NCBI GenBank assembly: GCA_013203315.1 | Contig: JABMQJ010000001.1 | Location: 32,001 to 96,000, forward strand | Length of the DNA stretch: 64,000 nucleotides | DNA from: Candidatus Omnitrophota bacterium | GTDB lineage: Bacteria > Omnitrophota > Gorgyraeia > JABMRN01 > RBG-13-46-9 | Direction: 5' to 3' | Shown: one piece after another, positions 1-64,000 of the stretch | Numbering within the stretch: position 1 is the first letter of the stretch | How the letters are laid out: every line of letters starts with the position of its first letter | Notes under the pieces: model-generated | Told to the model about the DNA's origin: nothing | Database searches by the model: none | The model's input: only the letters and a program-made list of their open reading frames with translations | Made by a program: the position numbers and the translations under genes

Positions 1-240
1 GAAATCCTGCGGCGGATTATCAATAGCCTTTAGCGTGACCCTTTGGCCCTCTGCGTGCACGTAATCAAACATCTTTTTCGCGTGAAAAATCTCTTCGTTC
101 CACTGCTTATAAAACCAGTTGGCAAAACCGGCTAGCCCTTTTGACGCCGCATATGCGGACATCCCGAGATAAAAGTAAGCAGAGTATATTTCCTTATTAA
201 TCTGCTCATCTAAAGCGTCTGTCATCTTTTTACTTAACAT
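1..240 (-). CDS. ftnA: Ferritin (3' part runs off the window)
   Basis: Hand translation from ATG at 240: MLSKKMTDALDEQINKEIYSAYFYLGMSAY...GFANWFYKQWNEEIFHAKKMFDY, ferroxidase-centre residues of bacterial ferritins; GGAGG RBS upstream. Not in the ORF track. Confidence 0.88.
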   Translation of the reverse strand, partial: MLSKKMTDALDEQINKEIYSAYFYLGMSAYAASKGLAGFANWFYKQWNEEIFHAKKMFDYVHAEGQRVTLKAIDNPPQDF

Positions 241-493
241 TTTTCCCTCCCTCTTTCGTTTTCTTATTGTTTAGATATTTCTTATAAAGTTTTTCTCCTA
301 CGCACTCTTTGCCATATTTACACCAATCAAGGCATGTTGCGCCCCCGTTTCGTAATACGGTTTTTTTGCACTTCGGGCACCTCGCCTTCACCTCATCTGT
401 CCATATCTCCATCTCTTCGCTGCAAAAAGGGCATTTTATACTCTCTGGATGCGGCTGACTAAAACTTTGTGACCCCGGACACTTAAAATTCAT
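230..493 (-). CDS. Small Cys-rich Zn-ribbon/Fe-binding hypothetical protein
   Basis: CPG, CPFC, CPKC, CLDWC..C motifs; overlaps both neighbours (translational coupling). Confidence 0.75.
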   Translation of the reverse strand: MNFKCPGSQSFSQPHPESIKCPFCSEEMEIWTDEVKARCPKCKKTVLRNGGATCLDWCKYGKECVGEKLYKKYLNNKKTKEGGKNVK

Positions 494-1323
494 TTCCTAT
501 CCCCTTTAATGCCGATATTAACGTCAGTAAACGGTATATTTTTACCTGAGGCCGCAAGCGCTTCCTGAACAATATTCAAAAGCCCGAAACAGCAAGGGAC
601 CTCCATATGCGCGCAGGTTACTGACTTTATGTTATTGGTTTTAAAGATTTCGGTGAACTTGTTCTTGTAGTATTCCGCGTCGTCTAACTTGGGACAGCCT
701 ACCAGCAGGATCTTCCCCTTCAATAAATCATCCTGGAAGCCTGCGTATGCGAATGAAGTGCAATCCGCCGCTATGAGTAAATCCGAGTTGTCAAGATACG
801 GAGCAAATGCCGGGACAAGCTTGATCTGGACCGGCCAGTTCTCGAGTTGCGACACGCCGCTTGGAGTGACTCCGCCCTTTTTGGTTTCTTTTCCGCGTAA
901 ATCCACTATTTTCGTTCCGGGACATCCAGAAGGTCCGCCGGCGTGCTTGTGCGCGTACGCTTTTTCAGTTAACGGGTTTTTTATGCCCTTTTCCTTCAGG
1001 ACCTCTAATGCCTGATTTAGAAATTTTGTCTCTCCGTGTTCTTTCAGGTGTTCAAGGTGCGCTATTATTACGTTCTTCCCCTGTTTTACAATATTTTGCA
1101 TTACTTTCTTTTCATCGTACTTTTCGGCTTCTCTTTCCTCTATATTTATCGCCCCTTCCGGACAATGCCCTATGCAGGCGCCCAGGCCGTCACAGAATAG
1201 ATCACTTATAAGACGCGCCTTTCCGTCTATAATTTGAAGCGCCCCTTCCGGACAGTTTGGAATACACAGACTGCAACCGTTGCATTTCTTCTCATCGATT
1301 TTTATTATTTTTCTCTTTGCCAT
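490..1323 (-). CDS. 4Fe-4S dicluster ferredoxin-domain protein (iron-sulfur oxidoreductase)
   Basis: CNGCSLCIPNCP and CDGLGACIGHCP; C-terminal WPVQ..LLIAADC..GCPKLD..MEVPCC; start moved to MAKRK at 1323 (GGGAG RBS). Confidence 0.85.
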   Translation of the reverse strand: MAKRKIIKIDEKKCNGCSLCIPNCPEGALQIIDGKARLISDLFCDGLGACIGHCPEGAINIEEREAEKYDEKKVMQNIVKQGKNVIIAHLEHLKEHGETKFLNQALEVLKEKGIKNPLTEKAYAHKHAGGPSGCPGTKIVDLRGKETKKGGVTPSGVSQLENWPVQIKLVPAFAPYLDNSDLLIAADCTSFAYAGFQDDLLKGKILLVGCPKLDDAEYYKNKFTEIFKTNNIKSVTCAHMEVPCCFGLLNIVQEALAASGKNIPFTDVNIGIKGDRK

Positions 1324-1348
1324 AATGCTCTCCCTCCCTTGTTGCCTA

Positions 1349-1379
1349 AATGATACCACTTTAGTATCATTATGTCAAG
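1349..1379 (-). promoter_or_regulatory. Sigma70 promoter with overlapping palindromic operator
   Basis: Minus strand TTGACA-17-TATCAT; ATGATAC-N7-GTATCAT palindrome; near-identical copy at 6166-6196. Confidence 0.8.
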
Positions 1380-1387
1380 GGATTTAT

Positions 1388-2353
1388 TTACTTTTTTAAA
1401 GCCCCTTCGCAGCTTGAGCCCGCGCCTGCCGTACAGCAGTAACAGTGATTTTCGAAAATTATTTCCCTCTCCTGCAATTCATCAGGGCTTATGTCACTTA
1501 CCTTTATCGTTTTATCACTCTTATCCTTAAGGGACAAGTTGAGCGCCTGGTTAAAGTCGCAATCGTACAAAGTACCGTCCCAACCGACGCTTAACAGTTT
1601 GCGGCACATTATATTACCGGCTACGTTCTCATTAAAATTATCCATTAAGAGTTTCATGTACTTGTCAAAATTGCCGTTTGCCTTAAGATACTGTTCAAAT
1701 CTTTTTATCGGGGCATTCGTGATCGTCAAAAGATAGCTGAATGTCACCTGATACTTTTCTTTTAGAACTTTTTTGTAGTCTCTTTCGAGTCCGGACTGTT
1801 CTCCCGGTAAAACAGCGCCTCCCGGGTTATAGACAAGGTCAAGCACGAGATTTTCTTCTTTCCCGTATCCTAATTCATTGAGAATCCTGAGCGCTTTAAT
1901 GCTCTTGTCAAAAACACCTTCGCCTCTTTGCTTGTCCACGTTCTCCCGGGTATAACAGGGCATCGAGCAAACAAGGTGGACACCTTGATCCTTGTAAAAT
2001 TGCGCCATGCCCTCCATGCCCGGCTCAAGTAATACTGTAAGGTTACTTCTTACCTTTATTTCTTTTGCGTGTGGTTTGGCTTTTTCTATAAAATACTTAA
2101 AGTTAGGGTTAAGTTCGGGACACCCGCCTGTTACATCCAGGATAAGGTCCTTCTTTTTGGATAAAAATATTACGATATCGCCCATCACTTCTTTGGACAT
2201 TATTTTAGCGCCACTCGGGCTTGCGTCAACATGGCAGTGCGCGCACTGCTGGTTACATCTATTGCCTAGATTCACTTGTAGCGTCTCCGGGTTAACGCGC
2301 CTTGAATAGGTTCTATCAATTGTGTAGACCTTTTCCTTAAAATCGCTTTTCAT
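1388..2353 (-). CDS. arsS: Radical SAM/Cys-rich domain protein, arsenosugar-biosynthesis ArsS family
   Basis: TLQVNLGNRCNQQCAHCHVDA (CxxxCxxC); C-terminal YDCDFNQ..HCYCCTAGAGSSC; neighbours typical of this family. Confidence 0.85.
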   Translation of the reverse strand: MKSDFKEKVYTIDRTYSRRVNPETLQVNLGNRCNQQCAHCHVDASPSGAKIMSKEVMGDIVIFLSKKKDLILDVTGGCPELNPNFKYFIEKAKPHAKEIKVRSNLTVLLEPGMEGMAQFYKDQGVHLVCSMPCYTRENVDKQRGEGVFDKSIKALRILNELGYGKEENLVLDLVYNPGGAVLPGEQSGLERDYKKVLKEKYQVTFSYLLTITNAPIKRFEQYLKANGNFDKYMKLLMDNFNENVAGNIMCRKLLSVGWDGTLYDCDFNQALNLSLKDKSDKTIKVSDISPDELQEREIIFENHCYCCTAGAGSSCEGALKK

Positions 2354-2355
2354 TT

Positions 2356-3786
2356 TTACCTTAATATTTTGATGAAGAATTTCATCATGGCTTTAAACCA
2401 ACCCGAAGACATGACCGACATATAACGCTGGTCAGCGGAACTTTTAACAACTTGAGACAATGTCGGATATATGTGTATAGATGAGCTTAATTTATCAATG
2501 CTTAGCTTTGCCGACTTGGCAAGCACATATTCATGTATGAGCTCTCCTGCATTTGCCCCTACTATGTGCGCGCCAAGGATCTTGCCTTTCTTATCGCAAA
2601 TAACCTTAGCCATCCCCTCCTTTTGGAGATCCGTAACAGCCCTATCGTTTGCGCTATATTGGGATCTGTATACATTTACATTCTTATATTGCGAGCGCGC
2701 CTCAACTTCGGTAAGCCCGAGGTGCGCAAGTTCGGGTTCTGTAAATGTGCACCAGGGCACAGCGCCATAGTCGACCGCTCGCTTGAAAGGAAGAAGCGCG
2801 TTACCCAGGGCAATAATTGCCTGGTATTCTGCGATGTGGCTAAATTGATACGGCCCTACAATATCTCCGGCTGCGTATATATTTGGAGCGTCTGTTTTTA
2901 ACGTCTTATCTGCCTCTATACCTTTATTACTATACTTAACTCCGGCTTTTTCCAAGTCAAGGCCCCGAACGTTAGCAGATCTGCCAACCGCGACAAGAAC
3001 CCTTTCAGAGGTAACCGTGGAAAGTTTTTTATCTTTGTCTTCGATGGTTACGGTAACGCTTTGTCTGTTTTTACTGAACTTAACCGCTTTTTTACCTGCA
3101 TAAATTTTCACGCCGTCTTTTACGAGGTTTTCGCGTAGTACCCGGGCAAGTTCCTCGTCTTCCCTGAAAAGTATCCTGTCAAACATCTCTACGATCGAAA
3201 CCTTAACGCCGAGCCTCGCAAGCGCCTGGGATAGCTCTATGCCGATGGGGCCTCCGCCAAGAACCGTTATCGATTCCGGGAGCGCTTCCAGATCGAAGAT
3301 GTTTTCATTGGTAAGATAGTCGATGTCTTTGAGGCCCTCTATGGGTGGGACCATTGGATGCGAACCCGTGCATATGATAAATCTCTTTGCGGACATGCGC
3401 TTACCGTCTAATAATATGGTTTTATTATCAACGAATTTGGGAGCCCCGAAAAGTACCTTTATGCCTTTTTTTTCAAAAACACCGGCGGGATGGTGAGAGC
3501 TTATTTCCTTTATAATACTTCTTACGTGCGGCATTACGTTGTCGGTGTCAAATTTTGCGCCTTGTGCGGAGGATATTCCGTATTTGTCCGAGTGCTTAAG
3601 CAGCGAAAAAACCTGAGATGACTTTAAGAGCGCTTTAGAGGGAATACATCCGTACCACGTACAGTCGCCACCCAGTTTATTCTTCTCAATAAGGGCCGTC
3701 TTAGCACCCATCATGGCTCCACCCGTAGCTGCCACTAGGCCCGCCGCTCCGCCGCCTATAACGATTAGATCGTAATCAGGTTTCAT
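2356..3786 (-). CDS. Mercuric-reductase-like pyridine nucleotide-disulfide oxidoreductase
   Basis: GGGAAG FAD motif, GGDCTWYGCIPSK redox disulfide, IHIYPT; no MerA C-terminal CC pair. Confidence 0.85.
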   Translation of the reverse strand: MKPDYDLIVIGGGAAGLVAATGGAMMGAKTALIEKNKLGGDCTWYGCIPSKALLKSSQVFSLLKHSDKYGISSAQGAKFDTDNVMPHVRSIIKEISSHHPAGVFEKKGIKVLFGAPKFVDNKTILLDGKRMSAKRFIICTGSHPMVPPIEGLKDIDYLTNENIFDLEALPESITVLGGGPIGIELSQALARLGVKVSIVEMFDRILFREDEELARVLRENLVKDGVKIYAGKKAVKFSKNRQSVTVTIEDKDKKLSTVTSERVLVAVGRSANVRGLDLEKAGVKYSNKGIEADKTLKTDAPNIYAAGDIVGPYQFSHIAEYQAIIALGNALLPFKRAVDYGAVPWCTFTEPELAHLGLTEVEARSQYKNVNVYRSQYSANDRAVTDLQKEGMAKVICDKKGKILGAHIVGANAGELIHEYVLAKSAKLSIDKLSSSIHIYPTLSQVVKSSADQRYMSVMSSGWFKAMMKFFIKILR

Positions 3787-3800
3787 CTATTTTTCTTTCC

Positions 3801-3980
3801 TCATTGCGGCTTCATCTGAGTTTTTAAATAATTATAGCACTTTTTGCATATTCCATCTTCCTCTTTCCAATCAGGGTGTTTCTTTTTTATTTCGTTAATG
3901 ATGTGCTCTTCGGTGTGCGGTATAATAACGAGTAATTCTCTGGGAAGTGATTTCCCGCATGTAGGGCAAGTAAATTCCAT
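3801..3980 (-). CDS. 59-aa Zn-finger-like protein (not in the ORF track)
   Basis: Hand translation MEFTCPTCGKSLPRELLVIIPHTEEHIINEIKKKHPDWKEEDGICKKCYNYLKTQMKPQ; GGAGG RBS; fills the operon gap. Confidence 0.75.
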   Translation of the reverse strand: MEFTCPTCGKSLPRELLVIIPHTEEHIINEIKKKHPDWKEEDGICKKCYNYLKTQMKPQ

Positions 3981-3992
3981 AATGTCCTCCTC

Positions 3993-4676
3993 TTATTTTT
4001 TGTTTCGTTTTTTAACACGCGTGTAAATTAAAGGTATTGCTATAATAAGAATAAGTAAACCAAGCGCAACCAAAAACTCCGTAGAAAGTAAATCTTTAAG
4101 GTTTTTTACTTCGCCGAGCGTTCCCCCGAAAAACGCGGATATTACAACCCCCGGGATAATGCCTAAAAACGTCGCCAAAAAATAATCTTTTAATTTTATC
4201 TTTGAAAGCCCACAGGCGTAGTTTAATACTTCGTAGGGCACTATCGGGATAAGTCTGAAGAGAAGAACTGTTACGAACCCCTTTCTTTCCAGGAGCTCGT
4301 TCAGTTTTTTACCCTTGCCCTTAAGTATCCTGTCAACCAGGCTCCTTCCGAAGAATCGCGATATGAAAAAGGTGGAAGTTGTTCCGAGCATAGCACCTGT
4401 CATTAAATACACGGCACCCCAGACTTTACCGAAGGCAAGGCCTGCCGTAAGTGAAAGTAGGGCTATCGGCGGGATGATCGAAATCGTATTCAAGGCATAT
4501 GCTATTATGTATATGACAGCGGCAAGGGTTCCGAAACCCTGTATGTAATCCCTTATGCTTGAGGGCGTGAGAGACTCCAGGTTGAGGCACTGGCATTTTA
4601 CTATCCACCAGATACCTGCTACAAGTAAAACCCCTATGAGTACTTTAACTAAATTTTTAAGAATCTTCGTGTCCAT
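3993..4676 (-). CDS. TVP38/TMEM64 (DedA/VTT) membrane protein
   Basis: AGLAFG, F.ISRFFGR and RLIPIVPYEVLNYACG motifs; hydrophobic. Confidence 0.88.
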   Translation of the reverse strand: MDTKILKNLVKVLIGVLLVAGIWWIVKCQCLNLESLTPSSIRDYIQGFGTLAAVIYIIAYALNTISIIPPIALLSLTAGLAFGKVWGAVYLMTGAMLGTTSTFFISRFFGRSLVDRILKGKGKKLNELLERKGFVTVLLFRLIPIVPYEVLNYACGLSKIKLKDYFLATFLGIIPGVVISAFFGGTLGEVKNLKDLLSTEFLVALGLLILIIAIPLIYTRVKKRNKK

Positions 4677-5296
4677 TTCGCCGATTTTTTATTTTTCTTT
4701 AGATCCCTAACAAGACGAAACAATTCAAGCGGTGTGTCAACATCATACCACTTATCCAAAAGAGCTACTTTTTTCTTAAGGCGCTTTGCCTTTTTAAGAG
4801 TGTCGCCCAACACCTCTTGAGAGCTCCATTTTATATTACTAAAGAGGGCACCACAAGGCTTTTTAAGTCCTATCAGGTAATACCCACCGTCACGGCTCGG
4901 CCCCAATACGAGGTCGTTTTTCTCGAGCTTGCGGAATGCTTTTTTAACGAGATCGGAAGGCAGGTTAGGGGCATCCGAACCGATAATAAGCGTTTTCGAA
5001 TCCTCGTCTTTCGAGGCGTTCCTGAAAGCATTGTGCATTCTCCGGCCGAGATCTTTCCCCTTTTGCCTGTAGAATTTAAAGCGCGGCGCTATTTTTTTAA
5101 GGCTTCCGGGATTTTTTGATCTTGAATCATAAGCCATTATCCTCCGGTCGCATTTCACGCTTTTTGCAAGGTTCACGGTGTCTTTTAAAAAAGCCTTATA
5201 TAAATCCACGCGATCCGTATCAGAGAGAAAGCTCGATAGTCTTGTTTTTATATCGTGTTTTTTCGGTTCTTTCGCGAAAATGACTAAATTCTTCAT
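4649..5296 (-). CDS. rSAM/selenodomain-associated transferase 1 (DUF2064, CofC-like)
   Basis: IFAKEP..KTRL, QKG.DLG.RM, IIGSDAP, LGPSRDGGYYLIG, DVDT. Confidence 0.88.
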   Translation of the reverse strand: MKNLVIFAKEPKKHDIKTRLSSFLSDTDRVDLYKAFLKDTVNLAKSVKCDRRIMAYDSRSKNPGSLKKIAPRFKFYRQKGKDLGRRMHNAFRNASKDEDSKTLIIGSDAPNLPSDLVKKAFRKLEKNDLVLGPSRDGGYYLIGLKKPCGALFSNIKWSSQEVLGDTLKKAKRLKKKVALLDKWYDVDTPLELFRLVRDLKKNKKSAKWTRRFLKI

Positions 5297-5967
5297 CTCA
5301 AATCTTCATACAGATCTTTTATTTTATCAAGCGGGAATTTCAGGCAGTGTAATAACGTTACGTAATTATGTAGTAATATGGTGCTAAGCACTCCCTTTTT
5401 CTCCCATCTTCTCGGAGAAACGCTAACCTTGTTGCATAACACAACGGTTCTGCCTGACCTTCGCAACTTTCTAGTGAAAAGCACGTCCTCCATGATCGGG
5501 ACTTCGGGGAAACCTTTAAGTTTTAAGAATTTATCTTTTTTTGTAAATATTGCCTGATCACCGTAAAAGACTTTAGTAGCCCTGGCTCTTAAGTTACCCT
5601 GCATTTCAAGTATCCTATATATCAGTCCTTTTCTATCTATCCTTTGCGTAAGGCAACCGCCTACACAACTGCTATTTTTTAATCGTTTTTCAACGGCCGC
5701 GACTGTTCTGGGAGAAATTACATTATCGGCGTGTAAGAATAGGAGGATATTGCTTTCGGCGTGCCCTGCCCCACAATTCATCTGGAGGGCACGGCCCTTG
5801 CCGGTGCGCACTACTTTGCCATAAACCTTAGCGACTTCTACACTTCTGTCAGAGCTACCGCCGTCTACAAAGATGAGCTCCGCTTTTTCGGCAAGCCTGC
5901 GAAACCCGGGCAGGTTCTTTGACAGGATCTTTTCTTCGTTATATATGGGAATAATTATGCTAACCAT
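5293..5967 (-). CDS. rSAM/selenodomain-associated glycosyltransferase family 2
   Basis: SIIIPIYNEE, VDGGSSD, GRALQMN.GA, FLHAD, YGDQ, PIMED, SPRRW; start placed at MVSII. Confidence 0.88.
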   Translation of the reverse strand: MVSIIIPIYNEEKILSKNLPGFRRLAEKAELIFVDGGSSDRSVEVAKVYGKVVRTGKGRALQMNCGAGHAESNILLFLHADNVISPRTVAAVEKRLKNSSCVGGCLTQRIDRKGLIYRILEMQGNLRARATKVFYGDQAIFTKKDKFLKLKGFPEVPIMEDVLFTRKLRRSGRTVVLCNKVSVSPRRWEKKGVLSTILLHNYVTLLHCLKFPLDKIKDLYEDLR

Positions 5968-5984
5968 GTCCCCTAACACTTCGT

Positions 5985-6035
5985 GGGGACAGATCTCTCA
6001 TCAAGCATGCTTAACAAGATGAGGAGATCCGTCCC
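5985..6035. repeat. GC-rich stem-loop (GGGGAC...GTCCCC) between the small ORF and the glycosyltransferase
   Basis: GGGGACAGATCTCTCATC ... GATGAGGAGATCCGTCCCC imperfect inverted repeat. Confidence 0.7.
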
Positions 6036-6053
6036 CATATTTTTTCGGGCAGT

Positions 6054-6137
6054 TTAGAGTCTTACCCGGGACGATCTACTGCAGCCTTCGTCACAATGTG
6101 CTACAGGGCGTAACATGTACCTAATTGTAATTTGCAT
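6054..6137 (-). CDS. 27-aa small ORF MQITIRYMLRPVAHCDEGCSRSSRVRL (putative)
   Basis: AAGGAGG RBS shortly upstream; first ORF after the promoter at 6166-6196. Confidence 0.5.
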   Translation of the reverse strand: MQITIRYMLRPVAHCDEGCSRSSRVRL

Positions 6138-6165
6138 CTTAATCCCTCCTTTTTAGTTCTGTATT

Positions 6166-6196
6166 AATGATACCTAATAGGTATCATTCTGTCAAG
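6166..6196 (-). promoter_or_regulatory. Sigma70 promoter with palindromic operator
   Basis: TTGACA-17-TATCAT; perfect AATGATACC-N5-GGTATCATT palindrome; the -35 overlaps the cusA stop codon. Confidence 0.8.
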
Positions 6197-9100
6197 AGCT
6201 TTTTTTAAGCTCTTTCTCTTTCAGCCAGGCGTATAAGACCGGGACCAGTATTAGGTTGGCTAGGGTTGCGGTGACGAGTCCTCCTACAAGGGGCGATGCC
6301 ATCGGCTTCATGACCTCAGAACCTGTCCCCGTCGATAGCATTACAGGCATTAGCGCTATGACTGTAGTCGTCGCGGTCATCATTGCCGGTCTTAAACGTA
6401 ATAGACAACCTTCGATTACTGTCTTACGTATGTCTTCTACTGTTTTCGGTAGTTTTTTCTTAAAGAGATTATCCAGTGTTGAAAGCAGTACGACCGCGTT
6501 GTCCGTGGCAACACCAAACAGGGCTATGAACCCTACCCATACGACAGTGGAAAATTTGAATCCCAGTAAGAATAAAAGTATTACCCCTCCCGTAAGCGCT
6601 ACGGGAATTCCCGTAGAGAGAATAAGAAGCGACTTAACGTTCCTAAACGCTATGTAGAGCAGGATCATGATTACGCCCAGGCATATTAAAAGTGACGGGA
6701 TAAGCCTTTTTCTTGATTCCATCTCTGACTCAAACTGGCCTGACCAGGAAACATAATATCCCGACGGAAGCTTTATTTCTCCTTTTTTAATCTTTTCATC
6801 CACGGCCCTTTGCGCATTTTTTACGAAGTCTATAAGACCTACCTTGTCCTGATCAACGTTCACAAAAATTCTCGCGTATGAAAGCGTATTTTCCGAGTTG
6901 ATAACGGCGGGGCCGGGAACGCGTTTCAGTTCGGCTATCTGCGCCAGCGGAATATGCTCCCCGCCGGATGTAGGAATAAAAATTCTCTTAAGCGCTTCCG
7001 GATTGTCGCGTAACTCACGCATGTATCTTACGCGAACCGGATAACGCTCTCTTCCTTCAACGGTTGTAGTAATATTCATGCCGCCTATCGCGGTCATGAT
7101 GACATGTTGAATGTCCCGGACGTTTATGCCGTATCTTGCAGCGGCCTCTCTATCTATTTCAATTTCGAAATAGGGCCTGTTCGATATGCGTTCGGCATAG
7201 GGGCTCACCGCGCCTTTTACCTTGGATACGACAGCCTCTATCTCGGTTGCGATCTCGACTATTTTATTAAGGTCCGGCCCGAAAACCTTGATACCTACGG
7301 GTGTTTGTATACCCGTAGCTAACATGTCTATCCTATTCCTTATGGGCTGAGTCATTATCGGGCTTACACCGGGCATACGCGTTTTTTCCTGTATTTCCAG
7401 TATGAGTTTCTCGCGCGTCATGCCCCTTCGCCAGAATTTTTTGTCTTTAAGATTAATAATTGTCTCTATCATTGCTACAGGCGCCGGGTCTGTCGCGGTT
7501 TCCGCGCGGCCAAGCTTACCCACGACCTGCTTTACCTCATTTGGGAATTCCTTTTTAATGATGATATCCTGCGTTCTCATTACATCCATTACCTGCGTGA
7601 GAGACGCCCCCGGCAGAAGAACGGGCATGAAAAGAAGGTCCCCTTCATTTAAAGGCGGCATGAATTCCTGTTTTATCATGGAAGCGAATATTCCGCCCAA
7701 TAGCAAAAGCGCGACTGTTATTATTATAATTTTTTGCTTATTTTTTAACGCCCAGCTGATCGTGGGTAAATAGTGCTTACGAAGATTACGCGAAGTAGCA
7801 TTTTTATCAGGGTCCTGCAATTTTCCCCTTAAAAAATAATAACAAAGCGTCGGAAGAAGCGTAAGCGCGATTACCGCGGCGCCCACCATGACAAATGTCT
7901 TCGTAAAGGCAAGCGGCCTGAAAAGCTTGCCTGCCTGTCCTGTCAGAACAAAAACCGGCAGAAACCCTACAATAGTCGTAAGAAGAGCGAAAAGAACGGG
8001 CTTCCCTACTTCCTTGGCGCCGTCTATGCAGACGTCGAGTCTTTCTTCGGGCGCGAGACTATTTGCGCCCTTTTCTTTTCTTCTATCTACAATTCTTCTA
8101 TAAATGTTTTCAACCAGCACACAACCCGAATCAACCATTATGCCTATGGCGATGGCGATACCGCCAAGCGACATTATGTTGGCATCCACGCCAAAGAGGC
8201 GCATGAGAATAAATGCGATCAATATGCCTACGGGCAGGACGATCGCTATGGCAGCGCTTGCCAGGAAGTGCGCGAGAAATACCAGGATAACAAATACTGT
8301 TATTATAATTTCCTGTATAAGAGCGGTCTTAAGCGTATCAATAGAGCGCATGATAAGCCCTGTTCTGTCATAAAACGGTACTATTTTAACACCGGGAGGC
8401 AGGCCCACGGATAGCTCTTCGATTTTTTCCTTTATGTCCTTTATTACTTTAAGCGGATTCTCACCGTAACGCATGAGAATCACACCGCCTGTTACCTCTT
8501 TTCCTTCCTTGTCAAGGGCGCCCCTCCTGAATTCAGGGCCGATTGTCACCGTGGCTATGTTTTTTACATAAATAGGGGTGCCATTTTTCTCATCAATTAC
8601 TATGTTTTCTATGTCGTCTGTGTTTTTTATGAAACCGAGGCCCCTTACTACAAATTCGGTCCCGCCTTCTTCAAAGACCTTGGCCCCTACGTCAATATTG
8701 GAGGCTTCTACCGCTTTTATTACCTCGTGAATCCTGACGTCATGCGCGAGCAGCTTATTTGGGTCTACGTCTATTTGATATTGCTTTACATGACCGCCTA
8801 CTGAAGCGACTTCTGATACGCCCTTTACGGCATTAAGCTGATACCTTATATACCAGTCCTGGATCGAACGCAACTCATCCAGGCTGTGACCCTCGCCTTC
8901 AACCGTATACCAGAAAATCTGGCCGAGCGCCGTTGCGTCAGGCCCTAAAGTGACAGAGACATCACTCGGGATACCCCTTTTCGCAAAATCAAGCCTTTCT
9001 AAAACGCGTGTCCTGGCCCAGTAAAAATCTGTTCCGTCCTCAAAGATCATGTTTACCAGGCCAAAGCCAAAAGCTGACGTGGAACGTACAACTTTTATAT

Positions 9101-9332
9101 TGGGCGTTCCCATGAGCCCTGTCGTCAAAGGATATATAACCTGGTCTTCCACATCTTTAGGGCTTCTGCCTGGCCAATCCGCATAAACTATTATCTGAAG
9201 CTCGCCTATATCCGGTATAGCGTCCACAGGGGTTTCGCGCATGGAGTGAAACCCCCAGATCATGAGTAGTATGAAAACTGCTATAACAAGAAACCGGTTC
9301 CTAAGACAGGCTTCGATAATTTTATTTATCAT
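6192..9332 (-). CDS. cusA: CusA/CzcA heavy-metal RND efflux permease
   Basis: DAIPD, LGPDAT, GIAIAIGIMVD, RLRPAMMT; 1046 aa. Confidence 0.92.
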   Translation of the reverse strand: MINKIIEACLRNRFLVIAVFILLMIWGFHSMRETPVDAIPDIGELQIIVYADWPGRSPKDVEDQVIYPLTTGLMGTPNIKVVRSTSAFGFGLVNMIFEDGTDFYWARTRVLERLDFAKRGIPSDVSVTLGPDATALGQIFWYTVEGEGHSLDELRSIQDWYIRYQLNAVKGVSEVASVGGHVKQYQIDVDPNKLLAHDVRIHEVIKAVEASNIDVGAKVFEEGGTEFVVRGLGFIKNTDDIENIVIDEKNGTPIYVKNIATVTIGPEFRRGALDKEGKEVTGGVILMRYGENPLKVIKDIKEKIEELSVGLPPGVKIVPFYDRTGLIMRSIDTLKTALIQEIIITVFVILVFLAHFLASAAIAIVLPVGILIAFILMRLFGVDANIMSLGGIAIAIGIMVDSGCVLVENIYRRIVDRRKEKGANSLAPEERLDVCIDGAKEVGKPVLFALLTTIVGFLPVFVLTGQAGKLFRPLAFTKTFVMVGAAVIALTLLPTLCYYFLRGKLQDPDKNATSRNLRKHYLPTISWALKNKQKIIIITVALLLLGGIFASMIKQEFMPPLNEGDLLFMPVLLPGASLTQVMDVMRTQDIIIKKEFPNEVKQVVGKLGRAETATDPAPVAMIETIINLKDKKFWRRGMTREKLILEIQEKTRMPGVSPIMTQPIRNRIDMLATGIQTPVGIKVFGPDLNKIVEIATEIEAVVSKVKGAVSPYAERISNRPYFEIEIDREAAARYGINVRDIQHVIMTAIGGMNITTTVEGRERYPVRVRYMRELRDNPEALKRIFIPTSGGEHIPLAQIAELKRVPGPAVINSENTLSYARIFVNVDQDKVGLIDFVKNAQRAVDEKIKKGEIKLPSGYYVSWSGQFESEMESRKRLIPSLLICLGVIMILLYIAFRNVKSLLILSTGIPVALTGGVILLFLLGFKFSTVVWVGFIALFGVATDNAVVLLSTLDNLFKKKLPKTVEDIRKTVIEGCLLRLRPAMMTATTTVIALMPVMLSTGTGSEVMKPMASPLVGGLVTATLANLILVPVLYAWLKEKELKKSS

Positions 9333-9347
9333 GATACAACTCCTCGC

Positions 9348-10580
9348 CTAGTGCTGATGCACCGGCGGTTTCTTCTCTTCGGCGCCTATTGACCCGCCAT
9401 AAGCTGAGGCAGCGACACCGCTAATTTGGCTCTGTGAATCAATAAGGAAATTGGCCTTGGTCACGACAAGCTCGCCTTCGACGAGGCCCTTTAACACAGG
9501 ATAGAACTTTCTTTCTCTGCCGTCCACCAGAGCTCTTGCTTCCGGGCCGATAACAACGAGTCGGCCTTCATATTTTCCGTCTCCTACTTCAAGCCACACG
9601 ATCTTTCGCGTGCCGGTATCAAGCACAGCGCTCTTAGGAATAGCAAGAACCTCATGCTCTCCTTCGGCGCCCATGTACATTCCCATGATAACCAAATCAA
9701 CGTACATCCCCGGTTTTAGTTTAAGATCTGCGTTTTCGACTTCGGCTCTGAATTTGATCGAACGCGTCTTGGAATTTAACACAGGATCTATTGAAGATAT
9801 AACGCCCTGAAATTCTTCGCCCGGGATACCGGCGGCTATAACCTTTACTTTTTCTCCGACTTTTATCCAGGCCAATTCGTACTCGTATATATCCCCGTAA
9901 ATCCACATCTTCTTTTCCGGTAAAATAAGATTCGTATGAACCTTTTTCGTCTTTTCCAATTCCTTTATCTGTTCGGCGCTTAGGCCAAGCAACTTTAGTT
10001 TTCTCCTTGAGGATTCCACTAAATTCGCGGTTCTTTCTTTAATCTCTGGTATATTGCCTTCAGATATTTTCTCAAGGGAGCGAACCGCGGAAATAAATTC
10101 CTCTTCTGCGATGGCAAGTTGCGGGTCATAGGCTACCTTGCCTACGGTGCGTAGCTCTTTGTAAAGATGAAGCTTCCCTATTGGCTCTGCTTTGACACCG
10201 GCCAGACGAAGCTGGTCTCCTTTTATTTTGACGCTGCTCACAACACCTTTTAAGCTATCCGCTTCCGCTTTCGATATTTTTTTAAGATCCATGCCGCATA
10301 TAGGGCAGGTCATGCCTTCTGCGTCCTTCATGAGAAAAACGTGTTCTGCCCCTTCCATGCCGCATCCGTAATAATTGAGGCTCTCTTCGGCTTCCTCTTT
10401 GTATACAGGAATAAGTTTCATGTTGCAAATAGGGCAATTCACGCTGCCTTTGTCATACTCCTCCGGAGACACCCTCACACTCGGATGCATGCCGCAGGTA
10501 TAGTATTCAATATCGTCGGCCCCGGCGTAGGTAACAATGGATGCTAACAACATAATTACAATAATAATTCGATACTTCAT
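9348..10580 (-). CDS. cusB: CusB-type RND periplasmic adaptor with N-terminal heavy-metal-binding domains
   Basis: YTCGMHP..CPICNM, second CPICGMDL, LKPGMY, ANFLIDSQS. Confidence 0.9.
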   Translation of the reverse strand: MKYRIIIVIMLLASIVTYAGADDIEYYTCGMHPSVRVSPEEYDKGSVNCPICNMKLIPVYKEEAEESLNYYGCGMEGAEHVFLMKDAEGMTCPICGMDLKKISKAEADSLKGVVSSVKIKGDQLRLAGVKAEPIGKLHLYKELRTVGKVAYDPQLAIAEEEFISAVRSLEKISEGNIPEIKERTANLVESSRRKLKLLGLSAEQIKELEKTKKVHTNLILPEKKMWIYGDIYEYELAWIKVGEKVKVIAAGIPGEEFQGVISSIDPVLNSKTRSIKFRAEVENADLKLKPGMYVDLVIMGMYMGAEGEHEVLAIPKSAVLDTGTRKIVWLEVGDGKYEGRLVVIGPEARALVDGRERKFYPVLKGLVEGELVVTKANFLIDSQSQISGVAASAYGGSIGAEEKKPPVHQH

Positions 10581-10599
10581 TTTATTTTCCTCCCGGTCG

Positions 10600-11862
10600 T
10601 TATAAATCTCGGCCTACTACCCTTTCCAGATACGCGATTGATTTCTCGTAATCTACTATAGCCTTATAATAAGCGAGCTTTGTCTTAAGAAGCACTCTCT
10701 CGGAATCAAGCCAGTTTAAAAAGTCTACCTTGCCCGCTTCATAGGCTGTCTTAGCGGCATTGAATGCCTGCTCTGTCTGCGGGACAAGCGCTGTTTTATA
10801 CAAACTTACGATCTCTTTGTAAGTGTTTATCTTATAATAAACATCCTCCACTTCATATATAACGTTATTTTTCACGTCCTCGAAGTTTTCCCTGCTCGCG
10901 CGCAAGGATGCGGATTTTTCTTTTAGCTCGGCCACCTGCTTATCAAGCCAGATTGGTATGTGAACGGCAAATGTTGTCATCCAGGCGTCCTGGCCGTCGT
11001 CCGGAAGGGTCGTAGTATCATCGCCTACCTGGATGTAATCAAAACCAAATGTGAAGTCCGGAAGAAAATTAAGCCCCGCTAAAGACTTCTCGTATTTGGC
11101 TCTTTCTATGTTAATATTCGCTGCGAGCAATTCCTGCCTGCTCGTGCCGGCCAGATTATGCAAACTGTCTAAGGTATAATTGAACTTATCTAACTCTATG
11201 TCTTTTACCTTCCCCATCATAACCACGTTAGGCCTGCTAAGCAACGCGTTCAACTTGGCGGCGAGGCTTTTTCTGTGCTGTCTTAATTTAAACAGCTTAT
11301 CTATTAATTTTGAAATCTCAACCTGGGCCTTGATAACATCCTGCTGCGGCGCATGAGCTACCTCGAACTTTTTTCCCGCTACCTTTTCAAGGTTACTTAA
11401 GACACCTTTCTCCTCCTCGGTTATGTCAATCGCCCTGTCCACCCAGAAAATATCATAATAGACAAACTTTACGTCTTTTATAATTTCGCGCTTTGTGGCT
11501 TCGTACTTCTCCCTCAGCACATCAGCCTTTTTAAACTCTGCCCTACCCTTAAGATGGAGCTTCCCGGGAAAAGGAACGCTTTGCGATACGCCGTACTTAT
11601 GCTTCTGCGGGCCCACCTTTGTTTCAACGCTTTCACCGAAATACGTATACCGCGCCGTAGGGTCCGGAAGCACCGAAACCTGCTTTATCCTATATGTTGC
11701 AGCCTTCCAATTCTCATACGCCGCCTGAACACGAGGATTATTGTCTATAGCCTCGTTTATAAGAGCATCGAGGTCGCCGCCAGGAACTCCTTCTGCATGG
11801 ATGTGACCTGTGGCGCTTGCAACAAAAGCGACGATTATAAACACAGTAAAAAATAAACGCAT
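10600..11862 (-). CDS. TolC-family outer membrane efflux protein
   Basis: Signal peptide, NNPRV..A, LPDP, Q.VPFPGK, YEAGKVDFL; operon context. Confidence 0.9.
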   Translation of the reverse strand: MRLFFTVFIIVAFVASATGHIHAEGVPGGDLDALINEAIDNNPRVQAAYENWKAATYRIKQVSVLPDPTARYTYFGESVETKVGPQKHKYGVSQSVPFPGKLHLKGRAEFKKADVLREKYEATKREIIKDVKFVYYDIFWVDRAIDITEEEKGVLSNLEKVAGKKFEVAHAPQQDVIKAQVEISKLIDKLFKLRQHRKSLAAKLNALLSRPNVVMMGKVKDIELDKFNYTLDSLHNLAGTSRQELLAANINIERAKYEKSLAGLNFLPDFTFGFDYIQVGDDTTTLPDDGQDAWMTTFAVHIPIWLDKQVAELKEKSASLRASRENFEDVKNNVIYEVEDVYYKINTYKEIVSLYKTALVPQTEQAFNAAKTAYEAGKVDFLNWLDSERVLLKTKLAYYKAIVDYEKSIAYLERVVGRDL

Positions 11863-11871
11863 GGTACCACC

Positions 11872-12153
11872 TCATATATTCTTCGTAAACCTCTTTAATA
11901 AATTTGTTATCTCGCCTATCTTCGTATACGTATCCCCTGTGCTTTTGCTCTTAAGCGCCCCGGCCACACAGCCTGCAAGGTGCTTACTAAAGACTTTCTC
12001 CCTTACCCTCATGAGAGCTCCGATGGTCGATTGGATCTGGGTCAGGATATCAACGCAATACCGACCATCATCGATCATCTTCTGCAGGCCACGAACCTGC
12101 CCCTCGATCTTCTTCAGGTAAATTATCTGCTCTTTATGGCTCATCTTTGCCAT
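11872..12153 (-). CDS. csoR: CsoR/RcnR metal-sensing repressor
   Basis: LKKIEGQVRGLQKMI..RYCVDIL..HLAGC (Cys-His-Cys ligands). Confidence 0.9.
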   Translation of the reverse strand: MAKMSHKEQIIYLKKIEGQVRGLQKMIDDGRYCVDILTQIQSTIGALMRVREKVFSKHLAGCVAGALKSKSTGDTYTKIGEITNLLKRFTKNI

Positions 12154-12180
12154 GGTAAAAGCCTCTCTTTCCGTGATACA

Positions 12181-12210
12181 AGTATACCATACCCCCCTAC
12201 CCTATGTCAA
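12181..12210 (-). promoter_or_regulatory. csoR-cus promoter with G-tract CsoR-type operator
   Basis: Minus strand TTGACA-18-TATACT with spacer TAGGGTAGGGGGGTATGG. Confidence 0.7.
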
Positions 12211-12225
12211 GGGCTGGCGCTCACT

Positions 12226-12352
12226 ATTTTTGCGGGTTTTACCCTACGGAATCAGCTGGTATTGGCCTGCGGCTTGGCACTTTCGCCGGAGCTCTTTCCG
12301 TTAGCCCTCCCCCTTCTATTGGTGCAACCTAGGCATAAAGCCCGCTAAAATA
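12226..12352. repeat. Long hairpin repeat family E, copy 1
   Basis: ATTTTTGCGGGT..CCCTACGGAAT.AG..GGTATTGGC.TGCGGCTTGGCA..CGGAGC shared with 19628-19743; ends pair (ATTTTTGCGGG/CCCGCTAAAAT). Confidence 0.8.
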
Positions 12353-12411
12353 ATTCGCTTGAAAAGTCCACTTATGTGTGTTATTAATATGTATTACGAA
12401 AGGAACGAATA

Positions 12412-13599
12412 ATGGCACGACACATATACATGGATAATAACGCAACGACCCCTCTCCACCCTGAGGTGAAGAAGGCTATCAAGGGTGCGCTCGATATGTT
12501 CGGCAATCCTTCGAGTCTGCATGAGTTCGGACGAGAAGCGAGGGCAGCTGTCGAGAGAGCCAGGGAACGCGTTGCTTCGTTTATTGGGGCAAGTCCTGAT
12601 GAGATTATATTTACGGGAAGCGGCTCTGAGGCTAATAATACGGTGCTTTCGCTTGCGGCGTGCCCTGCTACATCCTGCTTAAATCTTCTCGACAAGAAGA
12701 AAACCGGTATTATCACCACTACCATTGAGCACCCCTGCGTGTTAGAGACTTCAAAATGTCTCACGGATAGAGGTGTCGATGTCACGTATCTTAAAGCCGA
12801 TTGCCTGGGCAAGGTAAGCGTTGAAGAATTAGAGAACGTCCTCACCGAGAAGACCGGCATCGTTTCTATAATGATGGCAAATAACGAAATCGGTACGACA
12901 CAGGATATTAAGTTGCTTGCGAAGATGGCGCATAAACACGGTGCCCTGTTCCACACGGATGCGGTTCAGGCAGTGGGTAAGATCCCTGTAGATGTAAAAG
13001 ATTTAGATATTGATTTTCTGACGCTTTCGGCGCACAAGATATATGGGCCCAAGGGAATCGGCGCGCTTTATATTAAAAAAGATATTCCGTTTTGTCCATT
13101 GATTCGCGGCGGTCACCAGGAAAGAGGCCGGCGTGCAGGGACAGAAAATACTTTAGGCATAGTAGGCCTCGAAAAAGCAGTCGAAATGCGCGCAAAAGAG
13201 ATGAATGCCGAAGAAACACGCCTACTTCAGTTTAAAAATAAACTTAAAAAAGGTATCGAAGACAATATTAAGGATGCGCGTTTCAACGGACATCCGCACG
13301 ATTGCCTTACCGGCACGACGAATGTTTCGTTTGATGGCGCAGAGGGTGAGGCGATTCTCCTATATCTTGACCAGAAGGGCGTCGCTGTCTCTACGGGTTC
13401 AGCCTGCGCGTCCGGTTCACTCGACCCTTCGCATGTGCTTCTTGCAACAGGCACACCGGCTGAAAGAGCGCATGGCTCGATACGCATAAGCATGGGCCGG
13501 GAAAATACTGAAAAAGAAGTAGACTACGTTCTAACAACGCTGATTGACGTGATAAAGAAAGTGCGTAGCATGTCAACAGCCTACGGAGATAAAAAATAA
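12412..13599 (+). CDS. iscS: Cysteine desulfurase IscS/NifS
   Basis: YMDNNATT, FGNPSS.H, HTDAVQ, SAHKIYGPKG, STGSAC. Confidence 0.93.
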   Translation: MARHIYMDNNATTPLHPEVKKAIKGALDMFGNPSSLHEFGREARAAVERARERVASFIGASPDEIIFTGSGSEANNTVLSLAACPATSCLNLLDKKKTGIITTTIEHPCVLETSKCLTDRGVDVTYLKADCLGKVSVEELENVLTEKTGIVSIMMANNEIGTTQDIKLLAKMAHKHGALFHTDAVQAVGKIPVDVKDLDIDFLTLSAHKIYGPKGIGALYIKKDIPFCPLIRGGHQERGRRAGTENTLGIVGLEKAVEMRAKEMNAEETRLLQFKNKLKKGIEDNIKDARFNGHPHDCLTGTTNVSFDGAEGEAILLYLDQKGVAVSTGSACASGSLDPSHVLLATGTPAERAHGSIRISMGRENTEKEVDYVLTTLIDVIKKVRSMSTAYGDKK

Positions 13600-14213
13600 T
13601 GGCTAAAGAAGAATTTAGCTGGGTATATACAGGAATCGCCAAAGACCACTTCACTAATCCCAGGAATATTCTGGGAGATGAGGCCTCATTCAAGGATAAC
13701 GGAAAAGGTACCGTTGGCAACATGAAGTGCGGCGACCAGATGCTGGTAGCGATTAAGGTAGATAAGAGTAAAGGTACGATTACAGACTGTAAATGGAAAA
13801 CCTACGGTTGCGCAAGCGCTATCGCGAGCACTTCCATCATGTCGGAGATGGTAATAGGTATGACAATCGAGAAGGCTTATCACCTCTCCCCGAAAGACGT
13901 TGCCGCAGCACTTGGCGGTCTACCCGAACACAAAATACACTGCTCTGTACTAGGAGATAAAGCGTTACGCGCGGCAATAGACGACTACTACAAGCGTAAC
14001 GGAATGGAAGATAAGATCGTTAAAGAAAAAGCGCGCCTTGTATGTCAATGTATGAACGTAACCGACCACGAAATCGAGCACGCTGTCTTAGAAGGCGCAC
14101 GAACGCTCTACGAACTCCAGGAAAGAACCAAACTCGGCACCGTCTGCGGTCAGTGCAAACCCGAAGCAACTCGCCTCCTGCAACTCTACATCAAAAAACA
14201 TTTCAGTAAGTAA
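13599..14213 (+). CDS. nifU: IscU/NifU scaffold with C-terminal BFD-like [2Fe-2S] domain
   Basis: HFTNPRN, CGDQM, YGCASAIAS, KIHCS, then CQC...CGQC. Confidence 0.9.
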   Translation: MAKEEFSWVYTGIAKDHFTNPRNILGDEASFKDNGKGTVGNMKCGDQMLVAIKVDKSKGTITDCKWKTYGCASAIASTSIMSEMVIGMTIEKAYHLSPKDVAAALGGLPEHKIHCSVLGDKALRAAIDDYYKRNGMEDKIVKEKARLVCQCMNVTDHEIEHAVLEGARTLYELQERTKLGTVCGQCKPEATRLLQLYIKKHFSK

Positions 14214-14271
14214 AATATTATTCTATTTTTGATTTTTATTATAAAGAAGCTTATAACGCGGTAGGGTTTTG

Positions 14272-14300
14272 GATAGGCACTCTTAAGTGTGCCCTGCTTA
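14272..14300. repeat. REP-like hairpin family C, copy 1
   Basis: GGCACTCTTAAGTGTGCCCTGCTT identical to the core at 14766-14789. Confidence 0.8.
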
Positions 14301-14319
14301 CTTGAAAAATACAAAATAA

Positions 14320-14358
14320 GATGGCTCTACTTGAATTATTTAAACAAATAGAGCCATC
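14320..14358. terminator. Stem-loop between convergent nifU and 14368-14685
   Basis: GATGGCTCTA...TAGAGCCATC; T-rich tail on the minus strand. Confidence 0.65.
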
Positions 14359-14367
14359 CCGAATGCT

Positions 14368-14685
14368 TTATTTCTTATTTCCTAAAAGAAATTCCGGATT
14401 CTTAATTATTGGGCCATATTCAGGGAACGGAAAAGTAACTGTTTCAAACACTCCGCAAAGAACTCTTCCGCCAAATTTGAAAATCCCACCTAATGGTCCC
14501 CACGTTATGGCACCAAGAATTCCATCCTTCTCATACCCATCTTGGATTCCATTAAGTATTTCAAGCGGGCTTGTAACGATGTTTGTCACACCTCTGTAAA
14601 GTTTTTTGGCGGCTAGATCAGCATAAGCTGCGGTAGCGCTAAATAACATTACACCGATAAGAAGCAGGATAATTAGCTTTTTCAT
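14368..14685 (-). CDS. Exosortase system-associated protein (TIGR04073-like)
   Basis: Signal peptide then KLYRGVTNIVTSPLEI...R...GVFETVTFPFP; own promoter TTGCAG-17-TATACT at about 14711-14739. Confidence 0.75.
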   Translation of the reverse strand: MKKLIILLLIGVMLFSATAAYADLAAKKLYRGVTNIVTSPLEILNGIQDGYEKDGILGAITWGPLGGIFKFGGRVLCGVFETVTFPFPEYGPIIKNPEFLLGNKK

Positions 14686-14748
14686 TTTTTTACCTCCTTA
14701 TTTTAAATATAGTATACCCAATGAAAATCAATACTGCAAATATACTTC

Positions 14749-14791
14749 AGTTATCCACAGGGTAGGGCACTCTTAAGTGTGCCCTGCTTGC
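14749..14791. repeat. REP-like hairpin family C, copy 2 (with DnaA-box-like 9-mer)
   Basis: AGTTATCCACAGGGTAGGGCACTCTTAAGTGTGCCCTGCTTGC; supplies the last codons and stop of the tautomerase. Confidence 0.85.
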
Positions 14792-14976
14792 TTTCTGTCG
14801 CAAATTAACTGGCCGCCGACTCCAACGTTTTCCGGTGCATTTTCCTTGATTACCGCTACAATAACCGCGGGAGGTAACTTATATGCCTTTACTGCTGCTT
14901 CAGTCACTTCTTTGATTAAAGCTCGTTTCACCTCTAAATCTTTTATCTTTGGTCCTTCCACTGTAATATTAGGCAT
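14773..14976 (-). CDS. 4-oxalocrotonate tautomerase family (DmpI-like)
   Basis: N-terminal Pro (MPNITVEGP), KR.LI..VT, ENVGVGG. Confidence 0.85.
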   Translation of the reverse strand: MPNITVEGPKIKDLEVKRALIKEVTEAAVKAYKLPPAVIVAVIKENAPENVGVGGQLICDRKQAGHT

Positions 14977-14999
14977 TCTTCCCCCTTTTTTGGATTTTT

Positions 15000-15062
15000 A
15001 CTCTTGTGCCATTTCAGAATCTGAACTCCTGTCTGCCGGCAGGTAGACAGGCTATTTTTGAA
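15000..15062. repeat. Cassette-boundary repeat A+B, copy 1
   Basis: ACTCTTGTGCCATTTCAGAATCTGAACTCCTGTCTGCCGGCAGGTAGACAGGCTATTTTTGAA. Confidence 0.85.
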
Positions 15063-15128
15063 AATGGTTCACTGTCCTCAATTTTAACGGTGTTTAAGTG
15101 GGTATACAGGGTGAGGATATGCTATGGC

Positions 15129-15554
15129 TCAGTCTACCTGATGCGCAGTCAAGAACATAGACTTCTCGAGAACAGTGAAAAAATCCTGATAAGACTCCGG
15201 ATTATCGACAGCCCTAAGCCCAAATTGAGCATTTGCCCTAACCAATAGTTGCGTTTCTCCTCTGGGCCTTACCGTAACAGTCATCTTTAATAAAGTATGC
15301 CTTGTAAATTTTGATGCTGTTACAGAGCCCAAGCTTAAATCTGCTCTATCAATAACAAATTCTAAATCTTGAAGAGTGCTTATTACTGTCCTAAGCATTT
15401 TTTTTCTATCGGTAGTATCAAAAGCCCTTGTTTGTATGCTACGCAATTGAACTTGGCTCTGTTCGGCATCAATTGTTCGCTGGGCAGTTGTTGTACAACC
15501 CGCTAAAGATAAAACGAAAAATAAAAGAAGAAGACCTCTTAACATTATTTTCAT
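15129..15554 (-). CDS. Lipoprotein, paralog of 15551-16123
   Basis: Lipobox LAGC; QLRSIQTRAFDT..LQDLEFVID..LG.VTASK. Confidence 0.8.
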   Translation of the reverse strand: MKIMLRGLLLLFFVLSLAGCTTTAQRTIDAEQSQVQLRSIQTRAFDTTDRKKMLRTVISTLQDLEFVIDRADLSLGSVTASKFTRHTLLKMTVTVRPRGETQLLVRANAQFGLRAVDNPESYQDFFTVLEKSMFLTAHQVD

Positions 15555-16123
15555 ATTTCCTGCCCTTCAAGGAATATTGCTTTTGATACTTTGTCGAAGA
15601 AACCTTGGTATAATTCTGGTCCTTTCAAAGTCTCCAGTCTAGAAACGTTTCCCAGTCTGTTCCAGACAATTCTCTGAAAGGTAGTGCGGACGATTAATTT
15701 ATTTCCTTCGGCGTTTAGCTTACTAACAACGGATACTCTAATTTTCTGCTCTTTATCAATATAGTCAAAAGCGTTTGTATTTGTGCCTGAGAGTGCGGCG
15801 AGGGCAACTGCTGCGGTTGCTGCCGCAACCTGAACTGCATCTGTTGCATCTCTACTTTTTGAAGCTACAACAAGCCCTAATTCTGTTTCGCTATCGTCAA
15901 GCGTAAAGCCCATATCTTGAAGAGCACCGGCGCAGGCTGAGAGTACTTCTGCTTCGTTTATCGTTTCAAATTGCCGCATTTGTAACTGGCGTACTTGCAG
16001 ACTGTCCTCTGATAGGGTAAATAATTTTTTAGGGGTGGTAGCAATACAACCTGTTATAGAAATGCACAAAACAAGGAGTGACGGTAAGATAAAGTCTTTT
16101 TTTAATTTTGTAACTTTAAGCAT
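15551..16123 (-). CDS. Lipoprotein
   Basis: Lipobox ITGC; QVRQLQMRQFET..LQDMGFTLD..LGLVVASK. Confidence 0.8.
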   Translation of the reverse strand: MLKVTKLKKDFILPSLLVLCISITGCIATTPKKLFTLSEDSLQVRQLQMRQFETINEAEVLSACAGALQDMGFTLDDSETELGLVVASKSRDATDAVQVAAATAAVALAALSGTNTNAFDYIDKEQKIRVSVVSKLNAEGNKLIVRTTFQRIVWNRLGNVSRLETLKGPELYQGFFDKVSKAIFLEGQEI

Positions 16124-16125
16124 AT

Positions 16126-16524
16126 TTAAAATTTAGAAGCGTGATATGCAAAATCTCTTACTTTGCCCTCATTGTCAAACTTGATAACAATGGTCAAGGT
16201 TCTCTGCGTAGTCGATTTTGCTCCGGCGGTCCCAGGTGTTAGAAATTTTAGACCGGCATTGCTATCCGAATATACTATATCAGTAGCTATTTTATCGTAG
16301 ACCCATACTTCCCGTCGCTGCTCATCAGTGGTTACAACATTGGGAGAACCTAATGTCTCTACAACCTTCGATGAGGGCATTCCGATCAAAATTTCACGCT
16401 GGACTTTGCCCACAGTTATCCTATCCCCGGTATCATCCTGCACTTCTCTTCTATGATAACTAGCTGACGCACATCCCATTAAGAATATTAAAGAAACAAC
16501 TACTATAATAAGTTTTTTATCCAT
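16126..16524 (-). CDS. Lipoprotein, SmpA/OmlA(BamE)-like
   Basis: Lipobox LMGC; IGM....V...LGSPN...EVWVY; IKFD..GKV. Confidence 0.75.
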   Translation of the reverse strand: MDKKLIIVVVSLIFLMGCASASYHRREVQDDTGDRITVGKVQREILIGMPSSKVVETLGSPNVVTTDEQRREVWVYDKIATDIVYSDSNAGLKFLTPGTAGAKSTTQRTLTIVIKFDNEGKVRDFAYHASKF

Positions 16525-16557
16525 GATTCCCCCCTATTTTCATTAGTATTGTTTTAT

Positions 16558-16586
16558 ATTTTAGTCTTGCCGGTATTGAATGTCAA
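16558..16586 (-). promoter_or_regulatory. Sigma70 promoter for the lipoprotein trio
   Basis: TTGACA-17-TAAAAT on the minus strand. Confidence 0.7.
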
Positions 16587-16606
16587 GCCTATTTAGCGAT
16601 TCTCTA

Positions 16607-16681
16607 TCTGAACTACCCTTCGACCGTTTCAGAATCTAAATTCCTACCTAACGGTAGGCAGGCCGGCAGGTTATTTTTGAA
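16607..16681. repeat. Cassette-boundary repeat A+B, copy 2
   Basis: CCCTTCGACCGTTTCAGAATCTAAATTCCTACCTAACGGTAGGCAGGCCGGCAGGTTATTTTTGAA. Confidence 0.85.
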
Positions 16682-17104
16682 TTAGAAGTCCTCGCTTTTT
16701 AAACCATGCCTTGAACGTAGTTTTTTCTTTTCCGCCCTCTTCTTTTTATTCCTAAGCATCTTTTCTTTTGCTCTGCGGGATCGCCGGCGTTTTTGCCTTC
16801 TTATCTTTTCTATCCTTTTTCTTTCTTCCGAATGCCTTCCCAGTATGTGCGCTTCGATTTTGCCCGTGAGGCGCCTGCGCGCTATAAATCTATTTAAAGC
16901 CTGCGAGCGCTCTTCCTGGCATTTTACCTCTATGCCGGTCGGCCCATGCCTAAGATGCACGCAGGTAGATACCTTATTAACATTTTGACCGCCCTTTCCG
17001 CCTGAACGGACAAACCACTCCTCCATGTCCTGTTCGCGGATACCAAGCTTCCGCATCTTCGCCTTCAGGGCTTCTTCTTTACTGCTGCTCACACCGAATT
17101 GCAT
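16682..17104 (-). CDS. arfB: Peptidyl-tRNA hydrolase domain release factor (ArfB/YaeJ-like)
   Basis: [13 protein letters not shown] (GGQ), ERSQALNR, long basic C-terminal tail. Confidence 0.75.
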
Positions 17105-17115
17105 AATTGAAATCC

Positions 17116-17156
17116 ACTTTTCGACCGTTTAAGAATCTGAACTCCTGCCTGCCGGC
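17116..17156. repeat. Cassette-boundary repeat A+B, copy 3
   Basis: CTTTTCGACCGTTTAAGAATCTGAACTCCTGCCTGCCGGC. Confidence 0.85.
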
Positions 17157-17177
17157 TTTAAAGTAACAAATCGATCA

Positions 17178-17543
17178 CTAGGCGGAATAGACTAAGAGAG
17201 CTCCGAAAGCTAAGGCCAAAAGACTGATCAGGCGCATGGATAAAATAGGTTTTCCCTGCCACCAGTCAAGATAGGTATATATCGATTTTGGTTTTATCAC
17301 AAGTAAAAGCACACCCTTTATGATCGACCAGATACCAAGTACCTTAATCAGTAATACTATCCTGCACTGCGGGGCAGCAATTAAAAAGACGATACCGAAA
17401 AGAAGTGCCAAAATACCGCCGACCTTTAGCCTTTTTTCATTTCTCCAGAACGCAATATATCCTTTTAAAGTATTTTTCCTTACTAAAAAAAGGATTCCAA
17501 TAACCATAATAATTACACCAAAAAGCCTGACAACCATAACCAT
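17178..17543 (-). CDS. Small 4-TM membrane protein
   Basis: Four hydrophobic segments; GGAGG RBS. Confidence 0.75.
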   Translation of the reverse strand: MVMVVRLFGVIIMVIGILFLVRKNTLKGYIAFWRNEKRLKVGGILALLFGIVFLIAAPQCRIVLLIKVLGIWSIIKGVLLLVIKPKSIYTYLDWWQGKPILSMRLISLLALAFGALLVYSA

Positions 17544-17559
17544 AAGTACCTCCCTTTTT

Positions 17560-17610
17560 TACTCTTCGACCATTTCAGAATCTGAACTACTGTCTGCTAG
17601 CAGGTAGGCT
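17560..17610. repeat. Cassette-boundary repeat A+B, copy 4
   Basis: TACTCTTCGACCATTTCAGAATCTGAACTACTGTCTGCTAGCAGGTAGGCT. Confidence 0.85.
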
Positions 17611-17620
17611 CTACTTTGTC

Positions 17621-18115
17621 TTAAAACCCAAGAAACATTAGCCACCTGGCACGCCTTCCCAGTAAATCAGCTCGTTCAACCCTGTTAATATCTCGCAGTA
17701 ATTTATCACGCGTTTCCGTTATGCCACGTTCAGTAATTTTTAGCTTCTCATATTCTATTCCGCCGGCTTTAATAAACTCAACGGCTTTCTGCAATTCTCC
17801 TTCATCGAAAAACGTCCCATGTTTTTTACACTTATCGACAACAATTCCCGAGTGATGCATGTAGTTTTTGCGCCACATCAATCTACTACAACGGGGGCAT
17901 TTGCAATACTTTACTTTTTCCGTACGCCCCAAAGGTTTATATACCTTGTGTAAATCACGTAGCTCACTCACGGTAAAGACTTCCGGAATTATCTTCAATA
18001 CCTGTTTTTCTTCGAACTTATCTACCCATACACCTTTACATTTTGGACAAATGTCGGTTTCGATACCGTTTTCCTTGAACACCTTCATTTCAATATCACA
18101 TTTGGGACATTTCAT
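17621..18115 (-). CDS. Tandem zf-TFIIB Zn-ribbon protein
   Basis: CPKC..M...D.CPKCKGVWVD and CPRC..M...D.C..HG.FFD.GEL. Confidence 0.85.
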   Translation of the reverse strand: MKCPKCDIEMKVFKENGIETDICPKCKGVWVDKFEEKQVLKIIPEVFTVSELRDLHKVYKPLGRTEKVKYCKCPRCSRLMWRKNYMHHSGIVVDKCKKHGTFFDEGELQKAVEFIKAGGIEYEKLKITERGITETRDKLLRDINRVERADLLGRRARWLMFLGF

Positions 18116-18188
18116 TTTCCTCTCCTATATAAACTTCTCCCTGCCTATTTAAAATCGCGGACGTTATAAAGCTACCGCCGGGACAGGC

Positions 18189-18854
18189 CTAAGATCGTGC
18201 TTTGCCCCGCCCCATACCTTCCCGGAGGCCAACCACCAGAAATAACATTCCGACTATCTGGATAAGATGAAAAATACCGTTGTTATCAAATTTCCAAATA
18301 AGCCGGGCAGCAATATCCTTGTTAGCTTGAAAAATTGCGGCGATGATTGTGAAGAGAACCCCGATCGCTATTAATCCGGCGCCGCCGAGTCGCTTTCGCA
18401 AGGCCAACCAGCTGTAAGCGATCAAAACAAAGGTCATGGTAATTGCCTCGTAAATAATAAAAACCAGAAAAGTTCTCGGAAAAAGCAGGTTCACCGCGTA
18501 AAAGGCTACCCCAATCGCAAGCATGACCGGAAGCATCCGACGGACAGCAGCGCGGCCCAGCATGTCGTAGATGGCCCCAAGGATAAATAAAACAACCACG
18601 AAACCCAATGCCAAAAAGAGTGGTTGCCACAGAATATTCTCTAATGCCTCGGACATTTTAAGGCCATGCAGTAATGCCCCCGATGCGGACGAAAAGGTGA
18701 CCAGCCCAAAGAACCATGACCAGATATTTGTTCTCTGCATATCACGCTGCTTGGTTCGGCGCAGGTAAAAGAGGCAAGCCGCGGCAACTAAGGCTAAAAC
18801 CGCATCTGTCACGGCTGTCGTTTGCTCTATTGGTATATTAGTGATTTCCAGCAT
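18189..18854 (-). CDS. Multi-pass membrane protein (conserved hypothetical)
   Basis: About 7 TM segments; EQTTAVTD, GALLHG, FDNNGIFHLIQ. Confidence 0.75.
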   Translation of the reverse strand: MLEITNIPIEQTTAVTDAVLALVAAACLFYLRRTKQRDMQRTNIWSWFFGLVTFSSASGALLHGLKMSEALENILWQPLFLALGFVVVLFILGAIYDMLGRAAVRRMLPVMLAIGVAFYAVNLLFPRTFLVFIIYEAITMTFVLIAYSWLALRKRLGGAGLIAIGVLFTIIAAIFQANKDIAARLIWKFDNNGIFHLIQIVGMLFLVVGLREGMGRGKARS

Positions 18855-18866
18855 TAAATTCGTAAC

Positions 18867-18882
18867 CTTAGACCGTTTTCGA
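18867..18882. repeat. Degenerate repeat A core
   Basis: CTTAGACCGTTTTCGA versus consensus CTTCGACCGTTTCAGA; same orientation and same position relative to a start codon. Confidence 0.5.
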
Positions 18883-18890
18883 TAAAATGA

Positions 18891-19529
18891 TTATCTATCT
18901 ATCAGTTTACTGACCGTCTCCATGCAATGATTCACAATCTCTTTAATAATATTTAACATATCAAGATATCGGACCTTTGCCCATTCATCACAAATTCCCT
19001 TTGCTGACCTATCTATATGGTTAAGGCGACTTTTTTCTATTAATGCGTAGAGGGATGATTTATTTTTTAAAATATTTTTGCCTAACTTCCTATCATTAGT
19101 CTTCACCGCCACAATTGTAACTGACAAAATCTCTTCTATATTGTTACATAGCTCCTTATATTCTTGCAATGCTTTGTCACTAAATAACAATTTTTCACTA
19201 ACTTTATACTCAATTCGTTCTACTAAATCTACACATAGATCTCCCATCCTCTTAATTGCGCCGATAATGCTTACCAAATCAATGACTATTTTTTTAGCTT
19301 TGCCTGATGATTTCTTTTTGGAAATTTCGATTGCTAAGGTAGTTAAATTAGTATAAGCTTCATTAATTTTTGTTTCATTCTTAAGCACCTGATCTAAGAG
19401 CTTGATATCGTTCTTCATCAAACCATTAAAGTTAGTACGAAACATTATTTGAACCCGTTCTAACATTTCTATGGTCTCTTGTCTTAATGAAGCTATTTTT
19501 CTTAATTCAGCTTTATTTAATTTGGCCAT
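18891..19529 (-). CDS. PhoU-domain protein (Na/Pi cotransporter C-terminus-like)
   Basis: Two helical PhoU-like repeats, RMGD, HIDR..KG.C, YLDML. Confidence 0.75.
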   Translation of the reverse strand: MAKLNKAELRKIASLRQETIEMLERVQIMFRTNFNGLMKNDIKLLDQVLKNETKINEAYTNLTTLAIEISKKKSSGKAKKIVIDLVSIIGAIKRMGDLCVDLVERIEYKVSEKLLFSDKALQEYKELCNNIEEILSVTIVAVKTNDRKLGKNILKNKSSLYALIEKSRLNHIDRSAKGICDEWAKVRYLDMLNIIKEIVNHCMETVSKLIDR

Positions 19530-19540
19530 AGTTTTACTCC

Positions 19541-19591
19541 CTCTTTTACCGTCTCAGAATCTAAAACCTGCCTACTACTAATATTGTAGGC
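19541..19591. repeat. Cassette-boundary repeat A+B, degenerate copy
   Basis: CTCTTTTACCGTCTCAGAATCTAAAACCTGCCTAC...GTAGGC. Confidence 0.7.
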
Positions 19592-19627
19592 TTGGCGTTG
19601 TTCAAAGTCAAGGGGCAAAAAAGTGAC

Positions 19628-19743
19628 ATTTTTGCGGGTACTGCCCTACGGAATGAGAGGGTATTGGCGTGCGGCTTGGCATTTAACGACGGAGCCCTGC
19701 CAATACCCTCTCATTCCGTTGATTGGCAGGGACTCGCAAAAAT
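19628..19743. repeat. Long hairpin repeat family E, copy 2
   Basis: Perfect 21-bp stem ACGGAATGAGAGGGTATTGGC/GCCAATACCCTCTCATTCCGT inside outer stem ATTTTTGCG/CGCAAAAAT. Confidence 0.85.
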
Positions 19744-19819
19744 ATGCTTTTATATTGAGGGGTTTTTTGTTATAATTTTAGTCATTCAAACCGATAAACT
19801 ATCAAGAAGGAGGAAATCA

Positions 19820-20476
19820 ATGAAGATATTAATTTTAATAGTAGCGATGTGCATGATGGCAGCGAATGTGTTTGCCGAGGGGGATATGGCAACGCAGGCA
19901 AGTCCTTCGGTGACGATAAAACTTCCGACGCCCGAGACGAGCGGAGGCAAACCGTTGATGCAGGCGCTGAAAGATAGAAAATCGAGTAGAAACTTTAGTG
20001 ACAAGGAGTTACCACAGCAGGTATTATCCGACCTTTTGTGGGCAGCGTTCGGCATAAACAGGCCGGATTCAGGAATGCGCACGGCACCCACAGCGCATAA
20101 TATGCAGGAAATCTATATTTTTGTGGCAATGTCCAAAGGCCTTTATCTTTATGAACCAAAGCAGCATATATTGAAGCTGATGCTAGCCGAAGATATACGC
20201 GCTGTAACCGGTATGCAGGAGTTTGTGGCAACAGCACCGGTGAACCTTATCTATGTGGCGGAATATTCCAAGATGGCCAATATAGGCAGTGAGAAAGACT
20301 TTTACTCAGCTACAGACACCGGATTTATTTCTCAGAATGTATATTTATATTGCGCATCGAAGGGCCTGGCAACAGTCGTACGCGGCTGGGTAGACAGGAA
20401 AGCTCTGGGAAAAGCAATGAACCTACGCCCCGACCAGAAGATAATCCTTGCCCAGACGGTCGGGTACGAAAAATAA
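19820..20476 (+). CDS. Nitroreductase / SagB-ThcOx family FMN oxidoreductase with signal peptide
   Basis: RKSSRNF, LLWAAFGINR, RTAPTA, DTGFISQNVYL; start moved to 19820 (AGGAGG RBS). Confidence 0.88.
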   Translation: MKILILIVAMCMMAANVFAEGDMATQASPSVTIKLPTPETSGGKPLMQALKDRKSSRNFSDKELPQQVLSDLLWAAFGINRPDSGMRTAPTAHNMQEIYIFVAMSKGLYLYEPKQHILKLMLAEDIRAVTGMQEFVATAPVNLIYVAEYSKMANIGSEKDFYSATDTGFISQNVYLYCASKGLATVVRGWVDRKALGKAMNLRPDQKIILAQTVGYEK

Positions 20477-20481
20477 CGAAG

Positions 20482-20524
20482 AGTTATTCACAGGGCAGGG
20501 CGCTCTTGGGGGTGCCCTGCTTGC
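20482..20524. repeat. REP-like hairpin family C, copy 3
   Basis: AGTTATTCACAGGGCAGGGCGCTCTTGGGGGTGCCCTGCTTGC; abuts the NYN gene stop codon. Confidence 0.85.
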
Positions 20525-21024
20525 TATAGCACGCCTTTACCCTCTAGATATTCCTCGTAATAATCAGTTACTTTTCTGTTTTTCGTTGCGCTAAACGACT
20601 TATCCGCATGCATGGCCGGTTTATTGGCATGTTTTTTGGTTTTTTGCAAGAATGTTGGGTATTCAACCCGCGCACCGTGCACGCGAGAGCCATTTCGTAC
20701 CCGGTTATCATGCGATATGACAGTTATGCTAGATGGCTCCTTCGAATTCTTCACCATGCTTATTATGCGATCATCCGCTGCTTCTTTGGCGCGCGTAAAA
20801 ACGCAGTCAATGCCGCCTATCTTTGTGCGGGAATAATCCATAAAGTCGACATCCCTCCCGTCAAATACTATAATAATTTCCGCATTAACACGGCTACGCT
20901 TCCATCCCGCCACATGCATTGCCAGGGCGCTCCTGGCTTCGGCAAGGCTTTCCTTAAGCTTCGCCGTGAGCTCCGAAATCCGGTAAATAACGTTATATCC
21001 GTCTAGTATAAATATCTTTTTCAT
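20524..21024 (-). CDS. NYN/YacP-like PIN-fold ribonuclease
   Basis: ILDGYNV, IVFDG, ADDRI, VISHD. Confidence 0.85.
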   Translation of the reverse strand: MKKIFILDGYNVIYRISELTAKLKESLAEARSALAMHVAGWKRSRVNAEIIIVFDGRDVDFMDYSRTKIGGIDCVFTRAKEAADDRIISMVKNSKEPSSITVISHDNRVRNGSRVHGARVEYPTFLQKTKKHANKPAMHADKSFSATKNRKVTDYYEEYLEGKGVL

Positions 21025-21037
21025 ATCCGTGAGTTAT

Positions 21038-21063
21038 CTTTCGACCGTTTCAGAATTTGGGCT
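21038..21063. repeat. Cassette-boundary repeat A
   Basis: CTTTCGACCGTTTCAGAATTTGGGCT. Confidence 0.85.
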
Positions 21064-21084
21064 CAACGCAGAACAGTGTATTTA

Positions 21085-21131
21085 AATTATACCCCTAAAA
21101 TAGAAACGCCTCAAGGAAAACCTTGAGGCGT
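21085..21131 (-). terminator. Intrinsic terminator overlapping a sigma70-like promoter
   Basis: ACGCCTCAAGG-TTTT-CCTTGAGGCGT followed by TTCTATTTT; contains TTGAGG-17-TATAAT. Confidence 0.7.
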
Positions 21132-21156
21132 CACGGTACACTGTTTCGTTCAAATT

Positions 21157-21984
21157 TTATTCTATATCCTCGTCTTTCCCGTTAATGAATTGCAACATGG
21201 ATGCTCTGTTTTTTTGAATACGGTTTGCAATAAGTTTCAGGGACCCTTCGTCTAACTCCGGTTTTTCTGTCTCGGTTTCGGATTGCGCGGGTGTTTCTGT
21301 AATCTTGGTGGTTACTGCAATTGTGCAACCCGTGTTACGAGACGCCTCGAGATCGCTTGAAAAAAAGTTAACCATATACGGCTTAGGGTCGTGGTACACA
21401 ATCGTCTGAACAAGCCAAGCGTCTTCATACCACATTTCACCCTTATCAAGAGGTTCTCCCGGCTGTGGCAGATGTGGCTGATTATATACAATTAACTGGA
21501 CAAGCCGGCCATCCTTATAGTTATACTCGGGATAACCGTCTATTTCGCTGGGATCTATCGGAAGGTACTCCCTTATATCCATATTGGGAAACTTCAGGTC
21601 CACCGGGTATTTTTCGTATTCTTTTTTTGGTATCAACGGTTCTCTGGGCAACTCTATTATCCTGGCAATCGGGTTTTCTAAGCCTGGCTTCGGAGCCAAA
21701 CCGCGTACGGGATCGGACCCTATGTCTTTATTAGGGTATTTAATTATCTCGAAACCCTTTTCGGGCAGCTCGATATTATCCCCTATTTCTTTTTTCACGA
21801 TCAACTCTTTTTTCGTTTCTAGCACTTCCTTAAACTGTTTCACGGATCTGCTCGGAATTTCTTTGAGTTCTTTATCTTTATATGCATTCGCTTTGCCTTT
21901 TTCGGCAAGGCAAGGACTCTGAGAAACCACAATACCCAAACAGATTACGAGCACGATAACCTTAATTGTCATTCTGCCATTCAT
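21157..21984 (-). CDS. Secreted hypothetical protein
   Basis: N-terminal signal peptide; GGGGG RBS; no recognisable domain. Confidence 0.7.
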   Translation of the reverse strand: MNGRMTIKVIVLVICLGIVVSQSPCLAEKGKANAYKDKELKEIPSRSVKQFKEVLETKKELIVKKEIGDNIELPEKGFEIIKYPNKDIGSDPVRGLAPKPGLENPIARIIELPREPLIPKKEYEKYPVDLKFPNMDIREYLPIDPSEIDGYPEYNYKDGRLVQLIVYNQPHLPQPGEPLDKGEMWYEDAWLVQTIVYHDPKPYMVNFFSSDLEASRNTGCTIAVTTKITETPAQSETETEKPELDEGSLKLIANRIQKNRASMLQFINGKDEDIE

Positions 21985-22114
21985 TTCATTTACCCCCTTC
22001 TTGCTTACGGTTTTTAAAACTCTTTACTTTCGTGTCAAAAAAATAACTCGAATCTCATACTCTATAACAAAATCACAGCTTGTTTACTCCTGTTATTTTC
22101 TGACTATTTTATTC

Positions 22115-23548
22115 TTAATTTTGCTTACTTCTTATCATTTGAGCTTCAGGGCTTCTCGGGTATTTTCGTAATACAAGCGCATAATAGTGCTCTGCTTCCT
22201 TTGTATTATTCAGTCTTTCTTCATATATAATTCCCGTAGCATACAGTGCCATGCTTGCAAACGTAGACTCGGGATATTTACGAGAGACCTTTTGGAAAGT
22301 CTCTATCGCTTTCTCGGACATGCCAAGATAGTTGTAATAGGCACCTATAAAAAGGAAGATCTGTGGCTTATGGCCCAAACTCGGATGCATGGCCATTATC
22401 GCTTCCAGCGTCCTAATTCCCTGCAAGTGTTTACTTCTGTCCTTTGTCTTTATCGCATTGTCTATTAACTCAATCGCCTTCCTAAGGTCAAGAGCGGCTT
22501 CTTTCGGCTCGAGGTCAGATATATATAATGGGGCGGGCCTTAAGAGCTCTCTTGTCCTGTATTTTCCATTACTGATTAAAAGCGCAACCTGGACTTTCTC
22601 TCCGATTTCATAGAACTCCGTCATTTCCTGCCATTCTTTTTCCAATAGCTGGCGCGGGGCCATGGGTGCCTCCCCCTTAAATACTTCTGTTGCCTCCCCG
22701 CCACCTAGTATTACCTGCTGCTGTTTAAGCGCTCCTTCTGGTATGAATGTTGACACAACCTTTACCCTGCCGTTTAATACACCAAGCCGCGTCATCATTG
22801 AGGGCTGTGCGGAAACATCTACTAAAAAATCAGTTCCCAGCGCCGTGGCTGTGGCTTCGGGAGTTGCCATGACAAAACGTGACCCCTTGAATTTTTTGCT
22901 TAAACGCACCAGCGTTTTACCTTTTTTGAGGTTGTATACTGTCTTGCCGGGCACATATTTTGGCAATAACTTCGCTATTTTTATTTCAGAATTCTGCTTA
23001 ATCCTGACCCTGTATTTATTTGTATGCGCTATGTCAACAAAAGATCCACTGTCAACGGTTAGCGTATCGTTCTTGCCGAGTAGTAGCCCTTTGGTTCCTT
23101 TGGCCCACTTACGCCCCCTATGACTGTAAATCATTACTTTGCCCTTTACCGTCACAATCTGTACGGGCTGGACCACTAAATATGTAAGAACCCCGTATGC
23201 CGACACAAACAAAAGGAGCGTTACGACAACCCTTGCAAGCATGGGCGCAGGCAGGACAAAGACTTCCCGGGTTCTTTGAAGAACGCGAGTTACAATGAAA
23301 CCTATCCTGTTTTCTTCCCTGCTTTTTAAAGTGTTACGCAGTTTTTGATTGAAGGCCCGGTCGAAAGAGGTAGACAGCTTTTCTCTATCCGCATGCCTAA
23401 TGACCAGATTCGAATTCTTTAATAAAAGGGCTGTTTTCCTGCAGGATTCGCACTCGCTAAGATGGCTCTCTACCCTTTCCCTTTCAGGGAGAGAGCACCT
23501 CTGATCTATATATCTCGATAATAATTCGAAAGGCATTTTGTGCTTCAT
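22115..23548 (-). CDS. Anti-sigma factor: zf-HC2 + TM + FecR + TPR
   Basis: LSRYID..HLSECESC, TM segment, TPEATATALGTDFLV, C-terminal TPR repeats (YPES, YPRS). Confidence 0.85.
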   Translation of the reverse strand: MKHKMPFELLSRYIDQRCSLPERERVESHLSECESCRKTALLLKNSNLVIRHADREKLSTSFDRAFNQKLRNTLKSREENRIGFIVTRVLQRTREVFVLPAPMLARVVVTLLLFVSAYGVLTYLVVQPVQIVTVKGKVMIYSHRGRKWAKGTKGLLLGKNDTLTVDSGSFVDIAHTNKYRVRIKQNSEIKIAKLLPKYVPGKTVYNLKKGKTLVRLSKKFKGSRFVMATPEATATALGTDFLVDVSAQPSMMTRLGVLNGRVKVVSTFIPEGALKQQQVILGGGEATEVFKGEAPMAPRQLLEKEWQEMTEFYEIGEKVQVALLISNGKYRTRELLRPAPLYISDLEPKEAALDLRKAIELIDNAIKTKDRSKHLQGIRTLEAIMAMHPSLGHKPQIFLFIGAYYNYLGMSEKAIETFQKVSRKYPESTFASMALYATGIIYEERLNNTKEAEHYYALVLRKYPRSPEAQMIRSKQN

Positions 23549-24132
23549 TTTACGCCACTTTTTTGCGGAATTTTAATTTTCTTTATAAACTGTTTCCGTG
23601 CCCTTGCAAGCCGCGAAGAAATTGTCTTCATATTTGTTTTCAGCACTTTGGCTGCCTCTTCGTAAGAAAGGCCTTCTATTACGCAGAGCGCAATGACATC
23701 CCTGTAAAGCGGATGAAGGCTTTTCAGGGCATTTTCTATCGCTTCCTTGAGTTCCTTATTTTTCACGAAGGAATCTGCCGAAAACCCGTCTTTCGTCAAT
23801 ACGCCTTCGAGGTTGATATCCATGTCCCCTTTTCCCGCTCGACCGGACAAAGATACCTGCCGCATCGAACTCCTTTTCTTTAATTCGTTTTTTGCCAGAT
23901 TCGAAGCTATTGTATAAATCCAGGCCTTAAAAAGCCCCCTGGGCTCGTATCTATTGATGTTAAGGTATATGTTTATAAAAACTTCCTGCGTAAGCTCTTC
24001 GGCAACCGCCCTATCGCCTATCTTTCTGTTGATGAAATTAAATATTCTTTCCTTGTACGCATTATACAATTCATCAAAGCAGGCCCGGTCGCCTTCCCTG
24101 AATTTCCTTACCAGGGCATCGTCTTTATTCAT
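23545..24132 (-). CDS. ECF RNA polymerase sigma factor
   Basis: AEELTQEVF, FKAWIYTIASN, GLSYEEAA..L...TISSRLARAR; start moved to MNKDD. Confidence 0.92.
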   Translation of the reverse strand: MNKDDALVRKFREGDRACFDELYNAYKERIFNFINRKIGDRAVAEELTQEVFINIYLNINRYEPRGLFKAWIYTIASNLAKNELKKRSSMRQVSLSGRAGKGDMDINLEGVLTKDGFSADSFVKNKELKEAIENALKSLHPLYRDVIALCVIEGLSYEEAAKVLKTNMKTISSRLARARKQFIKKIKIPQKSGVK

Positions 24133-24220
24133 TACCCTCTCTATATATATTAAACAATATTTTGTGCCGAAAACTCCACGTTCTATAGACATTCTGTATC
24201 AGCTTGCTTTTTTTGTCAAT

Positions 24221-24261
24221 AAAAAAAACGGGACTGGTTTTTACCAAATCCCGTTTTTTTT
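24221..24261. terminator. Bidirectional intrinsic terminator
   Basis: A8-CGGGACTGGT-TTTT-ACCAAATCCCG-T8. Confidence 0.85.
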
Positions 24262-24290
24262 GTTATCTGCGATTTAACGCTGATTGTTAC

Positions 24291-25844
24291 TTATTCATCT
24301 TCCTCTTCGCTTCCTGTCTCATCTTCGGCATCGTATGAGCTGAAGGCCTCCAGGAGAATTATGGCGCCTTTACCGCCTGAATAAACAGCACCCGGCGTTT
24401 CCCGGAGAATACCTTTAAATGCTTCCTGCAACTTATTTTTGTGCTGCATCCATTCGTTTTCCAACAACGAAATCTTGTTAACCCGGCCTGTGTTGAAGTT
24501 TTTTGCGAAATCCATTTTTGCGGCAGGTACTTTTCCGCGTGTCCCAAACTTTTCGGCTTTTTCAAAAAGATTATTTGGCTTTGATGCGGATCCCCCCTCC
24601 TGTATCGGGCTTTGGTTTTTGCCGGTCTTATAGGCGTAAATCGGTTGCGCTTCATATGCTGCTTTTTGATCTTCGATAACCTGTGGCTTATACAATTTAA
24701 TATCTACGCTTTCGGTTCGCTCATCGTTTAATTTTCCGGCAATCTTTTGCTTGGTAACATTGAGGCCAACGAAAATTTCCTTTATTTCTGTTATTCTTCC
24801 GGGCTCTACGCCGGGTGGCCGCGTATATGTTACTGCTATTGTCCAATCATCATTGGTAATGGTAAGGGTGTATCCTCCGCCGTAAGCTGATTCTGACAAG
24901 CTCAAAACAGTATCTCCAAACTGTTGCGGCATGGGTTGTCCCCAATAGTTTCTGGCAAACCACACCAGTATGACTCCTAAAAGCTCGCGCATTTCACCGT
25001 CCATGCGGGATACGCCAAAACCGCTACTTTCCGGGCCTTCATACCGCGAATACCAGCCCCCGTGAGGCAGCCTATAAAAGTTTCTGTATTCTTCTATATC
25101 ATCCAAATCATTGAACTCGCCATCCCCGTTTGTATCAAGGAGATTCTTTGCGAGTTCGTCCAAAAAGTCTCGTAAATCCTCGTCGATTTGACGCTGAAAA
25201 AGTTCGGCGAAGGATTCTTCAACGGGATCCCTTGCATCAACGGGATCCCTTGCATCAATAATAATAAGCTTGCTGTTTTCGTCGTCCCACTTAATCGTAA
25301 AACCATCACCGATCGGTATCTTCATAGAGACACCTTCGTCTTTCTCTTTATCCCCGTCCGGATCTCCGTTATTACCTTTAAGCGCTTCGAGCGCGCTTTC
25401 AAGATCTCTTAATCTAATATCTAATTTTTCACGAATATCTTTTTCCGAATCGTCATCCTGATATATACTGATTATATCTTCCAGAATATCCGAGAGCCCC
25501 TTGCTTGGCAGTCCCTTGTTTAGCAGATTTTCGATCTCTTTATTCAGCAAGCCTTTGTATGTTTCAAGGATTTTTGGCAAAGGCGGATCATTCTTCGGCT
25601 TTATCGTTATGGACAAGTTATCTCTGGATTTCTCAGAGAGACTATTTTTCAATTCCAGGTACTGACTCACCAGGGCTTCCCGTTGGGGGTTATATACAGC
25701 GACAATCTTGCCGGAAACCTTTGCCTTGGGCTTCTCCGAAATGCTTTTTGCGTGCGCAAAATCACAGGGAAGCGTCGAAGAGACAAAAGCCACCACCACT
25801 GACATCGCTAAAATCCTATTAAATATTCTTTTCCTGTTTAACAC
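24291..25844 (-). CDS. Secreted acidic hypothetical protein with an EF-hand/dockerin-like loop
   Basis: Signal peptide (..FAHA-K), DTNGDGEFNDLDD; GTG start with GGAG RBS. Confidence 0.7.
   Translation of the reverse strand: MLNRKRIFNRILAMSVVVAFVSSTLPCDFAHAKSISEKPKAKVSGKIVAVYNPQREALVSQYLELKNSLSEKSRDNLSITIKPKNDPPLPKILETYKGLLNKEIENLLNKGLPSKGLSDILEDIISIYQDDDSEKDIREKLDIRLRDLESALEALKGNNGDPDGDKEKDEGVSMKIPIGDGFTIKWDDENSKLIIIDARDPVDARDPVEESFAELFQRQIDEDLRDFLDELAKNLLDTNGDGEFNDLDDIEEYRNFYRLPHGGWYSRYEGPESSGFGVSRMDGEMRELLGVILVWFARNYWGQPMPQQFGDTVLSLSESAYGGGYTLTITNDDWTIAVTYTRPPGVEPGRITEIKEIFVGLNVTKQKIAGKLNDERTESVDIKLYKPQVIEDQKAAYEAQPIYAYKTGKNQSPIQEGGSASKPNNLFEKAEKFGTRGKVPAAKMDFAKNFNTGRVNKISLLENEWMQHKNKLQEAFKGILRETPGAVYSGGKGAIILLEAFSSYDAEDETGSEEEDE
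25219..25258. repeat. In-frame 18-bp tandem duplication
   Basis: TCAACGGGATCCCTTGCA x2 + TCAA; encodes DARDPV-DARDPV. Confidence 0.9.
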
Positions 25845-26053
25845 TTTTTTAACTCCGTTCTAAAGTGGGTAAAAAAAATACCCCTCACACACGGTGTGCC
25901 TTGTATATACAAGTGTACCATAAATTAAAGGGTCTTGTGGGGGGAAATATCTTACTTTTTTATAGCCTAACAAGGTTAAGTGGCATTAGGAATTATTCTA
26001 GGGACGGTTCTCGCTAAGTCTTTTATTTACAGTTGGTTGCGGATTGCTTCATC

Positions 26054-26097
26054 TACTCTTGTACCGTTTCGGGCGCTCTTGGGGGTGTCCTGCTTGT
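26054..26097. repeat. Fused half of repeat A + family C hairpin
   Basis: TACTCTTGTACCGTTTC joined to GGGCGCTCTTGGGGGTGTCCTGCTTG. Confidence 0.8.
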
Positions 26098-26331
26098 TCA
26101 CTTCCCCTTTGACCCTCTAATTGCCCAGAGGATAAGACGGATAAGTAAATAGACGGGGTATCCGAGAAGCATAAACATGAACGCGAATGTGACTATTTGC
26201 TGACCGGCTTGTTCACCAACTATTGCAAACTCGGTCATACGCAGGGCAAATATGACAATTGCGGATATGACCACGATGCCGAGCAATATGAGCCCTTCCT
26301 TCTTTATGATTTTTTTTATACCATCTTTCAT
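26098..26331 (-). CDS. Small 2-TM membrane protein
   Basis: Two hydrophobic helices; AAGGAG RBS. Confidence 0.65.
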   Translation of the reverse strand: MKDGIKKIIKKEGLILLGIVVISAIVIFALRMTEFAIVGEQAGQQIVTFAFMFMLLGYPVYLLIRLILWAIRGSKGK

Positions 26332-26344
26332 CCAGACATCTCCT

Positions 26345-26418
26345 TGCCTGCCGGCAGGCAGACTTTAATTAGGCCCCAGGGACAGTTCTTAATCTGTCCC
26401 TTGCCTGAACCGTTCCTA
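26345..26418. repeat. Family B palindrome plus GGGACAG..CTGTCCC hairpin and GAACCGTTCC motif
   Basis: TGCCTGCCGGCAGGCA; GGGACAGTTCTTAATCTGTCCC; GAACCGTTCCTA. Confidence 0.7.
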
Positions 26419-26433
26419 TTTTCAATTTTTGAC

Positions 26434-26661
26434 TTACAGCTCGAACTTGCTTTTATCTACTCTCGCGGTTTTAGAAAATTTTTCTTTAACACCATCCAGA
26501 GTATCCTGGAGAGCCTTAAATATTTTCTCCACCTCTTCCGGCGTGGATTCGTAACCGGCACCCGATAAATTACCCAACAGTTCTATCTTCTTTATCGCAT
26601 TCGTTACCCTCTGCGTCGCGAGTCTTTTAAACTTATCATGTTTGCTTTCAGATTCTGCCAT
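26434..26661 (-). CDS. Small conserved hypothetical protein
   Basis: KHDKFKRLATQRVTNAIKKIELLGNLS...Y; GAGG RBS. Confidence 0.75.
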   Translation of the reverse strand: MAESESKHDKFKRLATQRVTNAIKKIELLGNLSGAGYESTPEEVEKIFKALQDTLDGVKEKFSKTARVDKSKFEL

Positions 26662-26696
26662 ATTTTCCTCCTTTTTTTAAAATCGTTATTGTTTAG

Positions 26697-26722
26697 CTTT
26701 CGACCGTTTCAGAATCCGGAAA
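26697..26722. repeat. Cassette-boundary repeat A, rightmost copy
   Basis: CTTTCGACCGTTTCAGAATCCGGAAA. Confidence 0.85.
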
Positions 26723-26754
26723 TTCTTATCAGCTCGTGCATATCTTCCTCCTAT

Positions 26755-27267
26755 CTAATTTTCGGTTACATGCTCGATTACGCTGCTTTTTGCGATGTCA
26801 CCCGGGGATGTAGTGTCTGCTGTCGGGACTTCTGGGACTATGTCGAGCCCGCCGGAGTTGAAAGCCTCGTAGCAGAGCTCCGAACAGAAATAATCTTTAT
26901 CCTTTTGCCACGTATTGGCGATATCTTCAAAGGGGAGTTTAAGCTTTGAGAGAAGTTTTAAAAAACCCAGAAAAAATACGCCAAGGTAGTCATATTTATT
27001 GTTTAACGCGTCTACTAAATACGATATTGTGTTGTTTATATCAAAGCTATGCCCTTCTTTTATTCTATAAACATCATAGCCCTGTTTTATTTTCCTTATA
27101 TCACGGGCCCTTACGCCGCCTTTTGTTATCGCTTCTATCACAAGATTCATTTCCGGGGATACACAAACAGCGACGTGTGAATATTTACTACCAGTTCCCC
27201 ACTGTATGATCTTAGATATCCCGTCTTCTCCTTCAAATAAAAGTATATCGCCGGTTTTCATCTGCAT
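26755..27267 (-). CDS. Permuted papain-like NlpC/P60 (YiiX/YebB-like) hydrolase
   Basis: GDILLF, YSHVAV, YD, YFCSELC, TSPGDI. Confidence 0.85.
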   Translation of the reverse strand: MQMKTGDILLFEGEDGISKIIQWGTGSKYSHVAVCVSPEMNLVIEAITKGGVRARDIRKIKQGYDVYRIKEGHSFDINNTISYLVDALNNKYDYLGVFFLGFLKLLSKLKLPFEDIANTWQKDKDYFCSELCYEAFNSGGLDIVPEVPTADTTSPGDIAKSSVIEHVTEN

Positions 27268-27269
27268 AA

Positions 27270-27935
27270 TTAAAACAATAGTTTTATTTTTGTGCCCAGC
27301 ACGTTATAGCTTATCCAATGCTTGGACTTCTTGCTGAATTGCCAGAGATAAAATACGTCCAGGCTTAAGTTTTTTATGATTTTAAAGTTGGCGCCTGCGT
27401 AGAGCCTGTTTCTGTTTAGTTCGCCCGCATCGAAATCAACAAATACCTCATCAGCTACATACGGCGTAAATTTAAACTGGTCTAGTTCCAGCGGATACCC
27501 CACCGTAAATTTATTTCTATAGCGCCACTTGGTGTTGGAATTTTCGGGCATTCTCCACTCCAACCTACCACGATTACTCAACGAAAAACCATCTGTCTTA
27601 TGTTTAAGCGTGGCATTAAAGTGCGGCCTGTTTTCATATTCCCAACCGTTACTTCCCTCTTCAAAAGCCAAGCGATAGTTAACCCCTACATCGAGCCATT
27701 CGGCGAGACCCGCATACGTTACCCCTACATCAGAATGCTGATAATAAAAATCGCTTACGCCGTCTCCGAACCGAAATTCTTCTTCTACTTTTATTTTCCA
27801 GTCCTCATTTATTTTATATGATATATTTTCCGTGTTCCAATACTGAAAATCACCGTCATCAAAAGCAAAACATGCGCCTGATAAAAACAATATTACAGTT
27901 AAAGCAACAAAGAAAATCTTTCCCCGATTCGACAT
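27270..27935 (-). CDS. DUF2490-like outer membrane beta-barrel protein
   Basis: Signal peptide, E.RF, ENRP, R.R.E.R, NRNRLY.G, C-terminal Phe. Confidence 0.78.
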   Translation of the reverse strand: MSNRGKIFFVALTVILFLSGACFAFDDGDFQYWNTENISYKINEDWKIKVEEEFRFGDGVSDFYYQHSDVGVTYAGLAEWLDVGVNYRLAFEEGSNGWEYENRPHFNATLKHKTDGFSLSNRGRLEWRMPENSNTKWRYRNKFTVGYPLELDQFKFTPYVADEVFVDFDAGELNRNRLYAGANFKIIKNLSLDVFYLWQFSKKSKHWISYNVLGTKIKLLF

Positions 27936-27952
27936 TTTCTCCAGTTTCCTCC

Positions 27953-29170
27953 TTATTTTAGTTCGTATAAAAATACCTTATCGTTACGACGGGCCTTGAA
28001 GGGTAGCTTTATACCCACCCGGTCGCCTTTTTTCGCGGAATCCACGGGGATTTCGTCTTTGTGCATTTCATCTATTTTCGCAACTCTGGCGGGGGTGGTT
28101 TTTCCGCAAATTAATACGTTCTGGCCTTTCTTGATGCCATTATCTATTACAGATACTCCCGCAACATTCACTTTGTTGTAGAAATTAATAACCTTTCCCA
28201 CAAAAAGCTTATTGTAGGCGCTCTGCCCCTTTTTGCTGCCGGTATCATTGGGTTGCGAGAAGAAGAAGCCGTCTGTAAAACCCCTGTTATACGTAAGCGA
28301 GAGCCTAATTTTAAGCGCTTTTTTACTTTTCGGGTCAAGCTTGCCGGCGAAAAAAGAATCTATCGCTTCCCTGTAAACGGCAGTAACCTCCCCCACGTAT
28401 TCGGCCGAACGCATACGGCCTTCTATCTTAAAAGCGCTTATACCGGACTCTATTAGTTTATCAATAAACTCAATAGTGCACAAATCCTTTGTGCTCAACA
28501 CGTAATCGGTACCTAAAACGTAATCGTTTTCTTTATCTCTGGTATCTTTGATTAAAAATGCGCGCCTGCACGGCTGGAGGCACATGCCGCGGTTTGCTGA
28601 TTTTGAAAATGAAGCGTGCGAAAGAAAACATCTGCCGGATATGCTGACGCATAAGGCCCCGTGGATAAAAGTTTCTATTTCACAATCCAATTTTTCTTTC
28701 TTTACATTTTTAATTATTTCTTTTATATCCGAAAGATTGCACTCCCTGGCAAGAACGATTCTTTTTACGCCTTGGGAATGGTAAAATTTGAGCGCGGTGA
28801 AATTGGCGACACTTGCCTGTGTTGAGAGGTGGGTTTTTAGTTTCAGGTCTTTTGCGTATTGTAGTGCCGCCATGTCCCAGAGCATGACAGCGTCAACATT
28901 GGCTTTCTTGGCATTTTCTAAAATTTTCTTTATCTTTTTCATGTCGCTATTATACATGATGGTATTAAGCGCAAGATAACCCTTCTTCCCGTTATCGTGA
29001 AGACGCGACATTACCTTTTTTATTTCGAGCATATCAAAATTAGCGGCCCAGTGCCGCATGTTTAAATTCTTTATGCCGAAATATACGCTATCTGCGCCGG
29101 CTTCTATCGCCGTATTTAAAGCGCACCAATCCCCTGCCGGGGATATTAGTTCCGGTTTTTTGTGCTTCAT
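27953..29170 (-). CDS. Peptidase U32 family (RNA hydroxylation-type) protein
   Basis: PELISPAG, GADSVYFG, ETFIHGALCVSISGRC, NRG.C.QPCR, KIEGR. Confidence 0.92.
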   Translation of the reverse strand: MKHKKPELISPAGDWCALNTAIEAGADSVYFGIKNLNMRHWAANFDMLEIKKVMSRLHDNGKKGYLALNTIMYNSDMKKIKKILENAKKANVDAVMLWDMAALQYAKDLKLKTHLSTQASVANFTALKFYHSQGVKRIVLARECNLSDIKEIIKNVKKEKLDCEIETFIHGALCVSISGRCFLSHASFSKSANRGMCLQPCRRAFLIKDTRDKENDYVLGTDYVLSTKDLCTIEFIDKLIESGISAFKIEGRMRSAEYVGEVTAVYREAIDSFFAGKLDPKSKKALKIRLSLTYNRGFTDGFFFSQPNDTGSKKGQSAYNKLFVGKVINFYNKVNVAGVSVIDNGIKKGQNVLICGKTTPARVAKIDEMHKDEIPVDSAKKGDRVGIKLPFKARRNDKVFLYELK

Positions 29171-29895
29171 TACATGGCTCGGGCGAGGTTATTTAGCTTT
29201 TCGCGTATGAGCTCTCTTAGGCGTGCATAGTCTTCGATTTTGTAAGGCGTTGTATCGATCGGCGGCAGAACGGTGAGTTTGCCGGATACTTTTGTTTTAA
29301 AAACCCAGCTACCCTTGGGGATCGCTTCCCTTGTGCCGCCCATAAAAACAGGAAGAATGGGTTTGCCTTCCCTTATGGCTAGCTTGAAGGCCCCATTCTG
29401 GAATTCGTTCATGTCGTCTGTATCACTGCGTGTGCCTTCCGGGAAAAAGAGTACCGACTTACCTTCCCTTAACTTCTGGGCCGCGGCCCTATACACTTTT
29501 TTAATGCTCGCAAAGTCTCCCCTGTTTAGCAAAATATGGTTATTGACCCTGAGAAGGCCTCCGATAAACGGAACCTTAAGGAGGTTTTTTTTGGCCACCC
29601 ATTTGAATTGCGTGCGTATTTTGTATATTAGGACAATATCGGCAAGACTCTGGTGATTGGCAACTATGACATATGTTTTTTTGTGGTCAATATTCTCTAA
29701 TCCGCTTACCTCCAGATTCCAATAAGGATTTAAGGATACCAAGGCATCCGACCACCAGAAGCACTGCGCGTGGACTATTTTTTCTCGCTTGTCAGGCGGA
29801 AAAGGCATCTTCGACAGGACCCGGCTCACAAAAATCACAGTCGCGGTAAGGATAGTGCCCACGACCCATATCACGATTGATATTATAAATCTCAT
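29170..29895 (-). CDS. plsC: 1-acyl-sn-glycerol-3-phosphate acyltransferase
   Basis: NHQSLAD, FPEGTRS. Confidence 0.88.
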   Translation of the reverse strand: MRFIISIVIWVVGTILTATVIFVSRVLSKMPFPPDKREKIVHAQCFWWSDALVSLNPYWNLEVSGLENIDHKKTYVIVANHQSLADIVLIYKIRTQFKWVAKKNLLKVPFIGGLLRVNNHILLNRGDFASIKKVYRAAAQKLREGKSVLFFPEGTRSDTDDMNEFQNGAFKLAIREGKPILPVFMGGTREAIPKGSWVFKTKVSGKLTVLPPIDTTPYKIEDYARLRELIREKLNNLARAM

Positions 29896-29898
29896 AGG

Positions 29899-30363
29899 TT
29901 ATCTTGATATCTTCAATATCTTATATTTCAGGGTCCCAGCGGGAACCTGAATTTCAACGATTTCCTTTACCTTGTGGCCCAATAGGCCCTTACCTACCGG
30001 GGAAGTTACGGAAATCTTGTTTTGCGCGAAATCTGCCTCTAATTCGGCTACCAGCATATATTCAAGTTCTTCCCCCGAATCCATATCTTTTAGTTTAACT
30101 GTTGCGCCGATAAGCGCCTCGTCTTTGGCAATTTTTGTATCATCGAGTATTTGCGAGCTGGCTAATTTCCCTTCTAATTCGGCGATTCTTTTCTCATTCA
30201 TCCCCTGCGCGTCTTTGGCCGCGTCATATTCGGCGTTTTCGCTTATATCTCCGTGCGCGCGCGCCTCCCCTATCGCCTTGGACAACTTTCGGCGCTTGGT
30301 TGTTTTCAGGGTCTCGAGTTTCTTTCTAAGCTTCTCATATCCTTCGGGCGTTAAATAAGACAT
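29899..30363 (-). CDS. greA: Transcription elongation factor GreA
   Basis: EARAHGDISENAEYDAAK, ISVTSPVGKGL. Confidence 0.95.
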   Translation of the reverse strand: MSYLTPEGYEKLRKKLETLKTTKRRKLSKAIGEARAHGDISENAEYDAAKDAQGMNEKRIAELEGKLASSQILDDTKIAKDEALIGATVKLKDMDSGEELEYMLVAELEADFAQNKISVTSPVGKGLLGHKVKEIVEIQVPAGTLKYKILKISR

Positions 30364-30376
30364 TTTTTCTCCCTTT

Positions 30377-30724
30377 TTATTTTTTTATAAACGCAATTTT
30401 TACGGTAGTATGGGTGTCATCCTGCCAGGGCCAAAACATCGCTATTATAGTACCGTCTTCAAACTCTTTCTTAAAAAGTGTCTGATTATCAAAAACACCG
30501 CCACACTCTTGTGTAATGCGCACGTCTTCTTTTGTGGGTTTTACCTTTGCGGGTTTTGTCGCAGGCCCCAAAATACCGGTAAGCATCTTTTCCCATTTAT
30601 TTATTTCATCGGTAGCTACGACATATTCGCAATATTCGTCGTTTACTGTGCGTTTTTCGAAAATATCAAGCGTCTTAGATTTTTCAATGATTTCTTTTAG
30701 CATGTTATCCGCTTTTTCTGCCAT
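30377..30724 (-). CDS. Conserved hypothetical protein
   Basis: In-operon ORF with GGAG RBS; GGV..NQTL, MFWPWQD. Confidence 0.7.
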   Translation of the reverse strand: MAEKADNMLKEIIEKSKTLDIFEKRTVNDEYCEYVVATDEINKWEKMLTGILGPATKPAKVKPTKEDVRITQECGGVFDNQTLFKKEFEDGTIIAMFWPWQDDTHTTVKIAFIKK

Positions 30725-30742
30725 ATAAAGCGCTCCTCTTGT

Positions 30743-31162
30743 TTACTCGCCGATCAGCTTAACGAGGATGCGTTTCCGGCGGCGTCCGTCAAATTCACCG
30801 TAGAAGATCTGCTCCCACGGCCCGAAATCAAATTTACCTTTAGTAACAGCGACGACTACCTCGCGCCCCATTATGGTTCTTTTAAGATGCGCGTCGGCGT
30901 TGTCTTCGCCGGTAAGATTATGCTTATATTGCGAGATAGGCGCGTGTGGGGCAAGTTTTTCGAGCCACTTTTCAAAATCTGCGTGAAGGCCTTTTTCGTC
31001 ATCGTTTATAAAAACGCTCGCTGTTATGTGCATTGTGTTTACAAGGCACAGGCCTTCTTTTATGCCACTTTTTCGTAGGATCTCTTCAGCCTCGGGGGTT
31101 ATGTTTATAAACTCTCTCTCGTTTTTCGTATTAACCCAAAGGTATTCGGTATGTGTCTTCAT
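30743..31162 (-). CDS. yjbQ: YjbQ / UPF0047 (secondary thiamine-phosphate synthase family)
   Basis: [29 protein letters not shown]. Confidence 0.88.
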
Positions 31163-31195
31163 GTATACTAATTATACCCCTAAAAATAAATAGCC

Positions 31196-32005
31196 TCAAG
31201 ATTTATCTAAGGTTTCGTCGAACCAATCGAGTATTAACTTTCTTAGCTTATCGGGATAGAATTGAACAAGCCTTTCCGCATGAAGGCCGTTTTCTATTAT
31301 TTCTATTTTTTTGTAAGTCGGCGCCGCATTGTAAAGCGTTTCGGAATGATAGTCTTTAATAATCCAGTCTTTGTCCCCGTGTATGAAAAACATCGGCGTA
31401 CGCTTTACTAAGGTTATCGTATCAATGGGTTTTTTCTTCGGAAGAAAAATGTGATCAACCCTTGCGCCCTTTCCTTCCCATTTACAATCGATATTGTCTT
31501 TTAAATCTGATAGCATCCCGGGTTCCCAGAAGTGAAAGTTCACACCCTTAAAACTCGAGGGACAACTTATCAGTATCATGCTATCCACGTCATCTCTTTC
31601 GGAGACAGCGTTTATTGAGGAAGCGGCGCCCAATGAAAAGGCTAATATGCCTATTTTTTTGTATCCTTCAAGTTTTGCGTAATCCAATATAGCGTTAATA
31701 TCCAAATGTTCCCGGGCCCCCCACGAGTATTTTCCCGTGCTCTTTCCGTGCCCCCTTAAATCAAATATTATGACATCGTGTTCGGACAAGAGTAAATCGA
31801 CGGTCTTCCGCATCCATCGATTTTCCATGCTGTTATAGAACCCCGGGCATACTACAATTACAGAGTCGAATTCATTTTTGTACTGCTCGTAAGCAATTGT
31901 AATATTATCTTCCGTATAAAGCGTGCCGCTTGTGCAGTTCGGGTTACTCTCCGCATACGCACTTAAAGATAACGTTACTATTGCAAGTATAATTATTATC
32001 CGCAT
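31196..32005 (-). CDS. Alpha/beta hydrolase, secreted
   Basis: DLRGHGKS, FSLGA nucleophile elbow, IHGDKD, catalytic His (GLHAE). Confidence 0.88.
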   Translation of the reverse strand: MRIIIILAIVTLSLSAYAESNPNCTSGTLYTEDNITIAYEQYKNEFDSVIVVCPGFYNSMENRWMRKTVDLLLSEHDVIIFDLRGHGKSTGKYSWGAREHLDINAILDYAKLEGYKKIGILAFSLGAASSINAVSERDDVDSMILISCPSSFKGVNFHFWEPGMLSDLKDNIDCKWEGKGARVDHIFLPKKKPIDTITLVKRTPMFFIHGDKDWIIKDYHSETLYNAAPTYKKIEIIENGLHAERLVQFYPDKLRKLILDWFDETLDKS

Positions 32006-32020
32006 CGCTACTCTTGGTTA

Positions 32021-33013
32021 TTAAACCCTTAACGCGTTTAGTTCTTCTTCACCCATGGGTAAGACTTCGGGGTGGCCGGTACTTTTCTCTTTGCAGGTAA
32101 TTTTTAATGGTTGGTTCGGCTCCCCGTCGCTATACCTTGCGACTATACGCCCGGCCTTTAGAATAGAATCTTCGTCAAAAGCGCCTCTCCCGATGCCGGT
32201 CGGGCCGGTTGTATCTAGAGGATAAAAATGAAAATCGTTTTCCTTGGAGAGGCTTGATAGTTTCTTGTTTTCTTCATCGTTTCTGCCTACAATTAATTTG
32301 GCTTTTGTGTTTAGGCGAAAGTGCCTGCCGACTTTGAGAAGCTGCACGTCATTTATAGTGATATCGGGTTTATGTTTTAGCAAATCACGCATTCTCCTGG
32401 CAAAACCCGGATCCGTTAAAAGACATCCGCCCGCGGGACAAGGATAGTCATTGATGCCAAAGTCTTTGGCGAGTTGTATTTGCGGTTTTCTTGAGCGTCC
32501 GCTTATGGATAGGAACTTTTCCCTGTCAACCAGGCCTTCTTTTTCCGGGATGCTGGGCTCCATGAGCTTGGACGAAAGCGGCCTTACGATGAATCCCTTT
32601 AATCCGCTCTCGTTCTCTATGGTTCGCATGGCGTCTTTTCTCTGCGACATCGGGCGTTCTCCCAATACCTCTCCGGTGAAAATAAAAGAAGCGCCCGTTT
32701 GCTTCATGTACTCACCTGCTTTTCTAAATATGAATATGCGGCAGTCAAGGCACGGATTCATGTTGCTGCCGTAGCCGTGCTTGGGATTTTTGACTATCTC
32801 CAAATATTCTTTGGTTATTTCGAAGACCTTAAGAGGAACACCGAGGGTATCAGCTGCTGATTTGCTGGCAAGGCATGTTTTTCCGTGGGCAGTACAGTTG
32901 CAGAATACGGTTAAAAAGTTAAGCGCTTCTACTTCTATGCCCTGTTCCAGCATAAGCTTCGTAGCTAATATGCTGTCTAATCCCCCGGAAAGTAATGCTA
33001 TTGCTTTAGTCAT
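32021..33013 (-). CDS. ThiI/MnmA-like PP-loop tRNA thiolation protein with DUF814-like C-terminus
   Basis: SGGLDS, NPCLDCR, GEVLGERPMSQ, PAGGCLLT, GRHFR. Confidence 0.82.
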   Translation of the reverse strand: MTKAIALLSGGLDSILATKLMLEQGIEVEALNFLTVFCNCTAHGKTCLASKSAADTLGVPLKVFEITKEYLEIVKNPKHGYGSNMNPCLDCRIFIFRKAGEYMKQTGASFIFTGEVLGERPMSQRKDAMRTIENESGLKGFIVRPLSSKLMEPSIPEKEGLVDREKFLSISGRSRKPQIQLAKDFGINDYPCPAGGCLLTDPGFARRMRDLLKHKPDITINDVQLLKVGRHFRLNTKAKLIVGRNDEENKKLSSLSKENDFHFYPLDTTGPTGIGRGAFDEDSILKAGRIVARYSDGEPNQPLKITCKEKSTGHPEVLPMGEEELNALRV

Positions 33014-33025
33014 TTAAAAAAAGTA

Positions 33026-33063
33026 ACAGCGACTATCCTTCATTAATAGAAAAATAGTCGCTG
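33026..33063 (-). terminator. Intrinsic terminator after thi4
   Basis: CAGCGACTAT...ATAGTCGCTG followed by TTACTTTTTTT on the minus strand. Confidence 0.75.
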
Positions 33064-33087
33064 CTCCTTCGTATCTTGTTTATAAGG

Positions 33088-33912
33088 TTACGCTACTGCT
33101 GCTTCCAGTTTGGTAGCTGCCGGTTGCGGTTTGGTGCCGTCTTTTGAAAGCATTTTCATCGCTACCTCAGCCGCTTTTTTACCGGAAAGGAGCATTCCGC
33201 CAAAAGTCGGGCCCATGCGCGGAATTCCGTAAGCAGTGGAAACTGCCATGCCTGCTACGATAAGACCCGGAAAAATCTCGCCTGTTCTTTTCACTACTAA
33301 GTCTTCTGAAGTGTCTGCGTCCATCGGACCGAAAGTGGCCAACTTCAGCATGTGTCTTTTCTCAAGGCTTCTGCATACACAGGCGTCGTGCCCCGTAGCG
33401 TCAATTACAACCTTGGACTCCATGGAAATAGGATCAACGCAGGTGATTTGTCTTGGTAGGGCCGCTACAGGTGTCCAGTTGATAACCGCGCCCTCTACTC
33501 TTTTGTTGCGATATACAACGTCGTCAAACCTTGTCATGTTCAAGATCTTTACGCCGGCGTCGCATGCTGACGCTATGAGTTTTGAGCAGGCGTGCGGGCC
33601 ATCGGCAACTAATAAGCCGTCTTCTCTTTCCCTGTAGGGGATACCGATCTCGTCTAAAACAGTTTCTGCGGGGGATCTAAAGGTTATCGTGTTCATCAGA
33701 TAACCACCTATCCAGAAACCGCCGCCGATATAATTGTTGGCCTCTACTATGAGGGTCTTAACACCCTGTCTCGAAAGGTCCCTTCCGGCTACAAGGCCAC
33801 TTGGGCCTCCACCAACTATGATTACGTCGGAAATTATGTAGTCCTCGAACCATTTCGTGAATTCACTTACGATTGCTTTACTTATTTGCGCTTCACTTAC
33901 TTTTTTAAACAT
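33088..33912 (-). CDS. thi4: Thi4-family adenosine diphosphate thiazole synthase
   Basis: GGGPSGL, GGGFWIGG, TCVDP, DATGHD, PRMGPTFGGMLLSG; promoter TTGACA-17-TGTAAT at about 33933-33961. Confidence 0.92.
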   Translation of the reverse strand: MFKKVSEAQISKAIVSEFTKWFEDYIISDVIIVGGGPSGLVAGRDLSRQGVKTLIVEANNYIGGGFWIGGYLMNTITFRSPAETVLDEIGIPYREREDGLLVADGPHACSKLIASACDAGVKILNMTRFDDVVYRNKRVEGAVINWTPVAALPRQITCVDPISMESKVVIDATGHDACVCRSLEKRHMLKLATFGPMDADTSEDLVVKRTGEIFPGLIVAGMAVSTAYGIPRMGPTFGGMLLSGKKAAEVAMKMLSKDGTKPQPAATKLEAAVA

Positions 33913-33996
33913 ACGTACCTCCTTTTTATTATATTACACCACAGACGTGTTTACATGTCAATGATATTTCTAGAGATCCGGTTCTATTTTTTTGTA

Positions 33997-34236
33997 TTAC
34001 TCTACTATGTCTCCCAGGAGCGACTCAACCTTTATGCCTTGCCCGGTAAGATACTTGATGCCTTTTTCGAGATTTTCCTTCGTGCCCTCCAATTCGAGCG
34101 TTACCTCACCTACTGTTTCGGTTACCTTTGCCCTCCTGATGTTGGGAATTACATCGTATTTTTTGGCCATTGTAAAAATAGCAGGCTCTTTAATGAGTTT
34201 CTGCGGGAATATTAAATGCACCATTTTCTTTGGCAT
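33997..34236 (-). CDS. Stand-alone NIL domain protein
   Basis: FPQKLIKEPAI....YDV.PNIRRA.V...G...LELEG. Confidence 0.85.
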   Translation of the reverse strand: MPKKMVHLIFPQKLIKEPAIFTMAKKYDVIPNIRRAKVTETVGEVTLELEGTKENLEKGIKYLTGQGIKVESLLGDIVE

Positions 34237-34238
34237 AA

Positions 34239-35054
34239 TTACTCCTCCTTTTTCTTTTTTATACTGCAGAACTGTTCATAATCTATTAGCTTAGTTACCG
34301 TAGGTTTTTCGCCGCAAATCGGGCACTTTGGGTCTTTTGGGACCTTTACCTGGCGAAAGCTGGAGTCCAGCGCATTAAACACAAGGAGTTTTCCGGCTAA
34401 AAGATCACCTATGTTTAAAATGTATTTAAGGACCTCGTTTGCCTGGATTACACCGATTGCACCTGCAACTGCGCCGAGGATCCCTGCTTCCTGACAGCTT
34501 GGCACAAACCCCGGAGGCGGCGGTTCGGGAAATAGGCATCTGTAGCATGCGCTTTTGCCCGGTAAAATTGTTATCGCCTGGCCGTCAAACCTGAATATTC
34601 CTCCGTGGGAGAGTGGTTTCTTTTCCAGAACGCATGCATCGTTTACCAAATATCGCGTAGGAAAATTGTCCGATCCGTCTACAACGATGTCGTATTCTTT
34701 TATAACATCGGTTATATTCTTTGACGTGAGACGCATGTTTAACGCTTTTACTTTGACATCCGGATTTATGGCGTTTAATCTTTGTTTGGCAGATTCAACT
34801 TTTGCGACACCTACGGTATTCGTATCGTGCACAATTTGTCTCTGCAAATTGTTGAGCTCTACTTTATCCGAATCTACGATACCGATCGTGCCGATACCGG
34901 CTGAGGCCAGATATAAAGCGCATGGCGAGCCTAAGCCACCTGCGCCTATTATGAGAACTTTGCCTCCGAGAAGTTTTTCCTGGCCCTTTCCGCCGACTCT
35001 AGGCAATATAATTTGCCTTGAATAACGTTCTATCTGATCTTCTTTTAGGCTCAT
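34239..35054 (-). CDS. moeB: MoeB/ThiF (E1-like) sulfur-carrier adenylyltransferase
   Basis: RYSRQ, GAGGLGS, NLQRQ, DNFPTRY, CYRC, SCQEAG, CPIC. Confidence 0.9.
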
Positions 35055-35332
35055 CGACTTCCACCTGCTATTGCCGGAATTATCGAAACTTCGTCCCCGT
35101 CTTTTAAGGGTGTGGCGTCCTGTTTTAAGAAACGCACATCCTCCTCATTTACGTAGATATTTATAAATCTGCGAACCTTACCTTGGTCGTCACAGATCCT
35201 CTCTTTTATCCCGGGAAAATCTTTTTCCAGGTTCTCGATTAACTCCCCTACATTTTTACCGTTTACCTCTACTTCGGCCCTGTTGCCGGTAAGTTTTTGT
35301 AACGGTGTCGGAACTCTTACTTTTACTGCCAT
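35051..35332 (-). CDS. MoaD/CysO ubiquitin-like sulfur carrier with C-terminal extension (GG-SR)
   Basis: [12 protein letters not shown]...[16 protein letters not shown]; start moved to MAVKV. Confidence 0.9.
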
Positions 35333-35333
35333 C

Positions 35334-36572
35334 TTAAACCCCCAGTCGTTTATTTTTAGCTTTTTCAAACGCTTCCAAACTCGGTTTTATCTTGAGCGGT
35401 TTTCCTATTTTTTCCGCAACAGCTTCCTGAGTTTTTAAACCATTGCCTGTTATACACACGACAATTGATTCATTCTTCGGAATTTTTCCCTGTTCTATCA
35501 GTTTCTTTGTAACGCCAAGCGTTACGCCTCCTGCGGTTTCGGTAAATACGCCTTCGGTCTTGGCCAAAAGCTTAATCGCTTCTACTATTTCCTCGTCCGA
35601 TACGTCTTCCGCAAAACCACCCGATTCCTTTACAGTTCCGACAGCATATATGCCGTCAGCAGGATTCCCGATGGCTAAAGACTTCGCAATGGTATTTGGC
35701 TTAATAGGCTTTATGATATCCGAACCTTCTTTTATCGCGGTAACTATCGGCGCGCATCCTGTGGCCTGGGCAGCATAAATTTTTGTGTCGACTTTATCAA
35801 TCAGCCCCAGTTTCTTAAATTCGTGCAAGCCCTTCCATATTTTCGTGATAAGTGAGCCGCCCGCGCAAGGAACTACGATGTGCTTGGGCGCTTTCCATCC
35901 CAGCTGTTCGGCAATTTCATATCCGTATGTTTTCGACCCTTCGGCGTAATACGGCCTTATGTTTATGTTAACAAAGGCCCATTTATATTTTGCTGCGACT
36001 TCCGAACAAAGCCTGTTAACCTGGTCATAATTCCCTTCGACAGCCACCAAATTTGGATCATATATAAGTGTCCCTATAACCTTTCCTTTTTCAAGGTCAG
36101 CGGGTATAAATATATATCTTTCCAGGTTAGCTATGGCGGACTGCGCTGCTACTGAATTCGCAAGATTACCCGTCGAAGCGCATGCAACAGTTTTGAAACC
36201 GAATTCCTTCGCCTTTGATAGCGCTACCGCGACCACTCTATCTTTGAAGGAAAGTGTCGGGTGGTTTACAGAGTCGTCTTTTATGTAGAGTTCTTTCACG
36301 CCCAGCACCTTTTCAAGATTCCTGGCTCTTATTAAAGGTGTGTATCCTGAATTTAGACCGTCTGTAGGGTCTTTGTCTATGGGCATAAGTTCTCTATAAC
36401 GCCATAGGTTCTTGGGTCTTGACTCTATTTCCTTCCTGGTCAATATCTTCTTTATCCATTCGTAATCATAGTCCACCTCTAGCGGCCCGAAACAGTATTC
36501 GCATACATATATGGGGTCCTTCGGATAAGCCCTGCCGCATTCCCTGCACTTTAATCCTTTTACATAACTCAT
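35334..36572 (-). CDS. thrC: Threonine-synthase-like PLP enzyme
   Basis: N-terminal [38 protein letters not shown]; start moved to MSYVKG. Confidence 0.8.
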
Positions 36573-36576
36573 TTTG

Positions 36577-36816
36577 TCACCTCGATTTCCTGACAATAAG
36601 ATTCCAATACCCGTTTTTTTCTTCAACTTTTAAAATTTCGTGCCCTTCTTCCTTAGTGCTGGCCGTAACGTTCTTAATCGGCTCACCGTCGTCAAGGAGA
36701 ACCTCCAGTATCTTGCCCGCTTGCATCGATTCAAGTTTTAATTTCGTTTTTACAAAATTCATCGGGCAAGGAACGCCCTTTAAGTCTAATATCTGATCTA
36801 TTTTTATATCACTCAT
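36577..36816 (-). CDS. tusA: TusA/SirA sulfurtransferase
   Basis: LDLKGVPCPMNFVK. Confidence 0.88.
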   Translation of the reverse strand: MSDIKIDQILDLKGVPCPMNFVKTKLKLESMQAGKILEVLLDDGEPIKNVTASTKEEGHEILKVEEKNGYWNLIVRKSR

Positions 36817-37703
36817 AAAATCTTGTCCTTTGCTTTCTTAAGCCCTGTCCTGTCCAGCGCTTCTCCAAATCGCTCACCCTTGTTTGCTATTTCTTTATAG
36901 TACTCGACTGATTTTTCTATGATTTTGGGGATCTTTTTTTCCTCTACAAACTCTGCTATTTCAGTTCCGAATCGAGGAAAACGTCCCACCTTACCGCCTA
37001 TGTAAACCTTAAAACCGACTTTCTTTGTTTTCCAGGCGCTTACCGGGCATACCCTCACACAATCCCCTTCGAAGTAACAATTTTCTTTTCTGTACACGGG
37101 TTTTTTGTCTTTATCCATTACAATAGCCGGTTGCCCTTTTCCCCTTGCGCAGACTTTTTCACAAACCTTTGCGCAAAGCGTACAGTGTATGCACGCATCA
37201 AGATCTACTTCGGGTTCGCCCTGCGCCTGGAATCCCAAATCGTTCTCCTGCGGCTTGGCGCAAGAATTCATGCAGCCTGTAATTGCTACTTTGAATTTTT
37301 TGGGAACCTCTTTGCCAAACGCGACTTTATCAAGTTTCATAGCCAACTTTTCAGCATCAACAAAACCAAATCTACATACGCTCGACCCCGGACAGGCAAT
37401 GAGGTTTCTGGATCTCGGGCCGCATGCGCCTTTTAATATTCCGAACTTCTTCATATCTTTGAGTAAACTATTTATATTTTTTATGTGTATCCACGGAATT
37501 TCTATCCCCTGCCGGGTCGAGACGTGGACATAATCTTTGCCGTATTTTTTGGCAAGTATGGCGTATTTTTTTAGTTTTTCCGCTTTTAAATGCCCGCCGG
37601 GAATTCTTGTACGCAGGATAAAATAATCCTTTTGTATTTGTTTCAAGACCCCGCCGGTTCTCAGATCCAAAAGTTCTGTTTCATTGTATTTTTTTAATGC
37701 CAT
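36813..37703 (-). CDS. Small siroheme-[4Fe-4S] sulfite/nitrite reductase with ferredoxin domain
   Basis: STRQGIE, CPGSSVC (CX5C), GCMNSC (CX3C), CIHCTLC, GGKVGR. Confidence 0.85.
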   Translation of the reverse strand: MALKKYNETELLDLRTGGVLKQIQKDYFILRTRIPGGHLKAEKLKKYAILAKKYGKDYVHVSTRQGIEIPWIHIKNINSLLKDMKKFGILKGACGPRSRNLIACPGSSVCRFGFVDAEKLAMKLDKVAFGKEVPKKFKVAITGCMNSCAKPQENDLGFQAQGEPEVDLDACIHCTLCAKVCEKVCARGKGQPAIVMDKDKKPVYRKENCYFEGDCVRVCPVSAWKTKKVGFKVYIGGKVGRFPRFGTEIAEFVEEKKIPKIIEKSVEYYKEIANKGERFGEALDRTGLKKAKDKIL

Positions 37704-37715
37704 CTCTTTGTCTCC

Positions 37716-38858
37716 TTAGGCCCCAAAATACCTTTCCATCGAAAAGTATCTCTCACCCGTATCGGGTAAAATTGTAACTACAAGTTTATCTTTTCCCAAC
37801 TTTTTAGCGACCTCAAGCGCCGCCCAGACTGCCGCACCTGCGGATATCCCCACAAACAATCCTTCGAGTGTGGCAAGCTTTCTTGAGGTTGTAAAAGCAT
37901 CGTCGTCATTTACCTGTATTATTTCATCAATCACTTTTTTATTAAGGACATCCGGAATAAATCCGGCGCCGATACCCTGTATTTTATGTGGACCGGGCTT
38001 CCCGCCGGATAATACTGGGCTCGCCTTTGGTTCAACAGCAATAATTTTAACTTCCGGATATTCTTTTTTTAATGCTTCTCCTACACCTGTTATGGTCCCG
38101 CCCGTCCCAACGCCGGAAACAAAGGCGTCTATCTTTTTATCAACTGCCTCAAGTATTTCTTGAGCGGTTGTATCTCTATGAGCCTGCGGGTTTGCCTTAT
38201 TTTTAAACTGCTGAGGCATAAAGCTATTCGGTGTTTTCTTAAGAAGCTGTTCGGCTTTTTTTATGGAGCCCTGCATCCCCTCTGCGCCCGGGGTAAGAAC
38301 TACTTGTGCGCCAAAAGACTTAAGTATGTAAATTCTTTCGAGACTCATGGTTTCAGGCATTGTAAGAATGCATTTATAACCCTTTACAGCAGATACCATG
38401 GCAAGGCCAATTCCGGTATTCCCGCTTGTCGGTTCAATTATGGTTGCACCTTTTTTCAGGAGGCCCTTACGCTCGGCGTCTTCTACCATCGAAAGGCATA
38501 TCCTGTCTTTAACACTGCCGCCGGGATTATAAAATTCAAGTTTTCCAAAAATATCCGCCATGCCGGGCTCGACAATATTATTCAGCTTGACCATGGGGGT
38601 GTTGCCTATCAATTCTAATATATTGCGCGCCGCTTTTCGGCCGCCTTTTTCACAGCCGCCGCCCATGAAATATACAAATTCCAGCTTGTCATTGGTTTTA
38701 AGCGAGGTGTCGCTGTATTTACCTCTCTCTATAATCTTCTCGTTTAATTCGACCGTAACGACTTCCGGCTTTATATTCTTGTCCGCCAGGAGCTCGGCAA
38801 CGCTCATGTCATCGCCGATTTCTTCCTTTTTGCCATTTAAATAGATTGTCGTCATCAT
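37716..38858 (-). CDS. cysK: ThiS-family sulfur carrier fused to cysteine synthase CysK
   Basis: ThiS domain ending FMGGG, linker CEKGGRKA, then IGNTP, NPGGSVKDR, EPTSGNTG, GVGTGGT, HKIQGIGAG. Confidence 0.88.
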   Translation of the reverse strand: MMTTIYLNGKKEEIGDDMSVAELLADKNIKPEVVTVELNEKIIERGKYSDTSLKTNDKLEFVYFMGGGCEKGGRKAARNILELIGNTPMVKLNNIVEPGMADIFGKLEFYNPGGSVKDRICLSMVEDAERKGLLKKGATIIEPTSGNTGIGLAMVSAVKGYKCILTMPETMSLERIYILKSFGAQVVLTPGAEGMQGSIKKAEQLLKKTPNSFMPQQFKNKANPQAHRDTTAQEILEAVDKKIDAFVSGVGTGGTITGVGEALKKEYPEVKIIAVEPKASPVLSGGKPGPHKIQGIGAGFIPDVLNKKVIDEIIQVNDDDAFTTSRKLATLEGLFVGISAGAAVWAALEVAKKLGKDKLVVTILPDTGERYFSMERYFGA

Positions 38859-38870
38859 CCCGATACCTCC

Positions 38871-40154
38871 TTATTTTTTTAAAACCTCACTGATTACTTC
38901 CAAAGTTTTCTCTATGTCCCCCTTGCTGTGCGCAAGGGATAAGAAATTCGCTTCAAATCCGGACGGAGAAAAATATATACCTTGTTTCAATAAGCCGTGA
39001 AAAAATCTTTTAAATGAATCCGTATCTTGTTTTTTCGCGGTCCTGTAGTCTACGACAGCCTCATTTGTAAAAAATACGCTAAACATTGAACCGACGCGGT
39101 TTACTCTAAGGGCTATTTTGTCCGCAGCGGCTATTTTTTCTATTCCCTCACATAATTCTTCGGTTTTGTTTTTCAGTTCTGCGTAAGGATTTTTTTCTTT
39201 CAATATATTTAAAGTTGTGATGCCAGCTTTTACGGCTATGGGGTTACCTGATAATGTCCCCGCCTGGTAAACACCACCCTGGGGCGCCAGAAGCGATATA
39301 ACATCTTTCCTGCCGCCAAAAGCGCCTACCGGCAGTCCGCCTCCTATGATCTTTCCGAGGCAGGTTATATCCGGTATTATACCAAAAAGTGCCTGTGCGC
39401 CACCATATAAATACCGAAATCCGGTAATAACCTCATCAAATATTAAAAGTGCACCATGTTGATCAGCTATTTTTCTTAACCCTTTAAGGAAACCCGCCTC
39501 CGGAGGAATGACGCCACAATTTCCGGCTACAGGTTCAACAATTATGGCGGCCAAATCTTCTTTGTACTTTTCGGCTATTTTTTCCGTTTCCTCGATATCA
39601 TTGTAAGGCGCTACAATCGTGTGCTTGGTAAAGTCTTTCGGCACTCCTAGACTATCGGGCATGCTAAGCGTAGCAGCACCGGATCCTGATTTTACCAAAA
39701 GATAGTCCGCGTGGCCGTGATATGCGCCTTCGAATTTTATAATTTTGTTTCTTTTGGTATAGCCCCTTGCAAGTCTTATAGCACTCATTACCGCTTCTGT
39801 GCCGGAGCTGGTAAGCCTCACCTGTTCGACCGAAGGGATCGCTTCAACAATAAGTCGCGCCAACTCTGTCTCTTTTGTAGTGGCCGCACCGAAGCTCGTC
39901 CCATCTTTTACGGCTTTTTCAAGCGCCTTTGTTACTTCCGGATACGCGTGGCCGAGTATCATAGTGCCCCATGAAAGGCAATAGTCGATGAATTCGCCGC
40001 CGCACTCACCGTAAAGCTTTGAGCCGCTGCCGCGCTTTACGAACACGGGATAGCCGCCGACAGCCTTGAAAGATCTTACGGGGCTATTTACGCCACCCGG
40101 GATGAATCTCTTGGCATCATTTAATAAATCTTTCGCGATTCCTACCCCAGCCAT
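38871..40154 (-). CDS. hemL: Glutamate-1-semialdehyde 2,1-aminomutase
   Basis: PGGVNSPVR, YHGHAD, FDEVITGFR, GKIIGGGLP, YQAGTLSGNP. Confidence 0.95.
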   Translation of the reverse strand: MAGVGIAKDLLNDAKRFIPGGVNSPVRSFKAVGGYPVFVKRGSGSKLYGECGGEFIDYCLSWGTMILGHAYPEVTKALEKAVKDGTSFGAATTKETELARLIVEAIPSVEQVRLTSSGTEAVMSAIRLARGYTKRNKIIKFEGAYHGHADYLLVKSGSGAATLSMPDSLGVPKDFTKHTIVAPYNDIEETEKIAEKYKEDLAAIIVEPVAGNCGVIPPEAGFLKGLRKIADQHGALLIFDEVITGFRYLYGGAQALFGIIPDITCLGKIIGGGLPVGAFGGRKDVISLLAPQGGVYQAGTLSGNPIAVKAGITTLNILKEKNPYAELKNKTEELCEGIEKIAAADKIALRVNRVGSMFSVFFTNEAVVDYRTAKKQDTDSFKRFFHGLLKQGIYFSPSGFEANFLSLAHSKGDIEKTLEVISEVLKK

Positions 40155-41065
40155 TTTATAACCTCTTTTCCGAAATAAGTTATTATACGATCCGCACCTG
40201 CTCTTTTCATAGAAGTTAGCGCCTCCAGCACAAGTTCTTTTTCCTTGGCACTGTCTCCATCGGCAAGTTTTTTAATCATGGTATATTCTCCGCTTACGCT
40301 GAAAGCGGCTATTGGTGTCTTAAATTTTTTCTTTGCTTTGTAAAGGATGTCCAGGTACGCAAGTGCGGGTTTAACCATGACGAGATCCGCACCTTCTTTA
40401 ATATCCTCTTCTATTTTCGCTAAACCCCGATCGGTGTTTCTGGGGTCCAGTTGATAACTCGTTCTATCCCCAAACTTGGGCGACGAATTAAGCGCCTCTC
40501 TAAACGGCCCATAGAAATTAGACGCGTACTTGGCTGAATAAGCCAGTATCTTTGTGGATTTGAAGCCTTCGCAGTCTAAGGCGTGTCTTATCACCGCGAC
40601 TTGGCCGTCCATCACAGCAGAAGGCGCAACAAAATCCGCCCCTGCCCTAGCGTGTGAGACGGCAATTTTAGCCAGCGTCTCCAATGTAGCTTTTTTATCT
40701 ACGGCCAGCTTCGCTTTTTGCTTTCCTTTTTTTAATATCCTGCAATGCCCGTGAGAGGTATAAGCGCAAAGGCAAACATCCGTAACAACTTTTAAGTTTT
40801 TGAATTCTTTCTTTATTGCCCTTATGGCTTTCTGGATGAGGCCGAATTCATGATAAGCGGCAGAAGCTGTATCGTTTTTTGTTTTGGACACGCCAAAAAG
40901 AAGCACCTCTTCGATGCCCCGGGCCGATCTTATGTCCTTGATCAAGTTATCGACAGAAAAGTGATAAATACCGGGCATCGAACGGATAGGCCGCTTCACA
41001 TCCTTACCACCAACAACAAAATAAGGAGTAATTATGTCTTTTTTCTTTAGTTTAAAAGTCCGCAT
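40142..41065 (-). CDS. hemB: Porphobilinogen synthase
   Basis: DVCLCAYTSHGHC, YSAKYAS.FYGPFR, MVKP, SVSGEY; start moved to MRTFK. Confidence 0.93.
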   Translation of the reverse strand: MRTFKLKKKDIITPYFVVGGKDVKRPIRSMPGIYHFSVDNLIKDIRSARGIEEVLLFGVSKTKNDTASAAYHEFGLIQKAIRAIKKEFKNLKVVTDVCLCAYTSHGHCRILKKGKQKAKLAVDKKATLETLAKIAVSHARAGADFVAPSAVMDGQVAVIRHALDCEGFKSTKILAYSAKYASNFYGPFREALNSSPKFGDRTSYQLDPRNTDRGLAKIEEDIKEGADLVMVKPALAYLDILYKAKKKFKTPIAAFSVSGEYTMIKKLADGDSAKEKELVLEALTSMKRAGADRIITYFGKEVIKWLG

Positions 41066-42450
41066 CGTTTCGCCTCTTTTAGTGTCACGCGACCTATGCA
41101 TCTAATCTTTACGGCCTTGGGCACTTTCTTATATCTTTTTTTGAAACTTCTCACCGTTGACGGGCTCGTAAACATTATCTCGTCGAAATTCGTAATATCA
41201 AGATCCGGAAGATTATCCGGTATTGTATTTTTGTAAGCTACGCATGGAAAAATCGTGGCGCCTTCTTTTTTTAATCCCTCGGTCAGGCCCTTGTCAGCAA
41301 TATCCGAACGCGGTAACAAAATATTCTTTTTGATAAGATTTATTTTTTTCAGTTCCGCAAGCAACCCCTTCGAAGATTCGTCCTTCGGGACAAGATCCGG
41401 AAATACGCCGAACTCTTTTAATTTTTCGGCAGTAGAGTTTCCGATAGCGGCAACCTTGATACCCCCCATTTTACGGGTGTCGAGCCTGAGTTTAAACAGC
41501 CGCTCGAAGAAGTAGAGCGCGGCGTAACGGCTCGTAAAGACAATCCAATCAAAAGCTTTAAGTTTTCTTATAAGCTCGTCAAGCTTTGTATAATCTTTTA
41601 GAGGTTTTATTTCAATAAGCGGAAGATGAAAAATTAAACCCTTCTCATAAGGCCTGTGATTTGAGAGTCCCGTGAAAAGAATTTTCCTGGATTTTTTAAA
41701 CCAGCCAAATTCTTTTTCTTTCCTCACCACTTCGCCGATTATAATAATTGCGGGCGCTTTTATATTTTCTTTTTTGACAATAGCGCCTATATACTTTAAT
41801 CTGCCGGTTACTGTCCTTTGGTTTATTTTCGAAACGTTGGAAATAACGGCAACGCTTGTGTTTTTGTTTTTGCCTTTTGAGATAAGCGTATCCGCGATCC
41901 GGGAAATGCTTCCTACTGCCATGTATAAAACAATCGTTCCACCTTTTGCAAGCTCATCCCAATTGATAGAGCTTTTTTTCTTTTTAGGGTCCTCATGCCC
42001 GGTAACAAATGCAACGCTTGAAGCGAAACCCTTTGACGTAAGCGGAATACCACTATAACAGGCTGCCGCTTGAGCTGCGGTAACTCCGGGAATCACGGAA
42101 AACTCTATTCCTTTCTTGATTAAACCCCTGATTTCTTCAGTGGCCCTGCCAAAGACAAAAGGATCTCCGTTTTTTAGCCTCATTACATTTTTACCCTTTT
42201 GGGCCCTATCTACAAGCAGCTTGTTTATCAAATTCTGCCTTTTGGAAAATCCGTCGCTATGACGGACCCTGTCCAGTTTATCGGCGCATACGAGTTCTGA
42301 GGCGGGGTTTGCGTATTGCAAAACCCTCTTATCTACAAGCCGGTCGTATACAATAACATCGGCCTGCTTAAGAGCCTCTAGGCCCTTGACCGTGATCAAA
42401 TCCGGCTCGCCGGGCCCTGCGCCTGCTAAAAAAACTTTACCCTTTTTCAT
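41047..42450 (-). CDS. cobA: Uroporphyrinogen-III C-methyltransferase / uroporphyrinogen-III synthase fusion (CobA-HemD)
   Basis: GAGPGEPDLIT, YDRL, RLKNGDPFVFGR, VTGH; C-terminal FTS..AIG..FTSPSTV. Confidence 0.92.
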   Translation of the reverse strand: MKKGKVFLAGAGPGEPDLITVKGLEALKQADVIVYDRLVDKRVLQYANPASELVCADKLDRVRHSDGFSKRQNLINKLLVDRAQKGKNVMRLKNGDPFVFGRATEEIRGLIKKGIEFSVIPGVTAAQAAACYSGIPLTSKGFASSVAFVTGHEDPKKKKSSINWDELAKGGTIVLYMAVGSISRIADTLISKGKNKNTSVAVISNVSKINQRTVTGRLKYIGAIVKKENIKAPAIIIIGEVVRKEKEFGWFKKSRKILFTGLSNHRPYEKGLIFHLPLIEIKPLKDYTKLDELIRKLKAFDWIVFTSRYAALYFFERLFKLRLDTRKMGGIKVAAIGNSTAEKLKEFGVFPDLVPKDESSKGLLAELKKINLIKKNILLPRSDIADKGLTEGLKKEGATIFPCVAYKNTIPDNLPDLDITNFDEIMFTSPSTVRSFKKRYKKVPKAVKIRCIGRVTLKEAKRCGLLN

Positions 42451-43127
42451 ATTACAGCCGTTTCTCTTGAATCTATTTTTGAGAGAATTTCTATTAAGTC
42501 AGAATCCTCCGCCCTTGCGATAACTGCAAGACGCCCCTGCAAGGGGTGCGGCTCAAGTATATGTGGCGGTAAAATTTCGGTTATTCTTTCTTCTAATCCC
42601 AGACGAATCAAGCCTGCAGCGGCTATTACTATGGCATTTAAGCTTGTTGTTTCCAATATCTTAAGTCTTTCCTGGATATTACCCCGGATATCTACAAGCT
42701 CAAAATCCGGCCTGAATTTCTTCAATGCCTCTTTACGGCGAATGCTGCTTGTCCCGATCCGCGCGCCAAATGGTAGACTATCTAACTTTAATCCATCTCT
42801 TGAAACTAAAACATCGTACGGATCGATCGATTCCGTAAGCGCTGCTATGTGAAACCCCTCCGCTAAAACAAAAGGCACGTCTTTTGCGCTATGCACGGCA
42901 AAATCAATTTCACCTAAAAGAAGCGCCTGATCTATCTCTTTTGTAAAGAAGTCCTCACCTTCTATATACGATATGGGTGTGAACTTATCTTTGTCGCCGC
43001 AGGTATCTATACCCACTATTTCGGCTTTAAGGGACGTTCCTGCGTCATTTAAAGCATTTAAAATTTCTTCTACCTGCTTTAACGCGAGAGGACTAGTTCT
43101 GGTTCCGATTTTGTAAGTTTTCGCCAT
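42447..43127 (-). CDS. hemC: Hydroxymethylbilane synthase, C-terminally short
   Basis: IGTRTSPLAL.Q, FTKE, AVHSAKD, GTSSIRR, IRGN, AAAGL.RL. Confidence 0.88.
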   Translation of the reverse strand: MAKTYKIGTRTSPLALKQVEEILNALNDAGTSLKAEIVGIDTCGDKDKFTPISYIEGEDFFTKEIDQALLLGEIDFAVHSAKDVPFVLAEGFHIAALTESIDPYDVLVSRDGLKLDSLPFGARIGTSSIRRKEALKKFRPDFELVDIRGNIQERLKILETTSLNAIVIAAAGLIRLGLEERITEILPPHILEPHPLQGRLAVIARAEDSDLIEILSKIDSRETAVI

Positions 43128-44110
43128 ACTGTACCTGCTTCTATATCTATAATTTGTCTTACTTTTTTTGCGATTTCTGTTTTCTTTTCTATATTTTCTT
43201 TAATCACAGTATCCAAGTCTTCCAGGCCGAATAAATCTACGTTTTCGATTCTTTTTACCTCGGGATCAACGTCCCTTGGTAAGGCAAGATCTATTATTAA
43301 TAGTTTCCCGTTTTGCTTCTCTTTGAAGGTTTCTTTCTTGATTATAAAATGCGGGCTGGCGGTAGCCGTTATAACGATATCCGCCTTACCCAGTGATTCT
43401 CTTAGGTTATCAAATCTTACCGCCTGCGCCCCGATCTGGGAAGCAAACTCTCGTGCCCTGGAAAAGGTCCTATTTGATACGAAAACTACAGAGGCCCTTT
43501 CTTTTTCCAGGTATTTCAAAACAAGTTCCGTAACCTTCCCTACCCCTATGATCAAAATTATTTTATTTTCCAGCCGGCCTATTTTTTTCTTTATAAAGTC
43601 TATGGCCACGCTTCCCACCGATACTTTCCCCTCGGATATCTTCGTCGTCGCATGCATGTCCTTGGCAAAGAAGAACGCAGAATTAAATACGCCGTCTAAT
43701 AGCTTATCCGTAAAACCAATGCTTTGACTTTTTAAAAAGGAGGCCCTAACCTGGCCCAGCACTTGTGTTTCGCCGAGTATAAGAGAATCAGTTCCACTCG
43801 CAACTGAGAACAAATGCTTTAACGCTCCCTCGTCCGCATACCTATATAGGTAAGGCGAGATACTTTCTTTATCGATTTGGTGATACCGTGAAATAAAGTC
43901 TTCCAATTCCCATAGCCCCTTATCTTTATTGTCTGTGCTTGCATAAATCTCTGTTCTATTACACGTCGAGATTATAATAGCTCCGTTTAAACCGGTGTTT
44001 TCCTTTAAAAAAGAGATCTCATCCCTTACCCGCTTTTTGGAAAAAGCGATTCTTTCCCTGAACTCTACCGGACTATATTTATGGTTTGTTCCTACTAATA
44101 TGAGATTCAC
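43079..44110 (-). CDS. hemA: Glutamyl-tRNA reductase
   Basis: STCNRTE, DSLILGE.QVLGQV, DLALPRD. Confidence 0.93.
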   Translation of the reverse strand: MNLILVGTNHKYSPVEFRERIAFSKKRVRDEISFLKENTGLNGAIIISTCNRTEIYASTDNKDKGLWELEDFISRYHQIDKESISPYLYRYADEGALKHLFSVASGTDSLILGETQVLGQVRASFLKSQSIGFTDKLLDGVFNSAFFFAKDMHATTKISEGKVSVGSVAIDFIKKKIGRLENKIILIIGVGKVTELVLKYLEKERASVVFVSNRTFSRAREFASQIGAQAVRFDNLRESLGKADIVITATASPHFIIKKETFKEKQNGKLLIIDLALPRDVDPEVKRIENVDLFGLEDLDTVIKENIEKKTEIAKKVRQIIDIEAGTVWRKLTKSEPELVLSR

Positions 44111-44550
44111 TTTATTTCTATTTCCTCTTCGGTGATCTTGCCTTCTACGATCTTAAATGATCTTACGCTTGGACTTGCCTCATCCTTTATTGAAACTATC
44201 ACGTATGACGAGTCAGGATAGTAGGCCAGCTTCACATCATGCGACGAAGGAAAGGCTTCTGTTTCTAAATGTGAGTGGTATATGCCAACCATTTCCAGGC
44301 CCAGGGTTCTTATCTCTTTGGTGACTTTAAGCTGTTCTTTAGGGTCCATTAAAAATGTCTGTCCGCTGTTGTCCGCATTGGCCATAAGATATATCTTCGT
44401 TACTTTTGATATCCGCCGAAGCCTACCTGCTGCGAATTTCTCCTCTGGCGTAGGCGGACCGGCAAGTATACCGCAAGCCTCGCTGGGGGCCTCTTTCTTT
44501 GAATACTCCACTAAATCATCTATATGCTTCCGGCTTAAAGAAATCATCAC
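44107..44550 (-). CDS. Mov34/MPN/JAMM metalloprotease (Mec/CysO-peptidase-like) with an in-frame insertion
   Basis: EACGILAG, IYHSH....FPS..D JAMM motif. Confidence 0.9.
   Translation of the reverse strand: MMISLSRKHIDDLVEYSKKEAPSEACGILAGPPTPEEKFAAGRLRRISKVTKIYLMANADNSGQTFLMDPKEQLKVTKEIRTLGLEMVGIYHSHLETEAFPSSHDVKLAYYPDSSYVIVSIKDEASPSVRSFKIVEGKITEEEIEIK
44412..44458. repeat. Palindromic element inserted in frame in the JAMM gene
   Basis: TCCGCCGAAGCC ... GGCGTAGGCGGA hairpin ends. Confidence 0.7.
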
Positions 44551-44558
44551 AGGGCTCC

Positions 44559-45524
44559 TTAAATCTTGTCAAGTACTGCTGTCAGTAAAAATGATATGAT
44601 AAGCGCAATAATCGGTGTCACGATCCAGGTCATATATGTTTTTCTTGTTACAGGGTTAGTAAATGTTGTCTTATGTCCGTTTTTTAGACCTCCTACGGCA
44701 AACAGACAAGCCACTTTGATCATTACAAAGGACTGCGGCACACCTAAGAGAGAGGCCACTATCATAAGCGTTCCGGTAACAAGGCATACAATCGTCGCCG
44801 ATAAAACGCCTAACGGCACTATTTTTTCGCCCGCGGTCTTAAGCGAGCCATGGAATACAAGGCTTCCTAACCCAAAAATAGGCGCGATTAAAATAAGTCC
44901 GAGCGTTGTACTTAAAATTCCGGCCCCGGAAAGCGGACCCACGACATTGGCTACATTATTCGCGCCCACTGAAAAGGCGTTATAGCAACTTGCAATTATC
45001 ACGAATAGTTTCAACCTATCGGTGTGATTAACCAGTTTTTCATAGATCCAGAAATTATTATTTTTCGGCGGATATACGACTTTTCCCAAAAGATATGTTA
45101 AGAAATAGCCTAAAACCGGCAAAAGTACCCAAAAAGGCACCAGGTATAATAAGGTTTTGGTGTATACACTCCTGTAATACAGACCCACACCTAATATAGA
45201 TGCGACCGTAACCAGGCTCGTGGACTGTGGCACATGCAATCTATTCGCCACAAATAAACTGAGCGTCGCTGAAATCAAAATCACGAGGATAACGTTAATC
45301 CCCATAAGCTCATGCGGAATGATCTTATTGCCCAAAGTCTCTGAAACAGGCTTACCTATAAGAACAGCCCCTAGAAAGACAAATATAGCAAAAAGAATCT
45401 GCGCCCGAGCTCTGGTGATAATTTTGCCACCGTGCGCGGCGGCAAAAGAAGCGCCAAAGTTGCTTCCGCCCATATTAAGAGCGAAAAGAATAGCCAGTAT
45501 TGCTAAAACGATATAGTGTGCCAA
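44559..45524 (-). CDS. PiT-family anion permease (probable CysP-like sulfate permease)
   Basis: NMGGSN, GANNVAN, P.S.S motifs; sulfur-operon context. Confidence 0.8.
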   Translation of the reverse strand: MAHYIVLAILAILFALNMGGSNFGASFAAAHGGKIITRARAQILFAIFVFLGAVLIGKPVSETLGNKIIPHELMGINVILVILISATLSLFVANRLHVPQSTSLVTVASILGVGLYYRSVYTKTLLYLVPFWVLLPVLGYFLTYLLGKVVYPPKNNNFWIYEKLVNHTDRLKLFVIIASCYNAFSVGANNVANVVGPLSGAGILSTTLGLILIAPIFGLGSLVFHGSLKTAGEKIVPLGVLSATIVCLVTGTLMIVASLLGVPQSFVMIKVACLFAVGGLKNGHKTTFTNPVTRKTYMTWIVTPIIALIISFLLTAVLDKI

Positions 45525-45545
45525 GTATTGCCTCTTCTAGATACC

Positions 45546-46268
45546 TTAGATGCCGTCGCCGCCAATATTTTTAAGGGGTCTGGTGTGAATACCGCATTCA
45601 CCGCCGCATTTGCTCGTGCCGATCCAGCGGCCCGCGCGCTCATCGTCTTCAACTGTAATTTTTGTGCAGGGCGCGCAGCCCAATGAACGGTACCCTAACC
45701 CATAGAGAGGATTTACTTTTACTTCGTTAAGCGCCAGATACTCCCAGACCTCTCTTTCCTTCCAGATAAGAATCGGATTTAATTTTACAAGGCCCTTGTC
45801 CCGCTCCTCTACCTCTTTAAAGTCTGTACGAGTTCTGCCTTCGGTGCAACGCAGGCCCGTAATCCAGCATGTTACCTTCATCTCTTCTACGGCTTTTCTT
45901 GTGGGCTCTACCTTTAATATATCGCAGCACTTATCAGGTTTAGTTTCGTAAAGCTTATCCGGTATTTCAACGTCATTTTTGTAAACCTTGAGCTCCGGGA
46001 ACCTGGCAACTTCTTCATTCATAAATTTAATGGTTGCCTTTGGTTTATAGCGCGTAGTTACTATAAAGCCTCTTATCTTGGGGTTTACTTTTCTTGCAAG
46101 ATCCCAAATAGCAACGGAATCTTTCCCCAGGCTATTGGCCACCACAAGCCCATCACCGTATTTCTTATACGCTTCTTCGATAAGCGCAAGCGACCTTTCA
46201 ACTTTTTCTTTAAAATTCAGCGTGTCGACTAGTTTTTTTAGATCATCGTTGTTCTTCAATATGCTCAC
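45546..46268 (-). CDS. cysH: APS/PAPS reductase (thioredoxin-type)
   Basis: SLGKDS, CCDILKVEP, WITGLR, YRSLGCAPCT, ERAGRW, ECGIH. Confidence 0.88.
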   Translation of the reverse strand: MSILKNNDDLKKLVDTLNFKEKVERSLALIEEAYKKYGDGLVVANSLGKDSVAIWDLARKVNPKIRGFIVTTRYKPKATIKFMNEEVARFPELKVYKNDVEIPDKLYETKPDKCCDILKVEPTRKAVEEMKVTCWITGLRCTEGRTRTDFKEVEERDKGLVKLNPILIWKEREVWEYLALNEVKVNPLYGLGYRSLGCAPCTKITVEDDERAGRWIGTSKCGGECGIHTRPLKNIGGDGI

Positions 46269-46295
46269 TTTCTTTTCCTCCTTTACAATACATCG

Positions 46296-46718
46296 TTATA
46301 TTTGGTAAGCAAATGCTCCCCTTTTTCCTTTGGACCTCTCCGCTATATCTTCAAAAGTGACTTTATCCAGTATTTTGGCTATAGCGCCATCGACCTCATC
46401 CCAAATCGCCGCAAATACAGATTCTCTTTTTGCAACTGATTTGGACGCAGTTAAAAGAGGGCCTCCTATCCGGCGCATCACTTCGCCCAGCGTTATTTCA
46501 TTCGGAGGCTTGGCCAGGTTATACCCGCCGTCCTTACCTCTTATGCTCGAGACCTGACCCATTCTTTTGAGTTGAATTAGAATTTGTACCAAGTATCTAA
46601 TAGGTATACTCTGTCTATCGGATATAGTGTGAATTTGTAGCGGCGCATCCCCCGGCCAATGCAGTGATAGCTCCAAAAGCGCCTTACATGCATAGTCACA
46701 TCTTGCTGAAATTCTCAT
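46296..46718 (-). CDS. Rrf2-family regulator without an Fe-S Cys triad (CymR-like)
   Basis: YL.QIL..LKR.G.V.S.RG..GGY.LA.PP..IT.G.V. Confidence 0.88.
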   Translation of the reverse strand: MRISARCDYACKALLELSLHWPGDAPLQIHTISDRQSIPIRYLVQILIQLKRMGQVSSIRGKDGGYNLAKPPNEITLGEVMRRIGGPLLTASKSVAKRESVFAAIWDEVDGAIAKILDKVTFEDIAERSKGKRGAFAYQI

Positions 46719-46754
46719 ATTAACTCCCTACTTGCCGCCGGCAAGCTTTATTGC

Positions 46755-46813
46755 TATACTTTACTATGTTTATCAACATAGTAAAGTATACACTAAAAGA
46801 GCCATACTGTCAA
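46755..46813 (-). promoter_or_regulatory. Promoter with a 16-bp-arm perfect palindrome (likely Rrf2 operator)
   Basis: TTGACA-17-TATACT; TATACTTTACTATGTT-N4-AACATAGTAAAGTATA. Confidence 0.85.
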
Positions 46814-46858
46814 GAAAAACTTTATTTTTTTATAGGTGTGTTTAAAAGCCGGCTTGCG

Positions 46859-47425
46859 CTACTCGACCAGGTCTTTTCCAAGCTCAAATGCCTTATCCAG
46901 GTAATCGGGGTGTTTTAAGATGTCTTCCTTCCCCTCAATCCCCTGGCAGAAAAGCTCAAGCTTATAGGCCGCATCTATGCTGACGAAGAAATTCTTCACT
47001 ATGGATTTGGCGTTATCGAAAAAGTCCTGCCTTTTTGAGGCCTCTACGGAAATAAAGGCGCCTCGTTTGGTTTTTTCACGGTGAGCTTCCTTATTTAATA
47101 TGTATTTATATCTCCAATCGCACTGAAAGCGATCAATCATGATTTTGGTCTGCGCACTTAAAGATCCGAAAAATATGGGAGACGCTATAATAATGGCGTC
47201 GGCTTTTTTAATCTTCTCGTAAACCGGCTGAAAGTCGTCTTCCAGTATACATGTCCCGTCATCCCTTACATATTCGCATTCCTGGCAGGCCATTATTCTA
47301 AAGGTATTCAAAATAACCTTCTCTACTTCAGCGCCTTTTGATTTTGCGCCTTCGAGGGCCTTATCGAGCAGGGTATCGGTATTTCCGTGTATTCTAGGGC
47401 TACCATTTATTCCCAATACGTACAT
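46859..47425 (-). CDS. Iron-sulfur flavoprotein / flavodoxin-family (NADPH-dependent FMN reductase)
   Basis: GSPR..GNT, CQECEY.....C, ASPIFFG.LSAQ.K..IDR. Confidence 0.88.
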   Translation of the reverse strand: MYVLGINGSPRIHGNTDTLLDKALEGAKSKGAEVEKVILNTFRIMACQECEYVRDDGTCILEDDFQPVYEKIKKADAIIIASPIFFGSLSAQTKIMIDRFQCDWRYKYILNKEAHREKTKRGAFISVEASKRQDFFDNAKSIVKNFFVSIDAAYKLELFCQGIEGKEDILKHPDYLDKAFELGKDLVE

Positions 47426-47449
47426 CTTTGTGTCCTCCGTTCGTTTTTT

Positions 47450-48439
47450 TTAAAGATACGTTCCGCTTTCTAAGTAATTTACGTAATCTTTTACAGCTTT
47501 CTCTAAACTATGGAATTCGTGAAGATCGAAAAACTTATGTATTTTGTTCGCTTCTTTCAGCTTCTTAAGATCCGCTTCGGTGAAATACTGGTATTTATCT
47601 TTAAGGGTCTCCGGCATGTCAAAATATTCGATTTTGGGTTTCATGCCAAGGGCTGAAAAGATCGCGTTTGCCAGTTCGTTCCAGGTCCCGGCCTTACCGG
47701 TTCCTATATTGTAAAGGCCTCTTGCCTCGGGGTGCTCAACAAAATGATACACAAGCTCCACGGCGTCTTTTACGTAAACAAAATCTCTTTTTTGTTCTCC
47801 GGCTTTATATTTTGGTTTATACGAATTAAAAAGGCGTATCATGCCTTTTGTTTTTATCTGTTTGTACCCTTTATTAACCATGCTGCGCATGTCGCCCTTA
47901 TGGCCTTCGTTTGGGCCGAAGACATTGAAAAATTTAAATCCTACGAATTCCTCCTCGAGGCCGTTTCTTAAAACCCACAGATCAAAGGCGTGCTTGGAAT
48001 AACCATAGACGTTTAGCGGCTTAAGCCTGGGGGTTACTTCATCGGTGTCGGAATAACCCTCTTCGCCTGCGCCGTAGGTTGCCGCGCTTGAGGCATATAA
48101 AAATCTTTTCTTAGTTTTAAGAGCCCAATCGGCAATTCTTCTTGAATAGACATAGTTATTCTCCATCATGTATGTTGCGTTTTGCTCGGTTGTGGAAGTG
48201 CATGCGCCCAGATGAATAACAATGTCTATATTCCGATTTAGCTTACCGCTTTCCAGGTAATCCAAAAATTTGTCCTTCTCAAAGTAGTTCTCAAAACGTT
48301 TTCCGGTTAAATTTTTCCACTTCTCGGAGGAACCCAGATGGTCAACTACCGTAATATCCGTAATCCCGGCGTTATTAAGCCTCCAAAGCATGCAGCTTCC
48401 GATAAAGCCCGCTCCGCCTGTAAGTAAAACTTTCATCAT
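47450..48439 (-). CDS. hldD: ADP-L-glycero-D-manno-heptose-6-epimerase
   Basis: TGGAGFIGS, HLGACTSTT, YASSAATYG, PLNVYGYSK, YQYFTEA. Confidence 0.93.
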   Translation of the reverse strand: MMKVLLTGGAGFIGSCMLWRLNNAGITDITVVDHLGSSEKWKNLTGKRFENYFEKDKFLDYLESGKLNRNIDIVIHLGACTSTTEQNATYMMENNYVYSRRIADWALKTKKRFLYASSAATYGAGEEGYSDTDEVTPRLKPLNVYGYSKHAFDLWVLRNGLEEEFVGFKFFNVFGPNEGHKGDMRSMVNKGYKQIKTKGMIRLFNSYKPKYKAGEQKRDFVYVKDAVELVYHFVEHPEARGLYNIGTGKAGTWNELANAIFSALGMKPKIEYFDMPETLKDKYQYFTEADLKKLKEANKIHKFFDLHEFHSLEKAVKDYVNYLESGTYL

Positions 48440-48445
48440 TACCTC

Positions 48446-49594
48446 CTAGCTATCTATAATTTTTACAATCTTGTCGATGTCAATGTGACGCTTTACCATG
48501 TTAACGATTATGCCAATCTTGGCCTTGTCTTCGGGTTTTATTTTTATTTTCATGGTGTGTATCTTGGCCGCGATCGAATACGTATCATGGTCGGAAAGAA
48601 GAGTCGGTATTTTAGCTTTCTCAAGGAGCGCTAAAACTTTGGGAGGAGGAACTATGCCCCCTGATAAGACAAGGCCTGATATTTTACAGGGCCTACGCAG
48701 CTTCCCGTTTTGGAGATCAATTATGGCCCGGATCATGTCCATTCTATCTGAGGGCGTTATGACCAATGAATTATTCACCATGTAATTAAGCGCTTCCCCA
48801 ACTTCCATGGCGCCGATTAATATTTTATCTACCACGTTTTCCAAATAATCTTTTCCGCAAAGGAGTTTTATTTTTACTTCCTCGAATATTTCTCTTATAG
48901 TAGGAAGGTCAAGCCTTTTCTGGTAAGGCATCACGCCTAAAACAGGGAGCTTTTTCTTGGCGAGCCCCATCCGCACGTATTTACTTATTTTACTGAATTT
49001 ATCAGATAACACCTTGTTGACTACTACGCCCGCAAGCTTGACGTCCTCTTTGTCAAAAAGTGCCCTGTTTAACATGAATTCGTCTATGGGCCTCCCTATC
49101 CCGCCGGGGCCAAGAAGGATAACCTTCGAATTAAGAAGCTTGGCGACAGTAGCGTTGGAAAGATCAAAAACCGACCCTACACCGGCGTGCCCAGTACCTT
49201 CGATTATTACAAGGTCCTTATCCTTGGCGACTCTATTGAAAGAATCGACTATATCTTTCGCGTAGTTACCCTTAGAAGTACCCTCGATATATCTTTCCGT
49301 GAAGCCTTTTTCAACCGCAACCGGTGATAAATCTTTTATGCTTAAGTTTTTCGATATGCCGAAAATTCTCTCTATAAGAACCGAGTCCTCATCAACCTTG
49401 AAGCCCTGTTCCATGAGATAGCGCTGGCCGATGGGTTTAATAAAACCTATGTTTTTATACTTTTTGAGAAGTGCTGCTATCAGGCCGAGAGAGAAAGTGG
49501 TTTTTCCGGCATTTTGCCCGGTTGCTGATATAAAGATGCGTCGTGTCTTGCTTATTTTTTTAAACGTAATGCCCAAAGCTATTTTTTCTCCCAT
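48446..49594 (-). CDS. Stand-alone Pta N-terminal-like protein (BioD-like P-loop + DRTGG domain); start uncertain
   Basis: TGQNAGKT, GFIKPIG, IIEGTGH, VITPSDR, LVLSGG; no PTA catalytic domain. Confidence 0.8.
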   Translation of the reverse strand: MGEKIALGITFKKISKTRRIFISATGQNAGKTTFSLGLIAALLKKYKNIGFIKPIGQRYLMEQGFKVDEDSVLIERIFGISKNLSIKDLSPVAVEKGFTERYIEGTSKGNYAKDIVDSFNRVAKDKDLVIIEGTGHAGVGSVFDLSNATVAKLLNSKVILLGPGGIGRPIDEFMLNRALFDKEDVKLAGVVVNKVLSDKFSKISKYVRMGLAKKKLPVLGVMPYQKRLDLPTIREIFEEVKIKLLCGKDYLENVVDKILIGAMEVGEALNYMVNNSLVITPSDRMDMIRAIIDLQNGKLRRPCKISGLVLSGGIVPPPKVLALLEKAKIPTLLSDHDTYSIAAKIHTMKIKIKPEDKAKIGIIVNMVKRHIDIDKIVKIIDS

Positions 49595-50871
49595 CTTAAG
49601 AGCTCAATCACTTTAGCGAGGGTAGAACCCTTGTCTATTTCATGCCTTAGCCTATTTTCCTGTTCTAAAATACTCATCGCGCGGTTTGCAATTTCGGTTA
49701 CCTTTTCCTTAGGGATACGAACTACTCCGTCGTCATCGCCAAGTATCCAGTCACCATTACATACTCTCGTACCGCCGATGTTTACAGGAACGCCTATTTC
49801 CCCGAAACCCTTGGGTTCACCTGCGGTGGGTGTTACAAGTTTAGAAAACACGGGAAACTTTAATTTGCGTATTTCCGCGGTATCGCGGGTTGCGCCGTCT
49901 ATGACTACGCCCGCTATTTTGCGTTGGATCGCTCCGTGCGTAGCCAACTCTCCCCATACGGCCGGCCCTACACCGCCGGCGTCTATTACTATGACCTGGC
50001 CCTTTTCCGCTCTGTCAATTGCCTCGACGGTTTTCGCCCAGTCACCGGGATAGGTGCGCACCGTGAGCGCGGGACCTGCCATTTTTACCCCCTGCAGAAC
50101 CGGATAGATTCCTTTTAAATCGCCTGACCTATGCATCGCGTCTGAAAGGTTAGAAGTTGACACAAGCTTCAGGGCTTTACCGACATCTTCTGTCGAAACT
50201 CTTTTGAAAAGCTCGGTTTTTATTATTTTTCCCGTAGTGATTGCCTTTTTTATGCGTTTTGCAGCAAGAGTGGGATCTTTGGCTTTATTTATTGCTCCGC
50301 CGACTATTACGATTTTTGCTCCTGCCTTTACGGCGCGGGCAGCGGTTTCGGAATTTATTCCGCCTGCGCAAGCGACGGGAATATTTACTGCCTTAACGAT
50401 CCTGCAAAGCCGCAGGAACGGATCCTTGCCACGCATCTGTTCGTCAATGGCAATATGCACTCCTATATAATCTACGCCTAACTTTTCCATGTCTTTTGCG
50501 CGTTTTTCTAATTTATTCTCACTAATTTCTATTAAATCGGCTTCAATTTTAACGCCGTAATTTCTTCCTGCTTCCACGCATTCGGTTATTGTGCTATCAG
50601 AGGCTGCTGCCAAAACACAAACTATGTTTGCGCCGGCTTTCGCGGCTGCTTCTGTTTCGATTCTTCCGACATCCATGATTTTCATGTCGGCCACGATAGT
50701 TACCGTGGGAAATTTTTTCCTTAGCTCCCTTACGGCGTCCAGGCCCTCACTCTTTATAAGAGGCGTTCCTGCCTCAAGCCAATCAACCCCACCACGCACC
50801 GCCTCTTCGGCAACTTTTAGCGCGCGCTTAAGATTCAGAAAATCTAATGCTAACTGTAATTTTGGTTTCAT
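49579..50871 (-). CDS. 3-hexulose-6-phosphate synthase fused to an RraA-like domain
   Basis: LQLALD, EAGTPLIK.EG, ADMK.MD, H.AID.Q; C-terminal SDAM, AVWGEL, IDGA.RD, GDDDGV. Confidence 0.85.
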   Translation of the reverse strand: MKPKLQLALDFLNLKRALKVAEEAVRGGVDWLEAGTPLIKSEGLDAVRELRKKFPTVTIVADMKIMDVGRIETEAAAKAGANIVCVLAAASDSTITECVEAGRNYGVKIEADLIEISENKLEKRAKDMEKLGVDYIGVHIAIDEQMRGKDPFLRLCRIVKAVNIPVACAGGINSETAARAVKAGAKIVIVGGAINKAKDPTLAAKRIKKAITTGKIIKTELFKRVSTEDVGKALKLVSTSNLSDAMHRSGDLKGIYPVLQGVKMAGPALTVRTYPGDWAKTVEAIDRAEKGQVIVIDAGGVGPAVWGELATHGAIQRKIAGVVIDGATRDTAEIRKLKFPVFSKLVTPTAGEPKGFGEIGVPVNIGGTRVCNGDWILGDDDGVVRIPKEKVTEIANRAMSILEQENRLRHEIDKGSTLAKVIELLRWEKK

Positions 50872-51288
50872 CTATTCTCCAATAATTTGTAAAACTATAT
50901 CCCGTGTTCTGGGACGGTTATCGAAATCTATAAAAATAATCTGCTGCCATGTTCCGAGGGTCAATTTTCCGGACGAAAAAGGAACCGTAATCGAAGGCCC
51001 TAAAAGCGAGGCCCTTACATGCGAAAAGCCGTTACCGTCGTGCCATCTTTCATTATGCGCATACTTTCCGTCGCGTGGCGCCAACTTTTCGAATGCCATT
51101 TTTAAATCGCTTACAAGCCCCGGTTCATATTCAACAGTGGTAAGCCCGCCCGTCGCGCCGGAAACAAATACAGTAACTGTGCCGTTTTTAAGTTTCGCGC
51201 CACCGACAGCATTCTCCACTTCGCTAGTTATATTAATTATGTCTGTCTCGCCCTTTGATTTTAATTTTATGTGCTTAGTTTTTACCAT
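50872..51288 (-). CDS. yjbQ: YjbQ / UPF0047 protein (second paralog)
   Basis: T.VEYEPGL..D, NGFSHVRASL.G, LGTWQQI..DFD. Confidence 0.85.
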   Translation of the reverse strand: MVKTKHIKLKSKGETDIINITSEVENAVGGAKLKNGTVTVFVSGATGGLTTVEYEPGLVSDLKMAFEKLAPRDGKYAHNERWHDGNGFSHVRASLLGPSITVPFSSGKLTLGTWQQIIFIDFDNRPRTRDIVLQIIGE

Positions 51289-51296
51289 TTTTTAAA

Positions 51297-52085
51297 CTAT
51301 CTTTTCCTGTATGAATCAAGAAATGAGTCGCAGTATATATTTTTATTCAAAATAAGCTCTGAGGTGATCGCCGCATTCATGAGTTCCTTATCAAGCGGGT
51401 CCATGATGGCCGCTGTTAAACCGTTCGTTATCGCCATCACAAGATATGTTCTGTTTATAAGCGGGCGCGTTTTCGTGCCTTGAGAAATATTACTAAGCCC
51501 CACGACTGTTTTAGGCGCCGGATCGCAAAGAAGTTTAAATTCCTTTATGGCTTCGAGCACTTCTATGCCTTGCGCCTGCGCGACATTTACTGGAAGTACT
51601 ATCGGATCCAGGTAAAGATCGCTTAAATTAAATCCTATTTCCTGGCATTTCGTTATAATTGTTACCGCGTGTTCGGTTCTTTCGTTTTTATCACGTGGGA
51701 TTCCTTTTTTGTCCATCGTAAGTCCTATAAGAAAAGCGTTGTATTTCTTCGCCAGCGGCACAATTGTATTCAACTTTTCTTCATCGGCATTTGCGGAATT
51801 TACCATGGCCTTTTTCTTTACGAGCTTAAGCCCCTCTTCTATAACGTCCGCTTTTGTGCTATCAAGCGCAAGAGGGACGTCGGTTACCTCCTGAATTGTT
51901 TCCACAAGCCACTTCATGGCGTCTTTCGGGTTTTTTTCGTACGGTCCTGTGTTTACATCAAGCATTCCCGCGCCGGCGGCGACCTGGTCCTTAGCTACTT
52001 TTTGTATAACCTTTTTATCACGATCCGCTATCGCTTTACCTACGGCTTTAAACATTCCGTTTATCAATTCACCGATTACTAGCAT
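51297..52085 (-). CDS. acsE: Methyl-THF:corrinoid Fe-S protein methyltransferase
   Basis: IGELING, LDVNTG, LDST, LDP, GLSNIS; pterin-binding fold within the acs cluster. Confidence 0.9.
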   Translation of the reverse strand: MLVIGELINGMFKAVGKAIADRDKKVIQKVAKDQVAAGAGMLDVNTGPYEKNPKDAMKWLVETIQEVTDVPLALDSTKADVIEEGLKLVKKKAMVNSANADEEKLNTIVPLAKKYNAFLIGLTMDKKGIPRDKNERTEHAVTIITKCQEIGFNLSDLYLDPIVLPVNVAQAQGIEVLEAIKEFKLLCDPAPKTVVGLSNISQGTKTRPLINRTYLVMAITNGLTAAIMDPLDKELMNAAITSELILNKNIYCDSFLDSYRKR

Positions 52086-52104
52086 CTATCCTCCTAGTTT
52101 GTGC

Positions 52105-53067
52105 CTATCCCTTCTTCATCAAACTATCGATATACTTCCTGACTTCCTCGACCGCCTTTGGATGGCGCATGACCAGGATGTCGCCGCCTGTCTGCAGCAC
52201 GGCTACAGCGGTTTGCGCCTCCCACAAAGGACCGCGCTCCGATTCATCGCCCCATTCCGGATGTTCGGATGAAGTGGCTTTTGCTTCTTTAGCGCGCCAC
52301 GCTTCCTGCCCGACAAAACAGATAAAAGGCATGGAAAGCATTTTATCGCCAAGTAGAGCCGCGTTTCTCGCGCGCTCCATTATGGAATAGGCATATTCTA
52401 ATCCGTATCCAAGAGCACCTATTGTTGGGTTTACCACGATCCTGTCTAAGGGAAATCCCATCTCGCTTATTAAAATATTCACCTGTTTGGCTATGTTTAT
52501 GTCTATGGGGGACTCTCCTATTATGTTGTGGCCGTCCGCAAGACAGCTTGCCGCAAGGGTTTTATAGTTTTTCTCAGTGGCATCGCCTATCAGGCACTTC
52601 TCGCCTTTGGCAGCCTCGCTTGCTTTTGCCAGGACAGTGTTGTCTTTTTCATCGTCACCTGATCCTAAAATTATAAGCGGGACCTTCACTGCCTGCAAAA
52701 TATCTTTAACTAATTTGGCTGCGTCCGCAGCGGATTTATTGCCGAAGTCGGGATGCGTTCCTATCAGCTTTACGCATATGAGCCGGGCCTTATACTCTTC
52801 AACACATTTAACCGCCCACTTAACAGGGTCTTTCAACGCATCGCCAAAAGGTTTTTTTAAAACTTCGGGCCAATCAGTGGGCTCTGCGTCCAAAACCTCC
52901 ATCGCGATAACAGGCGCATGCGGAATGTCGCCTTCTTTAAAAAGAAACGGGAGCGCTGTCTCGCCTCCGACCGTAATTTGTGAAGTACGGGTCCCGCCTT
53001 CTTTTTCCGTAGCGCCGAGCGTAACGGTATTGATCTTACCTGTCCAGCATTCCTTCATTAAATCCAT
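52105..53067 (-). CDS. acsD: Corrinoid Fe-S protein small subunit
   Basis: VGGE.ALPF, SPIDINIAKQ.N, ALGYGLEY, MRHP. Confidence 0.92.
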   Translation of the reverse strand: MDLMKECWTGKINTVTLGATEKEGGTRTSQITVGGETALPFLFKEGDIPHAPVIAMEVLDAEPTDWPEVLKKPFGDALKDPVKWAVKCVEEYKARLICVKLIGTHPDFGNKSAADAAKLVKDILQAVKVPLIILGSGDDEKDNTVLAKASEAAKGEKCLIGDATEKNYKTLAASCLADGHNIIGESPIDINIAKQVNILISEMGFPLDRIVVNPTIGALGYGLEYAYSIMERARNAALLGDKMLSMPFICFVGQEAWRAKEAKATSSEHPEWGDESERGPLWEAQTAVAVLQTGGDILVMRHPKAVEEVRKYIDSLMKKG

Positions 53068-53072
53068 ACTTC

Positions 53073-53831
53073 CTACCTCTTTTCAGCTACCGGAATTTTT
53101 ATTGTTTCTTTTATCGTGTTTAGCAATACATTATCTTTTAGCTCGAAAACAGATTTATTATTTATAGCCGCATCTTCGATTTCGGCGTTTTGCGGCAAAA
53201 CTATTTTTAAATTGAGTCCCACTTTATCTATTTCTGCCCGGAGTGGACCCAGATCACCTTTGGATTTATTTAAAATCAGGGAGCGCTCTTTAGTTTTCAC
53301 TTTCAATTCATCTACGAGTTTTGAAATTCTTGCCGCGGCCCTTATCCCGATAACGGAGCTATCACTTATCATGAAAAGCCTGTCAATATCGCGAACCAGG
53401 CGCCTGGAAAGATGCTCCATGCCGGCTTCGTTATCAATAACAACGTGGGAGTAGTTTTTCATGAGCTTGGTGATAAGCGCGCGGAGCATGTTATTAACGA
53501 AACAATAGCATCCCGGCCCTTCTGGACGACCCATGCTTAAAAGGTCGAAGCCATCTTCTTCGTTTAGAGATTCCTGAACTTTTAAATTTATGAACCTATC
53601 CTTGGTCATGCCTTTCGGAACCTGGTCCGGGTCCTTGGAGATGTCGTCTATAATATCTACAATGGTTGATATGTCTTTCACGCCCAACAATTCTCCGAGA
53701 TTTGAGTTGGGATCCGCGTCAATGGCCAGAATTGAGCCGGCATTCTCTTCCTTAAGCGCCCTTATAACCAAAGACGCAAACGTTGTCTTCCCCGTTCCGC
53801 CTTTGCCCGCTATTGCTATTATGTTACTCAT
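53073..53831 (-). CDS. acsF: CooC/AcsF-type Ni-insertion ATPase
   Basis: GKGGTGKT, IDADP, GPGCYC, DNEAG.EH. Confidence 0.85.
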   Translation of the reverse strand: MSNIIAIAGKGGTGKTTFASLVIRALKEENAGSILAIDADPNSNLGELLGVKDISTIVDIIDDISKDPDQVPKGMTKDRFINLKVQESLNEEDGFDLLSMGRPEGPGCYCFVNNMLRALITKLMKNYSHVVIDNEAGMEHLSRRLVRDIDRLFMISDSSVIGIRAAARISKLVDELKVKTKERSLILNKSKGDLGPLRAEIDKVGLNLKIVLPQNAEIEDAAINNKSVFELKDNVLLNTIKETIKIPVAEKR

Positions 53832-53835
53832 TTTT

Positions 53836-55767
53836 TTACTTCTTCACGCTCGGAAACTTCTCAAGGTCCGTGTGCGGGAAAAATAAACTCGAGACATACT
53901 CGTCCATGTACGACGGATCCTTGCTAAGTTCTATATAAGTCATCTTTCTGGCGATTTCTTCGGCTTTCTTCATGGTGTCATACGAAAGAAGTATTTCACG
54001 CGAACCGATAAGAGAGCTATTTCCCACGAATTTGAATTTGCTCCTGTCCAAGTCCGGTAAAAGCCCGATCGAGATCGCGCTATCTATGTCAAGAAATGTA
54101 CCGAATCCGCCCGCTATATAGATTCTATCCAAATCACTGAATTTTAGATCGAATTTTTTAACCAGGATCGCGGCAGCCGAGTAAATTGCGCCTTTTGAGC
54201 GTTTTATGTTTTCGATGTCGGACTCTTTTATGACGATGTCATAGTCGCAGCAGGCGTCCTTTTTGAAAACAATAACATATTCGTATTCGCCGTCTTTTTG
54301 CCTGATTCTTTTGGTTTTCAGGTCACGGTTTATCTTACCGTCTCTTTTTACTATGTCTCTTTTGAACATACAAGATATAAGATCTATGTACCCCGAACCG
54401 CAAATGCCCATTGCTTTTTCATCACCTTTTACTTTTACCTTGGGCTCAAATTTAGAATTTATCTCTACCCTTTCAACGGCCCCTTTGATCGCCCTCATGC
54501 CGCAGGATACACCACTGCCTTCGAACGCGGGCCCTGCTGAGGCAGAACAGCACGCCATCCATTCTTTATTGCCCAAAACTATTTCGCCGTTTGTGCCGAC
54601 GTCTATAAGAAGTGTGAGTTTGTCCTCATTATTTATGCCACAGGCTACCGTGCCCGCTATTATGTCGCCTCCAACATAAGTGCTGACACCGGGTATGCAA
54701 GCCAAGAGGCCCCTCGGATGAACTTTTATGCCGGCTTCGGACGCCCTTATGACCGGAACAAAGTTTGCGGTTGAAACATAAGGCTCCCTTCTTATGTGCG
54801 TGGGATCGACTCTTAGCAAAAGATGGATCATAGTTGTGTTGCCCGCGCAAATAACGCCCGTTACCTGGTTTAGCGGAACGCTATACTCTGTAGTTAATGC
54901 CCTTATGATCGAATTCATGTTGTCTATGACAGCGTGGTGCAATCTTTCCAGGCCGCTTTCCTCTTTCGCGAACACGATTCTCGTGATTACGTCATCCCCG
55001 AAAATTATTTGTTTATTATAAGTTGCTTTTGTGCCGAGTATCTCTTTGGTGTTTAAGTTTATGAGCTGTCCGGAAACTGTTGTGGTGCCTATATCAAAGG
55101 CGACGCCGTAGTTTTCCCCGGAGGAATCGCCGGGCTCTATAATTACAACTTCGGTCGTCTCGTTTCTTTTGCCGAGCGTCACTGTTACCTTCCAGTCACT
55201 GTGCCGGAGAACACTTCCAAGCCTTCGCAGATTCCTGAGGCCGGTCTGCATCATGGGAATATCGTATTTTTCTTTTATTTTCCTTACCAGGCGCTCATAA
55301 TCGCTTACGCTGTCATCCAAGGTCGGCGGCGGCAACTCAAGATAGATCTTCGTAGATATTGGGCTGTGCGTAAATATTTCCTCGCTTATGATTGGCTTTC
55401 CTTTGTCAATGTCTACCGCTTCCGAATACATGCCTTTTAAGCGGTGCAGCCTTGCTTCTTCATCTTTAACTTTAGTTAGATCAAGCCGGGACTCCCTGGG
55501 AACAAATACCTCAAGATTATCCTCGACAGTAGTAAGGCACGCTAAGACGTAACCTTTTTTTCGTTCCTCGTGCGAAATTCTTCCGGTGGGCTCTGTCCTG
55601 AATTTTCCCTTTTTAATTACAACCTTACACCTTCCGCACACACCCTCGCCGCCGCAGCTTGAATTTATAAAAAGCCCGCACGATACGGCAGCCGCCAATA
55701 GGTCAGCGCCTTTTTTTACTTCCGCAATCTTTCCTGAAGGTTTAAATTTTACTTTGAACTTTTCCAT
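53836..55767 (-). CDS. acsV: Corrinoid reductive activator (RACo/AcsV; 2Fe-2S + ASKHA)
   Basis: CGGEGVCGRC..LAC, DIGTTT, DVGTNGE, SAGPAFEG, GICGSG, AGGFG. Confidence 0.9.
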   Translation of the reverse strand: MEKFKVKFKPSGKIAEVKKGADLLAAAVSCGLFINSSCGGEGVCGRCKVVIKKGKFRTEPTGRISHEERKKGYVLACLTTVEDNLEVFVPRESRLDLTKVKDEEARLHRLKGMYSEAVDIDKGKPIISEEIFTHSPISTKIYLELPPPTLDDSVSDYERLVRKIKEKYDIPMMQTGLRNLRRLGSVLRHSDWKVTVTLGKRNETTEVVIIEPGDSSGENYGVAFDIGTTTVSGQLINLNTKEILGTKATYNKQIIFGDDVITRIVFAKEESGLERLHHAVIDNMNSIIRALTTEYSVPLNQVTGVICAGNTTMIHLLLRVDPTHIRREPYVSTANFVPVIRASEAGIKVHPRGLLACIPGVSTYVGGDIIAGTVACGINNEDKLTLLIDVGTNGEIVLGNKEWMACCSASAGPAFEGSGVSCGMRAIKGAVERVEINSKFEPKVKVKGDEKAMGICGSGYIDLISCMFKRDIVKRDGKINRDLKTKRIRQKDGEYEYVIVFKKDACCDYDIVIKESDIENIKRSKGAIYSAAAILVKKFDLKFSDLDRIYIAGGFGTFLDIDSAISIGLLPDLDRSKFKFVGNSSLIGSREILLSYDTMKKAEEIARKMTYIELSKDPSYMDEYVSSLFFPHTDLEKFPSVKK

Positions 55768-55777
55768 AAATGAGTAT

Positions 55778-57115
55778 CTACTTAGTTAAATTTCTTAAGA
55801 AAACAGGTATCCCTGAAGCCTCTCTCGGGCCTACGGTAACTTTCCAGCCGGAAGCTTCTTCGAGTTTTCCGCTTAGAACCGACACGTAACCCGGTATAAT
55901 CAGGTCCTTGTGCGCTACCTTATCCTTTATTCCAAAACTCTCGAGGGCCTTTGCGATACTTTCCGCTGTAAATTTCTCTGCTGCCCAGGCAGTGAGAACA
56001 GACATTCCCTCTGAATCGCAGGACACTATATAGGTAGGAACCTTGCTTGATTCCACCTCTGCTTCAACCGTATAATATGTAAGAGAGAAATTGGTTGTAA
56101 CTATAACAGGTGATTTATCCTCAACTTTTCCTATCTCATACACCTTTGCTTCAACCTGCAGCGGCTTCTGCGGGTCAGTATATATATTTTGCCTCATGGT
56201 CAATATCGGTAAAACTACCCACGGGTCTCTATTTTTTAACATTACTATGCCGGCGTATTTTGAAACGTACGTAGAGGCTTCAGCTGCTTCCTGAAATTTA
56301 TCCGCGTTTTGCGTAAACGCTATAACCGGATATCCGAAGGGCCTGAATGCTTTTTTAAGCGCCAGGCGCCTGATTTGCGTTAAATCCCAGAGTTTATCCG
56401 CTATGCTTTTTTTGCCAGTATCCAGAACGATATCCTCGACGCCTTCTGTGTTAAGGTTCTTGACTAAAGTTTCGAGTTCTTCTAAAGTCGGCGCGCTTGC
56501 CACGAGGGGCACTTTATTGTCTTTGGCGAGTTTTGCCATCTCTTTATAATTAGCGCTCGTCGCTCCGCACAAAAGAGGCACTCTTTCTTTTGACGCTTCA
56601 AGGGCTTTGGCAATAAAGCTTGCGTCATCACTTACTAAAGCGAGTGCGAGTTTAGTGTTTTCCAAAACAGTTTTTACAACAACTTGAAATTTTGACGCGT
56701 CTTTAGATTCGCAGGATATTCCTACGATATTTACGTTAATCCTCTGCCCTACTCTTTCAAAATCAAGTTTATTTATTTCTCCGAGCGCTTTTTTAATATC
56801 TTCTTCGGAAGATGTGTCTTCTATGATAAAACCAATTCCCGTTGGATGATAGAATTTTTCCTCGTGCCTGAAAAGAACGGTTTCGTTTCCGATTTCCAGT
56901 TTTTCGTCCCCCGAACCTACGGTAATAAGTTTAATCGGAGGCTGCGAAGCGCTCTCTAATGCCTTCTTTGTCTCTTGGGAAACATCCGGGCACTTATCCA
57001 GCGACACCTTTTTTGCGGCAAGCTGCATCGCAAAAGCAAGGCATGTAGGAAACCCGCATTTCTTGCAGTTTGTTTTGGGTAATAACTTGTAAATTCCTAG
57101 TCCCGATAAAGCCAT
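55778..57115 (-). CDS. acsC: Corrinoid Fe-S protein large subunit
   Basis: LPKTNCKKCGFPTC.AFA, FRHE, IYTDPQ, TTNFSLTY, SVLTAWAA. Confidence 0.95.
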   Translation of the reverse strand: MALSGLGIYKLLPKTNCKKCGFPTCLAFAMQLAAKKVSLDKCPDVSQETKKALESASQPPIKLITVGSGDEKLEIGNETVLFRHEEKFYHPTGIGFIIEDTSSEEDIKKALGEINKLDFERVGQRINVNIVGISCESKDASKFQVVVKTVLENTKLALALVSDDASFIAKALEASKERVPLLCGATSANYKEMAKLAKDNKVPLVASAPTLEELETLVKNLNTEGVEDIVLDTGKKSIADKLWDLTQIRRLALKKAFRPFGYPVIAFTQNADKFQEAAEASTYVSKYAGIVMLKNRDPWVVLPILTMRQNIYTDPQKPLQVEAKVYEIGKVEDKSPVIVTTNFSLTYYTVEAEVESSKVPTYIVSCDSEGMSVLTAWAAEKFTAESIAKALESFGIKDKVAHKDLIIPGYVSVLSGKLEEASGWKVTVGPREASGIPVFLRNLTK

Positions 57116-57127
57116 ATATTTCCTCCC

Positions 57128-59305
57128 TTACATCAAAGGTGGCAGGGTTAGTGCCGGGTGATTTTTCTCCTGTAAAGTTTTTACAAGCGCTTCTGATTCG
57201 GTGGCAACGGTCTCATCGGCAATTTTATCGAATAGATCCGGCACACCTTCTTCTTCGCAGCGCTTCTTAAGTTTACCGCTTAGGGCTTCTTTCAGCTCTT
57301 TGGGCATCCACACAAGCCTTTTAAGCCCGCCGTCTGCGGATAAGAATTTCTTGCTTATCGTATAAAGCCTTCCGACGCCCATGAAGCCGGGTGTTTGGTT
57401 GCCGCCGCCGACAGATCCGGCAAGCGTCGAGAACTTCATCCCCGCGGGAGTAAACCCCGCATATTCCCTGTTAACAACCATGAATCCGTTTGCTTCCGGT
57501 AAAATCGCGATTATGCATTCGAAACACCCGCAAGAAGTTTCGGGAAACGTCATGATAGAATAACCGTGAAATCTTTCAAGCGTTTTATTGGACGTTTGAT
57601 TTATAAAATCATTTACGCCTTTCCATTCGCCGCGCTCGGCGTCCAGGACCTGGAGCTTCTTAATCGGCTGGTTCGGCCCTGTCGGATTTAATTCAAAACA
57701 GGCCTTCGCGTCAAGCCAGCTATAAGCGCCGCATAATCCTGAGCGTTCCGGCTTTACTATGCACACATGGTTAGGCGCAAAGGACTGGCAAAGTGTGCAA
57801 CTGTAAAACGTGTCTATGCTTTCGTCTGTCATGCCTGCAAGGCGCGTGTCACGTTCTTCATAGACCTTCACGGCCTCGGGCATTATTCTTTCTACATCTT
57901 CTTTTTTCGTATAAATCGTAACTTGCGCTTTATCTACAATTTTCCCATATGTGTCATGAAACCTGGCGTGAAGAATCGTGCCGAAATGTTTCATTTTAAA
58001 GCCTTTTTTCTGGGCTTCTTTTGAAATTCTTATCCAGCACATGTTACGCTGGCCCATGTGGAATAGCCCCATCGCTTCGTTTAGAAACGAGTGCATTTGC
58101 CTTTCAAGTATGGGTTCAAAGTCGTGCTGCATTTTTCTTCCGGCAACATCAACTACAATACCCAACGGAAATGCCGCGCCTTCTTTCATCTCGTCTATTT
58201 CCGGCCCTACGACCTCTATTTTTCCGTCAAGAACTTCATTTAACTCTTTTGTGCGCACATATTCAAAGGCCGATGAGAATTTCCCTCCGAACTGGGCATA
58301 CATCTGTTCGCGCCTTACCCTCTCACCCTCAAACGCGGCGCTGTAAGAAACAGGGATAGGTATTTTGGCTACTTTCACTTTCACGCCGCGAACCTCGATA
58401 CACTTTTGCACGATCTTTTTGTAGTCGAACTCCTTAACAAGGTGCTCATAGGTGCATATGCCTGTCGGTTTAATTTCCGGTATCTCCGTATCCGCTATAA
58501 CAGGAAAGCCCATGTTAATTGCACCGGCGCCTGATGCATATTTAATATCATCAAGCGGTCCAAGTGCGAGGCCAAAGGCAAAAACTCTCTCCTTGCAATA
58601 CATTAAACAGTCTTTCGCGTTACCGGCTTTTATCCCTCCGAACGTGAGCGCTCCTCTTATGGCCCAGTGCAGGGGATAAATCAAAGATATGGTGTCCCTT
58701 CCGTAAGGAACAATGTAAGTATCCCAACCCATTTCGACTTTTTCTTCTTTAAGCTGGTCTATGATGCTTTTTCCGTTCGAGCTTGATCCGACAAATGTCA
58801 TTATGCTTCTTTTCTGAAATTCTCTTACGATTTCTACGGCTGTTTTATTGTCGGGAGCGGCGCCCAATATTGCCGCAAAACCCGGCATCCTTCCGTCTAC
58901 AAGCTGTATACCCAGCGTGCGAAGTATGGTGTCGGTAAAAAATCCGTTGCAGTCAGGCTGCGGTTCAATACCCTTTAAGTATCGTATTGCGCAAATAATT
59001 TCTTCCGCTAAGAGTGCGGCGATACCCGAATCAAGCGCGCCGCCCAGGTAAGGAAGCCACAAATCCTTGGTGGGTTCGTCATGCAAGAGGGACTTTGCTT
59101 CTTTAAGTATGGGCAGGGCCTCGTTTAACGTTTTTACCTCAGCGCCCAGTAACGCGTTTGCCATCGGAAGGAAAAATGCCGTTTCGGGGAATTCTAATTT
59201 TTGATCCTTGCCCTTTTCCTCAATGGCTTTGTTTACAAGTTTTTCTGCCTCGGTTACAAGCGCTTTTGCGCCCCTCATCGCGGCTGCTGCTACAATTTTT
59301 GACAT
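57128..59305 (-). CDS. acsB: Acetyl-CoA synthase
   Basis: A-cluster ligands CTLCQSF, HVC, GLCG, SCGCFE; N-terminal domain present. Confidence 0.95.
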   Translation of the reverse strand: MSKIVAAAAMRGAKALVTEAEKLVNKAIEEKGKDQKLEFPETAFFLPMANALLGAEVKTLNEALPILKEAKSLLHDEPTKDLWLPYLGGALDSGIAALLAEEIICAIRYLKGIEPQPDCNGFFTDTILRTLGIQLVDGRMPGFAAILGAAPDNKTAVEIVREFQKRSIMTFVGSSSNGKSIIDQLKEEKVEMGWDTYIVPYGRDTISLIYPLHWAIRGALTFGGIKAGNAKDCLMYCKERVFAFGLALGPLDDIKYASGAGAINMGFPVIADTEIPEIKPTGICTYEHLVKEFDYKKIVQKCIEVRGVKVKVAKIPIPVSYSAAFEGERVRREQMYAQFGGKFSSAFEYVRTKELNEVLDGKIEVVGPEIDEMKEGAAFPLGIVVDVAGRKMQHDFEPILERQMHSFLNEAMGLFHMGQRNMCWIRISKEAQKKGFKMKHFGTILHARFHDTYGKIVDKAQVTIYTKKEDVERIMPEAVKVYEERDTRLAGMTDESIDTFYSCTLCQSFAPNHVCIVKPERSGLCGAYSWLDAKACFELNPTGPNQPIKKLQVLDAERGEWKGVNDFINQTSNKTLERFHGYSIMTFPETSCGCFECIIAILPEANGFMVVNREYAGFTPAGMKFSTLAGSVGGGNQTPGFMGVGRLYTISKKFLSADGGLKRLVWMPKELKEALSGKLKKRCEEEGVPDLFDKIADETVATESEALVKTLQEKNHPALTLPPLM

Positions 59306-59323
59306 CGGTTAAATCTCCCTTTC

Positions 59324-60616
59324 TTACGGTTTATAGCTTGCTATCGTGTCCTGATATTCTTCCTCTTTAAACTTATCACTGAATTTTTTGACTAGCGGCA
59401 TTATTTTCGCGTAGTCAAATTTCGTCTCGCACAGTATATGCTTTACGCTTGAAACGTCGATTCCTTTTTTTATCAAAGCGCTTACGACGCCTGCGCATTT
59501 TATGTCGCCTACTAAAACCATGCCGACAATTTTATTATTTCTTAGCACGAATTTCTTATAAGAATGTTCTGAAGACTTTGAAATTATTTCATAACCTTCT
59601 TCTTTCGGCTTTGTTATTCCCATCGAGATGCATCTTAAGCCGAAAAAATCAACCGAGTTCATGGAAAGCGACCCGTCATACGCCGCTTCTTTGCCGAGCA
59701 TGTTAAGCGCCGCAATGTTGCCTTGTTCTACCGCGCACGGCCATAGGGCGTTTATACGGTTAGCCTGCCTTGCGACATCATAAGTCTCGGCAACATCGCC
59801 TGCCGCAAAAATATTTTTATCAGATGTCTTAAGAAATTTATCCACTTTTATTCCGTCTTCTACTTTTAAACCCGCGGAAGAGGCGATATCCGTATTCGGT
59901 TTTACGCCTTTGCCTATTATAACAAGCTGGCACTTAAGTTTTTTCCCGTCATCTAGTAATATTTCATTAACAGAATCACCACCCAGGAATTCTTTTGCGG
60001 CTAATCCCGTCATTATCTTTATTCCGTTTTTCTCGAGGGTCGAGGCTATCACGCCTGAGGCGCCTTTATCTACCATTTGAGATAAAATATGCGGGCTTTT
60101 TACGATAACGAAAACGTCTTTTCCTTTTTTTCCGAGCGCGTATGCGTCTCTTAAGCCTATTAATCCTCCGCCCAGGACAGCTACTTCCTTTACGCCATCC
60201 AGCATCCCTATTATCGTGCGGGCTTCATCTATTTTTCTTATTGTAAAAATACCTTTTTTATCCACACCCGGGATGTTAACTGATTTTGGCGTGGCGCCCG
60301 TTGCGATTAAAAGCTTGTCGTAGGAAACAGTTGTCCCGCCTTCCAACGTAACCGCTTTTTTCTTGGGATCAATTGAAATCGCCTTCTTGCCGAGAAGGGT
60401 TTTTATGTTATTTTTCTCATAGAAGTCCTTGCCCTTAAATATAAGTTTTTCTTCATCTATGGCGCCGGCTATCAAATACGTTAAAAGGCACCTTGAGTAA
60501 AGTGTCAATTTCTCATCCGATATAATCGTTATGGACGCTTTCTTATCGTTTTTTCTTAAAGTCTCGGCTGCGGCTACGCCCGCTGCGCTTGCGCCTATAA
60601 TTACATGATCCGCCAT
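59324..60616 (-). CDS. FAD/NAD(P)H oxidoreductase (CooF-associated FNOR type)
   Basis: IIGASAAG, YSRCLL, ATG, GGGLIG, FAAGD; start moved to MADH (GGAGG RBS). Confidence 0.88.
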   Translation of the reverse strand: MADHVIIGASAAGVAAAETLRKNDKKASITIISDEKLTLYSRCLLTYLIAGAIDEEKLIFKGKDFYEKNNIKTLLGKKAISIDPKKKAVTLEGGTTVSYDKLLIATGATPKSVNIPGVDKKGIFTIRKIDEARTIIGMLDGVKEVAVLGGGLIGLRDAYALGKKGKDVFVIVKSPHILSQMVDKGASGVIASTLEKNGIKIMTGLAAKEFLGGDSVNEILLDDGKKLKCQLVIIGKGVKPNTDIASSAGLKVEDGIKVDKFLKTSDKNIFAAGDVAETYDVARQANRINALWPCAVEQGNIAALNMLGKEAAYDGSLSMNSVDFFGLRCISMGITKPKEEGYEIISKSSEHSYKKFVLRNNKIVGMVLVGDIKCAGVVSALIKKGIDVSSVKHILCETKFDYAKIMPLVKKFSDKFKEEEYQDTIASYKP

Positions 60617-60657
60617 ATTCGCTCCTCCACACACTTCCGTGTGTGGTTTCCTTCGTT

Positions 60658-61158
60658 TTACTTCTTTTTCTTAGTTAGCTTTTTTTCAAATTCTTTTTTT
60701 GTGCCGGCAAAAAGCGCACCTGTCGGGCACGTAGCGACGCACGCGTAGTCGTCCCTATCCGGACAAAGGTCGCATTTAACGGCTATGTGTTTGGCGCTGT
60801 CCCCGACTATGGCGCCAAAGGGGCATGTCATTACGCACATCCAGCATCCCACGCATTTTTCGTTATCCTGGAGTGTCGCGCCTGTTTTTTCATCTTTTGA
60901 AAGGGCCCCGCTCATGCAAGCCGTTACGCACGGCGCTTCCTTACAATGCTGGCAATGAACAGAAATGGATTTACCGTTTATCGCCGATACAGTGAGCCTT
61001 TTTCTCGGCGTATCCTTTTCAATTATAGAGTTGGCCAAATCTTTGCTCTTCGAATGCTCAACTGCGCAGGCAAGTTCACACGTTCTGCATGCTACGCATT
61101 TTGTAACATCGCAATATATCGTGATGTCTTTATCTTTTTTTACCTTTACCTTGCTCAT
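60658..61158 (-). CDS. cooF: CooF-like polyferredoxin
   Basis: CVACRTCELAC, CQHC..APC..AC, CVGCWMC..TCP, KCDLC..AC..TCP. Confidence 0.88.
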   Translation of the reverse strand: MSKVKVKKDKDITIYCDVTKCVACRTCELACAVEHSKSKDLANSIIEKDTPRKRLTVSAINGKSISVHCQHCKEAPCVTACMSGALSKDEKTGATLQDNEKCVGCWMCVMTCPFGAIVGDSAKHIAVKCDLCPDRDDYACVATCPTGALFAGTKKEFEKKLTKKKK

Positions 61159-61160
61159 GT

Positions 61161-63074
61161 CTACTTGGCCTTCGTTGTTTCTGATTTATACATTACATCG
61201 CCCAACTTAAGGGCTTTTCGTTTTTTATCGATGTGCTTTATTATTATATGCGCACCCTTAATCGGGTCCTTTTCAAACGCCCACTTTCCGCCTGTAACCT
61301 TTTCAACGTCTTCTGTGACGTATTTCATCATATTTTTGCTGCCGCTTACCGGAAATTCGTTTCCGAAAACAACAAGTGCACCTGATGCTACGAAATACCA
61401 GCCTATCGCAATCGCTTTTTCGCTCATCCATTCGGGTGCGGCGCCCGCGACCGGAAGTTCGTCTATCCCTTCGCCTATTCCGCCCTCTTTTACCATGTTC
61501 GTGCAAGCTATAAGAATTCTTGAGTTATCAACGCACGAGCCAAGGTGTAACACCGGCGGTATACCTACTGCTTCGCACACCTCTTGAATGCCTTTGCCTG
61601 CAAACTTCCCAGCGGCTTCAGGTACGAGAAGTCCTTCTCTAGCGCAGGCTAAAGCTGAACAGCCGGTTTGCACCACTAACACGTCGTGTTTTATTAACTC
61701 TTTTACCATTTGCATATGTGCCTTACTGCTTTGAATCTTGGGGTTATCACAACCAACAACACCTGCAACACCCCTTATTCTTCCACTTATAATTGCGTCA
61801 TTCAGTGGTCTGTAAGTTCCTCGGTATTTGCCGCCGAGATAATAGAATATGTTTTCTGCCGTAAATCCGGCGATAAGTTCCATTTTCTCTTTTGGAATAT
61901 TTACCTTTTTCTTGTCTCGTTTCGGATAATTCTCAATGGCTTTTGTCACGATTTCCTTAGCTACTTCAAGAGCCTTTTCTTCCTCGAACTCTATATGCTC
62001 CATTCCCGGAAACTTCGCCTTTGGATGCGTTGAGATCAATTTTGTGTGAAAATACGACGCGACTGTCGTAAGGCCCGGTAAAATACACTGTAAATCAACA
62101 ACCATCGCCTCCACCGCACCTGTTGCAATTGCCAATTCCTGTTGCAGGAAGCTACCTGCAACGGGTACCCCTCTTCGCATTAGGATCTCGTTAGCCGTGC
62201 AGCATATACCGGCTATTGTAATGCCTTTTGCACCTTTGGACTTCGCTAATTTCAGCATCTCTTCATCTCGTGTAGCCGTAACTATGACATCGCTTAGAAG
62301 CGGTACGTGCCCATGAATGATTATGTTCACTTCGTCATCTTTTAAAACGCCCAGGTTCACCTGCGATCTAATTGCTTGCGGCGCGCCGAATAAAATATCG
62401 CTTGCCTCGGTAGCAATCATCGATCCTGCCCAACCGTCAGCAAGACTTGTTTTCATGGTGCCTAACATAATATTTTTATAGTCGGCGTCCACACCTATAT
62501 TTGTTCGTGACATCATCTCTACTATGGGTCTATCGATACCTTGTGGGACGATCTTAAGGTTTTTCCATATTTTCTGTTGTTTCTTCGGTGCCCTTTTGAA
62601 AAATACGGGCGCCTCATTTTGTTTCCCGAAATCCGCCAGCATTGCATTTCCTAAGTCGACTGCAATTTCTTCGTTTTTTCTGCCTTCTATCTTTATTCCG
62701 TATTCTCCGGCAACTTTTTTTAGTTTTTCCTCGCTCTTTATAGCATAACTCGGTGCTTTACCTTGCCCAAAAAGCAAGAGCGTGCGCGCAATTTCCCTTC
62801 CGTGGTCGGAGTGACAGGCACTTCCAGCCGCTGCGTGCCTTGCAAGATTCCTTGCGCTTATAGTATCGGCATTCGCTCCGCATGTTCCTACTTGCGGACC
62901 TTCGCCAAACGGGTCTATCCTGCACGGGCCCAGGTTGCAATTCTTGCAACAAAGCCCTAAAGTGCCGAATCCGCAGTGCGGGTCCTGTGCATCATAACGC
63001 TGCCATATAGTTTCAATACCGCAGGAGTAACAAATCTCATGAAGTTTTTCTGCGCTTATTTTTTCTTTAGCCAT
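61161..63074 (-). CDS. cooS: Anaerobic Ni-CO dehydrogenase catalytic subunit
   Basis: CGFG..GLCCKNC..GPC, HSDHGR, HGH, ICCT, DLQC, GCDN, TGCS, GSCVD, EKA. Confidence 0.95.
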   Translation of the reverse strand: MAKEKISAEKLHEICYSCGIETIWQRYDAQDPHCGFGTLGLCCKNCNLGPCRIDPFGEGPQVGTCGANADTISARNLARHAAAGSACHSDHGREIARTLLLFGQGKAPSYAIKSEEKLKKVAGEYGIKIEGRKNEEIAVDLGNAMLADFGKQNEAPVFFKRAPKKQQKIWKNLKIVPQGIDRPIVEMMSRTNIGVDADYKNIMLGTMKTSLADGWAGSMIATEASDILFGAPQAIRSQVNLGVLKDDEVNIIIHGHVPLLSDVIVTATRDEEMLKLAKSKGAKGITIAGICCTANEILMRRGVPVAGSFLQQELAIATGAVEAMVVDLQCILPGLTTVASYFHTKLISTHPKAKFPGMEHIEFEEEKALEVAKEIVTKAIENYPKRDKKKVNIPKEKMELIAGFTAENIFYYLGGKYRGTYRPLNDAIISGRIRGVAGVVGCDNPKIQSSKAHMQMVKELIKHDVLVVQTGCSALACAREGLLVPEAAGKFAGKGIQEVCEAVGIPPVLHLGSCVDNSRILIACTNMVKEGGIGEGIDELPVAGAAPEWMSEKAIAIGWYFVASGALVVFGNEFPVSGSKNMMKYVTEDVEKVTGGKWAFEKDPIKGAHIIIKHIDKKRKALKLGDVMYKSETTKAK

Positions 63075-63835
63075 TAACTTAATTCCTCCTTTAATAGATT
63101 CTTTATCTTTTCCATGCCGGTTGATATCTTTTTTGAAACAACTGAAAAACCCTCATATTTATCCTGTTTTAAAAGTTCTTCGTCAAAATCTATCGTTTCG
63201 ATTAATTTTATTTTCCCGAGTTCTTTTTCTATAAATGTTTTATCGGCAACCGTTCTCACTTTATTGCCGATCGCGTAAACTTTCTTTACTCCTATGTCTT
63301 TTGCAAGTTCGTTTACATTTTTAGCGGTTTGTATGGAGTTCAAAGACGGCTCAACTACCGCAAGAACAAAGTTGCACCCCTCAGCAGTACCCCTTCCGAA
63401 GTGCTCAAGACCGGCCTCCATGTCCATTACAAGATTCTCGTCTCTTTTTAAGACAAGGTGGCTTATTAAATTCTTTACAAACGCGTTTTCCGGGCACATG
63501 CAGCCTGCTCCGCCTTCTTTTACGGCACCCATCACGATTAATTTTACATTGCCGTTCGTGCGGGAAAACTTATCGGGTATATCGTCTATTTTTGGGTTTA
63601 ATTTATAAAAAGACTTCTTCCCCTTTTCGACACCCATGCGTTTGTTTATCATGTCTTCCATTTTAACGATGGGTTTTATTTTTTCCGCGTCACCAAATCC
63701 GAGATTTCTCGCCAGATTACTGTCCGGATCACAATCAATCGCGAGAACCTCTCCCTCTTTAGAAAGAACGTTTACAAAAATACTAGCAAGCGTTGTCTTC
63801 CCGACCCCGCCTTTTCCCGTAAAAGCTATTTTCAT
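63074..63835 (-). CDS. cooC: CODH Ni-insertion ATPase CooC
   Basis: [27 protein letters not shown]. Confidence 0.9.
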
Positions 63836-64000
63836 ATTTTGTTCTGCAGCTTAAAAGCACTTACGACGTTTCGTAGGAGCATTGTTACCGTGAGCGGGCC
63901 TACGCCGCCGGGTACGGGTGTAATAAACTCAGCCTTTTCTTTTGCCTTCTCGAACTCTACGTCGCCTACGAGTTTACCGTCAACCCTGTTAATCCCTACA
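63832..64000 (-). CDS. folD: Methylene-THF dehydrogenase/cyclohydrolase (3' end only)
   Basis: Hand translation [14 protein letters not shown]...[19 protein letters not shown]. Confidence 0.92.

Follow-up and report, generated by a model that had tools for sequence, protein, structure and literature searches.

A short intergenic repeat (repeat A) recurs in one orientation between small, unrelated genes in the window, the 64-kb stretch of Omnitrophota DNA analysed here, and we favour, with moderate confidence, the view that it is a single REP-type arm of a REPIN-RAYT-like system of the host family, which has spread locally while ordinary recombination shuffles the genes, with no dedicated capture site. 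On our best reading, Omnitrophota are a new host group for REPIN-RAYT systems, and the single arms form an unusual array interleaved with genes. The locus itself is a plastic island of accessory genes, variable between close relatives.

Repeat A and the genes of the island

A search of the 64-kb window by nhmmer with a profile built from 16 copies of repeat A revealed seven significant copies (E 1e-9 to 9e-5), every one intergenic and on the minus strand (Table 1). Together with two weak matches, they account for the roughly nine co-oriented intergenic copies of the original prediction, and its statement that the rest of the window is free of the repeat also held, as all remaining matches were at noise level (E > 4); the core of A is found nowhere else in the genome either. 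The 27-mer by which the repeat was first described, allowing up to three mismatches, has three sites in the window against none expected from 100 shuffles. Successive copies are spaced 445-5659 bp apart with one to seven genes between them. Because they are short and only 67-88% alike, the copies would make a poor substrate for RecA-dependent exchange.

Fusion of A to the palindrome B, described earlier as frequent, is seen in four of the seven clear copies (15004, 16616, 17117 and 17562) and partly at 19541, but not in the others. Likewise, a position shortly before a start codon applies to six of the seven, with about 9-32 nt from the 3′ end of A to the next ATG, but not to the copy at 16616, where the distance is about 89 nt and a promoter-like site (TTGACA-17-TAAAAT, 16586-16558) intervenes ahead of the lipoprotein trio. 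The copy at 17558-17594 is 88% identical to 14995-15046 across 52 nt (repeat family D1), and this pair has a leader in common up to the ribosome-binding site. The diverged copy at 19540-19570 lies downstream of a promoter-like site (19611-19583) and holds the same position in L017, a contig of a relative (G001:C45). The full-length arm at 21033-21107, which follows a terminator-like hairpin and has the NYN gene downstream, is also kept in L017, there with a different gene after it, and a 3′ half of A like that at 26052-26070 is found upstream of the gene g94 in the metagenome contig L132.

The enclosed genes are indeed short and unrelated, with Pfam matches to tautomerase, RF-1/ArfB, Zn_ribbon_TFIIB, DUF6962, PhoU and NYN_YacP; several match no Pfam family, and the base composition differs among them as had been judged by eye (per-gene GC 0.315 to 0.483). 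Profile searches with PF00589, TIGR02249 and PF01797 gave no match on the window's contig, in agreement, for these models, with the reported lack of an integrase or transposase.

Hairpin B also occurs solitarily, with no adjoining A, at 26344-26363. B-type palindromes were found at eight loci on six other contigs, four of the eight just 5′ of a ribosome-binding site, and B hairpins display no clear T run on the gene strand. The separate hairpin C claimed for the locus is real, with three copies and a weak fourth, and is confined to this locus within the 1.5-Mb genome. Compared by eye, the hairpin at 26379-26400 seems to resemble the inner start of the full-length arm. The inverted repeats at 19648-19719 form the termini of an unrelated, MITE-like element family that occurs throughout the genome, with 39 arm matches, many at contig ends.

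Table 1. Repeats, hairpins and genes of the island (window coordinates)
Feature	Position	Strand	Remarks
Repeat A, short single arm fused to hairpin B	14997-15034	-	upstream of tautomerase gene; nhmmer E 1.7e-7
Repeat A, short single arm fused to B	16613-16648	-	nhmmer E 6.6e-9
Repeat A, short single arm fused to half of B	17113-17150	-	upstream of ArfB-like gene; E 1.1e-9
Repeat A, short single arm fused to B	17558-17594	-	upstream of 121-aa membrane protein gene (g121); E 1.7e-8
Degenerate A remnant	18863-18878	-	between PhoU-like and DUF6962 genes; E 0.5, alone not significant
Repeat A, diverged	19540-19570	-	upstream of PhoU-like gene; E 9.1e-5
Repeat A, full-length arm (~65-75 nt)	21033-21107	-	full-length profile E 2.2e-9; A profile match 21033-21069
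3′ half of A joined directly to C-type hairpin	26052-26070	-	E 0.59, weak
Repeat A without B	26693-26721	-	between YiiX-like gene and 75-aa gene (g75); E 3.6e-7
Hairpin B, GC-rich palindrome	15028-15051		one of several copies
Hairpin B, other copies	16643-16675, 17139-17152 (half), 17590-17609, 26344-26363		
Hairpin C	14749-14792	-	3′ end of tautomerase gene, stop codon inside loop; family D2
Hairpin C, other copies	20482-20525, 26055-26098; weak copy 14259-14302		family D2
GGGACAG...CTGTCCC hairpin	26379-26400	-	after g75
Pair of 21-nt inverted repeats	19648-19719		I2
Co-directional short unrelated genes	14773-19529	-	ORF list, Pfam
Tautomerase	14773-14976	-	
Three lipoprotein-like genes	15129-16524	-	
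ArfB-like (RF-1/ArfB)	16682-17104	-	
g121, 121-aa membrane protein	17178-17543	-	
zf-TFIIB (Zn_ribbon_TFIIB)	17621-18115	-	
DUF6962	18189-18854	-	
PhoU-like	18891-19529	-	
NYN/YacP-like (NYN_YacP)	20524-21024	-	Pfam 7.7e-22
Conserved core: g275, anti-sigma factor (zf-HC2/FecR/TPR), ECF sigma factor, g517	21157-25844	-	Pfam
g77	26098-26331	-	small gene, no known family
g75	26434-26661	-	small gene, no known family

A RAYT-like gene and its dispersed arms

The source genome (G000) carries an intact RAYT-like Y1/HUH transposase gene (G000:C18:80282-80764, ORF of 161-164 aa, no stops), the product of which scores 75.6 bits against the NCBIfam model for REP-associated tyrosine transposases (NF047646), just below the cut-off of 80, and 29.7 bits against the IS200 model (cut-off 55). 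A RAYT-type protein is characterised in PMC2817692 by an HUH motif, a catalytic Tyr, an NP(L/V)(R/K)xG motif and a conserved N-terminal Thr; the C18 protein displays HVH, Y-x4-NPVRAN (Y..NPVRA) and ITRG, the last residue of the NP motif being N instead of G. The gene is the only one of its clade in G000 (1 match, E <= 1e-8), and the second Y1 gene of this genome, on C25, is IS200-like and gave no match in the C18 RAYT search.

Inverted arms of about 65 nt with internal GGGACA boxes lie on both flanks of the RAYT gene at G000:C18, G004:C9 and G009:C126, and G001:C2 has arms on the only flank that is assembled; a GTAG/CGTC head was seen in none of the arms. At G000:C18 an arm begins within the last codons of the RAYT gene, at G004:C9 the RAYT-type arm is followed immediately by an A-type arm, and at G003:C55 a copy of A is preceded by what is left of the RAYT C-terminus (42 aa). 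A profile made from 17 full-length A elements, with the RAYT flanks left out, matched the RAYT right flank (E 2.9e-4) and the G004 flank (E 4.2e-6). Judged from these matches, A is homologous to the ~65-nt arm flanking the RAYT-like gene and corresponds to the outer 27-40 nt of that arm, and the suggestion of an HUH/RAYT-type partner acting in trans had thus named the correct association.

In G000 the full-length profile recovered 17 arms at E <= 0.02, six of them in the window and 11 on eight other contigs, in both orientations; in all, the longer family has about 12 arms beyond the window on nine other contigs, and the genome total is about 20. Three complete inverted doublets (C19, C10 and C24, the last with an A-type terminus) fold as ssDNA into ~135-nt hairpins (-50 to -56 kcal/mol, z ~-16), and more doublets are present in G010 and G012. 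Matches to the A model were found in 12 of the 14 family genomes, with 1-9 per genome, and outside G000 the copies of A are scattered and face the neighbouring gene in either direction. With its arms also arranged as REPIN-like doublets beyond the island, the repeat family is dispersed. REP-like scatter in both orientations, named beforehand as the mark of an ordinary repeat, is found for the family as a whole but not for the shortened form, the only single-arm form concentrated in the island. This form has an internal deletion and is often fused to B; deletion and fusion together are seen at four window sites (partially also at 19541), at two sites in L017 and where contig C6 begins. As these derived features are shared at several sites, a single arm has been copied.

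Gene order in relatives and the origin of the array

Comparison with related contigs revealed that gene content and order differ even in L017, a contig ~91% identical to the locus, and in contigs from other samples, as had been proposed. DNA identity with L017 is 87-95% over the core, and the anti-sigma and sigma factors are 94% and 92% identical to the window proteins; nevertheless the PhoU-like, NYN and g77 genes are relocated in L017, and g94 and g491 are new. The NYN protein (L017 11555-12064, 91% identical) is flanked there by the PhoU-like gene and g75, g77 has an internal deletion besides its different place, and g75 has been found in three different upstream contexts. By blastn, the 81% complete genome G001 gave no DNA match to the tautomerase, lipoprotein trio, g121, zf or DUF6962 genes. 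Across the family the PhoU-like gene occurs in six and the zf gene in four of the 14 genomes.

A rival account invokes RAYT-driven cassettes, whereby [leader-gene-hairpin B-A] modules would leave as ssDNA circles and re-enter at the outer end of a co-oriented A. The enzyme would be the C18 HUH transposase, and the system would be a functional analogue of the integron with a different enzyme. Such an event was proposed by Nunvar et al., with RAYT cutting two same-strand REPs and circularising the intervening module (PMC2817692). The window copies would suit it, being all co-oriented and equivalent to the outer-terminal part of the arm, as would the copying of the short form to several sites. 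At one G000/L017 junction homology spans A and ends ~2 nt from its outer end, with different genes beyond; the g75 leader, the left boundary of the g75 module, starts directly after A in G000 and, in Logan contigs from another population, directly behind the stop codon of NYN; A-g94-A lies at a different place in L132, directly against nifU; and G004:C46 carries a small A-A-gene-A-gene array. Some breaks lie at the outer end of A, but several others have no A. In L017 the NYN gene directly follows the g77 remnant, g94 comes straight after the stop codon of g75, and the PhoU-like gene and g75 each have their 3′ boundary at the stop codon; the breakpoint of DUF2490 gain or loss is likewise free of A. 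The NYN gene carries no one constant site, as A precedes it in G000 and follows it in L017, and none of eight loci in other genera with a PhoU-like or zf homologue has A nearby. The A-free breakpoints and these eight loci speak against the gene-capture platform or undescribed cassette system first envisaged. RAYT may move genes as cassettes, but we rate the mechanism above as rather unlikely; that the locus is an HUH (RAYT)-run cassette array, in which gene, B and shortened REP arm would be excised and re-inserted and an operon-like array reshuffled, we consider improbable.

In the single-arm reading that we prefer, modules of the type 'hairpin + A + leader' would have been duplicated or gene-converted, or acted on by RAYT, so that the short arms spread within the locus; they would afterwards act mainly as brief homology stretches and perhaps also as hairpin/leader modules inside one long transcript. 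Whole genes would then be shuffled at A through ordinary recombination and horizontal exchange, much as happens at the promoter-stem-loop repeats of T4-type phages.

Some observations sit poorly with a passive view of the arms. The short B-fused form, a single arm, has been copied to several sites; REPIN work regards single arms as defunct remnants (PMC3116915). Seven to nine of the ~20 arms of the genome lie inside the window within a span of 12 kb and share one orientation. The G000/L017 break falls at the outer end of A and the g75 leader starts directly after A, and in other genomes 12 of 19 copies have their outer end no more than ~50 nt from a gene boundary (crude ORF calls). The poor suitability of the copies for RecA-dependent exchange also counts against the preferred reading.

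It is very unlikely that A is a cis-regulatory element of co-regulated genes, be it an operator, a 5′-UTR element or a promoter (read, for instance, by the ECF sigma factor encoded nearby). Such a role would accord with the short distance to the start codon in six of seven window copies, with the common leader of the D1 pair and with the ECF sigma/anti-sigma pair within the conserved core, yet of 19 neighbouring downstream genes in the other family genomes, 9 run in the direction of A and 10 against it. Moreover, A lies upstream of promoter-like sites at 16616 and in G004 and G007 yet downstream of one at 19541, the short copies have no sigma-70-like match, Rfam gave no match for A, RNAalifold on both strands found no consensus structure, and the downstream genes have no function in common. 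The conservation of A is explained by homology to the RAYT flanks.

The reading as a true integron or CALIN with unusual attC sites, the integron integrase being unassembled or encoded elsewhere, is close to refuted. An attC site spans 57-141 nt, is an imperfect inverted repeat able to fold as ssDNA, and has R″/R′ ends. The locus resembles such an array in its short, unrelated genes that run in one direction and are separated by a repeat, and one arm in G003 carries a GTTCAAC...GTTGAAT pair, which we take to fit the R″/R′ consensus, but just 11 nt separate the two heptamers, and the window copies lack them. None of the 14 family genomes has an integron integrase above the TIGR02249 (IntI) cut-off of 265 bits (best 97 bits); their recombinases are Xer-like only, save that G000 has, beside two Xer-like tyrosine recombinases, one of phage type (71.6 bits against 265). 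ssDNA folds of nine intergenic segments gave z of -1.95 to +0.9 and no attC-like hairpin, and the repeat is homologous to RAYT flanks. A is not an attC, as the original prediction had stated, and its term 'integron-like' does not hold as a statement of membership.

Significance and comparison with known systems

REPIN-RAYT systems have been described mainly from Proteobacteria, and our literature search found no relevant paper on RAYT in Omnitrophota. A preprint (10.1101/2021.07.10.451892) distinguishes five RAYT groups and says that only two have REPINs. The present case is a low-copy REPIN-RAYT-like system common to 10 or more genera of an Omnitrophota family that is uncultured and has 1-2 Mb genomes. 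In one of these genomes a shortened single arm has multiplied at the gene joints of a strain-variable island, where it can be asked whether genes are shuffled by RAYT enzymes or simply through their repeats. An integron-like layout is possible without integron parts, which matters for metagenome cassette surveys; if a RAYT-run cassette array were true, REP/RAYT systems would gain a role in gene capture.

IS200/IS605 elements have a Y1/HUH TnpA and hairpin-bearing non-inverted ends, and usually occur in several copies. Together with their transposase-less derivatives they share the Y1/HUH enzyme and the hairpin-bearing ends, and strand- and orientation-specific behaviour would be expected, but the ends here are inverted repeats, the clade has one copy and the IS200 score falls below its cut-off, and membership was rejected. 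Integron arrays (IntI, attI, attC) are co-oriented short unrelated genes of variable content with a joint repeat near the next start; the locus likewise has co-oriented short unrelated genes, joint repeats and content varying among relatives, but differs in lacking IntI, an attC fold and R″/R′ ends, in having the repeat of an HUH transposase, and in its partly repeat-free breakpoints.

Another comparison is with the PeSL cassettes of T4-type phages, a subject to which Comeau 2014 (PMC4122927) also belongs. These cassettes have a short composite repeat with a stem-loop between small non-essential genes, and similarly lie in hyperplastic regions in which exchange between repeats shuffles whole genes (Arbiol 2010, PMC2839356); PeSL, however, is a strong sigma-70-like promoter plus a terminator stem-loop, exchanged by homologous recombination in phage, whereas A is not promoter-like, derives from a transposon end and lies in a bacterial chromosome. 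Membership was rejected, as short A has no promoter-like match and B lacks a clear T run; by analogy, the likeness may concern a way of working, not the kind.

Closest are REPIN-RAYT systems, in which REP doublets occur with a tyrosine transposase of the REP-associated type (Nunvar 2010, PMC2817692; Bertels & Rainey 2011, PMC3116915). Shared are a single Y1/HUH gene of the clade per genome between two inverted repeats (PMC2817692), intergenic dispersal as hairpin-forming inverted doublets plus single arms, and lineage-specific repeats common to the genera concerned. Differences are ~20 arms per genome instead of hundreds (often >100), arms of ~65 nt with GGGACA boxes and no GTAG/CGTC head seen, an NF047646 score just under the cut-off, the Omnitrophota host, and a shortened single arm multiplied in one gene-bearing locus. 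This last feature has a partial counterpart in Pseudomonas fluorescens SBW25, where many single REPs lie in one orientation in one region (PMC3116915); those tandem arrays are gene-free and spaced at 72-112 bp, whereas the copies described here enclose genes.

Repeat A and its companions in the island

A profile made from 16 copies recovered seven significant and two weak copies of the intergenic repeat A in the window (see table), all on the minus strand, and no further copy above noise in the rest of the 64 kb, and the array described in the original prediction is therefore real. The 27-mer proposed there occurs at three sites in the window with up to three mismatches, against none in 100 shuffles, and a repeat finder returned one-strand repeat families of 4-5 copies. 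In the window's genome, G000 (1.5 Mb, 32 contigs), the A core with up to four mismatches is confined to the island apart from chance-level matches, whereas a longer arm family is present on at least eight other contigs. An extra copy of A with its companion palindrome B is truncated by the start of contig C6.

B, a GC-rich palindrome, lies beside four of the seven A copies, and two A copies share a common leader up to the ribosome-binding site. Hairpin C, in three or four copies, stands at the 3′ ends of genes and is absent from the rest of G000; its copy at 26055 is joined to the 3′ half of A. The island genes are short, without kinship by Pfam, and range in GC content from 0.315 to 0.483. 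The adjoining B, the placement of C and the unrelatedness of the genes were thus all borne out as first described.

Several further features of these elements were observed. The stop codon of the tautomerase gene sits in the loop of hairpin C, the tail of which contains a DnaA-box-like nonamer (TGTGGATAA / TGTGAATAA), and Logan contigs have a C copy instead of A upstream of g121, the gene for a 121-aa membrane protein. GC palindromes of type B (CCTGCCGGCAGG and near variants) lie in the window also at 26344-26363 and outside the array at eight loci on six contigs (C6, C12, C14, C19, C23 and C25), and at four of these loci a ribosome-binding site with its start codon follows immediately; another REP-like family is one possible explanation, an intercistronic hairpin a second. 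A MITE-like family unrelated to A, with 21-nt terminal inverted repeats, is found at 19648-19719 and 12246-12298 of the window, at G000 contig ends and in the relative G001. It has 39 arm matches in G000 and, since many contigs end within it, is probably behind much of the fragmentation of this assembly.

Coordinates of repeat copies, the RAYT-like gene and its upstream motif (window positions unless a contig is named)
Feature	Location	Strand	Remark
A, significant	14997-15034	minus	profile
A, significant	16613-16648	minus	profile
A, significant	17113-17150	minus	profile
A, significant	17558-17594	minus	profile
A, significant	19540-19570	minus	profile
A, significant	21033-21069	minus	profile
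A, significant	26693-26721	minus	profile
A, weak	18863-18878	minus	profile
A, weak	26052-26070	minus	profile
Hairpin C	14749-14792		confined to island
Hairpin C	20482-20525		confined to island
Hairpin C	26055-26098		confined to island
RAYT-like gene	G000:C18:80282-80764		161-164 aa, intact; ortholog of G004 gene
Upstream motif	G000:C18, about 80230-80280
Upstream motif	G000:C25, upstream of 111776
Upstream motif	L120, 880-935

Relation of A to REP-type arms and a RAYT-like gene

The A model matched 12 of the 14 family genomes, with 1-9 matches per genome. In genomes other than G000, A is scattered and lies in both directions: of 19 next genes, 9 run the same way as A and 10 run against it. When the family-genome copies were aligned, A proved to form the outer end of an arm that is ~65 nt long in full and contains a pair of GGGACA boxes as well as a palindrome at its centre; inverted doublets were found among the A copies of three relatives (G010, G011 and G012). 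An exact-pattern scan of genome contigs yielded 19 loci, three of them in Omnitrophota and the other 16 consistent with chance. A metagenome scan, by which relatives were probably missed, gave at least 80 loci; among the 80 listed, 78 look like chance matches in unrelated sequence, and the contigs L120 and L132 are real. Large genes beside A in relatives, considered as recombinases, proved to be none: their products are Memo/AMMECR1, DUF5672, FeoB, a sulfotransferase and others.

When Y1/HUH transposases were looked for, one such gene was located directly adjoining an A copy in G004. The protein of its G000 ortholog on contig C18 scores 75.6 bits against the REP-associated tyrosine transposase (RAYT) model (cut-off 80) and 29.7 bits against IS200, and carries HUH and Tyr-NPVRA motifs. 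Inverted arms lie on both sides of this gene, the right-hand one starting in its last codons. The RAYT-like gene also stands between inverted arms in G004 and G009; arms are present on the only flank assembled in G001, and in G003 an A copy is preceded by a 42-aa leftover of the RAYT C-terminus. An arm profile built on full-length A elements, with all RAYT flanks left out, recovered the RAYT flank (E 2.9e-4) together with 11 arms on eight other G000 contigs (E <= 0.02). Among these arms are three complete inverted doublets predicted to fold into ~135-nt hairpins (-50 to -56 kcal/mol, z about -16), of which the C24 doublet bears an A-type terminus. These comparisons establish that A is homologous, at the level of sequence, to RAYT flanks, and show the repeat family scattered in the form of hairpin doublets; the guess that an HUH/RAYT enzyme is the partner of A was right.

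In the window, four A copies and partly a fifth have a shortened form that has lost ~23 nt from the inner part of the arm and carries B in that position. The same derived form was detected at the C6 start and at two sites in L017, the corresponding locus of G001 (contig C45), indicating that a single arm was copied to several sites. The window copies, all in one orientation, together make up ~40% of the genome's arms.

Two other observations concern arm-associated genes. An upstream motif, ATGCAGCAAAA ... GTTGTCTATATATA ... GAGG, is common to the RAYT-like gene and a separate IS200-like Y1 gene, lies beside a full-length arm in L120, and may be a shared promoter or leader. At 13143-13760 of L019 (G003:C55), two small overlapping opposite-strand genes between two A copies resemble a toxin-antitoxin pair by look.

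Gene content and order in relatives

L017, from the same genus, shares 87-95% DNA identity with G000 across the locus core, with protein identities of 94% for the anti-sigma factor and 92% for the ECF sigma factor. Its order is promoter, B+A, PhoU-like gene, g77 remnant, NYN, half-B+A, g75, g94 (new), core, terminator, A and g491 (new), g75 and g77 being small genes that belong to no known family. The G000 order is YiiX, A, g75, B, g77, C+half-A, core, A, NYN and C, followed by a convergent nitroreductase, then promoter, A, PhoU-like gene and the remainder. The run from the tautomerase to the DUF6962 gene had no DNA match by blastn in G001 (81% complete), in which a homologue of window gene 29170-29895 directly follows nifU, and in the 1.3-kb metagenome contig L132 an A-g94-A unit directly abuts the nifU end. 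Across the 14 family genomes, the PhoU-like gene is present in six and the zf gene in four.

Logan contigs from two marine studies contain further gene joins. For the contig sets X5 and X7, joints were called on sides of 20-43 nt (those used) at a likeness threshold of 85%; only 17150->20524 and 26678->17116 are independently confirmed, both by L017, and 17557->14751, 14793->19571, 19729->16661, 26682->20525 and 27261->27953, seen in Logan contigs only, are weaker. X1 and X4, probably the source sample and the study it belongs to, contained no joints among these assembled contigs, in which rare circles are not visible. The different orders in L017, L132 and the Logan joins, with the patchy presence of the PhoU-like and zf genes, reveal that whole genes are rearranged between relatives and that the island is truly plastic, as had been suspected.

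By one Logan joint (27261->27953), the DUF2490 gene (27270-27935) is absent from a related population; if this joint holds, an entire gene would have been gained or lost there without A at its edges. The PhoU-like gene (18891-19529; GC 0.315, GC3 0.31) is far richer in AT than either the adjacent genes or the window as a whole (0.441), shares only 30-32% identity with family homologues and is probably a recent foreign arrival. L017 and a second G001 locus, L054 (contig C17), give a mixed picture: island-core DNA is 87-95% identical between G000 and C45, but NifS and NifU share only 73% and 63% protein identity. This mismatch reflects either recent island exchange or binning of C45 from a closer population into G001, and the latter is favoured by marine contigs whose nifU is about 91% identical.

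Possible mechanisms and comparison with known systems

The explanation we favour, with moderate confidence, is local spread of short arms followed by gene exchange at homology patches. Short arms together with B and the leader would have spread locally and would now provide short patches of homology where whole genes exchange; they may also serve as intercistronic hairpin or leader modules. PeSL repeats of T4-type phages behave comparably (PMC2839356).

A second possibility, which seems unlikely, follows the model that Nunvar et al. (PMC2817692) drew for BIME formation: the RAYT itself would cut two arms of like orientation at their outer ends, and gene-B-A modules would travel as circles. One break exactly at the outer end of A, the g75 leader boundary at the end of A, the single orientation of all copies and the copying of a single-arm form agree with such movement, but several junctions lack A, A lies on different sides of NYN in G000 and L017, and A is missing beside the homologues in other genera (no A-like element at E < 0.1 in the fetched flanks of eight loci with PhoU-like or zf homologues). 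Less probable still is a role of A as a cis-regulatory element, which agrees with the window but is at odds with the random orientation of A in other genomes; as an ECF promoter, sigma-54, dif/Xer, parS or hix/gix site, A was rejected by eye for misfit of spacing or symmetry. The integron-like interpretation of the original prediction was not confirmed, and a true integron is close to excluded, its parts being absent: no integron integrase above cut-off was found in the 14 family genomes, each having Xer-like recombinases only (the third tyrosine recombinase of G000 is a generic phage type), the intergenic segments have no attC-like single-strand fold (z -1.95 to +0.9), RNAalifold gave no consensus structure for 17 full-length elements on either strand, and Rfam in E-value mode had no match in 13000-28500.

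The locus is best read as a REPIN-RAYT-like system of Omnitrophota in which single arms, unusually, form a co-oriented array among the genes of a hypervariable island. Its significance is moderate and would become high only with proof that the RAYT moves cassettes. The anatomy is that of REPIN-RAYT systems as outlined by Nunvar et al. (PMC2817692) and Bertels & Rainey (PMC3116915), from which it differs in low copy number and in phylum. Co-oriented arrays of single REPs are described in P. fluorescens (PMC3116915); there the units follow one another at 72-112 bp without intervening genes, whereas here the arms stand among genes.

Follow-up and report, generated by a model that had tools for sequence, protein, structure and literature searches.

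A conserved ThiS–CysK fusion in Omnitrophota, with its diglycine inside the chain, as a predicted substrate of a JAMM metalloprotease from the same operon

A single open reading frame (ORF) in the window, which is the whole 64,000-nucleotide stretch of Omnitrophota DNA analysed here, encodes a ThiS-type sulfur carrier and a CysK-type cysteine synthase as one conserved chain, with the diglycine of the carrier inside that chain. The carrier most likely has to be freed from CysK by a JAMM metalloprotease encoded in the same operon. In the reading that we favour, which is probably correct, the JAMM cuts after G68, and the freed ThiS is adenylated, thiocarboxylated, and feeds CysK.

Results

Carrier and synthase share one reading frame

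The fusion and its parts are located in the window as follows.

37716..38858, minus strand: ThiS–CysK fusion ORF, 380 aa, a single frame of ThiS, linker and CysK
38655..38858, minus strand: ThiS (CysO-like) beta-grasp carrier domain, residues 1–68 (TIGR01683)
38655..38663, minus strand: codons G66-G67-G68, with the predicted cleavage after G68, between bases 38655 and 38654
38628..38654, minus strand: linker, residues 69–77 (9 residues), variable in relatives and predicted to be flexible
37716..38627, minus strand: CysK domain (O-acetylserine sulfhydrylase A type), residues 78–380 and the stop codon (TIGR01139)

The ORF is preceded by a GGAGG ribosome-binding site, and its junction, EFVYFMGGGCEKGGRKAARNILELIGNTP, contains no stop codon. 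The first Met past the junction, M89, lies within the conserved CysK core, which makes a separate CysK start implausible. The Pfam model ThiS (PF02597) matched residues 10–68 (45.6 bits; cut-off 22.5), and the NCBIfam model thiS (TIGR01683) matched residues 5–68 over model positions 1–64 of 64 (68.8 bits; cut-off 37.45). For the synthase, PALP (PF00291) matched residues 81–366 (260.9 bits) and cysK (TIGR01139) matched residues 81–375 (468.6 bits; cut-off 350.95). The ORF, the domain matches, and the position of M89 agree with an earlier sequence-only reading of this DNA, which had described one continuous ThiS-GG-CysK frame with neither a stop nor a CysK start of its own.

The fusion recurs among relatives. 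All 120 listed relatives (the best 120 of 8000 scored; 71–100% identity) carried PF02597 plus PF00291, as did 99/99 matches when the ThiS part alone was the query, and an uninterrupted fusion was present in at least 13 genomes (150 listed matches, 301 Omnitrophota genomes). No fusion from outside Omnitrophota was found among the named sources of the listed matches, which were Omnitrophota/Omnitrophica or plain "bacterium". A 50%-cluster library contained one full-length representative and fragments of CysK fusions among the best 150 of 2464 matches; that library carries no names from which the taxonomy of its fusions could be read. Logan contigs from four runs of one study showed 0 differences over 38300–38900, with no stop after GGG; three of these runs possibly represent the source sample itself, and the fourth has a contig of its own over 38550–38805. 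These results confirm that the ThiS–CysK fusion is real, and not a product of chance or error.

The diglycine is invariant and the linker is variable

In the alignment of 103 fusions, M65, G67, and G68 were invariant and G66 was conserved in at least 90%. In the 80 junctions that were parsed of the 103, the linker ranged from 3 to 17 aa and began with 13 different residues. AlphaFold2 (AF2) predicted two confident domains, with pLDDT values of 83–94 across residues 1–60 and below 50 for residues 64–73. The invariant GG, the variable linker, and the low pLDDT together suggest that what is conserved at the junction is a site for processing, rather than a hinge with a set geometry.

A thiocarboxylate can form only on a free carboxylate, and ThiS-type carriers require a free C-terminal GG. 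In the fusion, the GG is at residues 67–68 of 380, so the primary product has no free C-terminal GG, and it would become free only after the predicted cleavage. This requirement is the strongest argument for processing of the fusion.

The synthase is a canonical CysK

The cysM models scored 291.5 and 283.3 bits on the fusion, under their cut-offs of 394.2 and 413. The closest solved relatives of the CysK domain were canonical CysK enzymes (2egu, 402 bits; 2q3b, M. tuberculosis CysK1, 373 bits), and M. tuberculosis CysM was absent from the 60 best solved relatives in the PDB. In the motif of the PLP lysine, SVKDR, the residues S115, K117, D118, and R119 were invariant in the 103 sequences. The fusion is the sole CysK of the genome, in which CysE was also found (240 bits; cut-off 210.65), indicating O-acetylserine rather than O-phosphoserine.

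The operon encodes a JAMM, an E1, and a second carrier

The neighbours of the fusion are listed below.

44559..46718, minus strand: CysP-type sulfate permease, CysH (PAPS/APS reductase), and Rrf2 regulator, at the operon head
44107..44550, minus strand: JAMM/MPN+ metalloprotease, predicted maturase and adduct hydrolase (PF14464, 78.1 bits)
38871..44110, minus strand: hemA, hemC, cobA/hemD, hemB, and hemL (tetrapyrrole, siroheme precursor), between the JAMM and the fusion
36813..37703, minus strand: small siroheme/4Fe-4S sulfite reductase, AsrC-like (NIR_SIR, 104.1 bits; NIR_SIR_ferr, 61.2 bits)
36577..36816, minus strand: TusA sulfurtransferase (PF01206, 82.6 bits)
35334..36626, minus strand: ThrC-like PLP enzyme with an N-terminal zinc ribbon, a MetM-like candidate homocysteine synthase (PALP, 236.7 bits)
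35051..35368, minus strand: second carrier, MoaD/SAMP-like, ending in AGG and the two-residue tail SR (PF02597, 69.7 bits)
34239..35054, minus strand: E1-like adenylyltransferase, MoeB/UbaA type, no rhodanese domain, 271 aa (PF00899, 283.5 bits)
33088..34236, minus strand: NIL-domain protein and Thi4 thiazole synthase, at the operon tail

A promoter-like site (46813–46785; 11/12 matches) and a terminator-like hairpin (33065–33025) were also found. The gene hemL was named by its Aminotran_3 match, and the other four tetrapyrrole genes were named by their ORF sequences and synteny, with no family scan; the order of these genes is the same in eight relatives (L014–L021). The best specific match of the Rrf2 regulator (46296–46718) was CymR, at 84.3 bits (under the cut-off of 195), and the sulfite reductase scored 154.5 bits with TIGR02912, under its cut-off.

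The sequence-only reading had placed the JAMM gene in the same operon as the fusion, and the same-strand gene string supports this: the JAMM lies 5.2 kb upstream of the fusion in an unbroken run, with the five haem genes between. Its PF14464 match is the only one in the genome, and it also matched 2kks (86.8 bits) and PfJAMM1 (39 bits). The motif E..HSH-x7-S-xx-D is intact in the window and in 19/19 loci with a JAMM match. A JAMM of 78–97 bits was encoded in 13/13 fusion genomes (at least 13 such genomes among the 301 of Omnitrophota) and a JAMM above the cut-off in 110/301 Omnitrophota genomes overall (37%), a contrast that is overstated because the 13 genomes are kin and not independent. In 12 of the 13, the JAMM is upstream on the same contig and strand as the fusion, and in G085 and G047 it directly adjoins the fusion, in the order of mec-cysO-cysM.

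The E1 is the only ThiF-family gene of the genome. It scored 291.2 bits with NF004281 MoeB (cut-off 266) and 338.1 bits with NF005902 MoeZ (cut-off 647), the latter only over model positions 15–276 of 392; the absence of the MoeZ rhodanese domain leaves the sulfur donor uncertain. The second carrier matched TIGR01687 (57.6 bits; cut-off 49.5), and the ThrC-like enzyme matched a zinc ribbon as well as thrC TIGR00260 (305.6 bits). The genome (97% complete) thus contains one JAMM, one E1, two ThiS-family carriers, and one CysK. A search of this 97%-complete genome returned no MoaE and no real match to ThiG, suggesting that the carrier has no thiamin or Moco client. The only ThiG candidate, a 29-bit partial match at model positions 165–229, was dismissed as part of an unrelated 430-aa TIM-barrel ORF.

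Fused and split forms interchange among relatives

In the CysK tree (23 rows), a fused clade with support 89/85 includes the split forms G105 and G234, and G085 and G047, both fused, have the unfused G209 as their sister (98/94). This topology suggests that the fused and split states interchange. The split ThiS of G105 overruns GGG by 24 aa, across the spacer that holds the cysK ribosome-binding site; in G234 and G209 the overrun is 4 aa and 1 aa, respectively. The natural split forms and the predicted disorder of the linker count indirectly toward cleavage after GG.

The split relatives also carry a JAMM, indicating that co-occurrence with the JAMM is not specific to the fused state. Moreover, a JAMM is expected regardless of the fusion, for the tail of the second carrier and for adduct hydrolysis, which counts against a fusion-specific reading. 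The sequence-only reading had proposed that the JAMM releases the carrier and CysK from the fusion. The release itself is favoured by the GG and linker pattern, the 13/13 co-occurrence, the interchange of fused and split forms, the single E1 with no other ThiS client, and the DR0402 and MoaX precedents considered below, and it may well occur, whereas the JAMM of the split relatives weakens the link between protease and fusion.

Related carriers have tails of variable length

Among the best 150 (of 2464) representatives of the 50%-cluster library, 147 align to G68, and GG is present there in 147/147. The MGGG carriers within these 150 (n = 118) include only 5 that stop at GGG and 113 with tails or fusions; the tails measure 1–10 aa in 63, 11–40 aa in 37, and >40 aa in 13, although on short contigs some of the long ones could be gene calls that were cut short. 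The >40-aa group includes fusions to CysK, TusA, and MetY-like enzymes. Two genomes, G237 and G195, have a related ThiS that is joined to MetY or overlaps it, suggesting that these carriers pair with an adjacent PLP sulfhydrylase. For the second carrier, the 15 listed relatives include 6 loci with a tail of 1–6 residues after GG and 3 genomes with an in-frame NIL domain after GG.

The ThiS–CysK fusion would then be one extreme of a habit of this carrier subfamily, in which arbitrary C-terminal tails are removed by the JAMM. We tentatively extend this to the view, not quite an even chance in our judgement, that the MGGG-type ThiS subfamily is indifferent to the position of the stop codon, that the JAMM is its obligatory maturase, and that fusion to and fission from clients are nearly neutral and recurrent. 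If a dedicated JAMM always trims to GG, anything translated after GG would be tolerated, whether a spacer, CysK, MetY, or TusA, or NIL on the MoaD-like carrier.

Discussion

A proposed route to cysteine

In the favoured reading, the 380-aa protein is a precursor, and the operon JAMM would cut the peptide bond after G68 in the flexible linker. This cut would yield a ThiS/CysO-like carrier of 68 residues whose Gly-Gly carboxylate is free and, in equal amounts, CysK with a near-native N-terminus. By analogy with M. tuberculosis CysO/CysM/Mec and Wolinella HcyS, the single E1 (34239–35054) would adenylate the carrier, which would become a thiocarboxylate with sulfide supplied by the small sulfite reductase encoded next to the fusion, or with persulfide sulfur from TusA. 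CysK would add the carrier thiocarboxylate to the aminoacrylate formed from O-acetylserine, and once an S-to-N acyl shift had taken place, carrier-GG-Cys would be hydrolysed by this JAMM to cysteine and recycled carrier. The same E1 and JAMM may also serve the second carrier, with its GG and SR tail, and the ThrC-like partner in forming homocysteine by a MetM/MetO-type route. The thiocarboxylate-to-CysK step is the weakest of the proposal, since the domain is a canonical OASS-A and we know of no CysK-type enzyme for which acceptance of a protein thiocarboxylate has been demonstrated. The MetM/MetO analogy for the ThrC-like enzyme and the second carrier is drawn from Table 2 of PMC13759103.

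Comparison with known systems

Close counterparts are the MoaD–MoaE fusions DR2607 and MoaX, in which a ubiquitin-fold carrier is likewise N-terminal to its own client enzyme and the conserved GG is internal. According to PMC8832034, the D. radiodurans JAMM DR0402, a stand-alone protein, cleaves the natural MoaD–MoaE fusion DR2607 and exposes a C-terminal Gly; PMC4326299 places the cut in M. tuberculosis MoaX between Gly82 and Ser83 and reports that G81A blocks both cleavage and function. Activity of these fusions depends on cleavage at GG and, as would be expected of a JAMM-processed system of the MoaD–MoaE type, each of the 13 ThiS–CysK fusion genomes found encodes a JAMM. Unlike in MoaD–MoaE, a PLP-dependent cysteine synthase takes the place of MoaE as client, the carrier is of the ThiS type, the pathway is amino-acid sulfur assimilation and not Moco synthesis, and cleavage is predicted from sequence. 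The ThiS–CysK pairing appears undescribed, with a mechanism that, by analogy, has already been shown for molybdenum-cofactor enzymes.

The gene set of carrier, JAMM, PLP sulfhydrylase, and E1 resembles that of the M. tuberculosis CysO/CysM/Mec+/MoeZ pathway, in which cysteine is reportedly made through a protein thiocarboxylate, a mechanism said to have been described by Burns et al. in 2005. As with Mec, the JAMM of the cluster has an intact metal site and would hydrolyse the bond after GG in each cycle, and the JAMM-carrier-synthase order of M. tuberculosis occurs in the relatives G085 and G047. In contrast, the synthase here is a canonical CysK (TIGR01139) and not of the CysM type (O-phosphoserine, thiocarboxylate-specific), the E1, unlike MoeZ, carries no rhodanese domain, CysE is present, and the carrier, unlike CysO, is fused and would need maturation.

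Wolinella is said to have a tailed carrier, HcyS-Ala, linked to the JAMM HcyD. QbsE, CxnE, and HcyS all continue past GG and have a JAMM encoded in their cluster; the same operons include sulfite reductase and TusA/SirA. The tails of these carriers are 1–10 residues long, whereas a complete enzyme of 312 residues follows GG in the present fusion. According to PMC5925218, QbsE-GG-CF is probably trimmed by QbsD ("may digest"), and trimming by CxnF is proposed for CxnE-GG plus 10 aa. The operon also resembles classes 4c–4e of the sulfur-metabolism Ubl operons of Iyer, Burroughs and Aravind 2006 (PMC1779556), in whose accessible text ThiS/MoaD, JAB, E1, SirA/TusA, PAPS reductase, sulfite reductase, and sulfhydrylase occur together; the fusions given there are ThiS–ThiG, MoaD–MoaE, ThiS–sulfite reductase, and Ubl–ThiF, with no ThiS–cysteine synthase among them. 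Compared with a ThiS that works with ThiG in thiazole synthesis, the present carrier differs in that its genome has no real ThiG.

In eukaryotic ubiquitin–ribosomal protein genes, a Ubl is encoded as an N-terminal fusion and a dedicated peptidase cuts after GG to give equimolar products. The comparison with ubiquitin precursors is an analogy only: the partner here is a metabolic enzyme that would use the Ubl as a sulfur donor, and there is no E2/E3.

Alternative explanations

We regard as doubtful the alternative that the fusion is cleaved but that ThiS mainly feeds other acceptors, namely Thi4, the PP-loop ThiI-like enzyme, or TusA relays, with CysK using free sulfide; the fusion would then only secure co-expression. 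The ordinary OASS-A character of the CysK domain fits this alternative, as do the genes for Thi4 (33088–33912) and the ThiI-like PP-loop protein (32021–33013) downstream of the fusion and the better complementation of E. coli by Omnitrophica Thi4 with ThiS and ThiF, as reported in a preprint (10.1101/2025.09.23.678117). However, thiS directly precedes cysK in this clade, in fused and unfused loci alike, even where no Thi4 shows (L023, L024), and the ThiS–MetY arrangements in G237 and G195 also argue for a sulfhydrylase partner. Full-length Thi4 was found in only 3/10 other fusion genomes tested, the remaining 7 (94–100% complete) giving only partial matches of ≤33 bits, and Thi4 was therefore rejected as an obligatory ThiS client.

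It is unlikely that the fusion stays uncut, with the ThiS fold as a permanent N-terminal docking, regulatory, or solubility module of CysK and no thiocarboxylate chemistry. The E1, the sulfite reductase, and the Rrf2 regulator would be possible docking partners. Beta-grasp domains serve as non-catalytic modules in many proteins (PMC1779556), and cleavage of the fusion is itself deduced from sequence. Against a permanent module, an invariant GG beside a hypervariable linker is unexpected for a mere hinge, natural fission keeps both halves, the genome's sole E1 would have just one substrate remaining, and the analogous MoaD–MoaE fusions are inactive until cut (PMC4326299 and PMC8832034). The suggestion of the sequence-only reading that a Cys right after GGG tethers or regulates CysK belongs with this alternative; this Cys is not conserved, occurring in 3/21 in A1 and in just 5 of the 80 junctions parsed (of 103), and the idea was rejected.

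It is very unlikely that this JAMM is not the agent of cleavage after GG and that a housekeeping protease cuts there, or the fusion itself by autoproteolysis. The JAMM is not adjacent to the fusion in this window, and PMC4326299 does not identify the protease of MoaX. Nevertheless, there is one JAMM per genome, syntenic in 12/13 fusion genomes and adjacent in two, and both DR0402 and HvJAMM1 cleave linear carrier fusions (PMC8832034).

An assembly or sequencing error that erased a stop between thiS and cysK has virtually no chance of being the explanation and was rejected: in G234, a small frame change within a G-rich run is all that separates the two genes from the fused form, but the 120 fused relatives come from many sources, the contigs of the four runs match without a difference, and the fusion genomes, at least 13, come from 12 different families.

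Implications

If JAMM cleavage after G68 takes place, cysteine synthesis in a whole candidate phylum would start with the processing of a ubiquitin-style precursor, and JAMM proteases would be general maturases of bacterial sulfur carriers, beyond adduct hydrolysis. As a substrate, the fusion would allow a clean test of a bacterial JAMM. A further question that it poses is whether a protein thiocarboxylate can serve an ordinary CysK as its source of sulfur; if so, thiocarboxylate-dependent amino-acid synthesis would reach beyond the specialised mycobacterial CysM. If the carrier subfamily is indeed indifferent to its stop codon, it would be the counterpart, in bacterial metabolism, of the processing of ubiquitin precursors, and might illustrate how genes for ubiquitin fusions came about.

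The host is an uncultured freshwater bacterium. The database names of these proteins are only "cysteine synthase A" or "ThiS, partial", which makes the carrier invisible to pathway reconstruction.

The ThiS-CysK fusion is one continuous and widely shared reading frame

The ThiS-CysK fusion is a single 380-codon frame (window 37716-38858 (-)) with a GGAGG ribosome-binding site 5' of its start. In NCBIfam, residues 5-68 match the ThiS sulfur-carrier domain TIGR01683, with the alignment reaching the last position of the model, and residues 81-375 give a full-length match to cysteine synthase A (TIGR01139, 468.6 bits; cut-off 350.95); Pfam also splits the ORF in two. The junction reads EFVYFMGGGCEKGGRKAARNILELIGNTP without a stop, and the first Met past it, M89, lies within the CysK core. 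These results confirm to the base what the sequence-only reading had claimed, one ThiS-GG/CysK frame with neither a stop nor a separate CysK start.

PF02597 and PF00291 occur together in all of the 120 best relatives listed (71-100% identity; 8000 scored), and those with a named source are Candidatus Omnitrophota. With the ThiS part as the sole query, 99 proteins of 209-665 aa were obtained, all with the fusion architecture; the fusions that the same reading had suggested looking for in related genomes thus exist. Over 38300-38900, separately assembled contigs from four sequencing runs, all belonging to one freshwater study, show no differences, so that the junction, proposed for a check against reads, agrees with the window; the source sample may account for three of the runs, and the fourth spans 38550-38805 on its own contig. 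Because the relatives share the architecture and the separately assembled contigs match, an assembly or frameshift artefact can be dismissed with near certainty.

Operon and genome context

The fusion sits in a gap-free, same-strand gene string that extends from an Rrf2 regulator through Thi4.

Genes of the operon, in order of transcription (window coordinates; the names hemA, hemC, cobA/hemD, and hemB rest on ORF sequences and synteny)
46296-46718 (-): Rrf2 regulator, head of the operon
between Rrf2 and JAMM (-): CysH, then a CysP-type sulfate permease
44107-44550 (-): JAMM, upstream of the fusion
38871-44110 (-): hemA, hemC, cobA/hemD, hemB, and hemL, between JAMM and the fusion
37716-38858 (-): ThiS-CysK fusion
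36813-37703 (-): small sulfite reductase, directly after ThiS-CysK
after the small sulfite reductase (-): TusA
after TusA (-): ThrC-like PLP enzyme with an N-terminal zinc ribbon, overlapping the second carrier (pair, 35051-36626)
after the ThrC-like enzyme, within 35051-36626 (-): second carrier, MoaD/SAMP-like, ending AGG + SR
after the second carrier (-): MoeB/UbaA-type E1
33997-34236 (-): NIL protein, conserved beside the second carrier/ThrC-like pair
33088-33912 (-): Thi4 thiazole synthase, last gene of the operon

The JAMM gene therefore shares the unbroken string with the fusion, as had been read from the sequence. As consensus matches only, the best promoter-like site (11/12 matches) lies ahead of Rrf2, and Thi4 is followed by the strongest terminator-like hairpin (33065-33025).

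In the genome, which is 97% complete, the JAMM, ThiF-family E1, and CysE genes are each single, ThiS-family domains number two, and the sole CysK is the fusion. MoaE was not found in this genome, and its sole ThiG match is a 29-bit partial one in an unrelated ORF, indicating that the fused ThiS is without a thiamin or Moco partner. The only possible substrates of the E1 are the two carriers of the operon.

The small sulfite reductase presumably draws its siroheme from the pathway of the tetrapyrrole genes. The best specific match of the Rrf2 regulator is CymR (84.3 bits; cut-off 195), which in B. subtilis acts in complex with CysK. Just past the hairpin, 32021-33013 (-) encodes a protein that joins a PP-loop ThiI/tRNA-methyltransferase-like domain to an NFACT-R RNA-binding domain; it may be a client of the carriers in tRNA thiolation, and a homologue adjoins CysK and Rrf2 in another Omnitrophota genome (G259, locus L028).

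JAMM accompanies the fusion across Omnitrophota

We searched 301 Omnitrophota genomes for the fusion; among the 150 matches listed, beyond which lie 212 weaker ones, it is uninterrupted in at least 13 genomes. All 13, which are kin, possess a JAMM (78-97 bits), whereas over the whole set of 301 genomes 110 have one scoring above the cut-off. For 12 of these 13 genomes, the JAMM gene is upstream of the fusion, sharing its contig and strand; G263 carries it on a separate small contig. All 19 fetched loci with a JAMM match, like the window, preserve an intact metal-site motif in the JAMM. In the genomes G085 and G047, the JAMM directly abuts the fusion, an arrangement that matches the mycobacterial mec-cysO-cysM order; the five-gene tetrapyrrole insert is absent there.

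An invariant diglycine in a variable linker

Across 103 aligned fusions, M65, G67, and G68 are invariant and G66 is at least 90% conserved, with MCGG in place of MGGG in one sequence; the diglycine whose conservation had been in question thus shows no variation. Conversely, the linker from the glycine run to the conserved CysK N-terminal helix, parsed in 80 of the 103, ranges from 3 to 17 residues (8 residues in 41) and begins with any of 13 kinds of residue (S 20, E 17, M 12, Q 7, C 5, L 5, A 4, and others). The Cys after GGG, which had been suggested to tether or regulate CysK, is therefore not conserved. In the AlphaFold2 model (103-row alignment; mean pLDDT 87.7, pTM 0.76), two confident domains are joined by residues 64-73 with pLDDT below 50, and the linker is probably flexible.

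The commonest linker pattern is [S/M/L]-PFSDR-[I/V]-A. Because the stand-alone CysK of the split relative G105 begins with Met + PFSDRIA, and because a Met codon stands immediately 3' of the GGG codons in 12 of the 80 parsed junctions, the fusion looks like the product of plain loss of a stop codon and spacer.

Three relatives are split. The thiS frame of G105 lacks its own stop and continues for 24 codons across a 66-base spacer holding the cysK ribosome-binding site, ending inside cysK. In G234, ThiS ends GGGGYAF and overlaps the cysK start codon, and in G209 it ends GGGA. A maximum-likelihood tree built from 23 CysK domains sets the operon-linked clade apart from a second paralogue (support 100/100); in it, G105 and G234 are nested among fused sequences (89/85), and G209 is the sister of fused G085 and G047 (98/94). 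By these placements, fusion and fission have each occurred more than once, with both halves surviving, as would be expected if the fused chain becomes two proteins anyway. The G105 spacer (L025:9692-9772 (-)) contains a 7-base unit in a short tandem array, along with the Shine-Dalgarno site, and may be an inserted element.

Proposed mechanism and alternatives

The sequences themselves establish a conserved precursor whose invariant GG lies inside the chain, within a variable and probably flexible linker, together with one JAMM and one E1. On balance, we think it probable that, as first proposed from the sequence, JAMM cuts the fusion, and that the freed ThiS feeds CysK as a thiocarboxylate. 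JAMM would cleave after G68, the E1 would adenylate the carboxylate thereby freed on ThiS, and the thiocarboxylate would form with sulfide from the neighbouring sulfite reductase or with TusA persulfide; CysK would then join it to aminoacrylate derived from O-acetylserine, and JAMM would finally hydrolyse carrier-GG-Cys.

Direct precedents exist for the cleavage step. The stand-alone JAMM DR0402 of D. radiodurans cuts a natural MoaD-MoaE fusion, baring its C-terminal Gly, and cPMP builds up without it (PMC8832034); M. tuberculosis MoaX is cleaved between Gly82 and Ser83, and G81A kills both cleavage and function (PMC4326299). In the chuangxinmycin paper, QbsE-GG-CF may be trimmed by QbsD, and trimming of CxnE-GG + 10 aa by CxnF is proposed (PMC5925218). 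The steps proposed after cleavage are modelled on the CysO/CysM/Mec pathway.

Alternatively, the fusion is cleaved, but ThiS serves other acceptors while CysK takes free sulfide. In its favour, the CysK domain is an ordinary OASS-A, and a 2025-26 preprint ties Omnitrophica Thi4 to ThiS/ThiF, arguing that Thi4 may draw sulfur from ThiS-thiocarboxylate (10.1101/2025.09.23.678117). However, full-length Thi4 is present in only 3 of 10 further fusion genomes tested and missing from the remaining 7, and the carrier always adjoins a PLP sulfhydrylase, making this alternative rather unlikely. That the chain is never cleaved and ThiS is a docking or regulatory domain is more doubtful still, since it leaves the invariant GG, the free fission, and the idle E1 unexplained, and the Cys next to the glycines varies. 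Cutting by a protease other than JAMM, the one encoded in the operon, we regard as highly improbable.

Relation to known systems

The operon type corresponds to class 4c-4e of Iyer, Burroughs and Aravind 2006 (PMC1779556), whose passages on such operons give ThiS-ThiG, MoaD-MoaE, ThiS-sulfite reductase, and Ubl-ThiF fusions and no ThiS-cysteine synthase. A full-text literature search, with most subscription journals outside its scope, found no description of a ThiS-CysK fusion, which does not prove absence. The protein matches both the ThiS and the CysK family models; the CysM-type and MoeZ-type features of the mycobacterial CysO/CysM/Mec pathway are not seen, whereas the sequence-testable features of JAMM-processed linear carrier-enzyme fusions are present.

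Carriers with tails beyond the diglycine

Residues 1-110 were compared with 1.84 billion cluster representatives, and the best 150 of 2464 matches were examined. The alignment reaches G68 in 147 of these, and every one of them has GG at that position. Only 5 of the 118 MGGG-type carriers end at GGG; tails of 1-10, 11-40, and >40 residues follow it in 63, 37, and 13, respectively, of which some long ones may be truncated gene calls and short ones finish at real stops. The VGGG type differs, terminating at GGG in 9 of 19.

The long extensions among these 150 include CysK fusions, mostly fragments. ThiS-GGG is fused to a TusA sulfurtransferase domain in three database proteins (P0193, P0195, and P0233; 129-147 aa, Pfam-confirmed), and two N-terminal pieces, P0235 and P0312, are MetY-like by eye, Pfam giving ThiS alone. 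A 490-aa protein of G237 (L029:3868-5340 (+)) combines a related ThiS with a full Cys_Met_Meta_PP (MetY-like) enzyme; in its relative G195 (L027:3493-4966 (+)), the corresponding ThiS, which ends GGG + 6 residues, overlaps the start of metY. Genes there run in the order CysK - ThiS/MetY - E1 - JAMM - sulfite reductase. Two 514-aa proteins (P0175 and P0177) carry DUF454, ThiS, and PALP in one predicted protein (Pfam), a triple fusion unless the gene calls are over-extended.

Among 15 relatives listed of the second carrier, AIAGG closes the protein in 4; beyond it stand 1-2 residues in 5, 6 residues in 1, and a longer extension in 2. In the other 3, the carrier is fused in frame after AIAGG to NIL through a linker of 5-17 residues (Pfam ThiS + NIL): G085 (L023:4875-5405 (+)), G209 (L031:4864-5412 (-)), and G047 (L024:5341-5886 (-)). 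The carrier-NIL fusion is a further internal diglycine and would need trimming. With its SR tail in the window, the second carrier behaves like the MGGG-type ThiS in bearing tails. The second carrier/ThrC-like pair (35051-36626 (-)) resembles MetM/MetO of Streptomyces, whose thiocarboxylate-based homocysteine route (MetM/MetO/Mec/MoeZ) is listed in GapMind 2026 (PMC13759103, Table 2) and serves as the model for the later steps proposed for the pair.
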